Shown here piece after piece: positions 1-64,000 of a DNA stretch of 64,000 nucleotides. Made by a program: the position numbers and the translations under genes. Every line of letters begins with the position of its first letter. Within the stretch, counting starts at the first letter, position 1. Below the pieces are notes generated by a model that was given only the letters and a program-made list of their open reading frames with translations, did no database searches and was not told the DNA's origin. Source of the DNA: Macrostomum lignano. Its lineage: Eukaryota. The DNA is taken from NCBI GenBank assembly GCA_002269645.1, contig NIVC01000119.1:297323-361322 (forward strand), written 5' to 3'.

Positions 1-3093
<3,093 letters not shown>

Positions 3094-4804
3094 AACTGAT
3101 ATTGGCTATGTCGTGTATTTTAACACTGAAATAAATGATTTAAACTTAAATCCAAATTCATTACGTACATGTTGATATTGTTTCTAGAAGCTACATGTAC
3201 ATATGTATGTACAGCTATGTACCCCCATAATCTCTCTCCATATGCCGGCTCTATTTTCCGCCTCGTCGTTTGAGATGGACGTCGCTGACCGTATGGGCTC
3301 ATAATTTTTTTCATCCGCATGTGTATTTTATATATGGATGAAATCTGCTGAACATTACTCGATATCGCAAATACACGCATTAAATTCGTGTTGATGATTG
3401 GGGTCACATGGGTCGTTCCAACATCTTAACCCGATCGATTTGAAAATATTTTTGCTAGCTAGTAGTAGGTTCTAAAACAAGGATGTACGTACGAAGGACG
3501 ACTCAGGGGTACTTTGGTAGTCGTTGTGTGAAGTATTGGGAAATAATTGAACCGTTCGAAATTATACGACCAGCGCAATAAATAAATCATTTGTAATCAA
3601 CGGTGTGTAACTTAACTTATAACTATCACTTTTGTTATATATGAACTTAAGTTATGAACAAACTTTTTGTGTCTAAGAACTTTTTGAAAGAACCATTGTG
3701 TCTACAAGAAATTGTCGGTTTTATACATGCGTCGGTTTTATGTCGGTTTTATACAATTATACATGCGTCGATTTACGCAGCATGTATATTGCTGCGTAAA
3801 TATAAGACCAGTGGGTGCTTAATTTTTAATGAAGTTCCACCATATATCCGGATCCAAATCCACTAAATAAAACATGGGACTGTTTTAAAGCAGGAAATTG
3901 AATATTTACTAATAAAAATGCTTTTGAAAAGTTTAACTTTAAAAAATATAATTTTTTTGTGAATACTTTTGTAAGATAGTGTTATAACGTGTTAATGAGT
4001 CGGGCTAACTATTTAAAATAGCATTCTCATACATTTTTTTGTTTCACACACGAAACTATAAAAATAATCGTATCGTATGGACGTATGAATAATGATATGA
4101 TTGATGAATAGCTACGCTTTCAATTTCTTAAGTCTTATGAATTTTCAACTAACGTGACGTAAAAGACAGGTATAATTCTGTGATAATTGTTTGAAGCTTT
4201 AATATATTATTTAGTTTAACAGAATGGACTATTTGTTGAGAACGTCATTCAGAACTATTTATTAATTTTTGTCGTGTATAGACAAGAGGCCATTATCCAA
4301 ATGATAATGCTTCCTCGGCCAAAACGTTCATTATAGAATGCTGACAGCGCTCGTAGTTTTTGACTTGTTTGCTCAGTCAGTGTCACTGCTTTAGGATATT
4401 GATAGACCCTAATTAGCATTTGTAGGCTAGCTGCATTGGGTAGGCCTATAAAAAGTGTTGAACAGAACAGGCCCTTCAATATTTTAGGTAATTAAGCGAC
4501 ATATAGAATATATAGATGAATGGGTAAATAAATGATTCACATAGCCCTACAATAACTGCAGAATGCAGATGAGATGAAAAATCTAAAGTGAGAAGACTAG
4601 CAGAAGTAGGCCCTAGGCCCCATACATGCATTGAAGGCAAAGTTTGGCAATTAGCATGGAACTAGGCCCTAGTGATGATAGTTTTATTATTTCGACCCCC
4701 CCCCCCCCCTACTGGAGCAAGTTTATCTGGCACTGACTCTATCTATGCCAGACCAGAGTTATGCTTTTGAAATTTTCTATATTTATTTGTAAATAGCCTA
4801 GACT

Positions 4805-5224
4805 CCATATTGTGGAAAGTTTTCTGTGTACGCCGGACACATTTTTATAGAATTTTCAATTGTACGCCAACAGATTTTAAATGTACGCCAACTTAAAATG
4901 GTAAAAAAATCTATGAATATTTCAATTTAAATTTAAATTGCAAAAAATTGATAATGACAAGACAATAATGACATGATAACGAGGTGACAATTCCGGTAAT
5001 TAAAATGATTCGTAAATAAGAAAATAGTAGAAGAAAAAAGGTTTTTGAAATAACTTAACACAGAAAAAGCACAAGAAATTCTTTATATTAATTTCTACAC
5101 TAGTTGCCATACACCACACTGTATGCCACACTGTACACAGCCAAGAAATGTATGCTGGTATACGCCACGGAAATCAAGTGTATGCCGGAATTTTCCAGCG
5201 TACACCCCACCATCCACAAAATGG
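4805..5224. mobile_element. MITE, 420 bp, 12-bp TIR, 8-bp TSD (hAT/P-like by TSD length)
   Basis: Left end ccatattgtgga versus reverse complement of right end ccattttgtgga; cctagact duplicated at 4797-4804 and 5225-5232; subterminal gtacgcc-like motifs. Confidence 0.65.
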
Positions 5225-6705
5225 CCTAGACTAGGCCCTGCCCTACCCTATAGGTAGCCATATAACTAAATAAGGTATGAAATCATTTCATCTACTGCCT
5301 TTTTGTTTGCCAACAAAATGACTTTTTGTAAGTAAGCTTTTTTATAATCAGATAGTAACAAACATAAAATTTGTAATTAGGAATAAATCATAAAAGATGT
5401 CTTCTTTATGCAATTATATATATAAAATTTATTTAATTTAAACAATGCATAATTCATAATATTTCAAAAAATATAATAACTATTATATAATAATAATTTT
5501 TAAATACCTGGCATGTTTTCTAATTTATTAAGCTCTTTTTTCATCATTTTTTGTATTTTCTCTATTCAGTAGGCTATTTTAGCTTATTTAGATTAGATAA
5601 AAGTTCCTTTTAATGACTATATGTGTACATAGCATAATAATATATTGAGGCAGAGCCTAGGGACAGTTTGCAAAGTTAAAATTTGGGACAGTTTAAAAAA
5701 CTTTGAATTGCCATTAGTATTTATGTTGGAGTTTGCATATTTAAAGCCAAAAAATGTCAGTCAAATCTTATGAATTTGTTTGCTGGGTTACTATCTACTA
5801 GGGTCCTCAATTCCAAGGGGAGGATATTTAAAGTTGTAATCAAGCAGTCTTAATTAGGCACAAACATTTAGGTCCTATAACACTAAATCTCAATGTATAT
5901 TAGTTTGCAAAAAAGCTTACTAATAGTAGAATTGTGCTAACACTACCTAGTTAATGTATTATAGACCATTAAATTCCAAAAGCTTGCTTGGAGTTGATAA
6001 TAGGTTATTTTATGTCCCATGAGCAAAGCTGGGTTTTTTTGTGTCATAGGCATGCCATTGCCATGACATGTTGAAATTAAAATGGTATAATGATTTTAAT
6101 ACTGTTATGACAAAATAACAACAATTTTTGCCATTATGCCATTGCCAAATCCAATATACTAAAAATGGTCTGTCGGTATATGTGTGTGTGTGTGTGTGAT
6201 CGATTTTAGCAAAAACGGCTCAACCGATTTTCTTCGAACTTGCACCATTCGATCAGAAATTTTCCTGGGACGGTACATGCATCTTGGCTAAGAAATTGCT
6301 CAATATTAAAGGGATTAAATATTCGAAAAACATGCTTTTTTGCAAAGGTCAAGCAGCTCTTTCGACTTGAAATGCATTGTAAGAATGCTAGAGAAAAAAC
6401 TGACTGGTTGAATTCTGATTCTGAAATAGATTGCATCATAAAAATAGGCTTTTATTTATCGTCTCTGTACTGGCTGAATTTTGACACTGAATTGAATTAC
6501 GTCACAGTATCGAAAATGCAGTGTGGAAGCATAGCACAATACTTGATTTATCTTGCGTAACCATATTGCTAACTTTAATAGACTGGTACTGACTTGCCTA
6601 AGAAATTGATTACGAGTATGTCATAAGTGCCTCGTGTAATTTTTACTCAATTGACTTGGTGTGAGTGTTGAACTATAAGTGCTACAAATTCATTTATAAT
6701 TTCAA

Positions 6706-6770
6706 TGAGAGCTAGCCTAGATGTAAACACACTGGACTGCTAATGCAGCTACCTGGGTTCGAATCTTAGT
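6706..6770 (+). other. tRNA-derived (SINE-head-like) module, copy 1
   Basis: A-box-like tagcctag, anticodon-like arm ctgga-ctGCTaa-tgcag, B-box ggttcgaatc; no acceptor stem. Confidence 0.6.
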
Positions 6771-6859
6771 AGTGTATAAAAGAATAAAAGTAGCATAATT
6801 TTTTTATTGAAAGCTTTTATTAAAAAAACTAATTAAAAAGACCTGGATTATGGATTAGA

Positions 6860-7920
6860 AGCCAAGGATTACTGCACTTGATAAGCCAAAGATTACTGCG
6901 CTTGATAAACCAAGGATTATTGCACTTGATAAACCAAGGATTACTGCACTTGATAAACCAAGGATTATTGCACTTGATAAACCAAGGATTATTGCACTTG
7001 ATAAACCAAGGATTATTGCACTTGATAAGCCAATGATTATTGCACTCGATAAGCCAAGGATTACTGCACTTGATAAACCAAGGATTATTGCACTTGATAA
7101 ACCAAGGATTATTGCACTTGATAAGCCAAGGATTATTGCACTCGATAAGCCAAGGATTACTGCACTTGATAAACCAAGGATTACTGCACTTGATTAACCA
7201 AGACTTACCGCACTTGATAAACCAAGGATTATTGCACTTGATAAACCAAGGACTACTGCGCTTGATAAACCAAGGATTATTGCACTTGATAAGCCAAAGA
7301 TTACTGCGCTTGATAAACCAAGGATTATTGCACTTGATAAACCAAGGATTATTGCACTTGATAAGCCAAGGATTATTGCACTCGATAAGCCAAGGATTAC
7401 TGCACTTGATAAACCAAGGATTACTGCACTTGATTAACCAAGGATTATTGCACTTGATAAACCAAGACTTACCGCACTTGATAAACCAAGGATTATTGCA
7501 CTTGATAAACCAAGGACTACTGCACTTGATAAACCAAGGATTACTGCACTTGATTAACCAAGGATTATTGCACTTGATAAACCAAGACTTACCGCACTTG
7601 ATAAACCAAGGATTATTGCACTTGATAAACCAAGGACTACTGCGCTTGATAAACAAAGGATTACTGCACTTGATAAACCAAGACTTACTGCACTTGATAA
7701 GCTAAAGATTATTGCACTTGATAGACCAGAACTTACTGCACTTGATAAACCCCCTTACTGCACTTGATAAGCCAAGGATTTCTGCACTGGATAAACCAAG
7801 ACTTACGGCACTTTATAAACCAAGGATTTCTGCACTTGATAAACCAAGACTTACTGCACTTGATAAACCAATGATTACTGCGCTTGGCAAACAAAGGATT
7901 ACTGCGCTTGATAAGCTTGG
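6860..7920. repeat. 24-bp minisatellite (tgcacttgataaaccaaggattat)
   Basis: Direct tandem units; source of the HLINQGLL-type ORFs. Confidence 0.95.
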
Positions 7921-7945
7921 CTATATGTATGCGATTCTTTCTATC

Positions 7946-8830
7946 TAGGGATGTTTGCTTTTTATGGATTCTTACTAACTGGGTTGATGCTTCTGCAATA
8001 TTTGGGTGGTGCTTGGTATCTGCAGGATGCTTGCTGTCTGGGTGGATGCTTGCTATCTGGGGGATGCTTGCTGTCTGGGTGGATGCTTCTACAATATCTG
8101 GGGGGTGCTTGGTATCTGCAGGATGCTTGCTGTCTGGGTGGATGCTTGCTATCTGGGGGATGCTTGCTGTCTGGGTGGATGCTTCTACAATATTTGGGGG
8201 ATGCTTGCTATCTAGCTGGATGCTTCTACAATATTTGGGGGATGCTTGTTATCTGCAGATGCTTGCTATTTGGGTGGATGCTTCTACAATATTTGGGAAA
8301 TGCTTGCTGTCTGGGTGGATGCTTGCTATCTGCAGATGCTTGCTATCTGGGTGGATGCTTCTACAATATTTGGGGGATGCTTGCTATCTGGGTGGATGCT
8401 TCTACAATATTTGGGGGATGCTTGCTATCTAGCTGGATGCTTCTACAATATTTGGGGGATGCTTGTTATCTGCAGATGCTTGCTATTTGGGTGGATGCTT
8501 CTACAATATTTGGGAAATGCTTGCTGTCTGGGTGGATGCTTGCTATCTGCAGATGCTTGCTATCTGGGTGGATGCTTCTACAATATTTGGGGGATGCTTG
8601 CTATCTGGGTGGATGCTTCTACAATATTTGGGGGATGCTTGTTATCTGCAGATGCTTGCTATCTGGGTGGATGATTCTACAATATTTGGGAAATGCTTGC
8701 TGTCTGCAGGATGCTCGCTATCTGGGTGGATGCTTGCTACGAGTATTAGGGGATGCTTGCTATCTGCGGTTGCTTACCTTTGGAGGGGTGCTTGCGATCT
8801 GGAGGGATGCTTGCTGTCTTGGGAATATTT
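7946..8830. repeat. Minisatellite built on ggatgcttgctatct / ggatgcttctacaatatttggg units
   Basis: Direct tandem units of mixed length. Confidence 0.9.
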
Positions 8831-9621
8831 TCTATTTAGGGGTAATGTCTGTTATCTTTGTGAAAGTTATATTTTGTTGTATATTTGTTAATTTTAGAAA
8901 AAAATAGATTCATAGCAAATATCATTGTCCGTGACAATTTTACATGAATAAGGTGATTTTTAAAAGTTAAGAAGGAATTGGTGTTTAAGAAAATGTGCTT
9001 TTTTAATTGTTTTCCATTAACTATTTTTGCTCTGTGCTTATTGGGCGCCCCGAAGGGGGGCCGCACTAGATTGCTAGTCTAATATACTAAAAATTAAATG
9101 CTTGGTTGCTTGCTTGTAATTGATTTTCTCCCGAACGGCTCAACCGATTTTCTTCAAACTTGCACCATTCGATCAGAAATTTTCCCGGGACGGTACATGC
9201 ATATTGGCTAAGAAATTGCTCAATGTTAAAGGGATTAAATATTCGAAAAACATGATTTTTTGCAAAGGTCAAGCAGCTCTTTCGACCTGAAATGCATTGT
9301 AAGAATGCTAGAGAAAAATCTGACTGGTTGAATTCTGATTCTGAAATAGATTGCATCACAATACACTTTATTTATCGTCTGTGTACTGGCTGAATTTGAC
9401 ACTCAATTGAATTGCGTCACAGCTTTGAGGGTGAAAGTATAGTGCAGTACTGAATTTATATTACGTAACCATATTGTTAACTTTCATAGACACTAAGACA
9501 CTGGTACTGACTTGCCTAAGAAATTGATTATGTCATAACTGCTTCGCGTGACTTTTTACTCTACCTGACTTGGTGTGAGTGTTGAATTATATAAGTGGTA
9601 CAAATTCACTGATAACTTCGA

Positions 9622-9685
9622 TGAGAGCTAGCCTAGAGCTGAGCAGACCAGACTGCTAATGCAGCGACCTGGGTTCGAATCTAAG
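9622..9685 (+). other. tRNA-derived module, copy 2
   Basis: gagagctagcctagag...gactgctaatgcagcgacctgggttcgaatc. Confidence 0.6.
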
Positions 9686-9754
9686 TAGTTTAAAAGTAGT
9701 AGTGTAAAATTTTTTATTAAAAGCTTTTATTAAAGGACTAAATAAAAACACTTA

Positions 9755-11860
9755 GATTACTGCACTCGATAAGCTAAGGATTATTGCTCTTGGCAAACCA
9801 AGGAATACTGCACTCGATAAGCCAAGGATTATTGCTCTTGGCAAACCAAGGATTACTGCACTCGATAAGCCATGGATTATTGCTATTAATAAACCAAGGA
9901 TTACTGCACTCGATAAGCCATGGATTATTGCTATTAATAAACCATGAATTACTGCACTCGATAAGCCAAGGATTATTGCTATTAATAAACCAAGGATTAC
10001 TGCACTCGATAAACCAAGGATTATTGCTATTAATAAACCAAGGATTACTGCACTCGATAAGCCAAGGACTATTGCTATTAATAAACCAAGGATTACTGCA
10101 CTCAATAAACCAAGGACTATTGCTCTTGGCAAACCAAGGATTACTGCACTCGATAAGCCAAGGACTATTGCTCTTGGCAAACCAAGGATTACTGCACTCG
10201 ATAAGCCATGGATTATTGCTATTAATAAACCAAGGATTACTGCACTCGATAAGCCAAGGATTATTGCTATTAATAAACTAGGGATTACTGCACTCGATAA
10301 ACCAAGGATTATTGCTATTAATAAACCAAGGATTATGCACTTGGCAAACCAAGGATTACTGCACTCGATAAGCCAAGGACTATTGCTCTTGGCAAACCAA
10401 GGATTACTGCACTCGATAAGCCATGGATTATTGCTATTAATAAACCAAGGATTACTGCACTCGATAAGCCAAGGATTATTGCTATTAATAAACCAAGGAT
10501 TACTGCACTCGATAAGCCAAGGATTATTGCTATTAATAAACCAAGGATTACTGCACTCAATAAACCAAGGACTATTGCTATTAATAAACCAAGGATTACT
10601 GCACTCAATAAACCAAGGACTATTGCTCTTGGCAAACCAAGGATTACTGCACTCGATAAGCCAAGGACTATTGCTCTTGGCAAACCAAGGATTACTGCAC
10701 TCGATAAGCCATGGATTATTGCTATTAATAAACCAAGGATTACTGCACTCGATAAGCCAAGGATTATTGCTATTAATAAACCAAGGATTACTGCACTCGA
10801 TAAACCAAGGATTATGCACTTGGCAAACCAAGGATTACTGCACTCGATAAGCCAAGGATTATTGCTATTAATAAACCAAGGATTACTGCACTCAATAAAC
10901 CAAGGACTATTGCTATTAATAAACCAAGGATTACTGCACTCAATAAACCAAGGACTATTGCTCTTGGCAAACCAAGGATTACTGCACTCGATAAGCCAAG
11001 GATTATTGCTATTAATAAACCAAGGATTACTGCACTCGATAAGGCATGGATTATTGCTATTAATAAACCAAGGATTACTGCACTCGATAAGCCAAGGATT
11101 ATTGCTATTAATAAACCATGAATTACTGCACTCGATAAGCCAAGGATTATTGCTATTAATAAACCAAGGATTACTGCACTCGATAAGCCATGGATTATTG
11201 CTATTAATAAACCAAGGATTACTGCACTCGATAAACCAAGGATTATGCACTTGGCAAACCAAGGATTACTGCACTCGATAAGCCAAGGATTATTGCTATT
11301 AATAAACCAAGGATTACTGCACTCAATAAACCAAGGACTATTGCTATTAATAAACCAAGGATTACTGCACTCAATAAACCAAGGACTATTGCTCTTGGCA
11401 AACCAAGGATTACTGCACTCGATAAGCCAAGGACTATTGCTCTTGGCAAACCAAGGATTACTGCACTCGATAAGCCATGGATTATTGCTATTAATAAACC
11501 AAGGATTACTGCACTCGATAAGCCAAGGATTATTGCTATTAATAAACCAAGGATTACTGCACTCGATAAACCAAGGATTATTGCTATTAATAAACCAAGG
11601 ATTATGCACTTGGCAAACCAAGGATTACTGCACTCGATAAGCCAAGGATTATTGCTATTAATAAACCAAGGATTACTGCACTCGATAAGCCAAGGATTAT
11701 TGCTATTAATAAACCATGAATTACTGCACTCGATAAGCCAAGGATTATTGCTATTAATAAACCAAGGATTACTGCACTCGATAAGCCATGGATTATTGCT
11801 ATTAATAAACCAAGGATTACTGCACTCGATAGCCAAGGATTACTGCGCTTGATAAGCTTG
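9755..11860. repeat. 24-bp family array arranged as 48-bp dimers with higher-order repeats
   Basis: Alternating tgcactcgataagccaaggattat / tgctattaataaaccaaggattac; variant ggattatgcacttggcaaacc recurs at about 10330, 10809, 11240, 11599. Confidence 0.95.
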
Positions 11861-11889
11861 GCTACATGTATAGGATTATTTCTATCCAG

Positions 11890-12090
11890 GGATGCTTGCT
11901 ATTTAGGGATTCTTGCTATGTGCAGGATGCTTGCTATCTGGAAGGATGCTTCTACATTATTTGGGGTATGCTTGCTATGTGCAAGATGCTTGCTATCTGC
12001 AAGATGCTTGCTATCTGCAGATGCTTGCTATCTGGGTGGATGCTTGCTAGGAGTATTAGGGGATGCTTGCTACTGGGGGGATGCTTGCTG
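11890..12090. repeat. Short copy of the ggatgcttgctatct array
   Basis: Same unit and same terminal sequence (ttgggaatattttctatttaggggtaatg) as 7946-8850. Confidence 0.85.
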
Positions 12091-12131
12091 TCTTGGGAAT
12101 ATTTTCTATTTAGGGGTAATGACTAAAATTC

Positions 12132-12195
12132 ATGAGAGCTAGCCTAGAGGTAAACAGACTAAACTGCTAAATGCAGGGACGATGGTTCGAATTTT
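12132..12195 (+). other. tRNA-derived module, copy 3 (more decayed)
   Basis: gagagctagcctagaggtaaac...actgctaaatgcag...ggttcgaatt. Confidence 0.5.
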
Positions 12196-12249
12196 TAGAG
12201 AGTAGAGTTTTTTTAATTAAAGCCTTTTAACGCCAAGACAAAAAAAATT

Positions 12250-13270
12250 ATGGAAGCGTCATGTAAACAATCATACAAGCGTCATGTAAACAATCATAGA
12301 AGCGTCATGTAAAAATCATAGAAGCGTCATGTAAAAATCATAGAAGCGTCATGTAAAAATCATAGAAGCGTAATGTAAACAATCATAGAAGCGTCATGTT
12401 AAAATCATAAAAGCGTCATGTAAACAATCATAGAAGCGTCATGTAAAAAAATCATAGAAGCGTCATGTTAAAATCATAAAAGCGTCATAAAAAATCATAG
12501 AAGCGTCATGCAAGCAATCATAGAAGCGTAATGTAAACAATCATAGAAGCGTCATGTTAAAATCATACAAGCGTCATGTAAACAATCATACAAGCGTCAT
12601 GTAAACAATCATAGAAGCGTCATGTAAAAAAATCATAGAAGCGTCATGTTAAAATCATAGAAGTGTCATGTAAACAATCATAGAAGTGTCATGTAAACAA
12701 TCATAGAAGCGTCATGTAAAAATCATAGAAGTGTCATGTAAAAATCATAGAAGCGTCATGTAAACAATCATAAAAGCGTCATGTAAACAATCATAGAAGC
12801 GTCATGTATACAATCATAGAAGCGTCATGTAAACAATCATAGAAGCGTCATGTAAAAATCATAGAAGCGTCATGTAAAAATCATAGAAGCGTCATGTAAA
12901 CAATCATAAAAGCGTCATGTAAACAATCATAGAAGCGTCATGTATACAATCATAGAAGCGTCATGTAAACAATCATAGAAGCGTCATGTATACAATCATA
13001 GAAGCGTCATGTAAACAATCATAGAAGCGTCATGTAAAAATCATAGAAGCGTCATGTAAAAATCATAGAAGCGTCATGTAAAAATCATAGAAGCGTCATG
13101 TAAAAAATCATAGAAGCGTCATGTAAAAATCATAAAAGCGTCATGTAAAAAATCATAGAAGCGTCATGTAAACAATCATACAAGCGTCATGTAAACAATC
13201 ATAGAAGCGTCATGTAAAAATCATACAAGCGTCATGTAAACAAGCATAGAAGCGTCATGAAAAAATTATA
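12250..13270. repeat. About 23-bp minisatellite (atcatagaagcgtcatgtaaaca)
   Basis: Direct tandem units. Confidence 0.95.
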
Positions 13271-14226
13271 GAAGCCTCATATAAAAACTAATGAAAGTGT
13301 GTCATTTAAAAAATTAAGAAGCATCATGGAAGAATAAAAGAAGCGTAACGTAAAAATCAAAAGAAGCGTCATGTCAGACATGAAAGAAATGTCATATAAA
13401 AATTAAATGAAGCTATAGTACAGTGCTGTGCTGGGGAGAATTACTGAGACGTCAAGGCTCACAGAGAATAACTGAGATTACAGGGGGGTTTCTGAGATGT
13501 TAAAGCAAAAGTCAGAAGCTACTTCAAAGTACATGTACTTTACTTAAGTTTTTTATTGCATTCTTTGTTGGCTTGCCACGGTGGGGGGGGCGCTGATAGA
13601 AGAAGAGTCATGTAAAAATAAAAGGAGCACTATGTATACATAAAATAAAAGTCATGTCAAAGTTAAAAGATTCATTTGGGAATTGCTACGATGTCAAAGC
13701 TTGGAGGGAATCGTTATAGTGCTGTGATTCTTAAAGAAGGAATCACTTAAATGCCAAGGCTTAGGGAAGAAGAATTGCTGTGATTTCAAGGCTTTAGGTT
13801 GGGTGAAAGTTAGGTTTACGTCAGGTTTGGGTTGAGGGTTAGATTTTAGCGCGTTTCAAGGTTAACAGGGGATTTTTTAGATTTCAAGGTTTATGGGGGG
13901 CATCGCTGACATGTCAAGGCTTACGAGGGGAATCTATCTATCTATCTATAGCTGAGATGTCAAGGCTCACGGGGGAATAAATGAGATGTCAAGGCTAATG
14001 TCAGAAGCTACATGTAGTTTATTGGAAAAAAGTTATTACATTATTTGTTTGCTCCTCACGGGAGGGATCGCTGATAGAAAAAGCATAATGTAAAAAAAAA
14101 GAAGCTTCATGTCAAAGTTAAGAGATTCATTTGGGAATCCCTACGATGTCGAGGCTTGCAGGGAATCGCTATAATGCTGTAGTAGTGCTATAGACTCTTA
14201 GAGAGAATTACTGAAATTTCAATGCT

Positions 14227-14260
14227 TTAGGGTTAGGGTTAGGGTTAGGGTTAGGGTTAG
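14227..14260 (+). repeat. Interstitial telomeric repeat, (TTAGGG)5 + TTAG
   Basis: Read directly; a degenerate counterpart lies at about 13795-13845. Confidence 0.9.
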
Positions 14261-15778
14261 AAAATAGACAGATTTTTTAAGATTTCAAGGCTTGTGGGAG
14301 CATTGCTGAGATGTCAAGGGGGGAGTTGATATGTTAAGGCTTGTGGGGGGGGATTGCTGACATGTCAAGGCTTACAAGGGTACTGGTAGCGTACTGAAGC
14401 ATACTGGTAGAAGTAGCTCTGAAAGAAGGCAAGTATGGTTGAATTTCAATGTCTGTTATAAAATTCTGCACAAACATGTTTTATTGGTACATAAGCCTGG
14501 AATTAAAATGAGAATTCGATTCCTAGCCCCCCTCCCTAAGAATTTTTTTTCATTTAAAAGGATTCGTCCCTTGCTTATTGGCCACCCGAAGGCCATTTTT
14601 TATCAAAAATGATAAAAATAATTTTTATCAAACACGTTGACATATACAGGGCTCTAAACTAAAAACTGTAAAAAGTTGATAGTTTTGTTTTACCTAAAAT
14701 GCGTTATTAACGATCTCCAAAAATTCCTATTTTAAGCTTAAGCTTAAGAAAAACACTTAAAGTACTCCTGCTAAAAGGTATATTATATTAGACGAATATT
14801 AATTATTTCTGCTCCCCGAAGGGGGGCAAAACTTTAGCTAGTTGTCAATGCTAAATCCCCAATTCCAAAGTTCAGTTTTGCTTTTAAATTTGTTCAAATA
14901 TTTGCTAAATCTCTATGTCATGTATATTATATATACTTGCTGGTTGCCAAACTGGCAACCTATTATCACTCCCATCTGAATCTATAAGAAAACAGTAATA
15001 TGGGCTCACAAAGTGCTATTTTACATTTTATGCCAATAGCATGTTGAAATTGAAAATGGCATTTATTTATTAACTTATTAACTTAATAAGTTATAATAAT
15101 CTATTTATAATGATCTATAATGATGATATAATGATTCATAAAAGGTTTGCATTTATTGATATTAGGTTTAGGCAAGTTCAGCAAATTGTGGTTAACAATC
15201 TAGTTTAGTAGCATCATGGTACACAAGGCTTATTAAAAGTAGCTAGTTATTAGCACTAAGTTTGGTCAAGATAAATATTAGCGGTAGTTGCAATAAGAGT
15301 GCAATAAGAGAGTTACAGTTGGAGTTTTAATCAAGCAAGAGAATGAATGTTCAAGTACCTTTTAACATTTTTAAAATGAGTACAATGGCTTGCTTATATA
15401 AATGCATGCAAAATATAGTGCATAGGCAATAGGGTCTATAAGATGGGAAGTAGGCATATAGAAAATGGAGCCTTAGGCTCCAAATGCTGGGCAACCAAGG
15501 CCCACAAATGGTGAAATTTGGTGAATTTGGAGTAGCCAATTAATAAAGACTTAAAGATTAAAATAGACATTGGAGCCATTTATTTCATTTGTGGGAAATA
15601 GCAGCAGTAGAAATAAATGAATTTTGTTAGTTTCAAAGCTTTTGTGTAGAAAGCTCCTAAGTCTCTAGAGTTTGAGACTCAAGTAATAGAGATTTTCAAT
15701 GCTATGTCCATATTATGTGGTTGGGATGATAGAGGCTGTAAAGTTGAGATAAATGCAGTTGGTTCTTTACTTCCCCAA

Positions 15779-16080
15779 TATAATAATAATTGATTACACT
15801 AATCATTGATTACACCTGCCCTAATGGGCACATGTGCAACTGACAGCTCAGCCACAGCTATTGTGCAGCGCATCTGAAGGCTGCATACGGCTGTTCAGTC
15901 CAAGGACTGGGGAGTCACCACACACATCCTCAATACCCCAGCCCATGCTGGCACCCATCTTACAGCTGGGTGAACTGAAGCAGTGCAGAGTTGAGTGTCT
16001 TGCTCAAGGAGACAGATTGTTCCAATGGGATCAGGAATCAAAGTCATGAGTTCGACCCTCTATCCACTTGGCTACAACTC
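15779..16080 (-). mobile_element. tRNA-derived SINE, copy 1, with CORE/MIR-like central domain and (ATT)n tail
   Basis: Homologous to 32884-33150; minus-strand A box tagccaagtgg, body tccttgagcaagacact...cacccagctgtaagatggg. Confidence 0.75.
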
Positions 16081-16343
16081 TATCCTTAATATATTCCCCA
16101 ATATGTTATAATGAATCATGGAGGGACTGCTTGTCATTGGATTTAACATCATTTAAATTTATAGGAAATGAATTAGCTATATATATGGATATTGGATATG
16201 GAAATGCTATGGGAAAAATTAGGTACAACTACTACATATATAAATATAGTAAAAATTATTTTATGGTGTGAACTCTACCACTGATTATGAAATCGCTATA
16301 ATAATTGCCCTTGCTGCATGCTGCAATCTTAAAAAAAGCAACA

Positions 16344-17396
16344 ATGAGCGATCTGAAGCAGCTCAATAGCTTAGTTAGCAATCTTGAATCGGCTCTGGGT
16401 GTCTCCGGAGGCAGCGGAGGTGGCGGTGGCGCCTCCGTAGCAGCCTTCGATTCGAGTGTTGGCGCTCGCCTTACCGAGTTCGACAATGCGTCTCGTCAAG
16501 TCGGCGGCGACGTTGCCGAACTCTCGCCAATCGTACTCGACGCCTTTGCCGCCCTCCGATCTGTTCTGGTCGAAGCCTCCAACCGGCCGTCGCGTCCGAA
16601 CGACGCAGAACTGCAGCGCCTGCTCGAGCCGTTGAGCAGACGCTTGCAAAAAGTTGACGAATTTCGCAATTCGAAACGAGCCAGCGCTCAATTCAATCAC
16701 CTGAGCGCCGTGGCGGAATCCATTGGCGCCCTTGGCTGGGTGGCGCAGCCGGAGAAACCGGCGCCGTTTGTTGAGAGCCTACGAGACGCCGGCGTGTTCT
16801 ATTCGAATCGCGTGCTTAAAGAGGCTAAAGATGGCAAAGCTGGTGGCGAGGCTGGCGCCGCCTGGGCGAAGGCTTGGACAGCCGTCATCAACTCGATGAT
16901 TGCCTACGTGAAGGAGAATCACCTCACTGGCCTGGTCTGGGGCGGCTCCGGCGGCTCCTCCGGTGGTACAGCGGCCGCCAGCGCCGAGGCCACTATGGAA
17001 AGCGTTCTGCACCGTCTGGAAGCTCTGACGGCCAAGGTGAAATCTGGCGGCGCCGGTGTCAAAGCTGGCTCGGGCGATGACGCTTCTAGCAACGGTTTTG
17101 GCTCCGTTGTCGACCGGATGTCGGCTTTCACGGCCGCCACGGCGGCTCTTGACTCCGCCGATACCGCGGATGTTCGTAAAATCGTCGATATGGCCAATAT
17201 GGCTTTCCAGCTGTTGCGCAATCTGCTGGGCCAGCCCAGACCCGCTAGCGGCGGCGTTCAAAGCCTGCCAACTTTTCAACAGCTGAGCCAGAGTATCAAT
17301 CAGGCTGTTGAGTTTCGTGAGGCTAACAGGACTAGCCGGTGTTTTAATCACCTGTCCGCTGTCAGCGCCTCGCTGCCCGCCTTCGGCTGGGTTCAG
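16344..17396 (+). CDS. CAP: Adenylyl cyclase-associated protein, exon 1 (module 1 OD+HFD, then OD and most of HFD of module 2)
   Basis: [17 protein letters not shown]...FYSNRVLKE and a second [17 protein letters not shown]; donor cag|GTTTGA at 17397. Confidence 0.92.
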
Positions 17397-17446
17397 GTTT
17401 GAGCTGTTTGGCTTAGTTAGTGGCTTCTGTTCTTTATTGATAATTG

Positions 17447-17468
17447 ATGTCTGTCTGTGTCTGTCTGT

Positions 17469-17502
<34 letters not shown>

Positions 17503-17525
17503 CTGTCTGTCTGTCTGTCTGTCTG

Positions 17526-17586
<61 letters not shown>

Positions 17587-17587
17587 G

Positions 17588-17646
<59 letters not shown>

Positions 17647-17697
17647 GTCTGTCTGTCTGTCTGTACGTGTCTGTCCGTCTGTCTGTCTGTGTCTGTG

Positions 17698-17748
<51 letters not shown>

Positions 17749-17775
17749 GTCTGTCTGTGTCTATCTGTCTGTACG

Positions 17776-17816
<41 letters not shown>

Positions 17817-17989
17817 ATCTGTCTGTCTGTCTGTCTGTACGTGTCTATCCGTCTGTCTGTCTGTGTCTGTCTGTCTGTCTGTACGTGTCTGTCTGTCTAT
17901 CTGTCTGTCTGTCTGTCTGTACGTGTCTGTCCGTCTGTCTGTCTGTCCGTCTGTCCGTCTGTCTGTACGTGTCTGTCTGTCTGTCTGCC

Positions 17990-18036
<47 letters not shown>

Positions 18037-18171
18037 GTGTCCGTGTCTGTCTGTCTGTCTGTCTGTCTGCCCGTCTGTCTGTCTGTCTGTCTGTCTGTCT
18101 GCCCGTCTGTCTGTCTGTCTGTCTGTCTGTGTGTCCGTGTCTGTCTGTCTGTCTGTCTGTCTGTGTGTCCG

Positions 18172-18224
<53 letters not shown>

Positions 18225-18240
18225 CAGGGTCTGTCTGTCT
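17447..18240. repeat. (GTCT)n microsatellite in CAP intron 1
   Basis: Read directly. Confidence 0.97.
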
Positions 18241-18370
18241 ATGTGTTTTTCTATCTAACTAACTTTTCTATTCTATCTATCTCAGTCAGTAAAAACTGAA
18301 TATATCATATTTTTCCCATCGAGAATGAGTATTCTTGTCTAGCTCTCCCCTCTCCATAACCTGTCCCCAG

Positions 18371-18725
18371 ATGTCGCCAGCCCCGGCCCAGTTCGTGCAG
18401 GACATGCGAGAGTCGGGCCAGTTCTACACGGATAAAATTCTCACCGAGTACAAGCGCTCAGACACTCGTCACGTGACCTGGGCCGCCGCCTGGATTGACC
18501 TGTTGAAGGAGATGCAGGCCTACGTCAAGGCTAAGCACACCACCGGATTCGTGTTTGCTGCCGGTGGCGCCGCCGCTGCGCCCGCTGCTGCTCCCCGGCG
18601 CCGAGGGCTGGCGGGCCCCCTCCGCCGCCTCCGCCCCGCCGCCGCCGCCGCCCCCGCCTCCGCCAGCTGGTGGCGCCGACGATGGAGCCGCCAAAGCGGC
18701 CGCCCTGTTTGCGGAGATTAACCAG
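18371..18725 (+). CDS. CAP: CAP exon 2 (end of HFD2, polyproline P1, start of WH2); two apparent 1-nt deletions in GC/C runs
   Basis: Acceptor ccccAG|atgtcg; MSPAPAQFVQDMRESGQFYTDKILTEYK; poly-Pro; ALFAEINQ|GTAAGT. Confidence 0.88.
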
Positions 18726-18789
18726 GTAAGTCTCCGTCTCTATTTGCGCTGCTGAGCTGGTGTTGTAAATCCCCTCTGATCCCATTAAG

Positions 18790-19085
18790 TGTCTAAATAT
18801 CCCATCTGATCCTATTTGGGTCTAAAAATCCTATGTAATCCCATATAGTGTCTGAAAATCCCATCTGATCCCATATAGTGTCTGAAAATCTCATCTGATC
18901 CCATATAGGATCTGAAAATCCCATCTGATCCCATATAGGATCTGAAAATCTCATCTGATCCCATATAGGATCTGAAAATCCCATCTGATCCCATATAGTG
19001 TCTGAAAATCCCATCTGATCCATATAGTGTCTGAAAATCCCATCTGATCCCAATTAGGATCCGAAAATCCCACTTGATCCCATTT
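18790..19085. repeat. 30-bp minisatellite in CAP intron 2
   Basis: gtctgaaaatcccatctgatcccatatagt units. Confidence 0.93.
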
Positions 19086-19132
19086 AGGAATAAGCAATCC
19101 AAAAAATCAATTAATCTTTTTCCCGTTGCCAG

Positions 19133-19426
19133 GGCGAAGGCATCACCGGCCGACTCCGCAAGGTGCCCGATTCGGCTAAGACGCATAAAAATCCCGAACT
19201 GCGCTCCGCTAAAAAGGCGCCGCCACCTGTGGCGCCAAAACCTGGTGCTGCGAATTCGTCCGCCTCGGTTAAGAAGCCGGCCGCGCCGGCCAAGCAGCCC
19301 GTGACGGAGCTGACGGGCCAGAAGTGGACTGTGGAATACCATAAGAGCAATAGGAGTATTGTGCTGGATAATACCAGTATTAAGCAGGCTGTGTACATCT
19401 TTAAATGCGAAGGTTGCACTATTCAG
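19133..19426 (+). CDS. CAP: CAP exon 3 (WH2, P2, start of CARP)
   Basis: gccAG|GEGITGRLRKVPDSAKTHKNPELR...KWTVEYH...VYIFKCEGCTIQ|GTGAGT; 294 nt, phase 0 at both ends. Confidence 0.92.
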
Positions 19427-19504
19427 GTGAGTTTACAAGAATCCGAAACCATATCGTGTACAAATATTTCTTATTCAAACTGAGTGGTTAATATTGAAGT
19501 AATA

Positions 19505-20135
19505 AATCCCAAAGTTCCCCAAAAAAGAGAATTCCCCATAGCAAAATAATCCCCAAAAATTCCCCATAGCACAGAATCCCAAAATATCCCATAGCAAAGA
19601 ACCCCAAAAATTCCCCTTAGCAAAGAATCCCAAAATTCTCCATAGCAAAGAACCTCGAAATCCCCCATCGCAAAGAATCCCCAAATTCCCCATAGCGAAA
19701 AATCCCCAAATCCCCCATAGCGAAAAATCCCCAAATTCCTCATAGCGAAAAATCCTCAAATTCCCCATAGCGAAAAATCCCAAAATGCCTCATAGCAAAG
19801 AATCCCAAAATTATCCATAGCAAAGAACCCCAAAATCCCTCATCGCAAATAATCCCCAAATTACCCATAGCGAAAAATCCCCAAATTCCCCATAGCGAAA
19901 AATCCCCAAATTCCCCATATCGAAAAATCCCAAAATGCCTCATAGCAAAGAATCCCGAAATTTCCCATAGCGAAAAATCCAAAATTATCCATAGCAAAGA
20001 ACCCCGAAATCCCCCATCGCAAAGAACCCCGAAATCCCCCATAGCAAAAAATCCCGAAATCCCCCATAGCGAAAAATCCCCGAATTCCCCATAGCGAAAA
20101 ATCCCCAAAAATTTCCCATAACAAAAAGCCAAAAA
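19505..20135. repeat. About 20-21-bp minisatellite in CAP intron 3
   Basis: cccatagcgaaaaatccccaaa-type units. Confidence 0.9.
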
Positions 20136-20144
20136 CCCCCACAG

Positions 20145-20486
20145 GTGAAAGGCAAGGTGAACGGCATCACCCTGGACAGCTGCCGCAAATGCGCTCTGGT
20201 ATTCGATGATCTGATCAGCGCAGTGGACATTGTGAACTGTCAATCAGTCCAAACCCAATGCCTTGGCACAGTGCCAACTGTCAATATTGACAAAACTGAC
20301 GGTGTGCAAGTCTATCTAACCGAAAATTGTCGATCAACTTGTTCGATTGTGGCCGCTAAATCTTCCGAGATGAACATCTGCATCGCTCTGGAGAATGGCG
20401 ATGTCAAGGAGTACCCTCTGCCGGAGCAGTTTCGCAACGTATGGAATGGTAAAGGATTCACCACTGAGCCCACTGATCTGATCTGA
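20145..20486 (+). CDS. CAP: CAP exon 4 (CARP domain C-terminus)
   Basis: acAG|VKGKVNGITLDSC...IDKTDG...KSSEMN...EYPLPEQF, stop at 20484-20486. Confidence 0.93.
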   Translation: MKGKVNGITLDSCRKCALVFDDLISAVDIVNCQSVQTQCLGTVPTVNIDKTDGVQVYLTENCRSTCSIVAAKSSEMNICIALENGDVKEYPLPEQFRNVWNGKGFTTEPTDLI

Positions 20487-20954
20487 CTTGATGAAGCACT
20501 GCTGCCGAGTAACTAATTTTTTATATTCAACTATAATATTTATTGCTCCGCGTATCAATATGAGTATTTATTTATTTTGATCAATTTAAATCAATCATTC
20601 AATCATCTTTCATAGCAAGTTTTTTAAATGTATATTGCAGACTGTGTCAACATCGCTAAGTGGCTTGATAAATAAAATTATAGGCTGTTCGATGTTTTAG
20701 AAGTACACACGGAACTTTCTGTGCTTGGTTTCTGATCGAATATTCGTATATCAAGTCAATATTCCGTTTCTAATTCTTATTCAGAGGGCAACATGAATTC
20801 TTTTTTATTTGATGCTTAGACAGGTTTGTTACTATTTATTTCAATTTTTTTTTGTATTACCTTAGCTCGTAAAACAATAAATCTGTTGCAATGCATGCCA
20901 TTTATACAACACAATGACTATTGCTAGTTGGAAAAGTTACGGTTTTTTTAACAA

Positions 20955-21155
20955 CAGATCCTCAGTTGCTGGGCCAGCCTCTCAGATCCTCAGTTGCTGG
21001 GCCAGCCTCTCAGATCCTCAGTTGCTGGGCCAGCCTCTCAGATCCCCAGTTGCTGGGCCAGCCTCTCAGACTTTCAGTTGCTGGGCCAGCCTTCCAGATC
21101 CTCAGTTGCTGGGCCAGCCTCTCAGACTTCAGTTGCTGGGCCAGCCTTCCAGATC
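20955..21155. repeat. 28-bp minisatellite (cagcctctcagatcctcagttgctgggc), same family as 33930-34555
   Basis: Direct tandem units. Confidence 0.93.
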
Positions 21156-21705
21156 CTTCAAGTAAATTTTCTAGTTTAGTGCCGTGAGCTTTTTAAATTA
21201 ATATTTATTATAAACCGGTTTTAACAAACTTTATGTTGCACATTTTATAATTTAATTTGTTAGCATTATATATATTCTTGATTATATTTATTCGTGAAAT
21301 AAGTCTACAAAATCTTCCAAAATTACTTTTTCAACATCCGGTTTCGTCTACCACAAATTTTGTGTATGTGAAAATATTAATGAATGCTTATAAAAGCATT
21401 GTTTATTTTACAACTAAACTGCTTGTGTTCAACCTGACCGTTTTTTTCAAAGTTTTTTTAACTAGGCTTTTCATAATTGACTGTTTCAAATTTCAACACT
21501 ACGCGATAGTAGTCAGGCGGTTTTTTCCGACCGGAAACGAAATCCTTTCGCTGATAATGGCCTAATTTTGCCCTTTATTGTAACACTGATTGACTCGCGT
21601 TCTTGCTAACGGAATCCACAATATTGCTTATTGATTATTAATTAAAATGGTAAACAATAGTAGCATCACTTTCATTTTCAAACGGCTGTTTCTCGTGTTG
21701 TTTCT

Positions 21706-22025
21706 TTGGGATCACGGGTTCCTTTGGGGTCACAGATTCCTTTGGGATCACGGGTTCCTTTGGGGTCACAGATTCCTTTGGGATCACGGTTTCCTTTGGG
21801 GTCACAGATTCCTTCGGAATCACGGGTTCCTTTGGGATCACAGAGTCCTTTGGGATCACAGAGTCCTTTAGGATCACAGATTCTTGTGGGATCACAGATT
21901 CCTTTGGGATCACAGATTCCTTTGGGATCACAGATTCTTGTGGGATCACAGAGTCCTTTAGGATCACAGATTCTTGTGGGATCACAGATTCCTTTGAGAT
22001 TACAGATTCCTTTAGAATCACAGAT
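21706..22025. repeat. 18-bp minisatellite (gggatcacagattccttt)
   Basis: Direct tandem units. Confidence 0.93.
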
Positions 22026-22121
22026 CATATTATATTGATTATGTCATTATGACTGTTGTCTTGCTAATATCAACCTTAATGAAATTGTAATTCCAGCTAA
22101 TTAATAAGCACTGGACGCGGT

Positions 22122-22235
22122 ATGACGCAATACATACCAAATTTGGATCCGGAACTTCTGCAAACTGTTGCGGAAGAATTACAGTCTAAAGAGGCGCTGC
22201 AAAGAAAGCACTACTTTCTGTTGGAGCAGCTGCAG
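22122..22235 (+). CDS. DGCR6: DGCR6/gonadal homolog, coding exon 1 (not in the ORF track)
   Basis: MTQYIPNLDPELLQTVAEELQSKEALQRKHYFLLEQLQ|GTAAAA, 38 codons; matches the QERHYQLLSALQ motif of the family. Confidence 0.8.
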
Positions 22236-22249
22236 GTAAAAATCCAAAA

Positions 22250-25200
22250 ATTGATAGGGAAGAAAGAGATTAGTTAGAATTCGATGAGCAAGAGATTAAG
22301 AGAATCGATGGGGAAGAGTGATTGATGGAATAAATCGATAGGGAAGAAATCGATAGGAGAATTTGATGGGGAAGAGTGATTAATGGGAGAAATCAATGGG
22401 GAGGAGAGATTGATGGGAGAAATCGATGGGAAAGAGATTGGGGAGAAATCGATGGTGAAGAGATTGATGGGAGAAATCGATGGTGAAGAGATTGATGGGA
22501 GAAATCGATGGTGAAGAGATTGATGGGAGAAATCGATGGTGAAGAGAGTAGGGAGAAATCGATGGTGAAGAGATTGGGGAGAAATCGATGGGGAAGAGAT
22601 TGGGGAGAAATCGATGGTGAAGAGAGTAGGGAGAAATCGATGGTGAAGAGATTGGGGAGAAATCGATGGGGAAGAGATTGGGGAGAAATCGATGGTGAAG
22701 AGATTGGGGAGAAATCGATGGTGAAGAGAGTAGGGAGAAATCGATGGTGAAGAGATTGGGGAGAAATCGATGGTGAAGAGAGTAGGGAGAAATCGATGGT
22801 GAAGAGATTGGGGAGAAATCGATGGTGAAGAGAGTAGGGAGAAATCGTTGGTGAAGAGATTGATGGGAGAAATCGATGGTGAAGAGAGTAGGGAGAAATC
22901 GATGGTGAAGAGATTGGGGAGAAATCGATGGTGAAGAGTTTGATGGGAGAAATCGATGGTGAAGAGATTGATGGGAGAAATCGATGGTGAAGAGATTGAT
23001 GGGAGAAATCGATGGTGAAGAGATTGATGGGAGAAATCGATGGTGAAGAGAGTAGGGAGAAATCGATGGTGAAGAGATTGGGGAGAAATCGATGGGGAAG
23101 AGATTGGGGAGAAATCGATGGTGAAGAGATTGGGGAGAAATCGATGGTGAAGAGAGTAGGGAGAAATCGATGGTGAAGAGATTGGGGGGAAATCGATGGT
23201 GAAGAGATTGGGGAGAAATCGATGGGGAAGAGATTGGGGAGAAATCGATGGTGAAGAGATTGATGGGAGAAATCGATGGTGAAGAGATTGATGGGAGAAA
23301 TCGATGGTGAAGAGATTGATGGGAGAAATCGATGGTGAAGAGATTGATGGGAGAAATCGATGGTGAAGAGATTGGGGAGAAATCGATGGGGAAGAGATTG
23401 GGGAGAAATCGATGGTGAAGAGATTGGGGGGAGAAATCGATGGTGAAGAGAGTAGGGAGAAATCGATGGTGAAGAGATTGGGGGGAAATCGATGGTGAAG
23501 AGATTGGGGAGAAATCGATGGGGAAGAGATTGGGGAGAAATCGATGGTGAAGAGATTGATGGGAGAAATCGATGGTGAAGAGATTGATGGGAGAAATCGA
23601 TGGTAAAGAGAGTAGGGAGAAATCGATGGTGAAGAGAGTAGGGAGAAATCGATGGTGAAGAGATTGGGGAGAAATCGATGGTGAAGAGATTGGTGGGAGA
23701 AATCGATGGTGAAGAGATTGATGGGAGAAATCGATGGTGAAGAGAGTAGGGAGAAATCGATGGTGAAGAGAGTAGGGAGAAATCGTTGGTGAAGAGATTG
23801 GGGGGAGAAATCGATGGTGAAGAGAGTAGGGAGAAATCGATGGTGAAGAGATTGATGGGAGAAATCGATGGTGAAGAGATTGATGGGAGAAATCGATGGT
23901 GAAGAGAGTAGGGAGAAATCGATGGTGAAGAGATTGGGGGGAGAAATCGATGGTGAAGAGAGTAGGGAGAAATCGATGGTGAAGAGATTGGGGAGAAATC
24001 GATGGTGAAGAGAGTAGGGAGAAATCGATGGTGAAGAGATTGATGGGAGAAATCGATGGTGAAGAGATTGGGGAGAAATCGATGGTGAAGAGATTGATGG
24101 GAGAAATCGATGGTGAAGAGATTGGGGAGAAATCGATGGTGAAGAGATTGATGGGAGAAATCGATGGTGAAGAGATTGGGGAGAAATCGATAGTGAAGAG
24201 AGTAGGGAGAAATCGATGGTGAAGAGATTGGGGAGAAATCGATGGGGAAGAGATTGGGGAGAAATCGATGGTGAAGAGATTGATGGGAGAAATCGATGGT
24301 GAAGAGATTGGGGAGAAATCGATGGTGAAGAGATTGATGGGAGAAATCGATGGTGAAGAGATTGATGGGAGAAATCGATGGTGAAGAGAGTAGGGAGAAA
24401 TCGATGGTGGAGAGATTGGGGAGAAATCGATGGGGAAGAGATTGGGGAGAAATCGATGGGGAAGAGATTGGGGAGAAATCGATGGTGAAGAGATTGGGGG
24501 GAAATCGATGGTGAAGAGATTGGGGGGAAATCGATGGTGAAGAGAGTAGGGAGAAATCGATGATGAAGAGATTGGGGGAAATCGATGGTGAATAGATTGG
24601 GGAGAAATCGATGGTGAAGAGATTGGGGGGAAATCGATGGTGAAGAGATTGGGGAGAAATCGATGGGGAAGAGATTGGGGAGAAATCGATGGTGAAGAGA
24701 TTGATGGGAGAAATCGATGGTGAAGAGATTGATGGGAGAAATCGATGGTGAAGAGAGTAGGGAGAAATCGATGGTGAAGAGAGTAGGGAGAAATCGATGG
24801 TGAAGAGATTGGGGAGAAATCGATGGGGAAGAGATTGGGGAGAAATCGATGGTGAAGAGATTGGGGGGAAATCGATGGTGAAGAGATTGGGGGGAAATCG
24901 ATGGTGAAGAGAGTAGGGAGAAATCGATGGTGAAGAGAGTAGGGAGAAATCGATGGGGAAGAGATTGGGGAGAAATCGATGGGGAAGAGATTGGGGAGAA
25001 ATCGATGGTGAAGAGATTGGGGGGAAATCGATGGTGAAGAGATTGGGGGGAAATCGATGGTGAAGAGAGTAGGGAGAAATCGATGATGAAGAGATTGGGG
25101 GGAAATCGATGGTGAATAGATTGGGGAGAAATCGATGGTGAAGAGATTGGGGGAAATCGATGGTGAAGAGATTGGGGAGAAATCGATGGGGAAGAGATTG

Positions 25201-26570
25201 GGGAGAAATCGATGGTGAAGAGATTGATGGGAGAAATCGATGGTGAAGAGATTGATGGGAGAAATCGATGGTGAAGAGAGTAGGGAGAAATCGATGGTGA
25301 AGAGAGTAGGGAGAAATCGATGGTGAAGAGATTGGGGAGAAATCGATGGGAAGAGATTGGGGAGAAATCGATGGTGAAGAGATTGGGGGGAAATCGATGG
25401 TGAAGAGATTGGGGGGAAATCGATGGTGAAGAGATTGGGGGGAAATCGATGGTGAAGAGAGTAGGGAGAAATCGATGATGAAGAGATTGGGGGGAAATCG
25501 ATGGTGAATAGATTGGGGAGAAATCGATGGTGAAGAGATTGGGGGGAAATCGATGGTGAAGAGATTGGGGAGAAATCGATGGGGAAGAGATTGGGGAGAA
25601 ATCGATGGTGAAGAGATTGATGGGAGAAATCGATGGTGAAGAGATTGATGGGAGAAATCGATGGTGAAGAGAGTAGGGAGAAATCGATGGTGAAGAGAGT
25701 AGGGAGAAATCGATGGTGAAGAGATTGGGGAGAAATCGATGGTGAAGAGATTGATGGGAGAAATCGATGGTGAAGAGATTGGGGAGAAATCGATGGTGAA
25801 GAGATTGATGGGAGAAATCGATGGTGAAGAGATTGATGGGAGAAATCGATGGTGAAGAGAGTAGGGAGAAATCGATGGTGAAGAGATTGGGGGGAGAAAT
25901 CGATGGTGAAGAGAGTAGGGAGAAATCGATGGTGAAGAGATTGGGGAGAAATCGATGGTGAAGAGAGTAGGGAGAAATCGATGGTGAAGAGATTGATGGG
26001 AGAAATCGATGGTGAAGAGATTGGGGAGAAATCGATGGTGAAGAGATTGATGGGAGAAATCGATGGTGAAGAGATTGATGGGAGAAATCGATGGTGAAGA
26101 GATTGATGGGAGAAATCGATGGTGAAGAGAGTAGGGAGAAATCGATGGTGAAGAGATTGATGGGAGAAATCGATGGTAAAGAGAGTAGGGAGAAATCGAT
26201 GGTGAAGAGATTGATGGGAGAAATCGATGGTGAAGAGATTGGGGAGAAATCGATGGTGAAGAGATTGATGGGAGAAATCGATGGTGAAGAGATTGATGGG
26301 AGAAATCGATGGTGAAGAGAGTAGGGAGAAATCGATGGTGAAGAGATTGGGGAGAAATCGATGGGGAAGAGATTGGGGAGAAATCGATGGTGAAGAGATT
26401 GGGGGGAAATCGATGGTGAGGAGATTGGGGGGAAATCGATGGTGAAGAGAGTAGGGAGAAATCGATGATGAAGAGATTGGGGGGAAATCGATGGTGAATA
26501 GATTGGGGAGAAATCGATGGTGAAGAGATTGGGGAGAAATCGATGGTGAAGAGATTGGGGAGAAATCGAT
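22250..26570. repeat. 4.3-kb purine-rich 23-26-bp satellite filling the DGCR6 intron
   Basis: gggagaaatcgatggtgaagagattg units; variant gatgatgaag...gtgaatagattg recurs at about 24560, 25080, 25470, 26465. Confidence 0.97.
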
Positions 26571-26632
26571 AAAAAAGTTTTAAAAAATCGGTGCTAATTA
26601 GAAGCGCACAACACCCACCCCATCACCCCCAG

Positions 26633-27148
26633 CAAATGCACTTGGCCCTGCCAGCCGTACATCGCTCTCGGGTATCCCACGACCAAATCTGCCGCTTAGC
26701 CAATTCGCTCTTGGACGGCACCGTATTCGACATCGTTCGCGACCTGCGCGAGGTTCAGCATTTAGAAGAGAAATCCCTGTCGGAACGAAGACGCCAACTA
26801 GAGTCGGAACTGAAACTTGAACGGTCGGATCTAAGTGCCAGACAGGCGGAAGAGTTGGCCTCCATAGTTGCCGTCGGTCGGCAACGAACTGCCGAGGAGC
26901 GCCGAGTTCGACAAATTCACGAGCGTCAAACCATCGAGTTGGAGCGAACTCAAGCTGATCGGTTGAAAAAATTCGACATGAAAATTATTATGGAATTGGA
27001 CCAGAAAGTGCTCACTCAGCAGAGTACGTTAGAGAAGTCCGGCGTCCCCGGATTCTTTGTCACGAATAGTCCCAACGATATTCGAACTCAAATGATTCTG
27101 ATGGATTTTATTATGCGTTTGAGTCAGAAGAAACCGCCTCAAACGTAG
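26633..27148 (+). CDS. DGCR6: DGCR6/gonadal homolog, coding exon 2
   Basis: ccccAG|QMHLALP...LLDGTVFDIV...EVQHLEEKSL...KIIMELDQKVLTQQSTLEKSGVPGFFVT; about 209 aa in total. Confidence 0.9.
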   Translation, partial: QMHLALPAVHRSRVSHDQICRLANSLLDGTVFDIVRDLREVQHLEEKSLSERRRQLESELKLERSDLSARQAEELASIVAVGRQRTAEERRVRQIHERQTIELERTQADRLKKFDMKIIMELDQKVLTQQSTLEKSGVPGFFVTNSPNDIRTQMILMDFIMRLSQKKPPQT

Positions 27149-27294
27149 CTAAGTTTGATCGCTGACTCAGCATTGCACTATTAGGGCCTTGGTGTGCAAT
27201 ATGATCTTTGTGTGTACTACCGAGTCTGAACTCATTTTTGAGTCATAGCTTCGGTTATAACACGGATATAGCTTTCATTTTATGACCCTTTGAC

Positions 27295-28365
27295 TTCACC
27301 TCCTTGGTCATTGATTCGGTCATGGCGCAGTAGCTTCACTCCTTTGGTCATTGATTCGGTTATGACGCAGTAACTTCACTCTCTTGGTCATTGATTCGGT
27401 TATGACGCAGTAACTTCACTCTCTTGGTCATTGATTCGGTTATGACGCAGTAACTTCACTTTCTTGGTCATTGATTCGGTTATGACGCAGTAACTTCACT
27501 CCCTTGGTCATTGATTCGGTCATGGCGCAGTAACTTCACTCTCTTGGTCATTGATTCGGTCATGGCGCAGTAACTTCACTCCCTAGGTCATTGATTCGGT
27601 CATGGCACAGTAACTTCACTCCCTTGGTCATTGATTTGGTCATGGCGCAGTAACTTCACTCCCTTGGTCATTGATTTGGTCATGGCGCAGTAACTTCACT
27701 CTCTTGGTCATTGATTCGGTTATGACGCAGTAACTTCACTTTCTTGGTCATTGATTCGGTTATGACGCAGTAACTTCACTCCCTTGGTCATTGATTCGGT
27801 CATGGCGCAGTAACTTCACTCTCTTGGTCATTGATTCGGTCATGGCGCAGTAACTTCACTCCCTAGGTCATTGATTCGGTCATGGCACAGTAACTTCACT
27901 CCCTTGGTCATTGATTCGGTCATGGCGCAGTAACTTCACTCCCTTGGTCATTGATTCGGTCATGGCGCAGTAACTTCACTCCCTTGGTCATTGATTCGGT
28001 CATGGCGCAGTAACTTCACTCCCTTGGTCATTGATTTGGTCATGGCGCAGTAACTTCACTCCCTTGGTCATTGATTCGGTCATGGCGCAGTAACTTCACT
28101 CCCTAGGTCATTGATTCGGTCATGGCGCAGTAACTTCACTCCCTTGGTCATTGATTCGGTCATGGCGCAGTAACTTCACTCCCTTGGTCATTGATTTGGT
28201 CATGGCGCAGTAACTTCACTCCCTTGGTCATTGATTCGGTCATGGCGCAGTAACTCTACTCCTTTGGTCATTTATTCGGTTATGACGCAGTAACTTCACT
28301 CCCTTGGTCATTGATTCGGTCATGGCGCAGTCAGACCCTCCATATGGTCATTGATTTGGTCATGT
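27295..28365. repeat. 40-bp minisatellite, about 26 copies, 3' of DGCR6
   Basis: ggtcattgattcggtcatggcgcagtaacttcactccctt, no spacers. Confidence 0.96.
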
Positions 28366-29467
28366 TTTTGTTGTTCTTTTATTTTGTTGCTGATATGTAA
28401 CACTGCTTAATATTATTACTGCACCTACATGTACTCGGCTTGTACTTGACTAATGTACTATTGCTAAATTCTACTATGTTAGCACATTTAATTGCTTTAA
28501 TAAACTCGCATTTTAGATATGTTTCTAAGAAGTGTTTCTTTGCTTCATTTTTTTAATTTTCGTTATCTCTTTAACAAGTAACTTAGGACAAACTCCGGCC
28601 CGCTGTTGCTCTGGCGCGGCGCTCTGATGTGCCAGAGGCCCAGGCTCGATTCCCAGTGCAGTCACATTAATTCGGGGCTGAATTGGAATCTCGACTTGGT
28701 TCTTTTGGTGTAATAATGCCCTTAAGGGCCAGCCCCCAAGGCGCAGTGAAGTGTACATGCCTAACGATAAATAAAGTTAGGACGCGCGCTGTACACTCCT
28801 GTGTGAGTGTGTGCCTGTGCGTATGACTGCGTACGTTTCCGCGCGCTTGTGTGCCTGCTCAGGGGAGTCGGCGGAATGGGCAGCAATGCCTCTCACCGGT
28901 TGTGTGACAATGTCGCTTAAAGTGCGCCAGGGTGCACATCCCCCCCCCCTGCCTGTAACCCTAAATGACACGTCTTATCTTCTCTCATCTATTCTTTCCT
29001 GTTCTCTTTCCTCTCTCCCATGTGTCCCGCAGCCATGAGCCCTTGAGCTAAAAAAGTTTTCCAACCCCTGGTTTAGAGTTGTCAGACGTCGTTGGTTCGA
29101 ATTTTCCAATCGGTCCTTATAAACAAAGTTTGTGTCCAATGTGCAAGCTATTCAACTTTTCTTTGTGTGTAAAAAAGGACATTTTTAACGATACATATCG
29201 GAGTTCTACTCGGGAAGCTGGATCTAGCACTAGTCTTATTAAAGCACAGTTGTTTTTTAGTTGCACTGCATCTAAATGTGTGCCTTTTTTATTGTGTATC
29301 AATTCCCAAATTACAATAGTCTAGGAATAATAAACAGTAATTAATTTAATTTAAAAGCATTCACGCAATTGTCCTTGCAGAATCGGATTAATTGGGGTGA
29401 AAAATCAATCGATCAAACTATTTGACGCAAAGATCTCTAGAAATTTGTATAAGTAAACGCCTGACAG

Positions 29468-31450
29468 ATGCCGCAGGACAAGCGCAGCAGTAGCGGCAGT
29501 CGGCGCGGCCGCCTCGAGGCCACGGCCAAGCCGGGTGCTATGCGCAAAATTCTCGACGAAATGGACACCGAAGCGAAGCAGGCTAGGCGTAGCAAAAGCA
29601 AAGGAGGCGGAGATAAGGAGGATAAAGATAGGGATAGAGAGGATCGAGATCGGGATAAGGACAGGCGCGATAGTCGGCACAAAGGCAATGATAGGGAAAG
29701 AAGACACAAGGATGACAAAGAGCGGGATAGTAAGCACAGAGATGACAAAGACCGAGAAAGAAGACAACGAGACGACAAAGATCGAGACAGGAGACATAAA
29801 GACGATAAAGACCGAGACAGACGCCGTGAGGACAAAGACCGAGACAGACAAAAGGATGACAAAGATCGGGAAAAGCGGCATAAAGATGATAAAGATCGTG
29901 ACAGACATCGAGATGACAAAGATAGAGAGCGGAACCGAGACGACAAAGACCGAGAGAGGCGGCATAGAGACGATAAAGACCGAGACAGGCACCGGGATGA
30001 CAAAAACCGAGACAGGCACCGGGATGACAAAGATCGAGACAGGCACCGGGATGACAAAGACCGAGACAGGCACCGGGATGACAAAGACCGAGACAGGCAT
30101 CGTGATGACAAAGACCGAGACAGGCACCGGGATGACAAAGAGCGAGATAGGCACCGCGATGAAAGAGATCGCGACAGGCGCAAGGACAAAGACGGTGATC
30201 GGAAATCGTCTGAGCAGACAACCAAGTCCAACGGTCAAGCGGAAACAGCCGTAGCGGCGGAGGACGACTACAACTATGAAGACGATGAGTTCGAAAATTA
30301 TGACGAAGATTTCGACGACTTCAAAGACGATGATAATGAAGACGACGACGATTCAGACAAAGACCGCAAGCCGCCCGCTGCTGCAAAGACGGATAGCAAA
30401 GACCAGCAGAGAAATGTACCCGCTAGACAGCAATACGAAGATGATAGTGAAGATGATTACGATGGGCACAAAACGTCTAGTCAGCAGCAGCAACAGACGC
30501 CCAGACCCAAGGCGTTGATTGATTTCTTCGGCGCTAAGCGTCGTCAAGCCAATACGGCGGCGGCTAGTCGAACACAGCGCCGCTGGGACGAACTGTCCCG
30601 ACTAATCGATCTGGACAAAGTTTCCTACGATCTGTTCCAACTGGCTCCGCTAGAGGAATACGCGCTTTATATGCGCCAATACGGTAGAAGCAACGCTCAC
30701 CAAGCCGCTGTACAAACTAACGAAGACGCTGTCGATCGCGAAGCGATGACTGACGATATTGAATTTTCCACCCGTTGGACTCAGAATCCGCCTGGCGATC
30801 TTGTTGAATGCGCCGGAGTTGCGGCAGCCAACGATGAGGATTCTGCAGATGAAGATTATGATAGCAAAGATAAAAAGAAGCATAAAAAGAAGCAGACGGC
30901 TCAGCTGCCGTCCAAACCGATTCAACCGTCGGCCAAGTCGCTGCAGCGCACTCTGGACTTAGTTCGACGCGTCCTTGAAGAGCAGAGCCGGCCCCGGGTG
31001 CCGAACGGCAGGCGCGAAGCGGCCGGTCATTTAAGCAGCGGCTTCACACCGTTGACAGCTTCATCAACTTACGGTCCAGCGTCTCGAGCTCTGTTCGATC
31101 CTAAACGATCGGCTAAGCTGCTCACTATGCATCCGAACTCGTCCACTCTGTTGCTATGGAATGCTCACGAGCCTGAGCTGCCACTGTGCGTCCTATCCGC
31201 TCCCGGCGGCGTAGCCTGCGCTTGCTGGACACCCGACGAGTTCGTTTGCGCCGGATTAGACGACGGCGCGCTGTGCCTTTGGGATCCAACTGAGCCGGCC
31301 GAATCGCACGGACGCTACGACGCAGACGGGGTGTCGATTCGCGGACCGACTTATAGTACGGCCTGGTCGCCAGTTGGCAATCATCTGGGCGGCGGAGTTG
31401 TCGGATTGGCCGCTGTTGGTCGAGCGCTGCATTCCGGCGGCGCTTACCAG
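29468..31450 (+). CDS. DYNC2I1: Dynein-2 intermediate chain 1 (WDR60), exon 1
   Basis: Charged R/D/K N-terminus, then LIDLD..YDLFQLAPLEEYALYMRQYGRSN..AVQTNED..WTQNP and WD repeats; donor cag|GTGAGG. Confidence 0.87.
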
Positions 31451-31872
31451 GTGAGGTCGAAATATTGCATTGTCTTGCTAGTCTTTGTTGTTAAAACAAA
31501 GTGCCGTCAAAACCGGCGCGGATCAGTTCCGAAGAACTCTGCCGCAGTTATATTTTGTGTTTGATCGAAAGAATTTAAAATATTTACAGATTTCGATTTT
31601 AAATTTGCCTCATTGCATCCCAGAGGACATTGAGAACGGGGGTTCGGCCCGGAGCCCGAGGGGCTTCCGGCTCAATGTGGAAGCTGTGGAGCTTGGCTGC
31701 CCTCATCTTGAGCAGCCAAGCCACCCCCAGCTGCTTGACTCTGTCTGCGAGCATCGGCATACCTGCCAAAGTCTTTGAAACGATTTTACTAGGCTAATTA
31801 GCTGGCGAGGCTATTCATTCGTATACTCCAGCCGTTTACCCGAAATTGTATCACCCTACTTCACTTTCACAG

Positions 31873-32649
31873 TTGGTCTCCATGGACTCAAGCGGCCGAC
31901 TTCAAGCCTGGGTGGCGTCGACTCACGTCGGCCCGGCCGATCCGGCCGGCTCAGCCTCTGACTTGGGTCTTCGTCCTGGCGGCCGGGTCAGCCTGATGCG
32001 CAGCTCCCGTCTGGAACTGCCGTCAGCTTCGGCTCCTCTGCCGCCGCTCTGCATGTCCGCTGGCGCCAATGGCGACGGCGCTATCGTTGGCGGAGCCGAC
32101 GGCTGCCTGATTCGCGTCAACGTTGGCGCCGGCGGAAGCTCCGGCAGTCGGCGTTGTCATTCAATCTGCGGCGACTTCGAGCATCGCCTACCGGCTAGCG
32201 TCACGGCTATTGACGCCTCGCCGCACGGCAACGGCCTCCTGCTGATTGGCTACGCCGATGGTCACGTGCGCCTGATGACGTCATCATCGACTAGTCCGCT
32301 GCTGACTGTGCAGCCGAAGTCAGACTCGATAGTTCGCCTGCTCTGGTCGAGAAGCCGGCCGGCTGTGTTCTACTCGCTGGATTCCAGCGGTCGCCTGCTG
32401 GTGTACGACCTCACGCAGAAGAGCTCCGGTCCTGTCAGCGTTTTTGCAGAGTCTGGCGTATCGGATTTCGCACTTGGCGAAGACTACCATTCAACTGGTC
32501 GGGGCTCGAAAAGCGACCGCGCTGTGTGCGTCCTGGTCCGAGCTAATAGCGGCGAGGCGGAGGTGCACACCCTGGCTGAGACTCTGTCAGCTGCCGAGCT
32601 GGACGAAGGCTACCGATTGAGTCAGCTGATTGATCAGCTGTGCGTCTGA
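31873..32649 (+). CDS. DYNC2I1: DYNC2I1/WDR60 exon 2 (WD repeats); about 919 aa in total
   Basis: tttcacAG|LVSMDSSGRLQAWV...DLGLRPGGRVSL...WSRSRPAVFYSLD. Confidence 0.87.
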   Translation: MVSMDSSGRLQAWVASTHVGPADPAGSASDLGLRPGGRVSLMRSSRLELPSASAPLPPLCMSAGANGDGAIVGGADGCLIRVNVGAGGSSGSRRCHSICGDFEHRLPASVTAIDASPHGNGLLLIGYADGHVRLMTSSSTSPLLTVQPKSDSIVRLLWSRSRPAVFYSLDSSGRLLVYDLTQKSSGPVSVFAESGVSDFALGEDYHSTGRGSKSDRAVCVLVRANSGEAEVHTLAETLSAAELDEGYRLSQLIDQLCV

Positions 32650-32883
32650 CTTGTTGTTCAAATATAAATTCAAAATGACTTGAATTTGACATTTATTTTA
32701 CTCTCCTACTTAGTAGTAGCAGTAGTATATAGAGTGCAAGTATACAAGAGGAGGTCGCGTGATTTTTATTTCTTATTTCTTATAACATAGACGCTCGCTT
32801 GGGAAAATATCGATCATCTTTTATTGATTTTTCTATGCTCTTAAGGGGAATTAAGGAGGGAAATGTCTTTAGACTCAGTTGTT

Positions 32884-33150
32884 TAATAATAATAATTGAT
32901 TACACCTGTCCCGATCGAAGCTATAGCGCGGCGCATCTGAAGGCTGTCCAGTCCAAGGACTGGTGGTCACCACACACAGCCTCAATTACCCCAGCTAATG
33001 CTGGCACCCATTTTACAGCTGGGTGAACCGAAGCAATGCAGAGTTAAGTGTCTTGCTCAAGGACACAAATTGTTCCGAGTGGGATCGGAAATCGAACCCC
33101 CGACCTTTCAGTCGTGAGTCCGACGCTCTGACCACTAGACTACGACCCCC
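32884..33150 (-). mobile_element. tRNA-derived SINE, copy 2 (intact A and B boxes)
   Basis: Minus strand ggggtcgtagtctagtggtc...ggttcgatttcc, body gtgtccttgagcaagacacttaac...ctgtaaaatggg, (ATT)n tail. Confidence 0.8.
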
Positions 33151-33929
33151 TCAAGACTCAATTCCCTCAATCAAAAAGACATTCCAAACAATACAAATAA
33201 CTCCCCTGTTAAAAACCTGAGATTCTCTATTTATTAGTGTAGATTTTTCGTATTGAAACCTAACTACACTACTTGTAAGTAGAAAAAATAGCGTGTTTTT
33301 CAGTCTTTTAGTTTATCGAAATTTTGGTAAACCATTTCAATACTCTCCTATCTATGCTTCAGTGGCCACACAATTTGATTTATCAACAAGTCCACGTCTG
33401 CTCTTTCACATCCCCGCGTGTCCGAGTTTGTCCGAGTTTGTCTGGCACTGCGCTTGCTTGCAGTAAAAATTATTTTCAAGAGTCTCCGTTATTCCGTCCA
33501 AAACCTATACTATGCTGAGGCTTTTATTGTTTTGTATTTTTCTATCATGGTTATTGTTGCACCAAAAATAAAAATCGATTCAAATATTTTTACTCATACT
33601 TGATTTATTGGACTAGAAAAATGGCTGTGAAAAATTTTGAGGCACACGCATACTTTGTTGAATTTTCAATAAAATATTTTTATTATGCAATTTAAACTTC
33701 AGAGTTTCAGCACTCGATGTGCCAGGAAATACCAATGGACTTTTTTCGTGCCGGTTTTATTACTGCCCTAAAAATCCTGGTTTCATGATACAAATACAAA
33801 CTAATGTGTTCTTTTTCTCAAAATTTTCCATATCAGATTATGACTAAGTCGTGCACACTTTTGAAATATTGCACGTGTTACTTGTAGTAAAGTGTTTGAA
33901 CTTTTCCTTGTTGGTTTTTTAATCCTTGG

Positions 33930-34555
33930 ATGCTGAGCCAGCCTCCCAGATCCCCAGATGCTAGGCCAGCCTCCCAGATCCCCAGATGCTGGGCCAGCCT
34001 CCCAGATCCTCAGTTGCTGGGCCAGCCTCCCAGATCCTCAGTTGGTGGGCCAGCCTCCCAGATCCTCAGTTGCTGGGCCAACCTCCCAGATCCTCAGTTG
34101 GTGGGCCAGCCTCCCAGATCCTCAGTTGCTGGGCTAGCCTCCCAGATCCTCAGTCGCTGGGCTAGCCTCCCAGATCCTCAGTTGCTGGTCCTCAGCCTCC
34201 CAGATCCTCAGTTGCTGGGCTAGCCTCCCAGATCCTCAGTTGCTGGGCTAGCCTCCCAGATCCTCAGTTGGTGGGCCAGCCTCCCAGATCCTCAGTTGCT
34301 GGGCCAGCCTCCCAGATCCTCAGTTGCTGGGCCAGCCTCCCAGATCCTCAGTTGGTGGGCCAGCCTCCCAGATCCTCAGTTGCTGGGTCAGCCTCCCAGA
34401 TCCTCAGTTGCTGGTCCTCAGCCTCCCAGATCCTCAGTTGCTGGTCCTCAGCCTCCCAGATCCTCAGTTGCTGGGCTACCATCTTCCCAGAGTGTCAGTT
34501 GCTAGGCCAGCCGCCCAGATCCCCAGTTGCTGGGCCAGTTTCCCAGATCCTCATT
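33930..34555. repeat. 28-bp minisatellite (cagcctcccagatcctcagttgctgggc)
   Basis: Direct tandem units. Confidence 0.95.
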
Positions 34556-35084
34556 TTGAGCTGCAATTCATATGGAAAGCCAGCTGCTTTATGCTGTGAA
34601 ATTTTTGTCATTCTACCTATCTTCATTCACTCGGTAATCGCATTGATATCTTGAATGGGCCGTAGAGTTCCGGTTATATATTTCTGTTTCCTGTCAGTCG
34701 AACAGATGCTTTTGCCATCAAATACCAGAAATTGAAGTCATCAAAAACAGGCTTGGCTCAGCAGAGGATGAATATTAGAATACGAAAGAGACGGACAGCT
34801 CACTAAAAAAGCTAGTTTCTTTCAGTCTGTTCAATTGAACTGGAACACACTCAGTGGTTAGGGCGGCCTATTCATAGTCCATCTTTGGTATTCACCCTGC
34901 ACTCTGCAGGTTGATTGCGTGCCTGATTACAGCATCGCTTTCTGATGAGATCAAATCAATCAAATTATCAAGATTGTTTTGAGTTTGTTTTATTGATTGA
35001 AGATTACTGATTTGTCTTCATTTATCTGCCGTTGTGTGAATGTCAAATATCAATAAATCGTCTGTATCTACCTCAATAAACAAT

Positions 35085-38000
35085 ATCTACGTACCTCAAT
35101 AATATATATCTGTCTCCATTATCCATATCTACCTCAATAATCAATATCCACCTCAATAATCAATATCTACCTCAATAATCAATATCCACCTCAATAATCA
35201 ATATCCACCTCAATAATCCATATCTACCTCAATAATCTACCTCAATAATCCATATCTACCTCAATAATCCATATCTACCTCAATAATCCATATCTACCTC
35301 AATTATCCATATCTACCTCAATAATCCATATCTACCTCAATAATCCATATCTACCTCAATAATCCATATCCACCTCAATAATCCATATCTACCTCAATAA
35401 TCCATATCCAACTTAATAATCTATATCTACCTCAATAATCCATATCTACCTCAATAATCCATATCTACCTCAATAATCCATATCCACCTCAATAATCCAT
35501 ATCTACCTCAATAATCCATATCTACCTCAATAATCCATATCTAACTCAATAATCCATATCTAATTCAATAATCAATATCTACCTCAATAATCTACCTCAA
35601 TAATCCATATCTACCTCAATAATCCATATCTACCTCAATAATCCATATCTACCTCAATAATCCATATCCACCTCAATAATCCATATCTACCTCAATAATC
35701 CATATCTACCTCAATAATCCATATCTACCTTAATAATCCATATCTACCTCAATAATCCATATCTACCTCAATAATCCATATCTACCTCAATAATCCATAT
35801 CTACCTCAATAATCCATATCTACCTCAATAATCCATATCTACCTCAATAATCCATATCTACCTCAATAATCCATATCTACCTCAATAATCCATATCTAAT
35901 TCAATAATCAATATCTACCTCAATAATCAATATTTACCTCAATAATCCATATCTACCTCAATAATCCATATCTACCTCAATAATCCATATCCACCTTAAT
36001 AATCCATATCTACCTTAATAATCCATATCTACCTCAATAATCCATATCTACCTCAATAATCCATATCTACCTCAATAATCCATATCTACCTTAATAATCC
36101 ATATCTACCTCAATAATCCATATCTACCTCAATAATCCATATCTACCTCAATAATCCATATCTACCTTAATAATCCATATCTACCTTAATAATCGATATC
36201 TACCTCAATAATCCATATCTACCTCAATAATCTATATCTGTCTCCATTATCCATATCTACCTCAATAATCTATATCTGTCTCCATTATCCATATCTACCT
36301 CAATAATCTATATCTGTCGCCATTATCCATATCTACCTCAATAACTGTTATCTACATGTACCTCTATTATCCATATCTACCTTAATAATCCATATCTACC
36401 TCAATAATCCATATCTACCTCAATAATCCATATCTACCTCAATAATCCATATCTACCTCAATAATCCATATCTACCTCAATAATCCATATCTACCTTAAT
36501 AATCCATATCTACCTCAATAATCTATATCTACCTCAATAATCCATATCTACCTCAATAATCTATATCTGTCTCCATTATCCATATCTACCTCAATAACTG
36601 TTATCTACATGTACCTCTATTATCCATATCTACCTCAATAATCCATATCTACCTCAATAATCCATATCTACCTCAATAATCCATATCTACCTCAATAATC
36701 CATATCTACCTCAATAATCCATATCTACCTTAATAATCCATATCTACCTCAATAATCTATATCTACCTCAATAATCCATATCCACCTCAATAATTCATAT
36801 CCACCTCAATAATCCATATCTACCTCAATAATCCATATCTGTCTCCATTATCCATATCTACCTCAATAACTGTTATCTACCTCAATAATTCATATCCACC
36901 TCAATAATCCATATCTACCTCAATAATCCATATCTACCTCAATAATCCATATCTACCTCAATAATCCATATCCACCTCAATAATCCATATCTACCTCAAT
37001 AATCCATATCTACCTCAATAATCAATATCCACCTCAATAATCCATATCTACCTCAATAATCAATATCTACCTCAATAATCAATATCTACCTCAATAATCT
37101 ATATCTACCTCAATAATCCATATCTACCTCAATAATCCATATCTACCTCAATAATCCATATCTACCTCAATAATCGATATCTACCTCAATAATCCATATC
37201 TAACTCAATAATCCATATCTACCTCAATAATCCATATCTACCTCAATAATCCATATCTACCTCAATAATCCATATCTACCTCAATAATCCATATCTACCT
37301 CAATAATCCATATCTACCTCAATAATCCATATCTACCTCAATAATCCATATCTACCTCAATAATCCATATCTACCTCAATAATCCATATCTACCTCAATA
37401 ATCCATATCTACCTCAATAATCCATATCTACCTCAATAATCCATATCTACCTCAATAATCCATATCTACCTCAATAATCCATATCTACCTCAATAATCTA
37501 TATCTACCTCAATAATCCATATTTACTTCAATAATCTATATCTACCTCAATAATCCATATCTACCTCAATAATCTATATCTGTCTCCATTATCCATATCT
37601 ACCTCAATAATCCATATCTATCTCAATAATCATATCTACCTCAATAATCCATATCTACCTCAATAATCCATATCCACCTCAATAATCCATATCTACCTCA
37701 ATAATCCATATCTACCTCAATAATCGATATCTACCTTAATAATCCATATCTACCTCAATAATCCATATCTACCTCAATAATCCATATCTACCTTAATAAT
37801 CAATATCTACCTCAATAATCTATATCTACCTCAATAATCCATATCTACCTCAATAATCCATATCTACCTCAATAATCCATATCTACCTCAATAATCCATA
37901 TCTACCTCAATAATCCATATCTACCTCAATAATCCATATCTACCTCAATAATCCATATCTACCTCAATAATCTATATCTACCTCAATAATCCATATCCAC

Positions 38001-39070
38001 CTCAATAATCTATATCTACTTCAATAATCCATATCTACCTCAATAATCGATATCTACCTCAATAATCCATATCTACCTCAATAATCCATATCTACCTCAA
38101 TAATCGATATCTACCTCAATAATCGATATCTACCTCAATAATCGATATCTACCTCAATAATCGATATCTACCTCAATAATCTATATCTACCTCAATAATC
38201 CATATCTACCTCAATAATCCATATCTACCTCAATAATCTATATCTACCTCAATAATCCATATTTACTTCAATAATCTATATCTACCTCAATAATCCATAT
38301 CTACCTCAATAATCTATATCTGTCTCCATTATCCATATCTACCTCAATAATCCATATCTATCTCAATAATCATATCTACCTCAATAATCCATATCTACCT
38401 CAATAATCCATATCCACCTCAATAATCCATATCTACCTCAATAATCCATATCTACCTCAATAATCGATATCTACCTTAATAATCCATATCTACCTCAATA
38501 ATCCATATCTACCTCAATAATCCATATCTACCTTAATAATCAATATCTACCTCAATAATCTATATCTACCTCAATAATCCATATCTACCTCAATAATCCA
38601 TATCTACCTCAATAATCCATATCTACCTCAATAATCCATATCTACCTCAATAATCCATATCTACCTCAATAATCCATATCTACCTCAATAATCCATATCT
38701 ACCTCAATAATCCATATCCACCTCAATAATCCATATCTACCTCAATAATCCATATCTACCTCAATAATCCATATCTACCTCAATAATCCATATCTACCTC
38801 AATAATCCATATCTACCTCAATAATCCATATCTACCTCAATAATCCATATCTACCTCAATAATCCATATCTACCTCAATAATCCATATCTACCTCAATAA
38901 TCCATATCTACCTCAATAATCCATATCTACCTCAATAATCCATATCTACCTCAATAATCCATATCCACCTCAATAATCCATATCTACCTCAATAATCCAT
39001 ATCTACCTCAATAATCCATATCTACCTCAATAACTGTTATCTACATGTACCTCTATTATCCATATCTACC
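35085..39070. repeat. 4-kb 19-bp satellite (ccatatctacctcaataat)
   Basis: Period 19; internal 740-bp higher-order duplication. Confidence 0.97.
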
Positions 39071-39959
39071 TAAACAGTCTATATCTATATCAATAGTTCA
39101 TGTCTACTTCGTAAAATAATGCAATACACTGTGCAAAAGTGCATACTGAAATTGAGTTTTCCATGCAATTTCTGAGTATTCTTAAACTCGTAGACTAAAT
39201 ATAGGGATAAAACTGCAGTAACTCTATTTTAGCGTAATTAACGTTTGGCTCTTTTGGTTCACACATTAGATTTATAACTTTTTGCGTTGAGAAATTGTAT
39301 ATATCCTAAGATATTAGATATCCTAGAGGTCAGTCTTACAATTTCTCAGTCTAAATACGATTTTTATCATAAGTGGTCTGCTACACCTTGCTCCTCTCTT
39401 CCCCCTCCTTTCTTTCCTTTTTTTGAGCACCTATACTTCATTTCATAAGTTATTAACCTTTCATTTTTTCTGTGATCTTCACCGACTGTAGCGTCACTGC
39501 AGTGGGTCTCTACTTCTTTGATAATATTTATAATGTCATAATGATTAAGTTTATCCTGAAGCGCTCTCGCAAAGTGACTTCCTGCGGTTGAGTCTTGCTA
39601 TTTGGAAGATATATAAGTATAAAATCTGAATTGCTATGCATTGCGCCCTTACTGTAGTTGCATATATTCATATAAGATTTGTATCTTTCTTAACCAAGGC
39701 AAGCCTACATCCGTCCCGGACCTTTTCTCTCTTTCCCTTTATCCCCGTTGCCCATCATTTCTCTTACAGGTTCATTCGCAAAATTAGCTCTTATGCAAAG
39801 AAGCTTTCCTATACATTCCATAAATTGGTATAGTGTGCATTTCGTTTACGTAAAATTCTATGTTTTGAATGTCAAATACAAGAAAGTCGTCTACGTTTTT
39901 GCGTGGATTTTTTACTCATTGCAAGAGTCAACAGGTGACAAATGAATAATTATCATAGA

Positions 39960-40415
39960 CTGATCCTTATCAGACCAAATTGATGCTTATCAGATCCAAA
40001 CTGATGCTTATCAGACCAAACTGATGCTTATCAGACCAAACTGATGCTTATCAGACCAAACTGATGCTTATCAGACCAAACTGATGCTTATCAGACCAAA
40101 CTGATGCTTATCAGACCAAACTGATGCTTATCAGACCAAACTGATTCTTATCGGATCAAACTGATGCTTATCAGATCAAACTGATGCTTATCAGACCAAA
40201 CTGATGCTTATCAGATCAAACTGATGCTTATCAGACCAAACTGATGCTTATCAGACCAAACTGATGCTTATCAGACCAAACTGATGCTTATCAGACCAAA
40301 CTGATGCTTATCAGACCAAACTGATGCTTATCAGATCAAACTGATGCTTATCAGATCAAACTGATGCTTATCGGACCAAACTGATGCTTATCAGACCAAA
40401 CTGATGCTTATCAGC
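39960..40415. repeat. 20-bp minisatellite (actgatgcttatcagaccaa)
   Basis: Period 20, with internal inverted repeat ctgat...atcag. Confidence 0.96.
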
Positions 40416-41129
40416 TTTCGTAGCTCCATGTTTAAAACAAAAACGGTCACCTTGAATACATGTGATATTTTTTGTCAGACTAATTTATCTGACTGCCTCG
40501 ATCGCACTAACAAGTTCGCGACACAATGTCCTTTCTATTCCTTTTTTATCCGAGACAGAGCTTATCGAGGGCCAAGCCTGCGTGTTCATTAAAAATAAAG
40601 GAAATTGACGTTGAAAGTAGTGGGCTCTGCCTGCCTGCTGTTTACCTAATGACCATTCCTCACATCACACGTGTTGCAATGCAATGCTAAATTGGCCAAT
40701 TAGAAAGTCGAAGGGTCGCGGTACACCCTGTGTGAGCGTGCGTCAGAGAAATAGGTTCAGAATTGCCTTGGAGGGCAGATGAAACTTTCTGACTGTCTGA
40801 GGTGTCAGAATTTGCTCTGAGAGAAGCCGGGCACAGAGAGACTTTATAGACTTCTAGAAAAAATGCAAGAAAATCAATGGATATCTAGAACGCATTGGTT
40901 TAGCATTGACACTAGCAATCAGACTCGTGTTTGCTGTGCCATGAGAATGTACGCAAACTGAGAAAATGTTCGTCTACGCGGTACATTTTCGGGTATACGA
41001 GTTGTAATATTTGCATTTAGAAAATTCTGTCATTTTTGTCTGCCTGAGGCCTGATGTACGTCGCCCTGTCGCCCAGCGCCAGGGACTGGAAAAGCGAATG
41101 CAGGGAGACCAGAATGGGACACGAATTAG

Positions 41130-42349
41130 AGGCGGAGAAGGAGAGGAGAGAGGAGGAGAATGAGAGAAAGAGAGGTGGAGGAGAGGAGAGAGACGTGGAG
41201 AAGAGAACAGGCGAGAGTGTAGAGGGAGGGAAGTGGGGGAAAAGGGCACAGGACGAGAGGAGAGAGGAGAAAGAAGAGAGAAGAGAGAGAGGGGAGAGAG
41301 GTGAGCGGAGAGCCGAGAGGGAGAGAGGAGCAAGAGGCACAGGAGGAGAGGAGAGAGGAGAGAGGAGGAGAGGGCACAGGAGGAGAGGAGAGAGGAGAGA
41401 GGAGAGAGAGGCACAGGAGGAGAGGAGAGAGGAGAGAGGAGAGAGAGGCACAGGAGGAGAAGAGAGGAGAGAGAGGCACAGGAGGAGAGGAGAGAGGAGA
41501 GAGGAGAGAGAGGCACAGGAGGAGAGGAGAGAGGAGAAAGGAGAGAGAGAGAGAGGCACAGGAGGAGAAGAGAGGAGAAAGGAGAGAGAGAGAGGCACAG
41601 GAGGAGAAGAGAGGAGAAAGGAGAGAGAGAGGCACAGGAGGAGAAGAGAGAGGAGAGAGGAGAGGAGAGAGGAGAGAGGAGAGAGGCACAGGAGGAGAAG
41701 AGAGAGGAGAGAGGAGAGGAGAGAGGAGAGAGGAGAGAGAGGCACAGGAGGAGAGAGAGAGAGAGAGGAGAGAGAGGCACAGGAGGAGAGGAGAGAAGCT
41801 GTGGCGAACTATAGCTTCCTCTAGAAAGTAAAATATGTTTTTCTGCATAATGTTTATAAAATAGATCAAAAGAACTGTCAACACGAGTGCGTGACGAAAC
41901 TAATTATTGAATCATAAATCATAACAGCCGTCTCTTAGCCTTTATTTCGCTTTGGTAGTACAGTAGTATTAATAATATTCCCGTATGCTGAGAAATTAAT
42001 GCGGATTATGATTTGAGACGTGCTAATCTCAGAGAGCAAAAACCCAGTCGGCCTCTAAGACTCTTACTCTTTACTATACTTCATAAAACACTCGAATTGG
42101 GGTAGGTAACTATGGGAAATGCGTTAAGAGAGACTGTGTGAATTACAGTTATGGTTATTATTGCAAGCTTGCGTTATGCATGTGTCCATCTGTGTGTGCG
42201 CTCCTCTTTTGGTTTCTTTTGGGGCATCAGACGAAGGGTTTTGTCTGGAAAATTAAATTAGCGAGGTTTTATACGCATATTGCGTGGTATATGGCATGCA
42301 GTCACGTGATGGGGTGGAGAATGCGATTCGTGATCGTGCCAAGAGTAAT

Positions 42350-42406
<57 letters not shown>

Positions 42407-42472
42407 AGAAGAGATGGAGAGAGAGTAGAGAGAGAGTAGAGTGAGAGTAGAGAGTTGTGAGAGTGGAGAGAG

Positions 42473-42525
<53 letters not shown>

Positions 42526-44128
42526 AGGCAGGGTGGGAGGAGATGGAAGAGAGGGAGAGAGAGAGGGAGAGAGAGAGAGAGGCAGGAGGAGGAGGAGAGA
42601 GGAAGAGAGGGAGAGAGGAGAGAGGAGAGAGAGGCACAGGAGGAGAGGAGAGAGGAGAGGAGAGAGAGAGAGAGAGGAGAGAGAGAGAGGAGAGAGAGAG
42701 GAGAGAGGAGGAGAGAGGAGGAGAGAGAGGCAGGGGAGGAGGGAGAGGAAGAGAGAGAGAGAGGAAGAGAGAGGAGAAGAGAGAGAGAGAGAGGAGAGAG
42801 GGAGAGAGAGAGGAGAGAGGAGAGAGAGGCACAGGAGGAGAGGAGAGAGGAGAGAGAGGCACAGGAGGAGAGGAGAGAGGAGAGAGTAGAGAGAGGCACA
42901 GGAGGAGGGAGAGAGAGAGGAGAGAGAGAGGGAGGAGAGAGAGAGGGAGAGAGAGAGAGGAGAGAGAGGCAGGGGGAGGAGAGGAGAGAGAGGAGGGAGA
43001 GAGAGAGGAGAGAGAGGCACAGGAGGGAGAGGAAGAGAGGAGAGAGAGGAGAGGGGAGAAGTCACAGACTGGCAGAGGAGGAGAGAGAGAGGAGAGCAAG
43101 AGAGAGGAGAGGAGAGACACAGGACAGAGAGAGAGAGACACAGGAGAGAGGGCCGACAGAGAGAGGAGAGAGAGAGAGAGGCACGGGCACAGGAGAGAGG
43201 AGAGAAGAGGACACAGGAGGGAGAGAGATAGAGGAAGAGAGGAGGGAGAGAGAGGACAGAGAGAGGCAGAGGGAGAGAGAGGCACAGGAGGAGAGGAGAG
43301 AGAGGCACAGGAGGAGAGGAGAGAGAGGCACAGGAGGAGAGGAGAGAGAGGCACAGGAGGAGAGGAGAGAGGAGAGAGAGGCACAGGAGGAGAGGAGAGA
43401 GAGGCACAGGAGGAGAGGAGAGAGAGGCACAGGAGGAGAGGAGAGAGAGGCACAGGAGGAGAGGAGAGAGAGGCACAGGAGGAGAGGAGAGAGAGGCACA
43501 GGAGGAGAGGAGAGAGAGGCACAGGAGGAGAGGAGAGAGAGGCACAGGAGGAGAGGAGAGAGAGGCACAGGAGGAGAGGAGAGAAGCTGTGGCGAACTAT
43601 AGCTTCCTCTAGAAAGTAAAATATGTTTTTCTGCATAATGTTTATAAAAATAGATCAAAAGAACTGTCAACACGAGTGCGTGACGAAACTAATTATTGAA
43701 TCATAAATCATAACAGCCGTCTCTTAGCCCTTTATTTCGCTTTGGTAGTACAGTAGTATTAATAATATTCCCGTATGCTGAGAAATTAATGCGGATTGTG
43801 ATTTGAGACGTGCTAATCTCAGAAAGCAAAAACCCAGTCGGTCTCTAAGACTCTTTACTCTTTACCATACTTAGGTATAGTAACTATGGAAAATGCGTTA
43901 AGAGAGACTGTGTGAATTACAGTTATGGTTAATTTATTGCAAGCTTGCGTTATGCATGTGTCCATCTGTGTGTGCGCTCCTCTTTTTGGTTTCTTTTGGG
44001 GGGCCTCAGACGAAGGGTTTGTCTGGAAAATTAAATTAGCGAGGTTTTATACGCATATTGCGTGGTATATGGCATGCAGTCACGTGATGGGGTGGAGAAT
44101 GCGATTCGTGATCGTGCCAAGAGTAATT

Positions 44129-44197
<69 letters not shown>

Positions 44198-44262
44198 AGA
44201 GAGATGGAGAGAGAGTAGAGAGAGAGTAGAGTGAGAGTAGAGAGTTGTGAGAGTGGAGAGAG

Positions 44263-44323
<61 letters not shown>

Positions 44324-45170
44324 CAGGGTGGGAGGGAGATGGAAGAGAGGAGAGAGAAGGGAGTGAGAGAGAGGCAGGTGGGAGGGAGATGGAAGAGAGG
44401 AGAGAGAGAGAGAGTGAGTGAGAGAAAGGCAGGGTGGGAGGGAGATGGAAGAGAGGGAGAGAGAGAGTGAGTGAGAGAGGGAGGGTGGGAGGGAGATGGA
44501 AGAGAGGGAGAGAGAGTGAGTGAGAGAGAGGCAGGGTGGGAGGGAGATGGAAGAGAGGAGAGAGAGAGTGAGTGAGAGAGAGGGAGGGTGGGAGGGAGAT
44601 GGAAGAGAGGGAGAGAGAGAATGAGTGAGAGAGAGGGAGGGTGGAGGGAGATGGAAGAGAGGGAGAGTGAGAGAGAGAGAGAGGGAGAGAGAGAGTGAGA
44701 GAGAGGCAGGGTGGGAGGGAGATGGAAGAGAGGGAGAGAGAGAGAGAGTGAGAGAGAGGCAGGGTGGGAGGGAGATGGAAGAGAGGGAGAGAGAGAGTGA
44801 GTGAGAGAGAGGCAGGGTGGGAGGGAGATGGAAGAGAGGGAGAGAGAGAGAGAGTGAGAGAGAGGCAGGGTGGGAGGGAGATGGAAGAGAGGGAGAGAGA
44901 GAGAGGGAGAGAGAGAGGAGGGTGGGAGGGAGATGGAAGAGAGGGAGAGAGAGAGTGAGTGAGAGAGAGGGAGGGTGGGAGGGAGATGGAAGAGAGAGAG
45001 GGAGAGAGAGAGTGAGAGAGAGGCAGGGTGGGAGGGAGATGGAAGAGAGAGAGGGAGAGAGAGAGTGAGAGAGAGGCAGGGTGGGAGGGAGATGGAAGAG
45101 AGGGAGAGAGAGAGAGAGAGGGAGAGAGAGAGTGAGAGAGAGGCAGGGTGGGAGGGAGATGGAAGAGAGG

Positions 45171-45201
<31 letters not shown>

Positions 45202-45399
45202 GTGAGAGAGAGGCAGGGTGGGAGGGAGATGGAAGAGAGAGAGGGAGAGAGAGAGTGAGAGAGAGGCAGGGTGGGAGGGAGATGGAAGAGAGGGAGAGAG
45301 AGAGGGAGTGAGAGAGAGGCAGGGTGGGAGGGAGATGGAAGAGAGGGAGAGAGAGAGTGAGTGAGAGAGAGGCAGGGTGGGAGGGAGATGGAAGAGAGG

Positions 45400-45435
<36 letters not shown>

Positions 45436-46520
45436 GTGAGAGAGAGGCAGGGTGGGAGGGAGATGGAAGAGAGGGAGAGAGAGAGAGAGAGTGAGAGAGA
45501 GGCAGGGTGGGAGGGAGATGGAAGAGAGGGAGAGAGAGAGTGAGTGAGAGAGAGGCAGAGTGGGAGGGAGATGGAAGAGAGGGAGAGAGCGAGCGGGGAC
45601 AAGTCAAACAGCGCACTGCAGTTTCAGCTCCGCAGTGAGCATGAAAGCCGCTGTGCAGGAAACCTGCAGAGATGTGTCTAGACTGACACATTATTCAAAC
45701 AAATTAAACTCAGACAGACCTCCTATATTCTCCAGCATTGTCATTTCCACGTTTTGTCTTGCCGAACACTGCAATTCCCAATTTGTGAATCTCTATTGAG
45801 AAATTTCACGGTGCACTCTTAACATACCGCAGATGCTCATGCAAGAGGGTTCTCACAGCGTTTTTAGCGCGCGAACACTCCGATAGCTGCATTGCTGCTA
45901 AGGAAGTTTCCAGCGTAGATTTTGCACTTGCAGCTGAGCAAATCTGAGCATTTTAACTGTGTGACTCTGGTCTCTCCATGTCTCTCTTGCCGCACTGTTT
46001 TATAAGTTGATTTTTTGTTTGCCAAGTTGACTCCTGGTGGCGCTGCCGTGAATATTTGCGCGTTTTTTTCCAAACTGCTTCTTTGTCAAGTTGTAGCGGC
46101 GCCAGTTGCATTGATTTACTCTGATTTATAAAGATATGAATCTTTTGATTTTCAAGACTAAACTGCTTTTGTAGGGGAAGGCTGTTGGAGCAGGGAGAGT
46201 GGGGGGAGAGGGAGAGAGTAGGAGAGGAGAGAGGGAGAGTAGGAGAGGTGAGAGGGAGAGTGGGAGGGGAGAGAGGGCGAGTGAGAGAGGAGTGAGAGTG
46301 AGAGAGGATCGAGAGAGGGAGAGTGAGAGAGGAGTGAGAGTGAGAGAGGATCGAGAGAGGGAGAGTGAGAGAAGAGGGGGGAGTGAGAGAGAATAGAGAG
46401 AGAGTGGAAGAGGAGACAAGAAGAGTGAGAGAGGACAGAGAGTGCAGGAGAGGAGAGAGGGAGAGTTGAAGAGGGGAGGGGGAGAGTGAAAGAAAAGAAA
46501 GGGAGATAGGAGGCAGGGAG
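41130..46520. repeat. GA-rich purine arrays interleaved with a duplicated ~550-bp unique block (41793-42350 and 43581-44128)
   Basis: Both blocks begin gagaagctgtggcgaactatagc and end gccaagagtaattgg; offset 1788 bp. Confidence 0.92.
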
Positions 46521-47174
46521 GTCAAAAAGGGGTAGCGAAACAGAGGGCATAAATAAGCAATTTTAAACAAAAAACTATGTCCACCGCCCACACTTGAAGA
46601 CCCAGCAGAATGCAGTATTGAGTAATACACAGTCAGCAAGCCAGAATCATCCAGACCTCATCGTTTCCATGCAACTTCGCTTTAAGAGTTTCGAATTTTT
46701 GTAAATTCTGTTAGAGAATACAGCCCGAGCAGCACGCAAAAAAACTTCGTTGTGGTTTGCAGAAAAAATTTTTTGGCGATCCTCCCTCAGGGACCCCAAG
46801 GCCGCGCGCGGCCTGGGAAGCGCAAACTCATCACTTTTTAATCCTTCGGCTCTTCTCTCGGATCGGATGGCTCCAGCCTCTCTCCCCGCTCTCTCTCTCA
46901 GTCAGGCTCTGCTTAAGGCTTTAATTTTGCCGGCAGAAATTGAAGCCGTTTGCGGGGTTAGGCTTTAGCAAATAGAATTTCCCTAGCCGCATAGAAGAGG
47001 AAGGGAAAATTAGGGGATGATAGCATTTTTCGGGAGACAAAAAATTTCATGTTGGACATCGCACGCAACGTCGGCTGGGGGGAGTCGGCAAAGCAAGACT
47101 GTGGATGGAGGGGATTTGGGAAACAGTTGTTGCTGACCTGAATAATGCGTCCTCTTTATTGGTTTGTGTGTCTT

Positions 47175-47620
47175 CCGGCTCTGTGAGATGTGTCACATCA
47201 GGCTCTGTGAGATGTGTCACTTCCGGCTCTGTGAGATGTGTCACATCAGGCTCTGTGAGATGTGTCACTTCAGGCTCTGTGAGATGTGTCACATCAGGCT
47301 CTGTGAGATGTGTCACTTCCGGCTCTGTGAGATGTGTCACTTCAGGCTCTGTGAGATGTGTCACATCAGGCTCTGTGAGATGTGTCACTTCCGGCTCTGT
47401 GAGATGTATCACATCAGGCTCTGTGAGATGTGTCACTTCCGGCTCTGTGAGATGTGTCACTTCCGGCTCTGTGTAATCTGAGGCTTCAGGCTCTGTGTAA
47501 TCTGAGGCTTCAGGCTCTGTGTAATTTGAGACTTCAGGCTCTGTGTAATCTGAGGCTTCAGGCTCTGTGTAATTTGAGACTTCAGGCTCTGTGTAATCTG
47601 AGGCTTCAGGCTCTGTGGTT
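47175..47620. repeat. Two adjacent related 24-bp minisatellites
   Basis: ggctctgtgagatgtgtcacttcc followed by ggctctgtgtaatctgaggcttca. Confidence 0.94.
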
Positions 47621-48014
47621 TAGCGTCAATGCCTAATTCTGTTTTATTTAAAAGAAAGCAGTTTTACTAATGTGTTTGGCAAAATAAGTACACGCATTTT
47701 CTATTCTCTGTGAGTAAGCTGTCATTGCAAAGAACTCACAGAAATCCGCAAGTGCTTAAAACGTTTCTACTCCAATGCTTTCATAGCCAACTAACTATTG
47801 TAAAAGCCTAGTTACGAGCGTAATCTATTGCCAGTGCATTTAGCAAGTTCCACTGACACTGACCCCAGCACTTTCGCAAAAGTACATGTATCTATGCCAA
47901 TAATCAATTCTTATGCGTATGGCCTTGGAAGCAGGGACTTAAGGATTTTTCGATTGGTGATGGGGGAACATAAAAGACATACATTTTTTGCCGGCCTGTT
48001 TTATTATTGTGCCA

Positions 48015-48395
48015 TCAAAATGGCAATTATTAAAATGTCAGTTATAAAAATGGCAGATATCAAAATGGCAGCTATCAAAATGGCAGTTATAAAAATGGCA
48101 GCTATCAAAATGGCAGCTATCAAAATGGCAGCTATCAAAATGGCAGCTATCAAAATGGCAGTTATAAAAATGGCAGCTAACAAAATGGCAGCTATCAAAA
48201 TGGCAGCTATCAAAATGGCAGTTATAAAAATGGCAGCTAACAAAATGGCAGCTATCAAAATGGCAGCTATCAAAATGGCAGCTATCAAAATGGCAGCTAT
48301 CAAAATGGCAGCTATCAAAATGGCAGCTATCAAAATGGCAGCTATCAAAATGGCAGCTATCAAAATGGCAGCTATCAAAATGGTAGCTATCAAAG
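48015..48395. repeat. 15-bp minisatellite (caaaatggcagctat), about 25 copies
   Basis: Direct tandem units. Confidence 0.95.
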
Positions 48396-48967
48396 TGACT
48401 TAAAGTGATTCTACTGCAATCAAAAATAGGTATTTTCAAGTTTTTAGTCTGCAAAATCTGTAAAAACACGAAAAAGTTCCTGCTAAAATCCCTGGCTGAC
48501 AAAGGAGGTCATTGTCCCAAAGCGAATCAAGGAGAGCAGCTTTTGCAGTTAATAACCCACTGCCATTTGCCAGTCCAGCTACAGACAGTTGCAGAGCTGA
48601 CTGGGGGTCCTCTAACGCGCATCCAAGGACCATCGAAATCTACGGACCAATGGGAGCGCTACTCATGGCCGACCTTGGGCCGCAAAGGAACCCCAGCCAA
48701 CATCCAATCCAATGACTGCTCAGTCAAGCTCTGCTGCAAACGCTCCTTCCTCCCCTCCGGTTGCAGTAAAGACAGACGAACGGACGAAAGCAGCCAGACA
48801 GGCTTTACTTTCTTAGAAATCCCTCAATAGATTGCTTGCGCTATCTGCCTCTGGAGCATCTGGTGCCCGCAGCAAACTATAAGCCAATTTGCCGGATGTA
48901 GAATTTCGCCTAATCTGGGGATCAATCAGTCAACAGCTGTGATGAAGAACACGCTGCATATGATGCG

Positions 48968-50735
48968 ATGCGGCAACTTGATGGCGGCAGCAATGGCGCC
49001 TGGGCTGGGGCCTTGCGCTACGAATATTGGGCTGAACAACCTGCAGCAGCAGCAGCAACAGCAAGGAGCCCAAGAAGAGCAGCAGGGCAATCCGAACGCC
49101 CCGGCAACGGCGGAGGCAGTCGAATACCCAGACGTCGCGAGGTGATGCTTCGCGGTTACATCAACCACTTCACCAGCGGTACGACGGCTCACGGGCTGAA
49201 TCGGGTGAACGCCGAACAGAGCTGGGTTCGCATGGTCTGGGTTGGCATCGTCCTCGCAGCCTCATTTGGCGCCATCGTTCACACTACAAAGCAGGTGAAA
49301 ACCTACCTGCAATATCCCGTCAGTAGTACAAATCGTCAAGAGCCGAATTCGTTCGAGTTTCCCGATTTGACATTCTGCGATCCGCTTAATAAGCGCTTCT
49401 TTCACAAGAATGTAATTAGTTACGCGCGCGAGGTCGACGTGTACGATGAGGCGCACATGATCTACGGCCTCGTCTACAGCCACTTCCGCACAGATTCGGA
49501 CTGGCGCAAGGAGCGGCGCGCGATCGAGCTCATCTACAACGCTCTGGAGCACTTACTGAACATTACCGACGTCAACATCCGCCCAATGGATGTTGTACTC
49601 TACTGCACATTCGACGGCGAACCGTGCAGTCACACGGATTTTCACGTGTTCTACCACCGGCTGTACACCAACTGCTTCACGTTCAAGCCGAAGCAGCGCA
49701 GCCTCCGGAGCAGCGGCATGGACCGCGGACTTTTCCTACTGCTGTACGTACCGTCAGCCGACGTCAACCTCAAACTGGACAGCTTGGCCAGGCTGGCGTC
49801 TGGTCTGGAGAACAACGGCATCCGGTTTCAGATTCACCAGCGGGACACGATCCCGCACCCGCTGGAGTACGGCATCATGGCTCCGACCGGCACCCTGACA
49901 GCGGTTGGACTCGAACAAGTGCGCACCTCCCTGGCTGACACGCCCACGAATCCGTGCGTTCGCGACACAAAGCTTCGGCTATTTGATAATCAGTTCAACT
50001 TTATGCGACAGTATGACAGACAGCTGTTCGACTGTATCAAGCACCAGTACATGCGCGAAGTTCGCAAACAGTGCGGCTGCACTTTAGAGAGTCACGTGAT
50101 CGCCGAGGAGGGCTTCGATCCTCGCGAAGTCGTGTTCTGTCACGATCTGATCAGCGCGAAGAACGCTACGAGAGTTGGAGCGCTCACCAAGCTCTACAAT
50201 GAACTGAAGAATGTCACGAATACAGCGGGTCTTCACGGCCACATCAAGCTGGGGCTGCTCATGCGTCAGAACGACGCTGAGTTGAACGCTTCGCTGGACA
50301 GAATGATCTGCTCCGATAGCGTCTCGGAGAGTGCGGCCCGGCCGGAGCGCTGCTACGATTCGTGCAACTACAACAAATACGAGTACAGCCTGTCTCAGTG
50401 CCCTTGGCCGGAGGACTCGTTCGAGGTGCGCAACTCGCAGATCCAGATGGTGAAGATTGCGCAAATGCTGGAAGATTATAAACTGCGGTACGGTTCGGCC
50501 GATCCCGAGACCGCTCTAGCCGGACTCATGCGGAAGAGCAGTCTCAACATTAGCAGCTGTTTGACCCACGATACGCAAAAAATGCAGGTGCCAGACAAGG
50601 TTGACTGTCATCGGGTGCAGCTGTTTGTAAGAAGATCTGTTGTGCAGCTCCGCGTCTACCCGGAGACGCTGACTGTGCGTCATACGATTGAGGAGCGCAG
50701 CTACGAGCTGGTGAACCTGTGCTCAGAGCTCGGCG
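48968..50735 (+). CDS. DEG/ENaC-family (FaNaC-like) channel, large exon: N-terminus, TM1, whole ectodomain; true start codon uncertain
   Basis: Pre-M1 TTAHGL, TM1, YLQYP, FPDLTFC, Cys-rich thumb (CGC...C...C...C), YEYSLSQCPWP, YELVNLCSELG|G; donor GTGAGT at 50736. Confidence 0.92.
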
Positions 50736-50739
50736 GTGA

Positions 50740-51745
50740 GTCTGTGTGTGGGACTATAGAATGCCGAATCTAAATGTCTGTGTGTGGGACTATAGAATGC
50801 CGAATCTAAATGTCTGTGTGTGGGACTATAGAATGCCGAATCTTAATGTCTGTGTGTGGGACTATAGAATGCCGAATCTAAATGTCTGTGTGTGGGACTA
50901 TAGAATGCCGAATCTAAATGTGTCTGTGTGGGGCTATAGAATGCCGAATCTAAATGTCTGTGTGGGACTATAGAATGCCGAATCTAAATGTCTGTGTGGG
51001 ACTATAGAATGCCGAATCTAAATGTCTGTGTGGGACTATAGAATGCCGAATCTAAATGTCTGTGTGGGACTATAGAATGCCGAATCTAAATGTCTGTGTG
51101 GGACTATAGAATGCCGAATCTAAATGTCTGCGTGTGGGACTATAGAATGCCGAATCTAAATGTCTGTGTGTGGGACCATAGAATTCCGAATCTAAATGTC
51201 TGTGTGTGGGACTATAGAATGCCGAATCTAAATGTGTGTGGGACTATAGAATGCCGAATCTAAATGTCTGTGTGTGAGACTATAGAATGCCGAATCTAAA
51301 TGTCTGTGTGGGACTATAGAATGCCGAATCTAAATGTCTGTGTGGGACTATAGAATGCCGAATCTAAATGTCTGTGTGTGGGACTATAGAATGCCGAATC
51401 TAAATGTCTGTGTGTGGGACTATAGAATGCCGAATCTTAATGTCTGTGTGTGGGACTATATAATGCCGAATCTAAATGTGTGTGGGACTATAGAATGCCG
51501 AATCTAAATGTCTGTGTGGGATTATAGAATGCCGAATCTAAATGTCTGTGTGGGACTATAGAATGCCGAATCTAAATGTCTGTGTGTGGGACTATAGAAT
51601 GCTGAATCTTAATGTCTGTGTGGGACTATAGAATGCCGAATCTAAATGTCTGCGTGTGGGACTATAGAATGCCGAATCTAAATGTCTGCGTGTGGGACTA
51701 TAGAATGCCGAATCTAAATGTCTGTGTGTGGGACCATAGAATTCC
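50740..51745. repeat. 34-36-bp minisatellite starting at the channel splice donor
   Basis: gtctgtgtgtgggactatagaatgccgaatctaaat units. Confidence 0.95.
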
Positions 51746-52449
51746 GATTATTGGACTGCATAAATCTTTGAAATATATGTGTCAGAGTTCACTGAATAAT
51801 GATTTAAGATATCGTAAAAAGTTAGCGAAACCTTCACAATAATTCAAGTGAAAATTCGAACAAAGAACTCAAATTTAACGATTCGCATTGAGATAATTTA
51901 AACTCAAGCTCTGCCTCATACACAGGACGAGAACAATTTTTAATTGCATTGAAATCAATAGTGTCGTGGGGGATAGTGTTACAGCAGAGACCCCATGGCA
52001 AATAGGAAGTCCCAAACTGTCAGCAAGCCCCCTGTGCCTGACAGTCAGCTGCCTCAGAGAAGGCATGTCACAAACAGGAGGCAGTACGCAGCTGGCAGAC
52101 GAGATGAAGAAAACAGGGCCGCTCAAAGTCACGTCTTTCTCATCATCCTTCAAAATAATTTCCTCGCAACAGAATATGGGAAATGTCCGAACGGGAAGGC
52201 GGAACCGAGAATCAGAAGGGGAGTGAGAAGTGGCTTCTAGAGATGAAAACACGTACTCACTAACAACTCGCAAGCCTAGGTGTATGGGAATTTTTATTTT
52301 TAAACATAATAATATTTTTATGTGATTTTGAAGAAACGAACTTTCTTACCCAATTAGATGTTTGATATTTTTAAAGAGCTCAACGCCGATCTCAGCTCAC
52401 ACCTCTATGTCCACTCCGCAATCTCTTGTTGTCACACCTTCACTCTCAT

Positions 52450-53390
52450 CCCGGTAACTCTCATCCCGGTAACTCTCATCCCGGTAACTCTCATCCCGTA
52501 ATTCACACACCGGTGACTCTCCCCCTCGTCACTCTCGCCCTCGTCACTCTCACCCTCGCCACTCTCACCCTCATCACTCTCACCCCGTCACTCTCACCCC
52601 CGTCACTCTCACTCCCGTCACACTCACCCTCGTCACACTCACCCTCGTCACTCTCACCCTCGTCACTCTCACCCCCGTCACTCTCACCCCCGTCACTCTC
52701 ACTCTCGTCACACTCACCCTCGGCACTCTCACTCTCGTCACTCTCACCCTCGTCACCCTCACCCTCATCACTCTCACCCTCGTCACTCTCACCCTCGTCA
52801 CTCTCACCCTCGTCACCCTCACCCTCATCACTTTCACCCTCGTCACTCCCACCCTCGTCACTCTCACCCTCGTCACTCTCACCCTCGTCACTCTCACCCT
52901 CATCACTCTCACCTTCGTCACTCTCACTCCCGTCACTCTCACCCTCATCACTTTCACCCTCGTCACTCTCACTCCCGTCACTCTCACTCTCGTCACACTC
53001 ACCCTCGTCACTCTCACCCTCGTCACTCTCACCCCCGTCACTTTCACCCTCGTCACTCCCACCCTCGTCACTCTCACCCGTCACTCTCACCCTCGTCGCT
53101 CTCACCCTCGTCGCTCTCACCCTCGTCGCTCTCACCCTCGTCGCTCTCACCCTCATCACTCTCACCCCGTCACTCTCACCCTCGTCACTCTCACCCTCGT
53201 CACTCTCACCCTCGTCACTCTCACCCTCGTCACTCTCACCCTCGTCACTCTCACCCCCGTCACTTTCACCCTCGTCGCTCTCACCCTCGTCGCTCTCACC
53301 CTCGTCACTCTCACCCTCATCACTCTCACCCTCATCACTCTCACCCTCGTCACTCTCACCCTCGTCACTCTCACCCTTGTCACTCTCGCA
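52450..53390. repeat. 15-bp minisatellite (ctcgtcactctcacc)
   Basis: Direct tandem units. Confidence 0.95.
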
Positions 53391-54029
53391 CATCAGCTGT
53401 AGTGAGGTTAGACAGAATTAGCGAAGCTGCCGGATGCACAAAGGTCAAGCAGTTTTATTGTCCAAACGCGAAGACTGTAAAAACATCATAGCAGAGTTCT
53501 ACAATGCTGCACGATAAACTAGACTGCGGGCAAAAGACAGAATGTAAAGAACCTCTTTGTTATTCCAAGAGATTCAATGGTTAGCGCAAAGTGCCCCACA
53601 GTGGCTCCCAAATATTTATCCTACCTTGAGGCCTCGGCCCTGCCCTTTGGTCCCAAATTTGATTGTCTCGCGTCAGTGGCAAGCACTTGTGCTCTTGAAG
53701 CTTTACTCTGTGCATATTTGATGCTGCTATGGCACAGCAGACTTATTCTTACTATAGCGGCTTGTCCCGGGTCAGCCTAACCTTCAATTATGCATTAGCG
53801 GCTGAGTACAGCTGCGATAGGGCAGGGGATATCCCTTGGTGCTCAAGTGACGAAGTGCTTTCATAGAAAGTCCGGTGCGCCTCTGTTGTGAGAGATATTG
53901 CTAACTGTAGCGGTTTACTGATAACATTCATAACGAAATAGTTACTATGGGCTTGTAGCTCACCCTATGATCGACCAATCAATCCCCGGGCAATTTTCGC
54001 TCCTCTATCAGACTTCTTCGCTTGCAAGC

Positions 54030-55185
54030 TAGCACCAGGGGCTTTAGCAACAGGGGCTTCAGCACCAGGGGCTTTAGCAACAGGGGCTTTAGCACCAGGG
54101 GCTTTAGCACCAGGGGCTTTAGCACCAGGGGCTTCAGCACCAGGGGCTTTAGCAACAGGGGCTTTAGCAACAGGGGCTTTAGCAACAGGGGCTTTAGCAC
54201 CAGTGGCTTTAGCTCCAGGGGCTTCAGCACCAGAGGCTTTAGCTCCAGGGGCTTCAGCACCAGGGGCTTTAGCACCAGTGGCTTTAGCTCCAGGGGCTTC
54301 AGCACCAGAGGCTTTAGCTCCAGGGGCTTCAGCACCAGGGGCTTTAGCACCAGGGGCTTCAGCACCAGGGGCTTTAGCAACAGGGGCTTTAGCAACAGGG
54401 GCTTTAGCAACAGGGGCTTTAGCACCAGGGGCTTTAGCACCAGGGGCTTTAGCACCAGGGGCTTCAGCACCAGGGGCTTTAGCAACAGGGGCTTTAGTAA
54501 CAGGGGCTTTAGCAACAGGGGCTTTAGGACCAGGGGTTTTGGCACCAGGGGCTTTAGCACCAGGGGCTTTAGCAACAGGGGCTTTAGCACCAGGGGCTTC
54601 AGCACCAGGGGCTTTAGCACCCGGGGCTTTAGCTCCAGGGGCTTCAGCACCAGGGGCTTTAGCTCCAGGGGCTTCAGCACCAGGGGCTTTAACAACAAAG
54701 GCTTTAACACCAGGGGCTTTAGCACCAGGGGCTTTAGGACCAGGGGTTTTGGCACCAGGGGCTTTAGCACCAGGGGCTTTAGCAACAGGGGCTTTAGCAA
54801 CAGGGGCTTTAGCACCAGGGGCTTTAGCAACAGGGGCTTTAGCAACAGGGGCTTTAACAACAGGGGCTTTAGGACCAGGGGCTTTAGCACCAGGGGATTT
54901 AGCACCAGGGGCTTTAGCTACAGGGGCTTTAGCACCAGGGGCTTTAGCAACAGGGGCTTTAGCACCAGGGGCTTTAGCACCAGGGGCTTTAGCTCCAGGG
55001 GCTTCAGCACCAGAGGCTTTAGCTCCAGGGGCTTCAGCACCAGGGGCTTTAGCACCAGGGGCTTCAGCACCAGGGGCTTTAGCAACAGGGGCTTTAGCAC
55101 CAGGGGCTTTAGCAACAGGGGCTTTAGCAACAGGGGCTTTAGCAACAGGGGCTTTAGCACTAGATACTTTAGCACCAGGGGCTTT
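54030..55185. repeat. 15-bp minisatellite (agcaccaggggcttt)
   Basis: Direct tandem units; source of the KAPGA/ALAPG ORFs. Confidence 0.96.
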
Positions 55186-55817
55186 AAAAAAGCAACAACA
55201 AAAGATGCAGTCTGCTGTTGTCATTCCCAGCTGCTTCTTCACACTCTGAAAGATTTCCAAGCCGATCTGGAGCCAACTGTATCCAAGACAGCACCCCCTA
55301 AGAAGTCCTGTCTATCACTAATCCTGTCTTTTTAAGCAGGGGCCATGAGGTGTGCTGGCTAGAAAACTGAAGCAGCAATGTAGCATATCATCTCACTCGC
55401 ATTCAATACTTAGAGCAGGTGTGGGCAATTTATATTCGCGATGAGAGCTAAAATCCTGAGGGAGGGGTTGACGGGTGCCAGCTACTAGGCCGTATTTTAG
55501 AGAGGCTTTATCAAGAGCCCAACAGAGGGTGTCAGAATCAATTTCTCAATATATTGGCATGGCACTCCATGAGGCGGCGGATTTGAAGTGCCAGCATTCT
55601 GGTGGAGACAAAATGCTGAAATATTTCAACGAAATGAATGTTTTATTTATTTACTACACCATTGCCAAGAAATAATGCTATCGTTTGAAATTTATGAAAC
55701 AGGTCTAATTAGTACATTCTATTGAGATCTATTTTAAACCGTCACACTACAGATAAAGTATTTTTTCGATACATATCGGCAATTAAACAGACACTGAAAA
55801 AATTTAATTTAATCAGT

Positions 55818-55820
55818 GTT

Positions 55821-55911
<91 letters not shown>

Positions 55912-55916
55912 GACTG

Positions 55917-55959
<43 letters not shown>

Positions 55960-55960
55960 G

Positions 55961-56051
<91 letters not shown>

Positions 56052-56052
56052 G

Positions 56053-56147
<95 letters not shown>

Positions 56148-56148
56148 G

Positions 56149-56244
<96 letters not shown>
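55818..56244. repeat. (TAAC)n microsatellite; a decayed continuation lies at 57214-57285
   Basis: Read directly. Confidence 0.96.
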
Positions 56245-57213
56245 CTTCGGGTGTGTCATAAGTAATGTCACTGCAGGCTTCTGTCTAAAATATGTAGGCA
56301 CATGGACTTGTGGGTAGTGTAGCTGCAAAGTATACTTAGTGAAGCAATAGCAGTGCATTTCAGACGTGCATAGGTTGTTTATGGCCCAAGCTATCGCAAG
56401 AATACGCCAAGCAGATTTAGCAAGTGCAACGCGATGAAAAATCGTCTATGCAGCGAACAAAAATCACCATGAATCTCGACATGACGCCTGCACCAAGCAG
56501 ATTCGCAAGGTGTTCAGCAGCCGGGGCTTGAATGACATCCTAAACTGCCTGGTTGCTGAGGATGAAAGCTGGCTCCACCTGGATGGCAAGGGCAGCAAGG
56601 CAGACAATCGCTGCTGGTTGGGAGCTGAGGACTCCAGGCCGATGGTGACTAGGAAGTCCATCTCGGACAAGAAGACCATGCTGCTGGTAGCCTTCACGCC
56701 AAACAAACGAGTCTCCATCTGCACAACTCCACCGAACACCAAGGTCGATGGCCAGTACTTTATCGACTTTTTCCGGCACACTGGAGACCTCTGGCGCACT
56801 CTCCGGTCAAATCCATGTCACCGGGACGAAGTTCTGTGGCAGATGGACACCGCACGGCTGCACACCTGAAGGCTGTTTCGAATTTTCTGCCTGCACGGCG
56901 AGTGAATCTGCTCTGACAGTCCCTACAGCCCGGACTTCAACTTGTGCAAGAGATTCCTGTTCAAATGGCTGAAGGCTGACTTTTCCAAGAAGAGTTTCGC
57001 AAACCATGAAGAGGTCAAACAGGCTGCGTTGCACTGGTTATGGCAGTTGGAGGAAAAACACCTGCAGGCTGAGGTGGACTAGCTGTATGAGCACTGCCAG
57101 AGGGTGATTGATATTGGGGGACTCTATGTTGTTGAGTGGTACAGTTTTGTTCATCTGCGATTGCAAGTTCGTCTGTTTTCACATCAGTGACATTACTTAT
57201 GACACACCCGAAG
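56245..57213 (+). mobile_element. Mariner (probably DD34D) transposon, 969 bp, internally deleted, transposase disabled
   Basis: Perfect 29-bp TIRs cttcgggtgtgtcataagtaatgtcactg (56245-56273, 57185-57213), TA on both sides; remnants EDESW, QMDTARLH, PYSPDFNLC(K)RFLF with stops. Confidence 0.93.
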
Positions 57214-57714
57214 TAACTAACTAACTGACTAACTAAATAACTAACTAACCAACTAACTGACTAACTGACTAACTAACTTAATTACTAAATAAATATACAA
57301 CCTCTACATTCAATAAGCATGTGATTATAAGCATAAACTTCTCTCGATTGAGACAGGGACATCCATCGAATGTTGAAAGGCTGTCTGTCACCAGACTCCG
57401 AAAGTTCCTAATATCGAATTGCTATATTAGCAATCATAATGGGTTAGTTAGTCAGATATGATTATTAGATTATTAAAGGAAAAGTTCCTTTACTCAAAGT
57501 TCCTGGACTGAGAGGCCACAAGAATAGATAAAAAGGTAACGAGTTATGCAAGGGAGAAAAGGGAACGAAGGGGAATACGGTATGAACTGAGTGGGTGTTC
57601 AAAACGGTAGCGGGTAGAAAGCGGGTCTCAAGGGAAAAATTATAGTGCACTGGGGCTGAGTCGAAAGCTTTGTTGAATATCACTTTTGCTGTTGGGGCGG
57701 AGCTGATAGATGAC

Positions 57715-58455
57715 TGGGCAGAGGAGAGGAGAGGAGAGGAGAGGAGAGGAGAGGAGAAGAGAGAGAGGAGAGGAGAGAAGAGAGAGGAGAGGAGAGGATA
57801 GGAGAAGAGAGAGAGGAGAGGAGAGAAGAGGAGAGAGGAGAGGAGAGGAGAGGAGACGAGAGGAGAGGAGAGAGGAGAGGAGAGAGGAGAGGAGAGGAGA
57901 GGAGAGGAGAGGAGAGGAGAGAGGAGAGGAGAGGAGAGGAGACGAGAGGAGAGGAGAGAGGAGAGGAGAGGAGAGGATAGGAGAGGAGAAGAGAGAGAGG
58001 AGAGGAGAGAAGAGAGAGGAGAGGAGAGGATAGGAGAGGAGAAGAGAGAGAGGAGAGGAGAGAAGAGAGAGGAGAGGAGAGGAGAGAGGAGAGGAGAGGA
58101 GAGGAGACGAGAGGAGAGGAGAGAGGAGAGAGGAGAGGAGAGAGGAGAGGAGAGGAGAGTAGAGGAGAGGAGAGGAGAGGAGAGGAGAGGAGAGGAGAGG
58201 AGAGGAGAGGAGAGGAGAGGAGAGGAGAGGAGAGGAGAGGAGAGGAGAGGAGAGGAGAGGAGAGAGGAGAGGAGAGGAGACGAGAGGAGAGGAGAGAGGA
58301 GAGAGGAGAGGAGAGAGGAGAGGAGAGGAGAGGAGAGGAGAGGAGAGGAGAGGAGAGAGGAGAGGAGAGAAGAGAGAGGAGAGGAGAGAGGAGAGAGAGA
58401 GAGAGGAGAGGAGAGGAGAGGAGAGGAGAGGAGAGGAGAGGAGAGGAGAGGAGAG
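57715..58455. repeat. (GAGAG/GAGGA)n purine array
   Basis: Read directly. Confidence 0.95.
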
Positions 58456-58679
58456 ATACAGATATGCGAACTGTGATAGAATATTTATTGTGATTGGTAT
58501 ATGAAATAGCTTCTTGCTCTAAAGAGAATATTAATCTAAATTTAGTTCGATTTATGATATATCGTTACCAGAACTCAGTACAGACGGTTGCTATACAGAT
58601 AAAGCTCAATTAATATTTAGTCTGAAGTTGGATTGTGATTGAAATATTAGCGATTGTGTTCTACTGGGCCCATTTTATC

Positions 58680-59965
58680 GATTTTTATCGATAATGAGGT
58701 CTACTTTATAAATAATTAGGTTTTTTATCAATAATCAGTTCTACTCCATCGATAATCAGGTTCTAAATCGTCGATAATAAGTCTATTTCATCGATAATCA
58801 GGTCTATTTATCGATAATCATGTCTATTTCATCGATAATCAGGTCTATTTATCGATAATCATGTCTATTTCATCGATAATCAGGTCTATTTATCGATAAT
58901 CATGTCTATTTCATCGATAATCATGTCTATTTCATCGGTAATCATGTCTATTTCATCGGTAATCAGGTCTATTTATCGATAATCAGGTCTATTTCATCGG
59001 TAATCAGGTCTATTTCATCGGTAATCAGGTCTATTTATCGATAATCAGGTCTATTTCATCGGTAATCAAGTCTATTTATCGATAATCATGTCTATTTCAT
59101 CGGTAATCAGATCTATTTATCGATAATCATGTCTATTTCATCGGTAATCAGGTCTATTTATCGATAATCATGTCTATTTTATCGGTAATCAGGTCTATTT
59201 ATCGATAATCAAGTCTATTTCATCGGTAATCAGGTCTATTTATCAATAATCATGTCTATTTCATCGGTAATCAGGTCTATTTATCGATAATCATGTCTAT
59301 TTCATCGGTAATCAGGTCTATTTATCGATAATCAAGTCTATTTCATCGGTAATCAGGTCTATTTATCGGTAATCAGGTCTATTTCATCGGTAATCAAGTC
59401 TATTTCATCGGTAATCAGGTCTATTTATCGATAATCATGTCTATTTCATCGGTAATCAGGTCTATTTATCGATAATCAGGTCTATTTCATCGGTAATCAG
59501 GTCTATTTATCGATAATCATGTCTATTTCATCGGTAATCAAGTCTATTTATCGATAATCATGTCTATTTCATCGGTAATCAGGTCTATTTATCGATAATC
59601 AGGTCTATTTCATCGGTAATCAGGTCTATTTATCGATAATCATGTCTATTTCATCGGTAATCAGGTCTATTTATCGATAATCAAGTCTATTTCATCGGTA
59701 ATCAGGTCTATTTATCGGTAATCAGGTCTATTTCATCGGTAATCAAGTCTATTTCATCGGTAATCAGGTCTATTTATCGATAATCATGTCTATTTCATCG
59801 GTAATCAGGTCTATTTATCGATAATCAGGTCTATTTCATCGGTAATCAAGTCTATTTCATCGGTAATCAGGTCTATTTATCGATAATCAAGTCTATTTCA
59901 TCGGTAATCAAGTCTATTTCATCGGTAATCAGGTCTATATTATCGATAATCAAGTCTATTTCAGG
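58680..59965. repeat. 20/21-bp alternating minisatellite
   Basis: gtctatttcatcggtaatcag / gtctatttatcgataatcat. Confidence 0.95.
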
Positions 59966-59992
59966 TAAAGTGGCTCGCTTAACGAAAAGTAG

Positions 59993-60133
59993 ATAAATAA
60001 AAGTCAATAGCAACATGAAGTTTTAGTTATTTATTTGAGTTGCCGATGCATTTTGTCCAACTATTGGAATCATCTTCAGGGTCGAAATCAAATAAATGAC
60101 TAAAACTTCATGTTGCTATTGACTTTTATTTAT
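59993..60133 (-). ncRNA. 46-bp inverted repeat enclosing a degenerate minimal (Penelope-type) hammerhead ribozyme
   Basis: Arms 59993-60038 and 60088-60133 (1 mismatch); minus-strand loop cc-CTGAAGA-tg-at-TCCAA-tag-TTGGA-c-AAA-ATGCAT-C-gg. Confidence 0.55.
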
Positions 60134-60541
60134 TTACAAGTCTCTTTCATCGATGAGTGGCATTTTTATCGATAATTATGTATCATTTAAATATAGCTAT
60201 AATATTGGGTCAATTAATAACAAGGATTATTAATATTTTCGTATCAATACAAGCCTAAATATTCAGACCAATAAATGGTGGACTTACAATAAAAAATTGA
60301 TAGCTTTCTGCAAAAAAAATTTATACTGAGGTTGTAAAGGCTTGAGGCTCAGATAGCAACAAAAATATTGAGGATTTCTCGAAATTCTGATAGTTAGAAA
60401 GGGAAATATTCATTTTAATATTATATTGTTACTATTATTATTATTGCTAGCCAGCTATAGTATCCCGTGCGGTCTCATGGGAAGAAAAGGAATGTCATTA
60501 TGAGATTCGAATTCTCGCATTCGAGAGAATTTCAACGCTCC

Positions 60542-60542
<1 letters not shown>

Positions 60543-60598
<56 letters not shown>
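60543..60598. repeat. (GA)n microsatellite
   Basis: Read directly. Confidence 0.95.
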
Positions 60599-60601
<3 letters not shown>

Positions 60602-61269
60602 TAGAGAATTAAACCCTCTATACAGATCTGTGAAGCTCATGCGTGTTTATAATTTTATGCTAATTCGTCTGCTTGCAGCTGGTGGCCTGGCCCCATGCTT
60701 GTGCTACGCTGACATTCGTATAATATTTCTATCAGCTATGGAGTTTGGCTTGACACCTTCAGCCTGGGTGTAAAGCAGTCCGAATGCATAAATTCTTTCT
60801 TTGGACAGAAAAAATTCATTTATGGACACTCGCACTATCGGGACATGATACTGATGTGTTTACTGGATTGGTGAAGGGGTGAATGTGTGAATAGGTGAAT
60901 TAGTGAATGTCTAATGGGTGAATGTGTGAATAAGATATGACTATACATAATATAAAGACTTGCTAGACATGTTAAATTGCACAGAAATGATATCCAAAGC
61001 AGGACATGCGCAGTCATATTGCACAGATAAGTACTAAACAGTAGCAATGATAAGTATGTAGGAGAATTTATTAATTTCCCGTCCAAGGGTAACCCCCAGC
61101 TGGGTGGACTCTCACGCATAATCACAACGCTGAGCTAACAGCGTATCAGATGGAAACTGGAAAGGAATTCGAATTCTGTCACGAGTCCTCGAGACTCCCT
61201 AACGAATCGTTAAGTACTTGGCTAAGCTTGAACTGTGCGTTCTGGGAAATTTACTCTTCCCATTCTTTG

Positions 61270-61700
61270 GTAGCAAAATATTTTTCTGATAGTGCTGCAA
61301 AACCTTTGAGGCATTTGAATTACATGAAACAACTTCGGTTATTTTCTAATAGTGCTGCAAAACCTTTGAGGCATTTGAATTACATGAAACAACTTCGGTT
61401 ATTTTCTAATAGTGCTGCAAAACCTTTGAGGCATTTGAATTACATGAAACAACTTCGGTTATTTTCTGATAGTGCTGCAAAACCTTTGAGGCATTTGAAT
61501 TACATGAAACAACTTCGGTTATTTTCTGATAGTGCTGCAAAACCTTTGAGGCATTTGAATTACATGAAACAACTTCGGTTATTTTCTGATAGTGCTGCAA
61601 AACCTTTGAGGCATTTGAATTACATGAAACAACTTCGGTTATTTTCTAATAGTGCTGCAAAACCTTTGAGGCATTTGAATTACATGAAACAACTTCGGTT
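61270..61700. repeat. 60-bp minisatellite, about 7 copies
   Basis: ttttctgatagtgctgcaaaacctttgaggcatttgaattacatgaaacaacttcggtta. Confidence 0.96.
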
Positions 61701-61710
61701 ACATTGGACT

Positions 61711-62554
61711 TGACTTGACTTACTTGACTTAGCTGCAGGGCTGTCCCGGAGGGGACACAGCGGGAAGGCGCGGGCGCCCATTCCGCTAGTCCCTGAACGG
61801 CCGACGCGTCGCTATGGACGGAGGGTTGGCGCCGCCCAGGGAGGTCCCCCAGTGTCGCCAGCAGCTATGGTGCTCTCTGGAAAGGAGAGTTCAGCCCTGC
61901 GGGTGGCCCGAAGGTAGCGCATGAGCTGATTAAAGTTTTCGGGTTTGCACGCTTCAGTAATAGATGTGTGTGGCCCGAGGTAAGTGAGTCTGGCCCGCGT
62001 GAAGGCGGGACAGATGCTGACGAAATGCTCAGCGGTTTCGTCACCTGAGTTGCAGAAGCTACAGGTGGCGTTGGTGGCGTTGCCCTGCAGGTGCTGGTGC
62101 CTGGAGAAGCAGCCGTGACCAGAGAGGGTCATGGTGGCAGCCCGGATGTCTCTGCGCGAGAGGCGCAAGAGGAGCTTCCGGAGCTGGTGAGAGGGCTGAG
62201 GGACAGCGCCTCTGGATTGCCTGCAGTTCGTGCGGTTCGCCCAAGTCGAGCGGTGCTGAGTCCTGATCCACGCTTTGATGCGCGAGTCGATGACACAGCC
62301 AGGAATCGGGACAAGAGGTTCGGGGCCGAGAGAGGAGCCGGAGGCACCAACTTTTGCAAGGGTGTCAGCCAACTCATTTCCTCGGATCCCCACATGCCCC
62401 GGAACCCACTTAAGGGTAATTTTGTTGGCGGAACCCAACACATTGAGGAGTTTGATACAGTCAAGGACTGTAGCAGAGTTGGTGCTGCAGCCACTGATGG
62501 CGTGCAAGGCAGCTTGGCTGTCCGAATGGAAAATGATGTTCTTACCAGTAACGC
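61711..62554 (-). mobile_element. 5'-truncated LOA-type LINE (RNase H, CCHC, 3' UTR, (AAGTC)n tail) with 15-bp TSD
   Basis: FHSDSQAAL...WVPGHVGIRGNELADTLAK (RNase H); SGHG...CSFCNSGDETAEHFVSIC; TSD cggttacattggact at 61696-61710 and 62555-62569. Confidence 0.92.
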
Positions 62555-62569
62555 CGGTTACATTGGACT

Positions 62570-63350
62570 CTCCCAGATTTACATTAGACACTAAAGAGTT
62601 ACATTAGATACTCAAGAGTTACATTAGACACTCCAGATTTACATTAGACACTAAAGAGTTACATTAGATACTCTAGAGTTACATTAGATACTCTAGAGTT
62701 ACATTAGACACTCCAGATTTACATTAGACACTAAAGAGTTACATTAGATACTCAAGAGTTACATTAGACACTAAAGAGTTACATTAGATACTCAAGAGTT
62801 ACATTAGACACTAAAGAGTTACATTAGACACTAAAGAGTTACATTGGATACTCTAGAGTTACATTAGATACTCAAGAGTTACATTAGACACTCCAGATTT
62901 ACATTAGACACTAAAGAGTTACATTAGATACTCAAGAGTTACATTAGACACTAAAGAGTTACATTAGATACTCAAGAGTTACATTAGACACTCCAGATTT
63001 ACATTAGACACTAAAGAGTTACATTAGATACTCTAGAGTTACATTAGATACTTAAGAGTTACATTAGATGCTCAAGATTTACATTAGACACTAAAGAGTT
63101 ACATTAGATACTCAAGAGTTACATTAGATACTCAAGAGTTATATTAGACACTAAAGAGTTACATAAGATACTCAAGAGTTACATTAGACACTCCAGATTT
63201 ACATTAGACACTAAAGAGTTACATTAGATACTCAAGAGTTACATTAGACACTAAAGAGTTACATTAGATACTCAAGAGTTACATTAGACACTCCAGATTT
63301 ACATTAGACACTAAAGAGTTACATTAGACACTAAAGAGTTACATTAGATA
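62570..63350. repeat. 20-bp minisatellite (acattagacactaaagagtt)
   Basis: Period 20. Confidence 0.96.
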
Positions 63351-63650
63351 TTGCAGAGCTACAAAAGATTTTCCAGAGTACATTAGATTACTCTAATTAT
63401 ATTAGGTACTCCAGAGCTACAATAGACTCTCCGAAGTTACATTAGACCCTCAAGAGTGTCATTAGAATTTTCTGAGCTACATTAGAGACTTTAAAATTAC
63501 ATTATAATTCTCGGATTTACATTAGAAACAATGAAAATTGCAGTAGAACCAGAGCTATTGTATCACAGATTTACATCAGAATCCCGTTAAAAGTACATTT
63601 GAACACCGGGCTCATATGCGACACTGCTTTCCCCAATTCTCCTCTCACAG

Positions 63651-64000
63651 GCATCCTGGGCCTGTGGATTGGTTTCAGCATCGTGACTCTATTCGAATTC
63701 GCCGAATTATTCATAATATGCGCCTCATACTACTGGTACCTACTGATCAGCAAGCTGCCCAGCATCCGCAAGAGCCGGCATCCGCTTCGAATCCCAAAAC
63801 CGCACCCAGTCGGCCTGCGACGCCAAATTCGCCGAGACATTGAGCTGATCTCCAACTCGGGCCAGGGGAACTCGTCATCGCAGCAGGCGTCCCCATCTCT
63901 ATTGGCAACCGGCAGGCCGGCATGCACCAACAATCGAGCGCCACTGTCATCATCCTCATTTGCCAATCATCATCACCATCATCAGCTCCGGCTGGACGGC
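63651..64000 (+). CDS. DEG/ENaC channel, TM2 and C-terminal exon (not in the ORF track; runs off the window)
   Basis: ctctcacAG|gc completes the split Gly codon, then ILGLWIGFSIVTLFEFAELF, open to the window end; intron 50736-63650 is GT-AG, phase 1. Confidence 0.9.

What the first reader, a model, noticed from the sequence alone, without database searches (positions are those of the whole stretch)
16344..20486. CAP/Srv2 with a tandemly duplicated N-terminal module (OD-HFD-OD-HFD-P1-WH2-P2-CARP)
Seen: the spliced ORF (about 681 aa) contains two complete helical folded domains, each with FNHLSAV..GWV, FY.(N/D)(R/K)(V/I)L.E and W..YVK..H.TG, and each preceded by a leucine-rich oligomerisation-type helix (LVSNLESAL; [12 protein letters not shown]). 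Known: canonical CAP is about 470-530 aa with one HFD; HFDs assemble into higher-order (hexameric) wheels that act with cofilin to depolymerise actin pointed ends. Inference: a covalent HFD tandem could change oligomer stoichiometry (for example three chains giving six HFDs) or pair two specialised HFDs. I know of no described CAP with this architecture, but I cannot search.
Basis: partly seen in the sequence, partly recalled or inferred. Interest (0 to 1): 0.8.

Follow-up and report, generated by a model that had tools for sequence, protein, structure and literature searches.

The report
Flatworm CAP gene with two HFDs
This is the actin-recycling gene CAP/Srv2 of the flatworm Macrostomum lignano. 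It really carries two copies of its filament-end-binding domain in one chain, but the layout recurs in many other eukaryotes and the reading frame is broken once in this assembly.

Summary
The locus at 16344-20486 (+) is the CAP/Srv2 gene of Macrostomum lignano (contig NIVC01000119.1). Exon 1 is one 351-codon ORF. It encodes helix-HFD1-linker-helix and the first half of HFD2. Exon 2 completes HFD2.

Both HFDs are confirmed:
- Pfam CAP_N matches twice.
- An HMM built without these sequences scores 174 and 152 bits.
- AlphaFold2 gives two confident six-helix bundles.
- The F-Y actin-contact pair is kept in both.

The modules are only 36% identical, so the duplication is old. The RNA-based GenBank model starts 9 nt upstream of the ATG, so module 1 is transcribed.

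Two corrections are needed. First, the "681-aa spliced ORF" does not exist as written. Exon 2 is 355 nt, and the frame changes once in an 88% GC proline tract. The GenBank protein therefore stops at 470 aa without CARP. This is probably an assembly indel, because three public models read the tract differently and exons 3-4 are intact. Second, the architecture is not unique. UniProt holds a 660-aa model of this protein, and about 30 other cluster representatives carry 2-5 HFDs, 8 of them with CARP.

No paper found describes such proteins. Verdict: a real, modestly interesting variant of a known family.

The parts
16344..17396 (+). Exon 1: one 351-codon ORF. It encodes OD1, HFD1, the linker, OD2 and the first half of HFD2.
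   Evidence: 0 stops in frame, 11 and 17 in the other frames. It is identical to GenBank PAA90257.
16350..16394 (+). N-terminal leucine-rich helix (OD1-type, residues 3-17).
   Evidence: AlphaFold2 helix 3-17 at low confidence. It resembles the N-terminal L..RLE helices of other CAPs.
16443..16940 (+). HFD1 (residues 34-199). It is the more canonical copy and has no intron.
   Evidence: 174 bits against an independent HFD HMM. E 1.3e-36 to human CAP1 9q7o_W. It keeps 33 of 41 conserved columns, and 18 of 20 in the actin-binding helices.
16971..17045 (+). Inter-domain helix (OD2-type, residues 210-234). Met-218 aligns with the start Met of canonical CAPs.
   Evidence: AlphaFold2 helix 210-234, pLDDT 50-63. 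Alignment of module 1 with module 2.
17097..17396 (+). HFD2, first half (residues 252-351).
   Evidence: Takifugu CAP1 residues 61-138 align here.
17397..18370 (+). Intron 1 (phase 0, GT..AG), mostly a (TGTC)n microsatellite.
   Evidence: It is spliced out in the RNA-based GenBank model.
18371..18725 (+). Exon 2 (355 nt). It holds the second half of HFD2 (to about 18556), then the Pro/Ala-rich P1 tract and the start of WH2. It has one net frame change in the 88% GC tract, and the HFD2 frame ends in a stop at 18719-18721.
18726..19132 (+). Intron 2 (phase 0, GTAAGT..CAG), filled with a 30-nt tandem repeat.
19133..19426 (+). Exon 3: the rest of WH2 (GEGITGRLRKV...THKNPELR), P2, and the start of CARP.
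   Evidence: Takifugu residues 255-341 align here.
19427..20144 (+). Intron 3 (phase 0, GTGAGT..CAG), filled with a 25-nt tandem repeat.
20145..20486 (+). Exon 4: CARP domain and C-terminus, with the stop at 20484-20486.
   Evidence: CAP_C PF08603, E 2.8e-60. 54-56% identity to mollusc CAPs.
20671..20676 (+). AATAAA, a candidate polyadenylation signal 185 nt after the stop.
   Evidence: sequence only.

Best explanation
This is the cyclase-associated protein (CAP/Srv2) gene of Macrostomum lignano, apparently the only CAP in its public protein sets.

**What happened.** An ancient duplication of the whole N-terminal module (short helix plus helical folded domain) gave a chain of OD-HFD1-OD-HFD2-P1-WH2-P2-CARP, about 680 residues long.

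**How it works (inferred).** Each HFD binds the pointed face of a cofilin-loaded terminal actin subunit, as in canonical CAP. Two HFDs joined by a roughly 50-residue flexible linker let a single chain occupy both terminal subunits. That raises avidity and doubles the number of HFD arms per oligomer. The C-terminal WH2-CARP half recharges the released monomer as usual.

**The frame change.** The single frame change in exon 2 is most likely an uncorrected indel error in a Canu/Pilon PacBio assembly, not a feature of the gene.

**Shown versus inferred.** Shown here: gene structure, two intact HFD folds, conservation of actin-contact residues, and RNA-based annotation covering module 1. Inferred: the mechanism, the oligomeric state, and the assembly-error reading of the frame change.
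For: **Two HFDs**
-.
- The modules are 36% identical to each other (E 3e-31). Each is 40-45% identical to animal HFDs. This is an old duplication, not an assembly duplicate.

**Actin-contact residues**
- The F162/Y163 pair that Kotila 2019 mutated to abolish actin binding (PMC6876575) is kept in both modules. So is R118. E119 is kept in module 2 and is N in module 1.
- In the three actin-binding helices (human P107-Y172; PMC13048244), module 1 keeps 18 of 20 conserved columns and module 2 keeps 14 of 20. Identity to Takifugu CAP1 there is 56% and 53%.

**Transcription**
- The GenBank annotation of NIVC01 comes from a genome-guided transcriptome with TransDecoder ORFs (PMC5730564).
- Its CDS starts 9 nt upstream of ATG 16344 and splices intron 1.

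**Mechanism (from the literature)**
- A monomeric HFD needs more than 20-fold higher concentration, and GST-dimerised HFD restores activity.
- Binding of the second HFD displaces the first subunit, and activity rises from monomer to tetramer.

**Frame change as an assembly error**
- The tract is 88% GC with four C4-5 runs.
- The three public models (PAA90257, A0A1I8GT03, A0A1I8F693) each read it differently.
- Exons 3-4 are stop-free, strongly conserved and have good splice sites.
- No other Macrostomum CAP with CARP was found.
Against: - The assembled sequence does not encode the full-length protein. The only GenBank model ends after HFD2.
- I could not inspect reads or transcripts directly.
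- Expression level, 5' ends and possible isoforms lacking module 1 are unknown.
- Module 2 has lost several near-universal residues: the IGGDV motif, the E of SAVSES and the W of GLxW. It may bind actin more weakly or differently.
- No other Macrostomum or flatworm sequence with two HFDs was available to show conservation. Neodermatan CAPs are single-HFD.
- The oligomerisation helices are predicted with low confidence only.
Confidence: 0.72

Rival explanations
1. The frame change is real. This copy then encodes a 468-470-aa N-CAP-only protein (OD-HFD-OD-HFD) without WH2/CARP, or it is a recently disabled homeologous copy in this partly duplicated genome.
For: - The assembly was Pilon-polished with DNA and RNA reads, yet it keeps the frame change, and the RNA-based CDS ends at the stop.
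- The DV1 line carries 180 Mb of duplicated blocks at 95% identity or more, so a spare copy could decay.
- Multi-HFD proteins without CARP exist as complete ORFs elsewhere: Nolandella with 4 HFDs, Lithocolla with 3, Porphyridium with 5.
Against: - Exons 3-4 show no decay: 211 stop-free codons, CAP_C E 2.8e-60, intact phase-0 splice sites.
- The C part has no start codon of its own before the CARP domain.
- The three public models disagree exactly in this 88% GC tract.
- No other CARP-bearing CAP of M. lignano was found.
Confidence: 0.15
2. Module 1 is optional. An internal 5' end (promoter or spliced-leader acceptor) upstream of Met-218 yields a canonical single-HFD CAP as the main product, and the two-HFD form is a minor isoform.
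For: - Met-218 ([13 protein letters not shown]) aligns with the start Met of canonical CAPs.
- M. lignano trans-splices about 39% of its genes.
- Module 1 is intronless, as if added as a block.
Against: - The annotated transcript starts upstream of module 1.
- There is no stop codon, no AT-rich or pyrimidine tract, and no drop in GC3 between the modules. GC3 is 0.64, 0.68 and 0.62.
- Module 1 is the better conserved of the two HFDs. That is unexpected for a dispensable leader.
Confidence: 0.1
3. The tandem is an artefact: a mis-assembly or a gene-model fusion of two neighbouring CAP genes.
For: The M. lignano genome is hard to assemble and highly repetitive.
Against: - Both modules lie in one uninterrupted 351-codon ORF, so no gene model is needed to join them.
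- They are only 36% identical, so this is not a collapsed or duplicated read pile.
- The same layout appears in models from the independent ML2 assembly.
Confidence: 0.03

Closest known systems
Canonical CAP1/Srv2 (mouse and human CAP1; PDB 6RSQ, 6RSW, 9Q7O, 9Y9J)
   Same: - It has the same domains in the same order: N-terminal helix, HFD, polyproline, WH2, P2, CARP.
- One HFD bundle of the model superposes on 6rsq_A with TM 0.94 and rmsd 1.1 A.
- The actin-contact F-Y pair is conserved.
- The CARP part is 50% identical to Takifugu CAP1.
   Different: - The helix-plus-HFD module is present twice in one chain.
- The protein is about 680 residues rather than about 420-530.
- The second HFD has lost several near-universal residues.
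Artificial HFD dimers and oligomers (GST-HFD in Kotila 2019; OD swaps cited in PMC13048244)
   Same: Two HFDs are held together so that both terminal pointed-end subunits can be engaged. This is the property shown experimentally to lower the concentration needed.
   Different: - Here the pair is covalent, in series, and natural.
- The two HFDs differ from each other (36% identity).
- The native N-terminal helices and the C-terminal half are retained.
Multi-HFD CAP-like proteins of other eukaryotes
   Same: - These are tandem arrays of 2-5 CAP_N domains.
- Pygsuia and two Logan ORFs share the OD-HFD-OD-HFD layout.
- Eight representatives carry CARP on the same chain.
- Examples with sources: Pygsuia biforma (OD-HFD-OD-HFD), Rigifila, Lithocolla (3), Nolandella (4), Porphyridium KAA8499829 (5), Compsopogon (4), Diplonema ambulator and Apiculatamorpha (2 + CARP), Namystynia (4 + CARP), and Caenorhabditis auriculariae CAD6197962 (2 + CARP).
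   Different: - They have independent origins. In Pygsuia, Lithocolla, C. auriculariae and the Logan ORFs, the modules of one protein are each other's closest relatives.
- Many lack CARP or the inter-domain helix.
- Only the nematode model is from an animal.
- None is described in a paper I could find.
Twinfilin (two ADF-H domains in tandem). This analogy rests on general knowledge and was not tested here.
   Same: It is an actin-turnover factor that works through two covalently linked copies of one actin-binding fold.
   Different: It has an unrelated fold and a different binding site on actin.

Membership tests
CAP/Srv2 (cyclase-associated protein) | Helical folded domain (Pfam CAP_N, PF21938) | tested here: met
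   It is present twice. Pfam E 2.4e-84 with 2 stretches. An independent HMM scores 174 and 152 bits. AlphaFold2 bundles and the Foldseek match to 6rsq.
CAP/Srv2 (cyclase-associated protein) | Actin-contact residues of the HFD (mouse F162/Y163, R118/E119; helices P107-Y172) | tested here: met
   F-Y and R are kept in both modules. E is kept in module 2 and is N in module 1. Module 1 keeps 18 of 20 and module 2 keeps 14 of 20 conserved columns.
CAP/Srv2 (cyclase-associated protein) | N-terminal oligomerisation helix (coiled coil) | tested here: inconclusive
   Leucine-rich helices at residues 3-17 and 210-234 are predicted only at low to moderate confidence. Oligomerisation itself cannot be tested with these tools.
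CAP/Srv2 (cyclase-associated protein) | Polyproline P1, WH2 motif and P2 between the two halves | tested here: met
   PPPPPPPPPP...AALFAEINQ|GEGITGRLRKV...THKNPELR...APPPVAPKP is readable across exons 2 and 3. It aligns with Takifugu CAP1 residues 255-341. No dedicated WH2 model was run.
CAP/Srv2 (cyclase-associated protein) | C-terminal CARP beta-helix domain (Pfam CAP_C, PF08603) | tested here: met
   E 2.8e-60, profile positions 1-156 of 157.
CAP/Srv2 (cyclase-associated protein) | N and C halves in one continuous reading frame | tested here: not met
   There is one net frame change inside exon 2 of this assembly. It is probably an assembly indel, but this was not verified with reads.
CAP/Srv2 (cyclase-associated protein) | Cofilin-dependent pointed-end depolymerisation and nucleotide exchange on actin | not testable with these tools
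   These are biochemical properties. They are inferred only from domain and residue conservation.
Multi-HFD CAP-like proteins (database-only group, undescribed) | Two or more complete CAP_N domains in one chain | tested here: met
   About 30 other representatives share this feature.
Multi-HFD CAP-like proteins (database-only group, undescribed) | Common descent of the duplication with other multi-HFD proteins | tested here: inconclusive
   The NJ tree gives 5-30% support for any placement of the two M. lignano modules. Several other lineages clearly duplicated independently.

The most novel reading that the evidence does not exclude
The two-HFD protein is the flatworm's only, obligate CAP. Its two diverged HFDs have divided the work: one is tuned for the ultimate and the other for the penultimate pointed-end subunit, or for interface 1 versus interface 2 of Kotila 2019. 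More broadly, covalent HFD arrays evolved independently many times in eukaryotes as an unrecognised alternative to coiled-coil oligomerisation for setting CAP valency. That would give natural test cases for the unsettled tetramer-versus-hexamer and 'two-HFD' models.
Probability: 0.3. Interest if true: 0.6.

Novelty: new variant of a known kind. Interest (0 to 1): 0.4.

Why it matters
Current models hold that CAP needs at least two HFDs on the two terminal subunits to pry off the pointed-end subunit. They also hold that activity scales with the number of HFD arms per oligomer, while the native oligomer size is still disputed.

A natural CAP with two different HFDs in series, from a tractable, transgenic animal model, is a ready-made comparison for those models. 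So are the many independent multi-HFD arrays in protists. These cases show that HFD valency is an evolvable parameter.

The finding also flags an annotation error. The GenBank protein lacks its WH2-CARP half.

It does not reveal a new kind of system.

Tried and rejected
1. **A mini-intron to restore the frame in exon 2.** The only short GT..AG candidate of length 3n+1 (55 nt) would delete the conserved residues after H-T-T-G. It is also extremely GC-rich, whereas the real introns are 39-48% GC. Rejected.
2. **Dating the duplication with a tree of HFD modules.** NJ with 100 bootstraps left both M. lignano modules unplaced, with 5-30% support.
3. **Looking for the architecture in other Macrostomum species or other flatworms.** Three word-indexed searches and one exhaustive profile search returned only M. 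lignano entries. Neodermatan CAPs are single-HFD.
4. **Looking for expression data for Mlig023315 or CAP.** Nothing turned up in the supplements of three M. lignano papers or in full text.
5. **Looking for any paper on tandem, multiple or duplicated HFDs.** Nothing relevant was found in the open-access library. Subscription literature was not searched.
6. **A second CAP copy in the window.** There is none.
7. **Identifying the organisms behind the Logan and metatranscriptome multi-HFD ORFs** (P0125, P0126, P0130, P0134 and others). The sources give no names.
Full report
**What is there.** The region 16344-20486 (+) holds a four-exon gene: 16344-17396, 18371-18725, 19133-19426 and 20145-20486. 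Its three introns are all phase 0 with cag|GT...cag| borders, and each is filled with a tandem repeat. Exons run at 49-66% GC with GC3 of 0.57-0.78. Introns and flanks run at 34-48% GC. An AATAAA lies 185 nt after the stop.

The window comes from Macrostomum lignano, assembly Mlig_3_7, contig NIVC01000119.1. GenBank protein PAA90257 (BOX15_Mlig023315g1, 'partial', 470 aa) is 100% identical to the translation of exon 1 plus exon 2. The neighbours are ordinary host genes: DGCR6, a WD40 protein and a DEG/ENaC channel. No second CAP copy lies in the window.

**Checking the observation.** The tandem is real.
- Exon 1 alone is a 351-codon ORF. It has no stop in frame, against 11 and 17 stops in the other frames. 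It contains a short leucine-rich helix, a complete HFD, a Gly/Ser/Ala linker, a second leucine-rich helix and the first half of a second HFD. Exon 2 completes the second HFD.
- Pfam finds CAP_N twice (E 2.4e-84) and CAP_C once in the downstream exons (E 2.8e-60).
- An HFD profile built from 26 other CAPs, without the window's own modules, scores residues 34-199 at 174 bits and residues 274-413 at 152 bits.
- AlphaFold2 on the N-terminal 426 residues gives two six-helix bundles (29-192 and 252-406), mostly at pLDDT above 90. It also gives helices at 3-17 and 210-234 and disordered linkers.
- Foldseek returns only CAP HFD structures as significant hits. The best is 6rsq_A, with TM 0.94 and rmsd 1.1 A.

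The 'spliced ORF of about 681 aa' is not an ORF in this sequence. Exon 2 is 355 nt. The end of HFD2 is in one frame, and the polyproline/WH2 segment (…PPPPPPPPPPAGGADDGAAKAAALFAEINQ), which must join exon 3, is in another. In the HFD2 frame a stop follows at 18719-18721, which is where the GenBank protein ends. So there is one net frame change, inside a tract of about 120 nt that is 88% GC and has four runs of 4-5 C.

A mini-intron is not a credible fix. I judge an assembly indel to be the most likely cause, for four reasons:
- Mlig_3_7 is a Canu PacBio assembly polished with Pilon (PMC5730564).
- The three public protein models of this gene each read this tract in a different combination of frames. 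They are PAA90257, UniProt A0A1I8GT03 (660 aa) and A0A1I8F693 (460 aa).
- Exons 3 and 4 are stop-free and 54-56% identical to mollusc CAPs.
- No other CARP-bearing CAP of M. lignano appeared in any search.

A true frameshift in one copy of this partly duplicated genome cannot be excluded without reads.

**Is module 1 transcribed?** The GenBank annotation of NIVC01 was made from a genome-guided transcriptome (StringTie/TACO/TBONE), with ORFs called by TransDecoder (PMC5730564). Its CDS begins 9 nt upstream of ATG 16344 and removes intron 1 exactly as in my model. At least one RNA-supported transcript therefore includes module 1 and joins it to HFD2.

Nothing in the sequence between the modules suggests an internal start site. 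There is no stop, no AT-rich stretch and no change in GC3. Even so, Met-218 aligns with the start Met of canonical CAPs, so a shorter isoform cannot be ruled out.

**Age and state of the two copies.** The modules are 36% identical over 205 residues (E 3e-31). Each is 40-45% identical to animal HFDs. The duplication is therefore old and not an assembly artefact.

Both copies keep the F-Y pair whose mutation abolishes actin binding in mouse CAP1, and the Arg of the R118/E119 ion pairs (PMC6876575). Within the three helices that contact actin (human P107-Y172; PMC13048244), module 1 keeps 18 of 20 conserved columns and module 2 keeps 14 of 20. Identity to a vertebrate CAP1 there is 56% and 53%, well above the whole-domain values.

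Module 1, the upstream and intronless copy, is the more canonical (33 of 41 conserved columns). Module 2 keeps 27 of 41. It has lost the IGGDV motif of the first helix, the Glu of SAVSES and the Trp of GLxW. An NJ tree could not place either module.

**How it most likely works.** In canonical CAP the HFD binds the pointed face of terminal, cofilin-loaded subunits.
- A monomeric HFD needs more than 20-fold higher concentration than oligomeric N-CAP. A GST-dimerised HFD restores potency (PMC6876575).
- Cryo-EM shows that the second HFD displaces the first subunit, by about 7.6 A with cofilin. Activity rises from monomer to tetramer, and human CAP-actin behaves as a tetramer (PMC13048244).

A chain with two HFDs joined by about 50 residues (a 25-residue helix plus disordered segments) could place both HFDs on one filament end by itself. 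It would also double the arms per oligomer. The WH2-CARP half would recycle the released monomer as usual. This step is inference from homology. Neither oligomeric state nor actin binding was or could be tested here. The greater divergence of module 2 leaves room for a division of labour between the two HFDs.

**Comparison with what is known.** The family assignment is secure. Every defining domain is present, and the one failed test is the continuity of the frame in this assembly.

The architecture is not new to the databases. UniProt A0A1I8GT03 is a 660-aa two-HFD model of this very protein. An exhaustive profile search of 1.84 billion cluster representatives with an HFD-only profile found 2421 hits. 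Those with the highest scores are multi-HFD proteins. After re-annotation with my own HFD and CARP profiles, about 30 representatives have 2-5 near-complete HFDs, and 8 of them have CARP on the same chain.

The named sources are:
- Porphyridium purpureum (5 HFDs) and Compsopogon (4)
- Nolandella (4)
- Lithocolla (3)
- Pygsuia (OD-HFD-OD-HFD) and Rigifila (2)
- Namystynia (4 + CARP)
- Diplonema ambulator and Apiculatamorpha (2 + CARP)
- one Caenorhabditis auriculariae gene model (2 + CARP)

In several of these the modules of one protein are each other's closest relatives, which implies independent duplications. Parasitic flatworm CAPs are single-HFD. I found no paper that mentions CAP in Macrostomum, or tandem, multiple or duplicated HFDs. 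A 2020 review gives only the canonical architecture (PMC7543520). The library searched is open-access only.

**Verdict.** Two HFDs: yes. The architecture and transcription of module 1: yes. Uniqueness: no. It is a new variant of a known family. It is already in the databases but undescribed, and it is one of many parallel cases. Interest is moderate (0.4). The value lies less in this gene alone than in the pattern of recurrent covalent HFD arrays, which bears directly on the current two-HFD and valency models of CAP action.

Noticed in passing
Not in the window; proteins P0107-P0135, P0152, P0176 and others: Proteins with 2-5 tandem CAP_N domains recur across eukaryotes: red algae, Amoebozoa, a nucleariid, a breviate, CRuMs, diplonemids, a prokinetoplastid and a nematode model. 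Several are complete ORFs with no CARP domain at all. No paper describing them was found.
   Followed up: partly
window 18371-20486: The GenBank CDS PAA90257 stops after HFD2. Exons 3-4, which encode WH2-P2-CARP, are therefore unannotated coding sequence. The two UniProt models of the same gene read the Pro/Ala tract in yet other frames.
   Followed up: yes
window 17448-18240, 18767-19088, 19530-20127: All three introns of the CAP gene consist almost wholly of tandem repeats: (TGTC)n of about 790 bp, a 30-mer x11 and a 25-mer x24.
   Followed up: no
window 22385-26570, 35065-39033, 9755-11855, 12242-13403 and many more: The window is packed with long satellite arrays, for example a 26-mer x157 and a 19-mer x209 with extreme GC skew. 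This fits the repeat-rich M. lignano genome.
   Followed up: no
window 26591-27148 (+), 29468-32649 (+), 48968-50773 (+): The neighbouring host genes are a DGCR6 homologue (Pfam E 1.7e-40), a WD40-repeat protein with a 27-nt coding repeat, and a single-exon 601-aa DEG/ENaC (ASC) channel ORF (E 2.1e-45).
   Followed up: partly
window 61812-62591 (-): An ORF carries a C-terminal RNase H match (Pfam E 5.3e-07). It is probably a fragment of a retroelement. Its state was not examined.
   Followed up: no
window 16995-16997 (Met-218) and exon 1 as a whole: The Met that opens the second module aligns with the start Met of canonical CAPs. Module 1 has no intron, whereas module 2 is split by intron 1. 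This suggests module 1 was added upstream as a block.
   Followed up: partly
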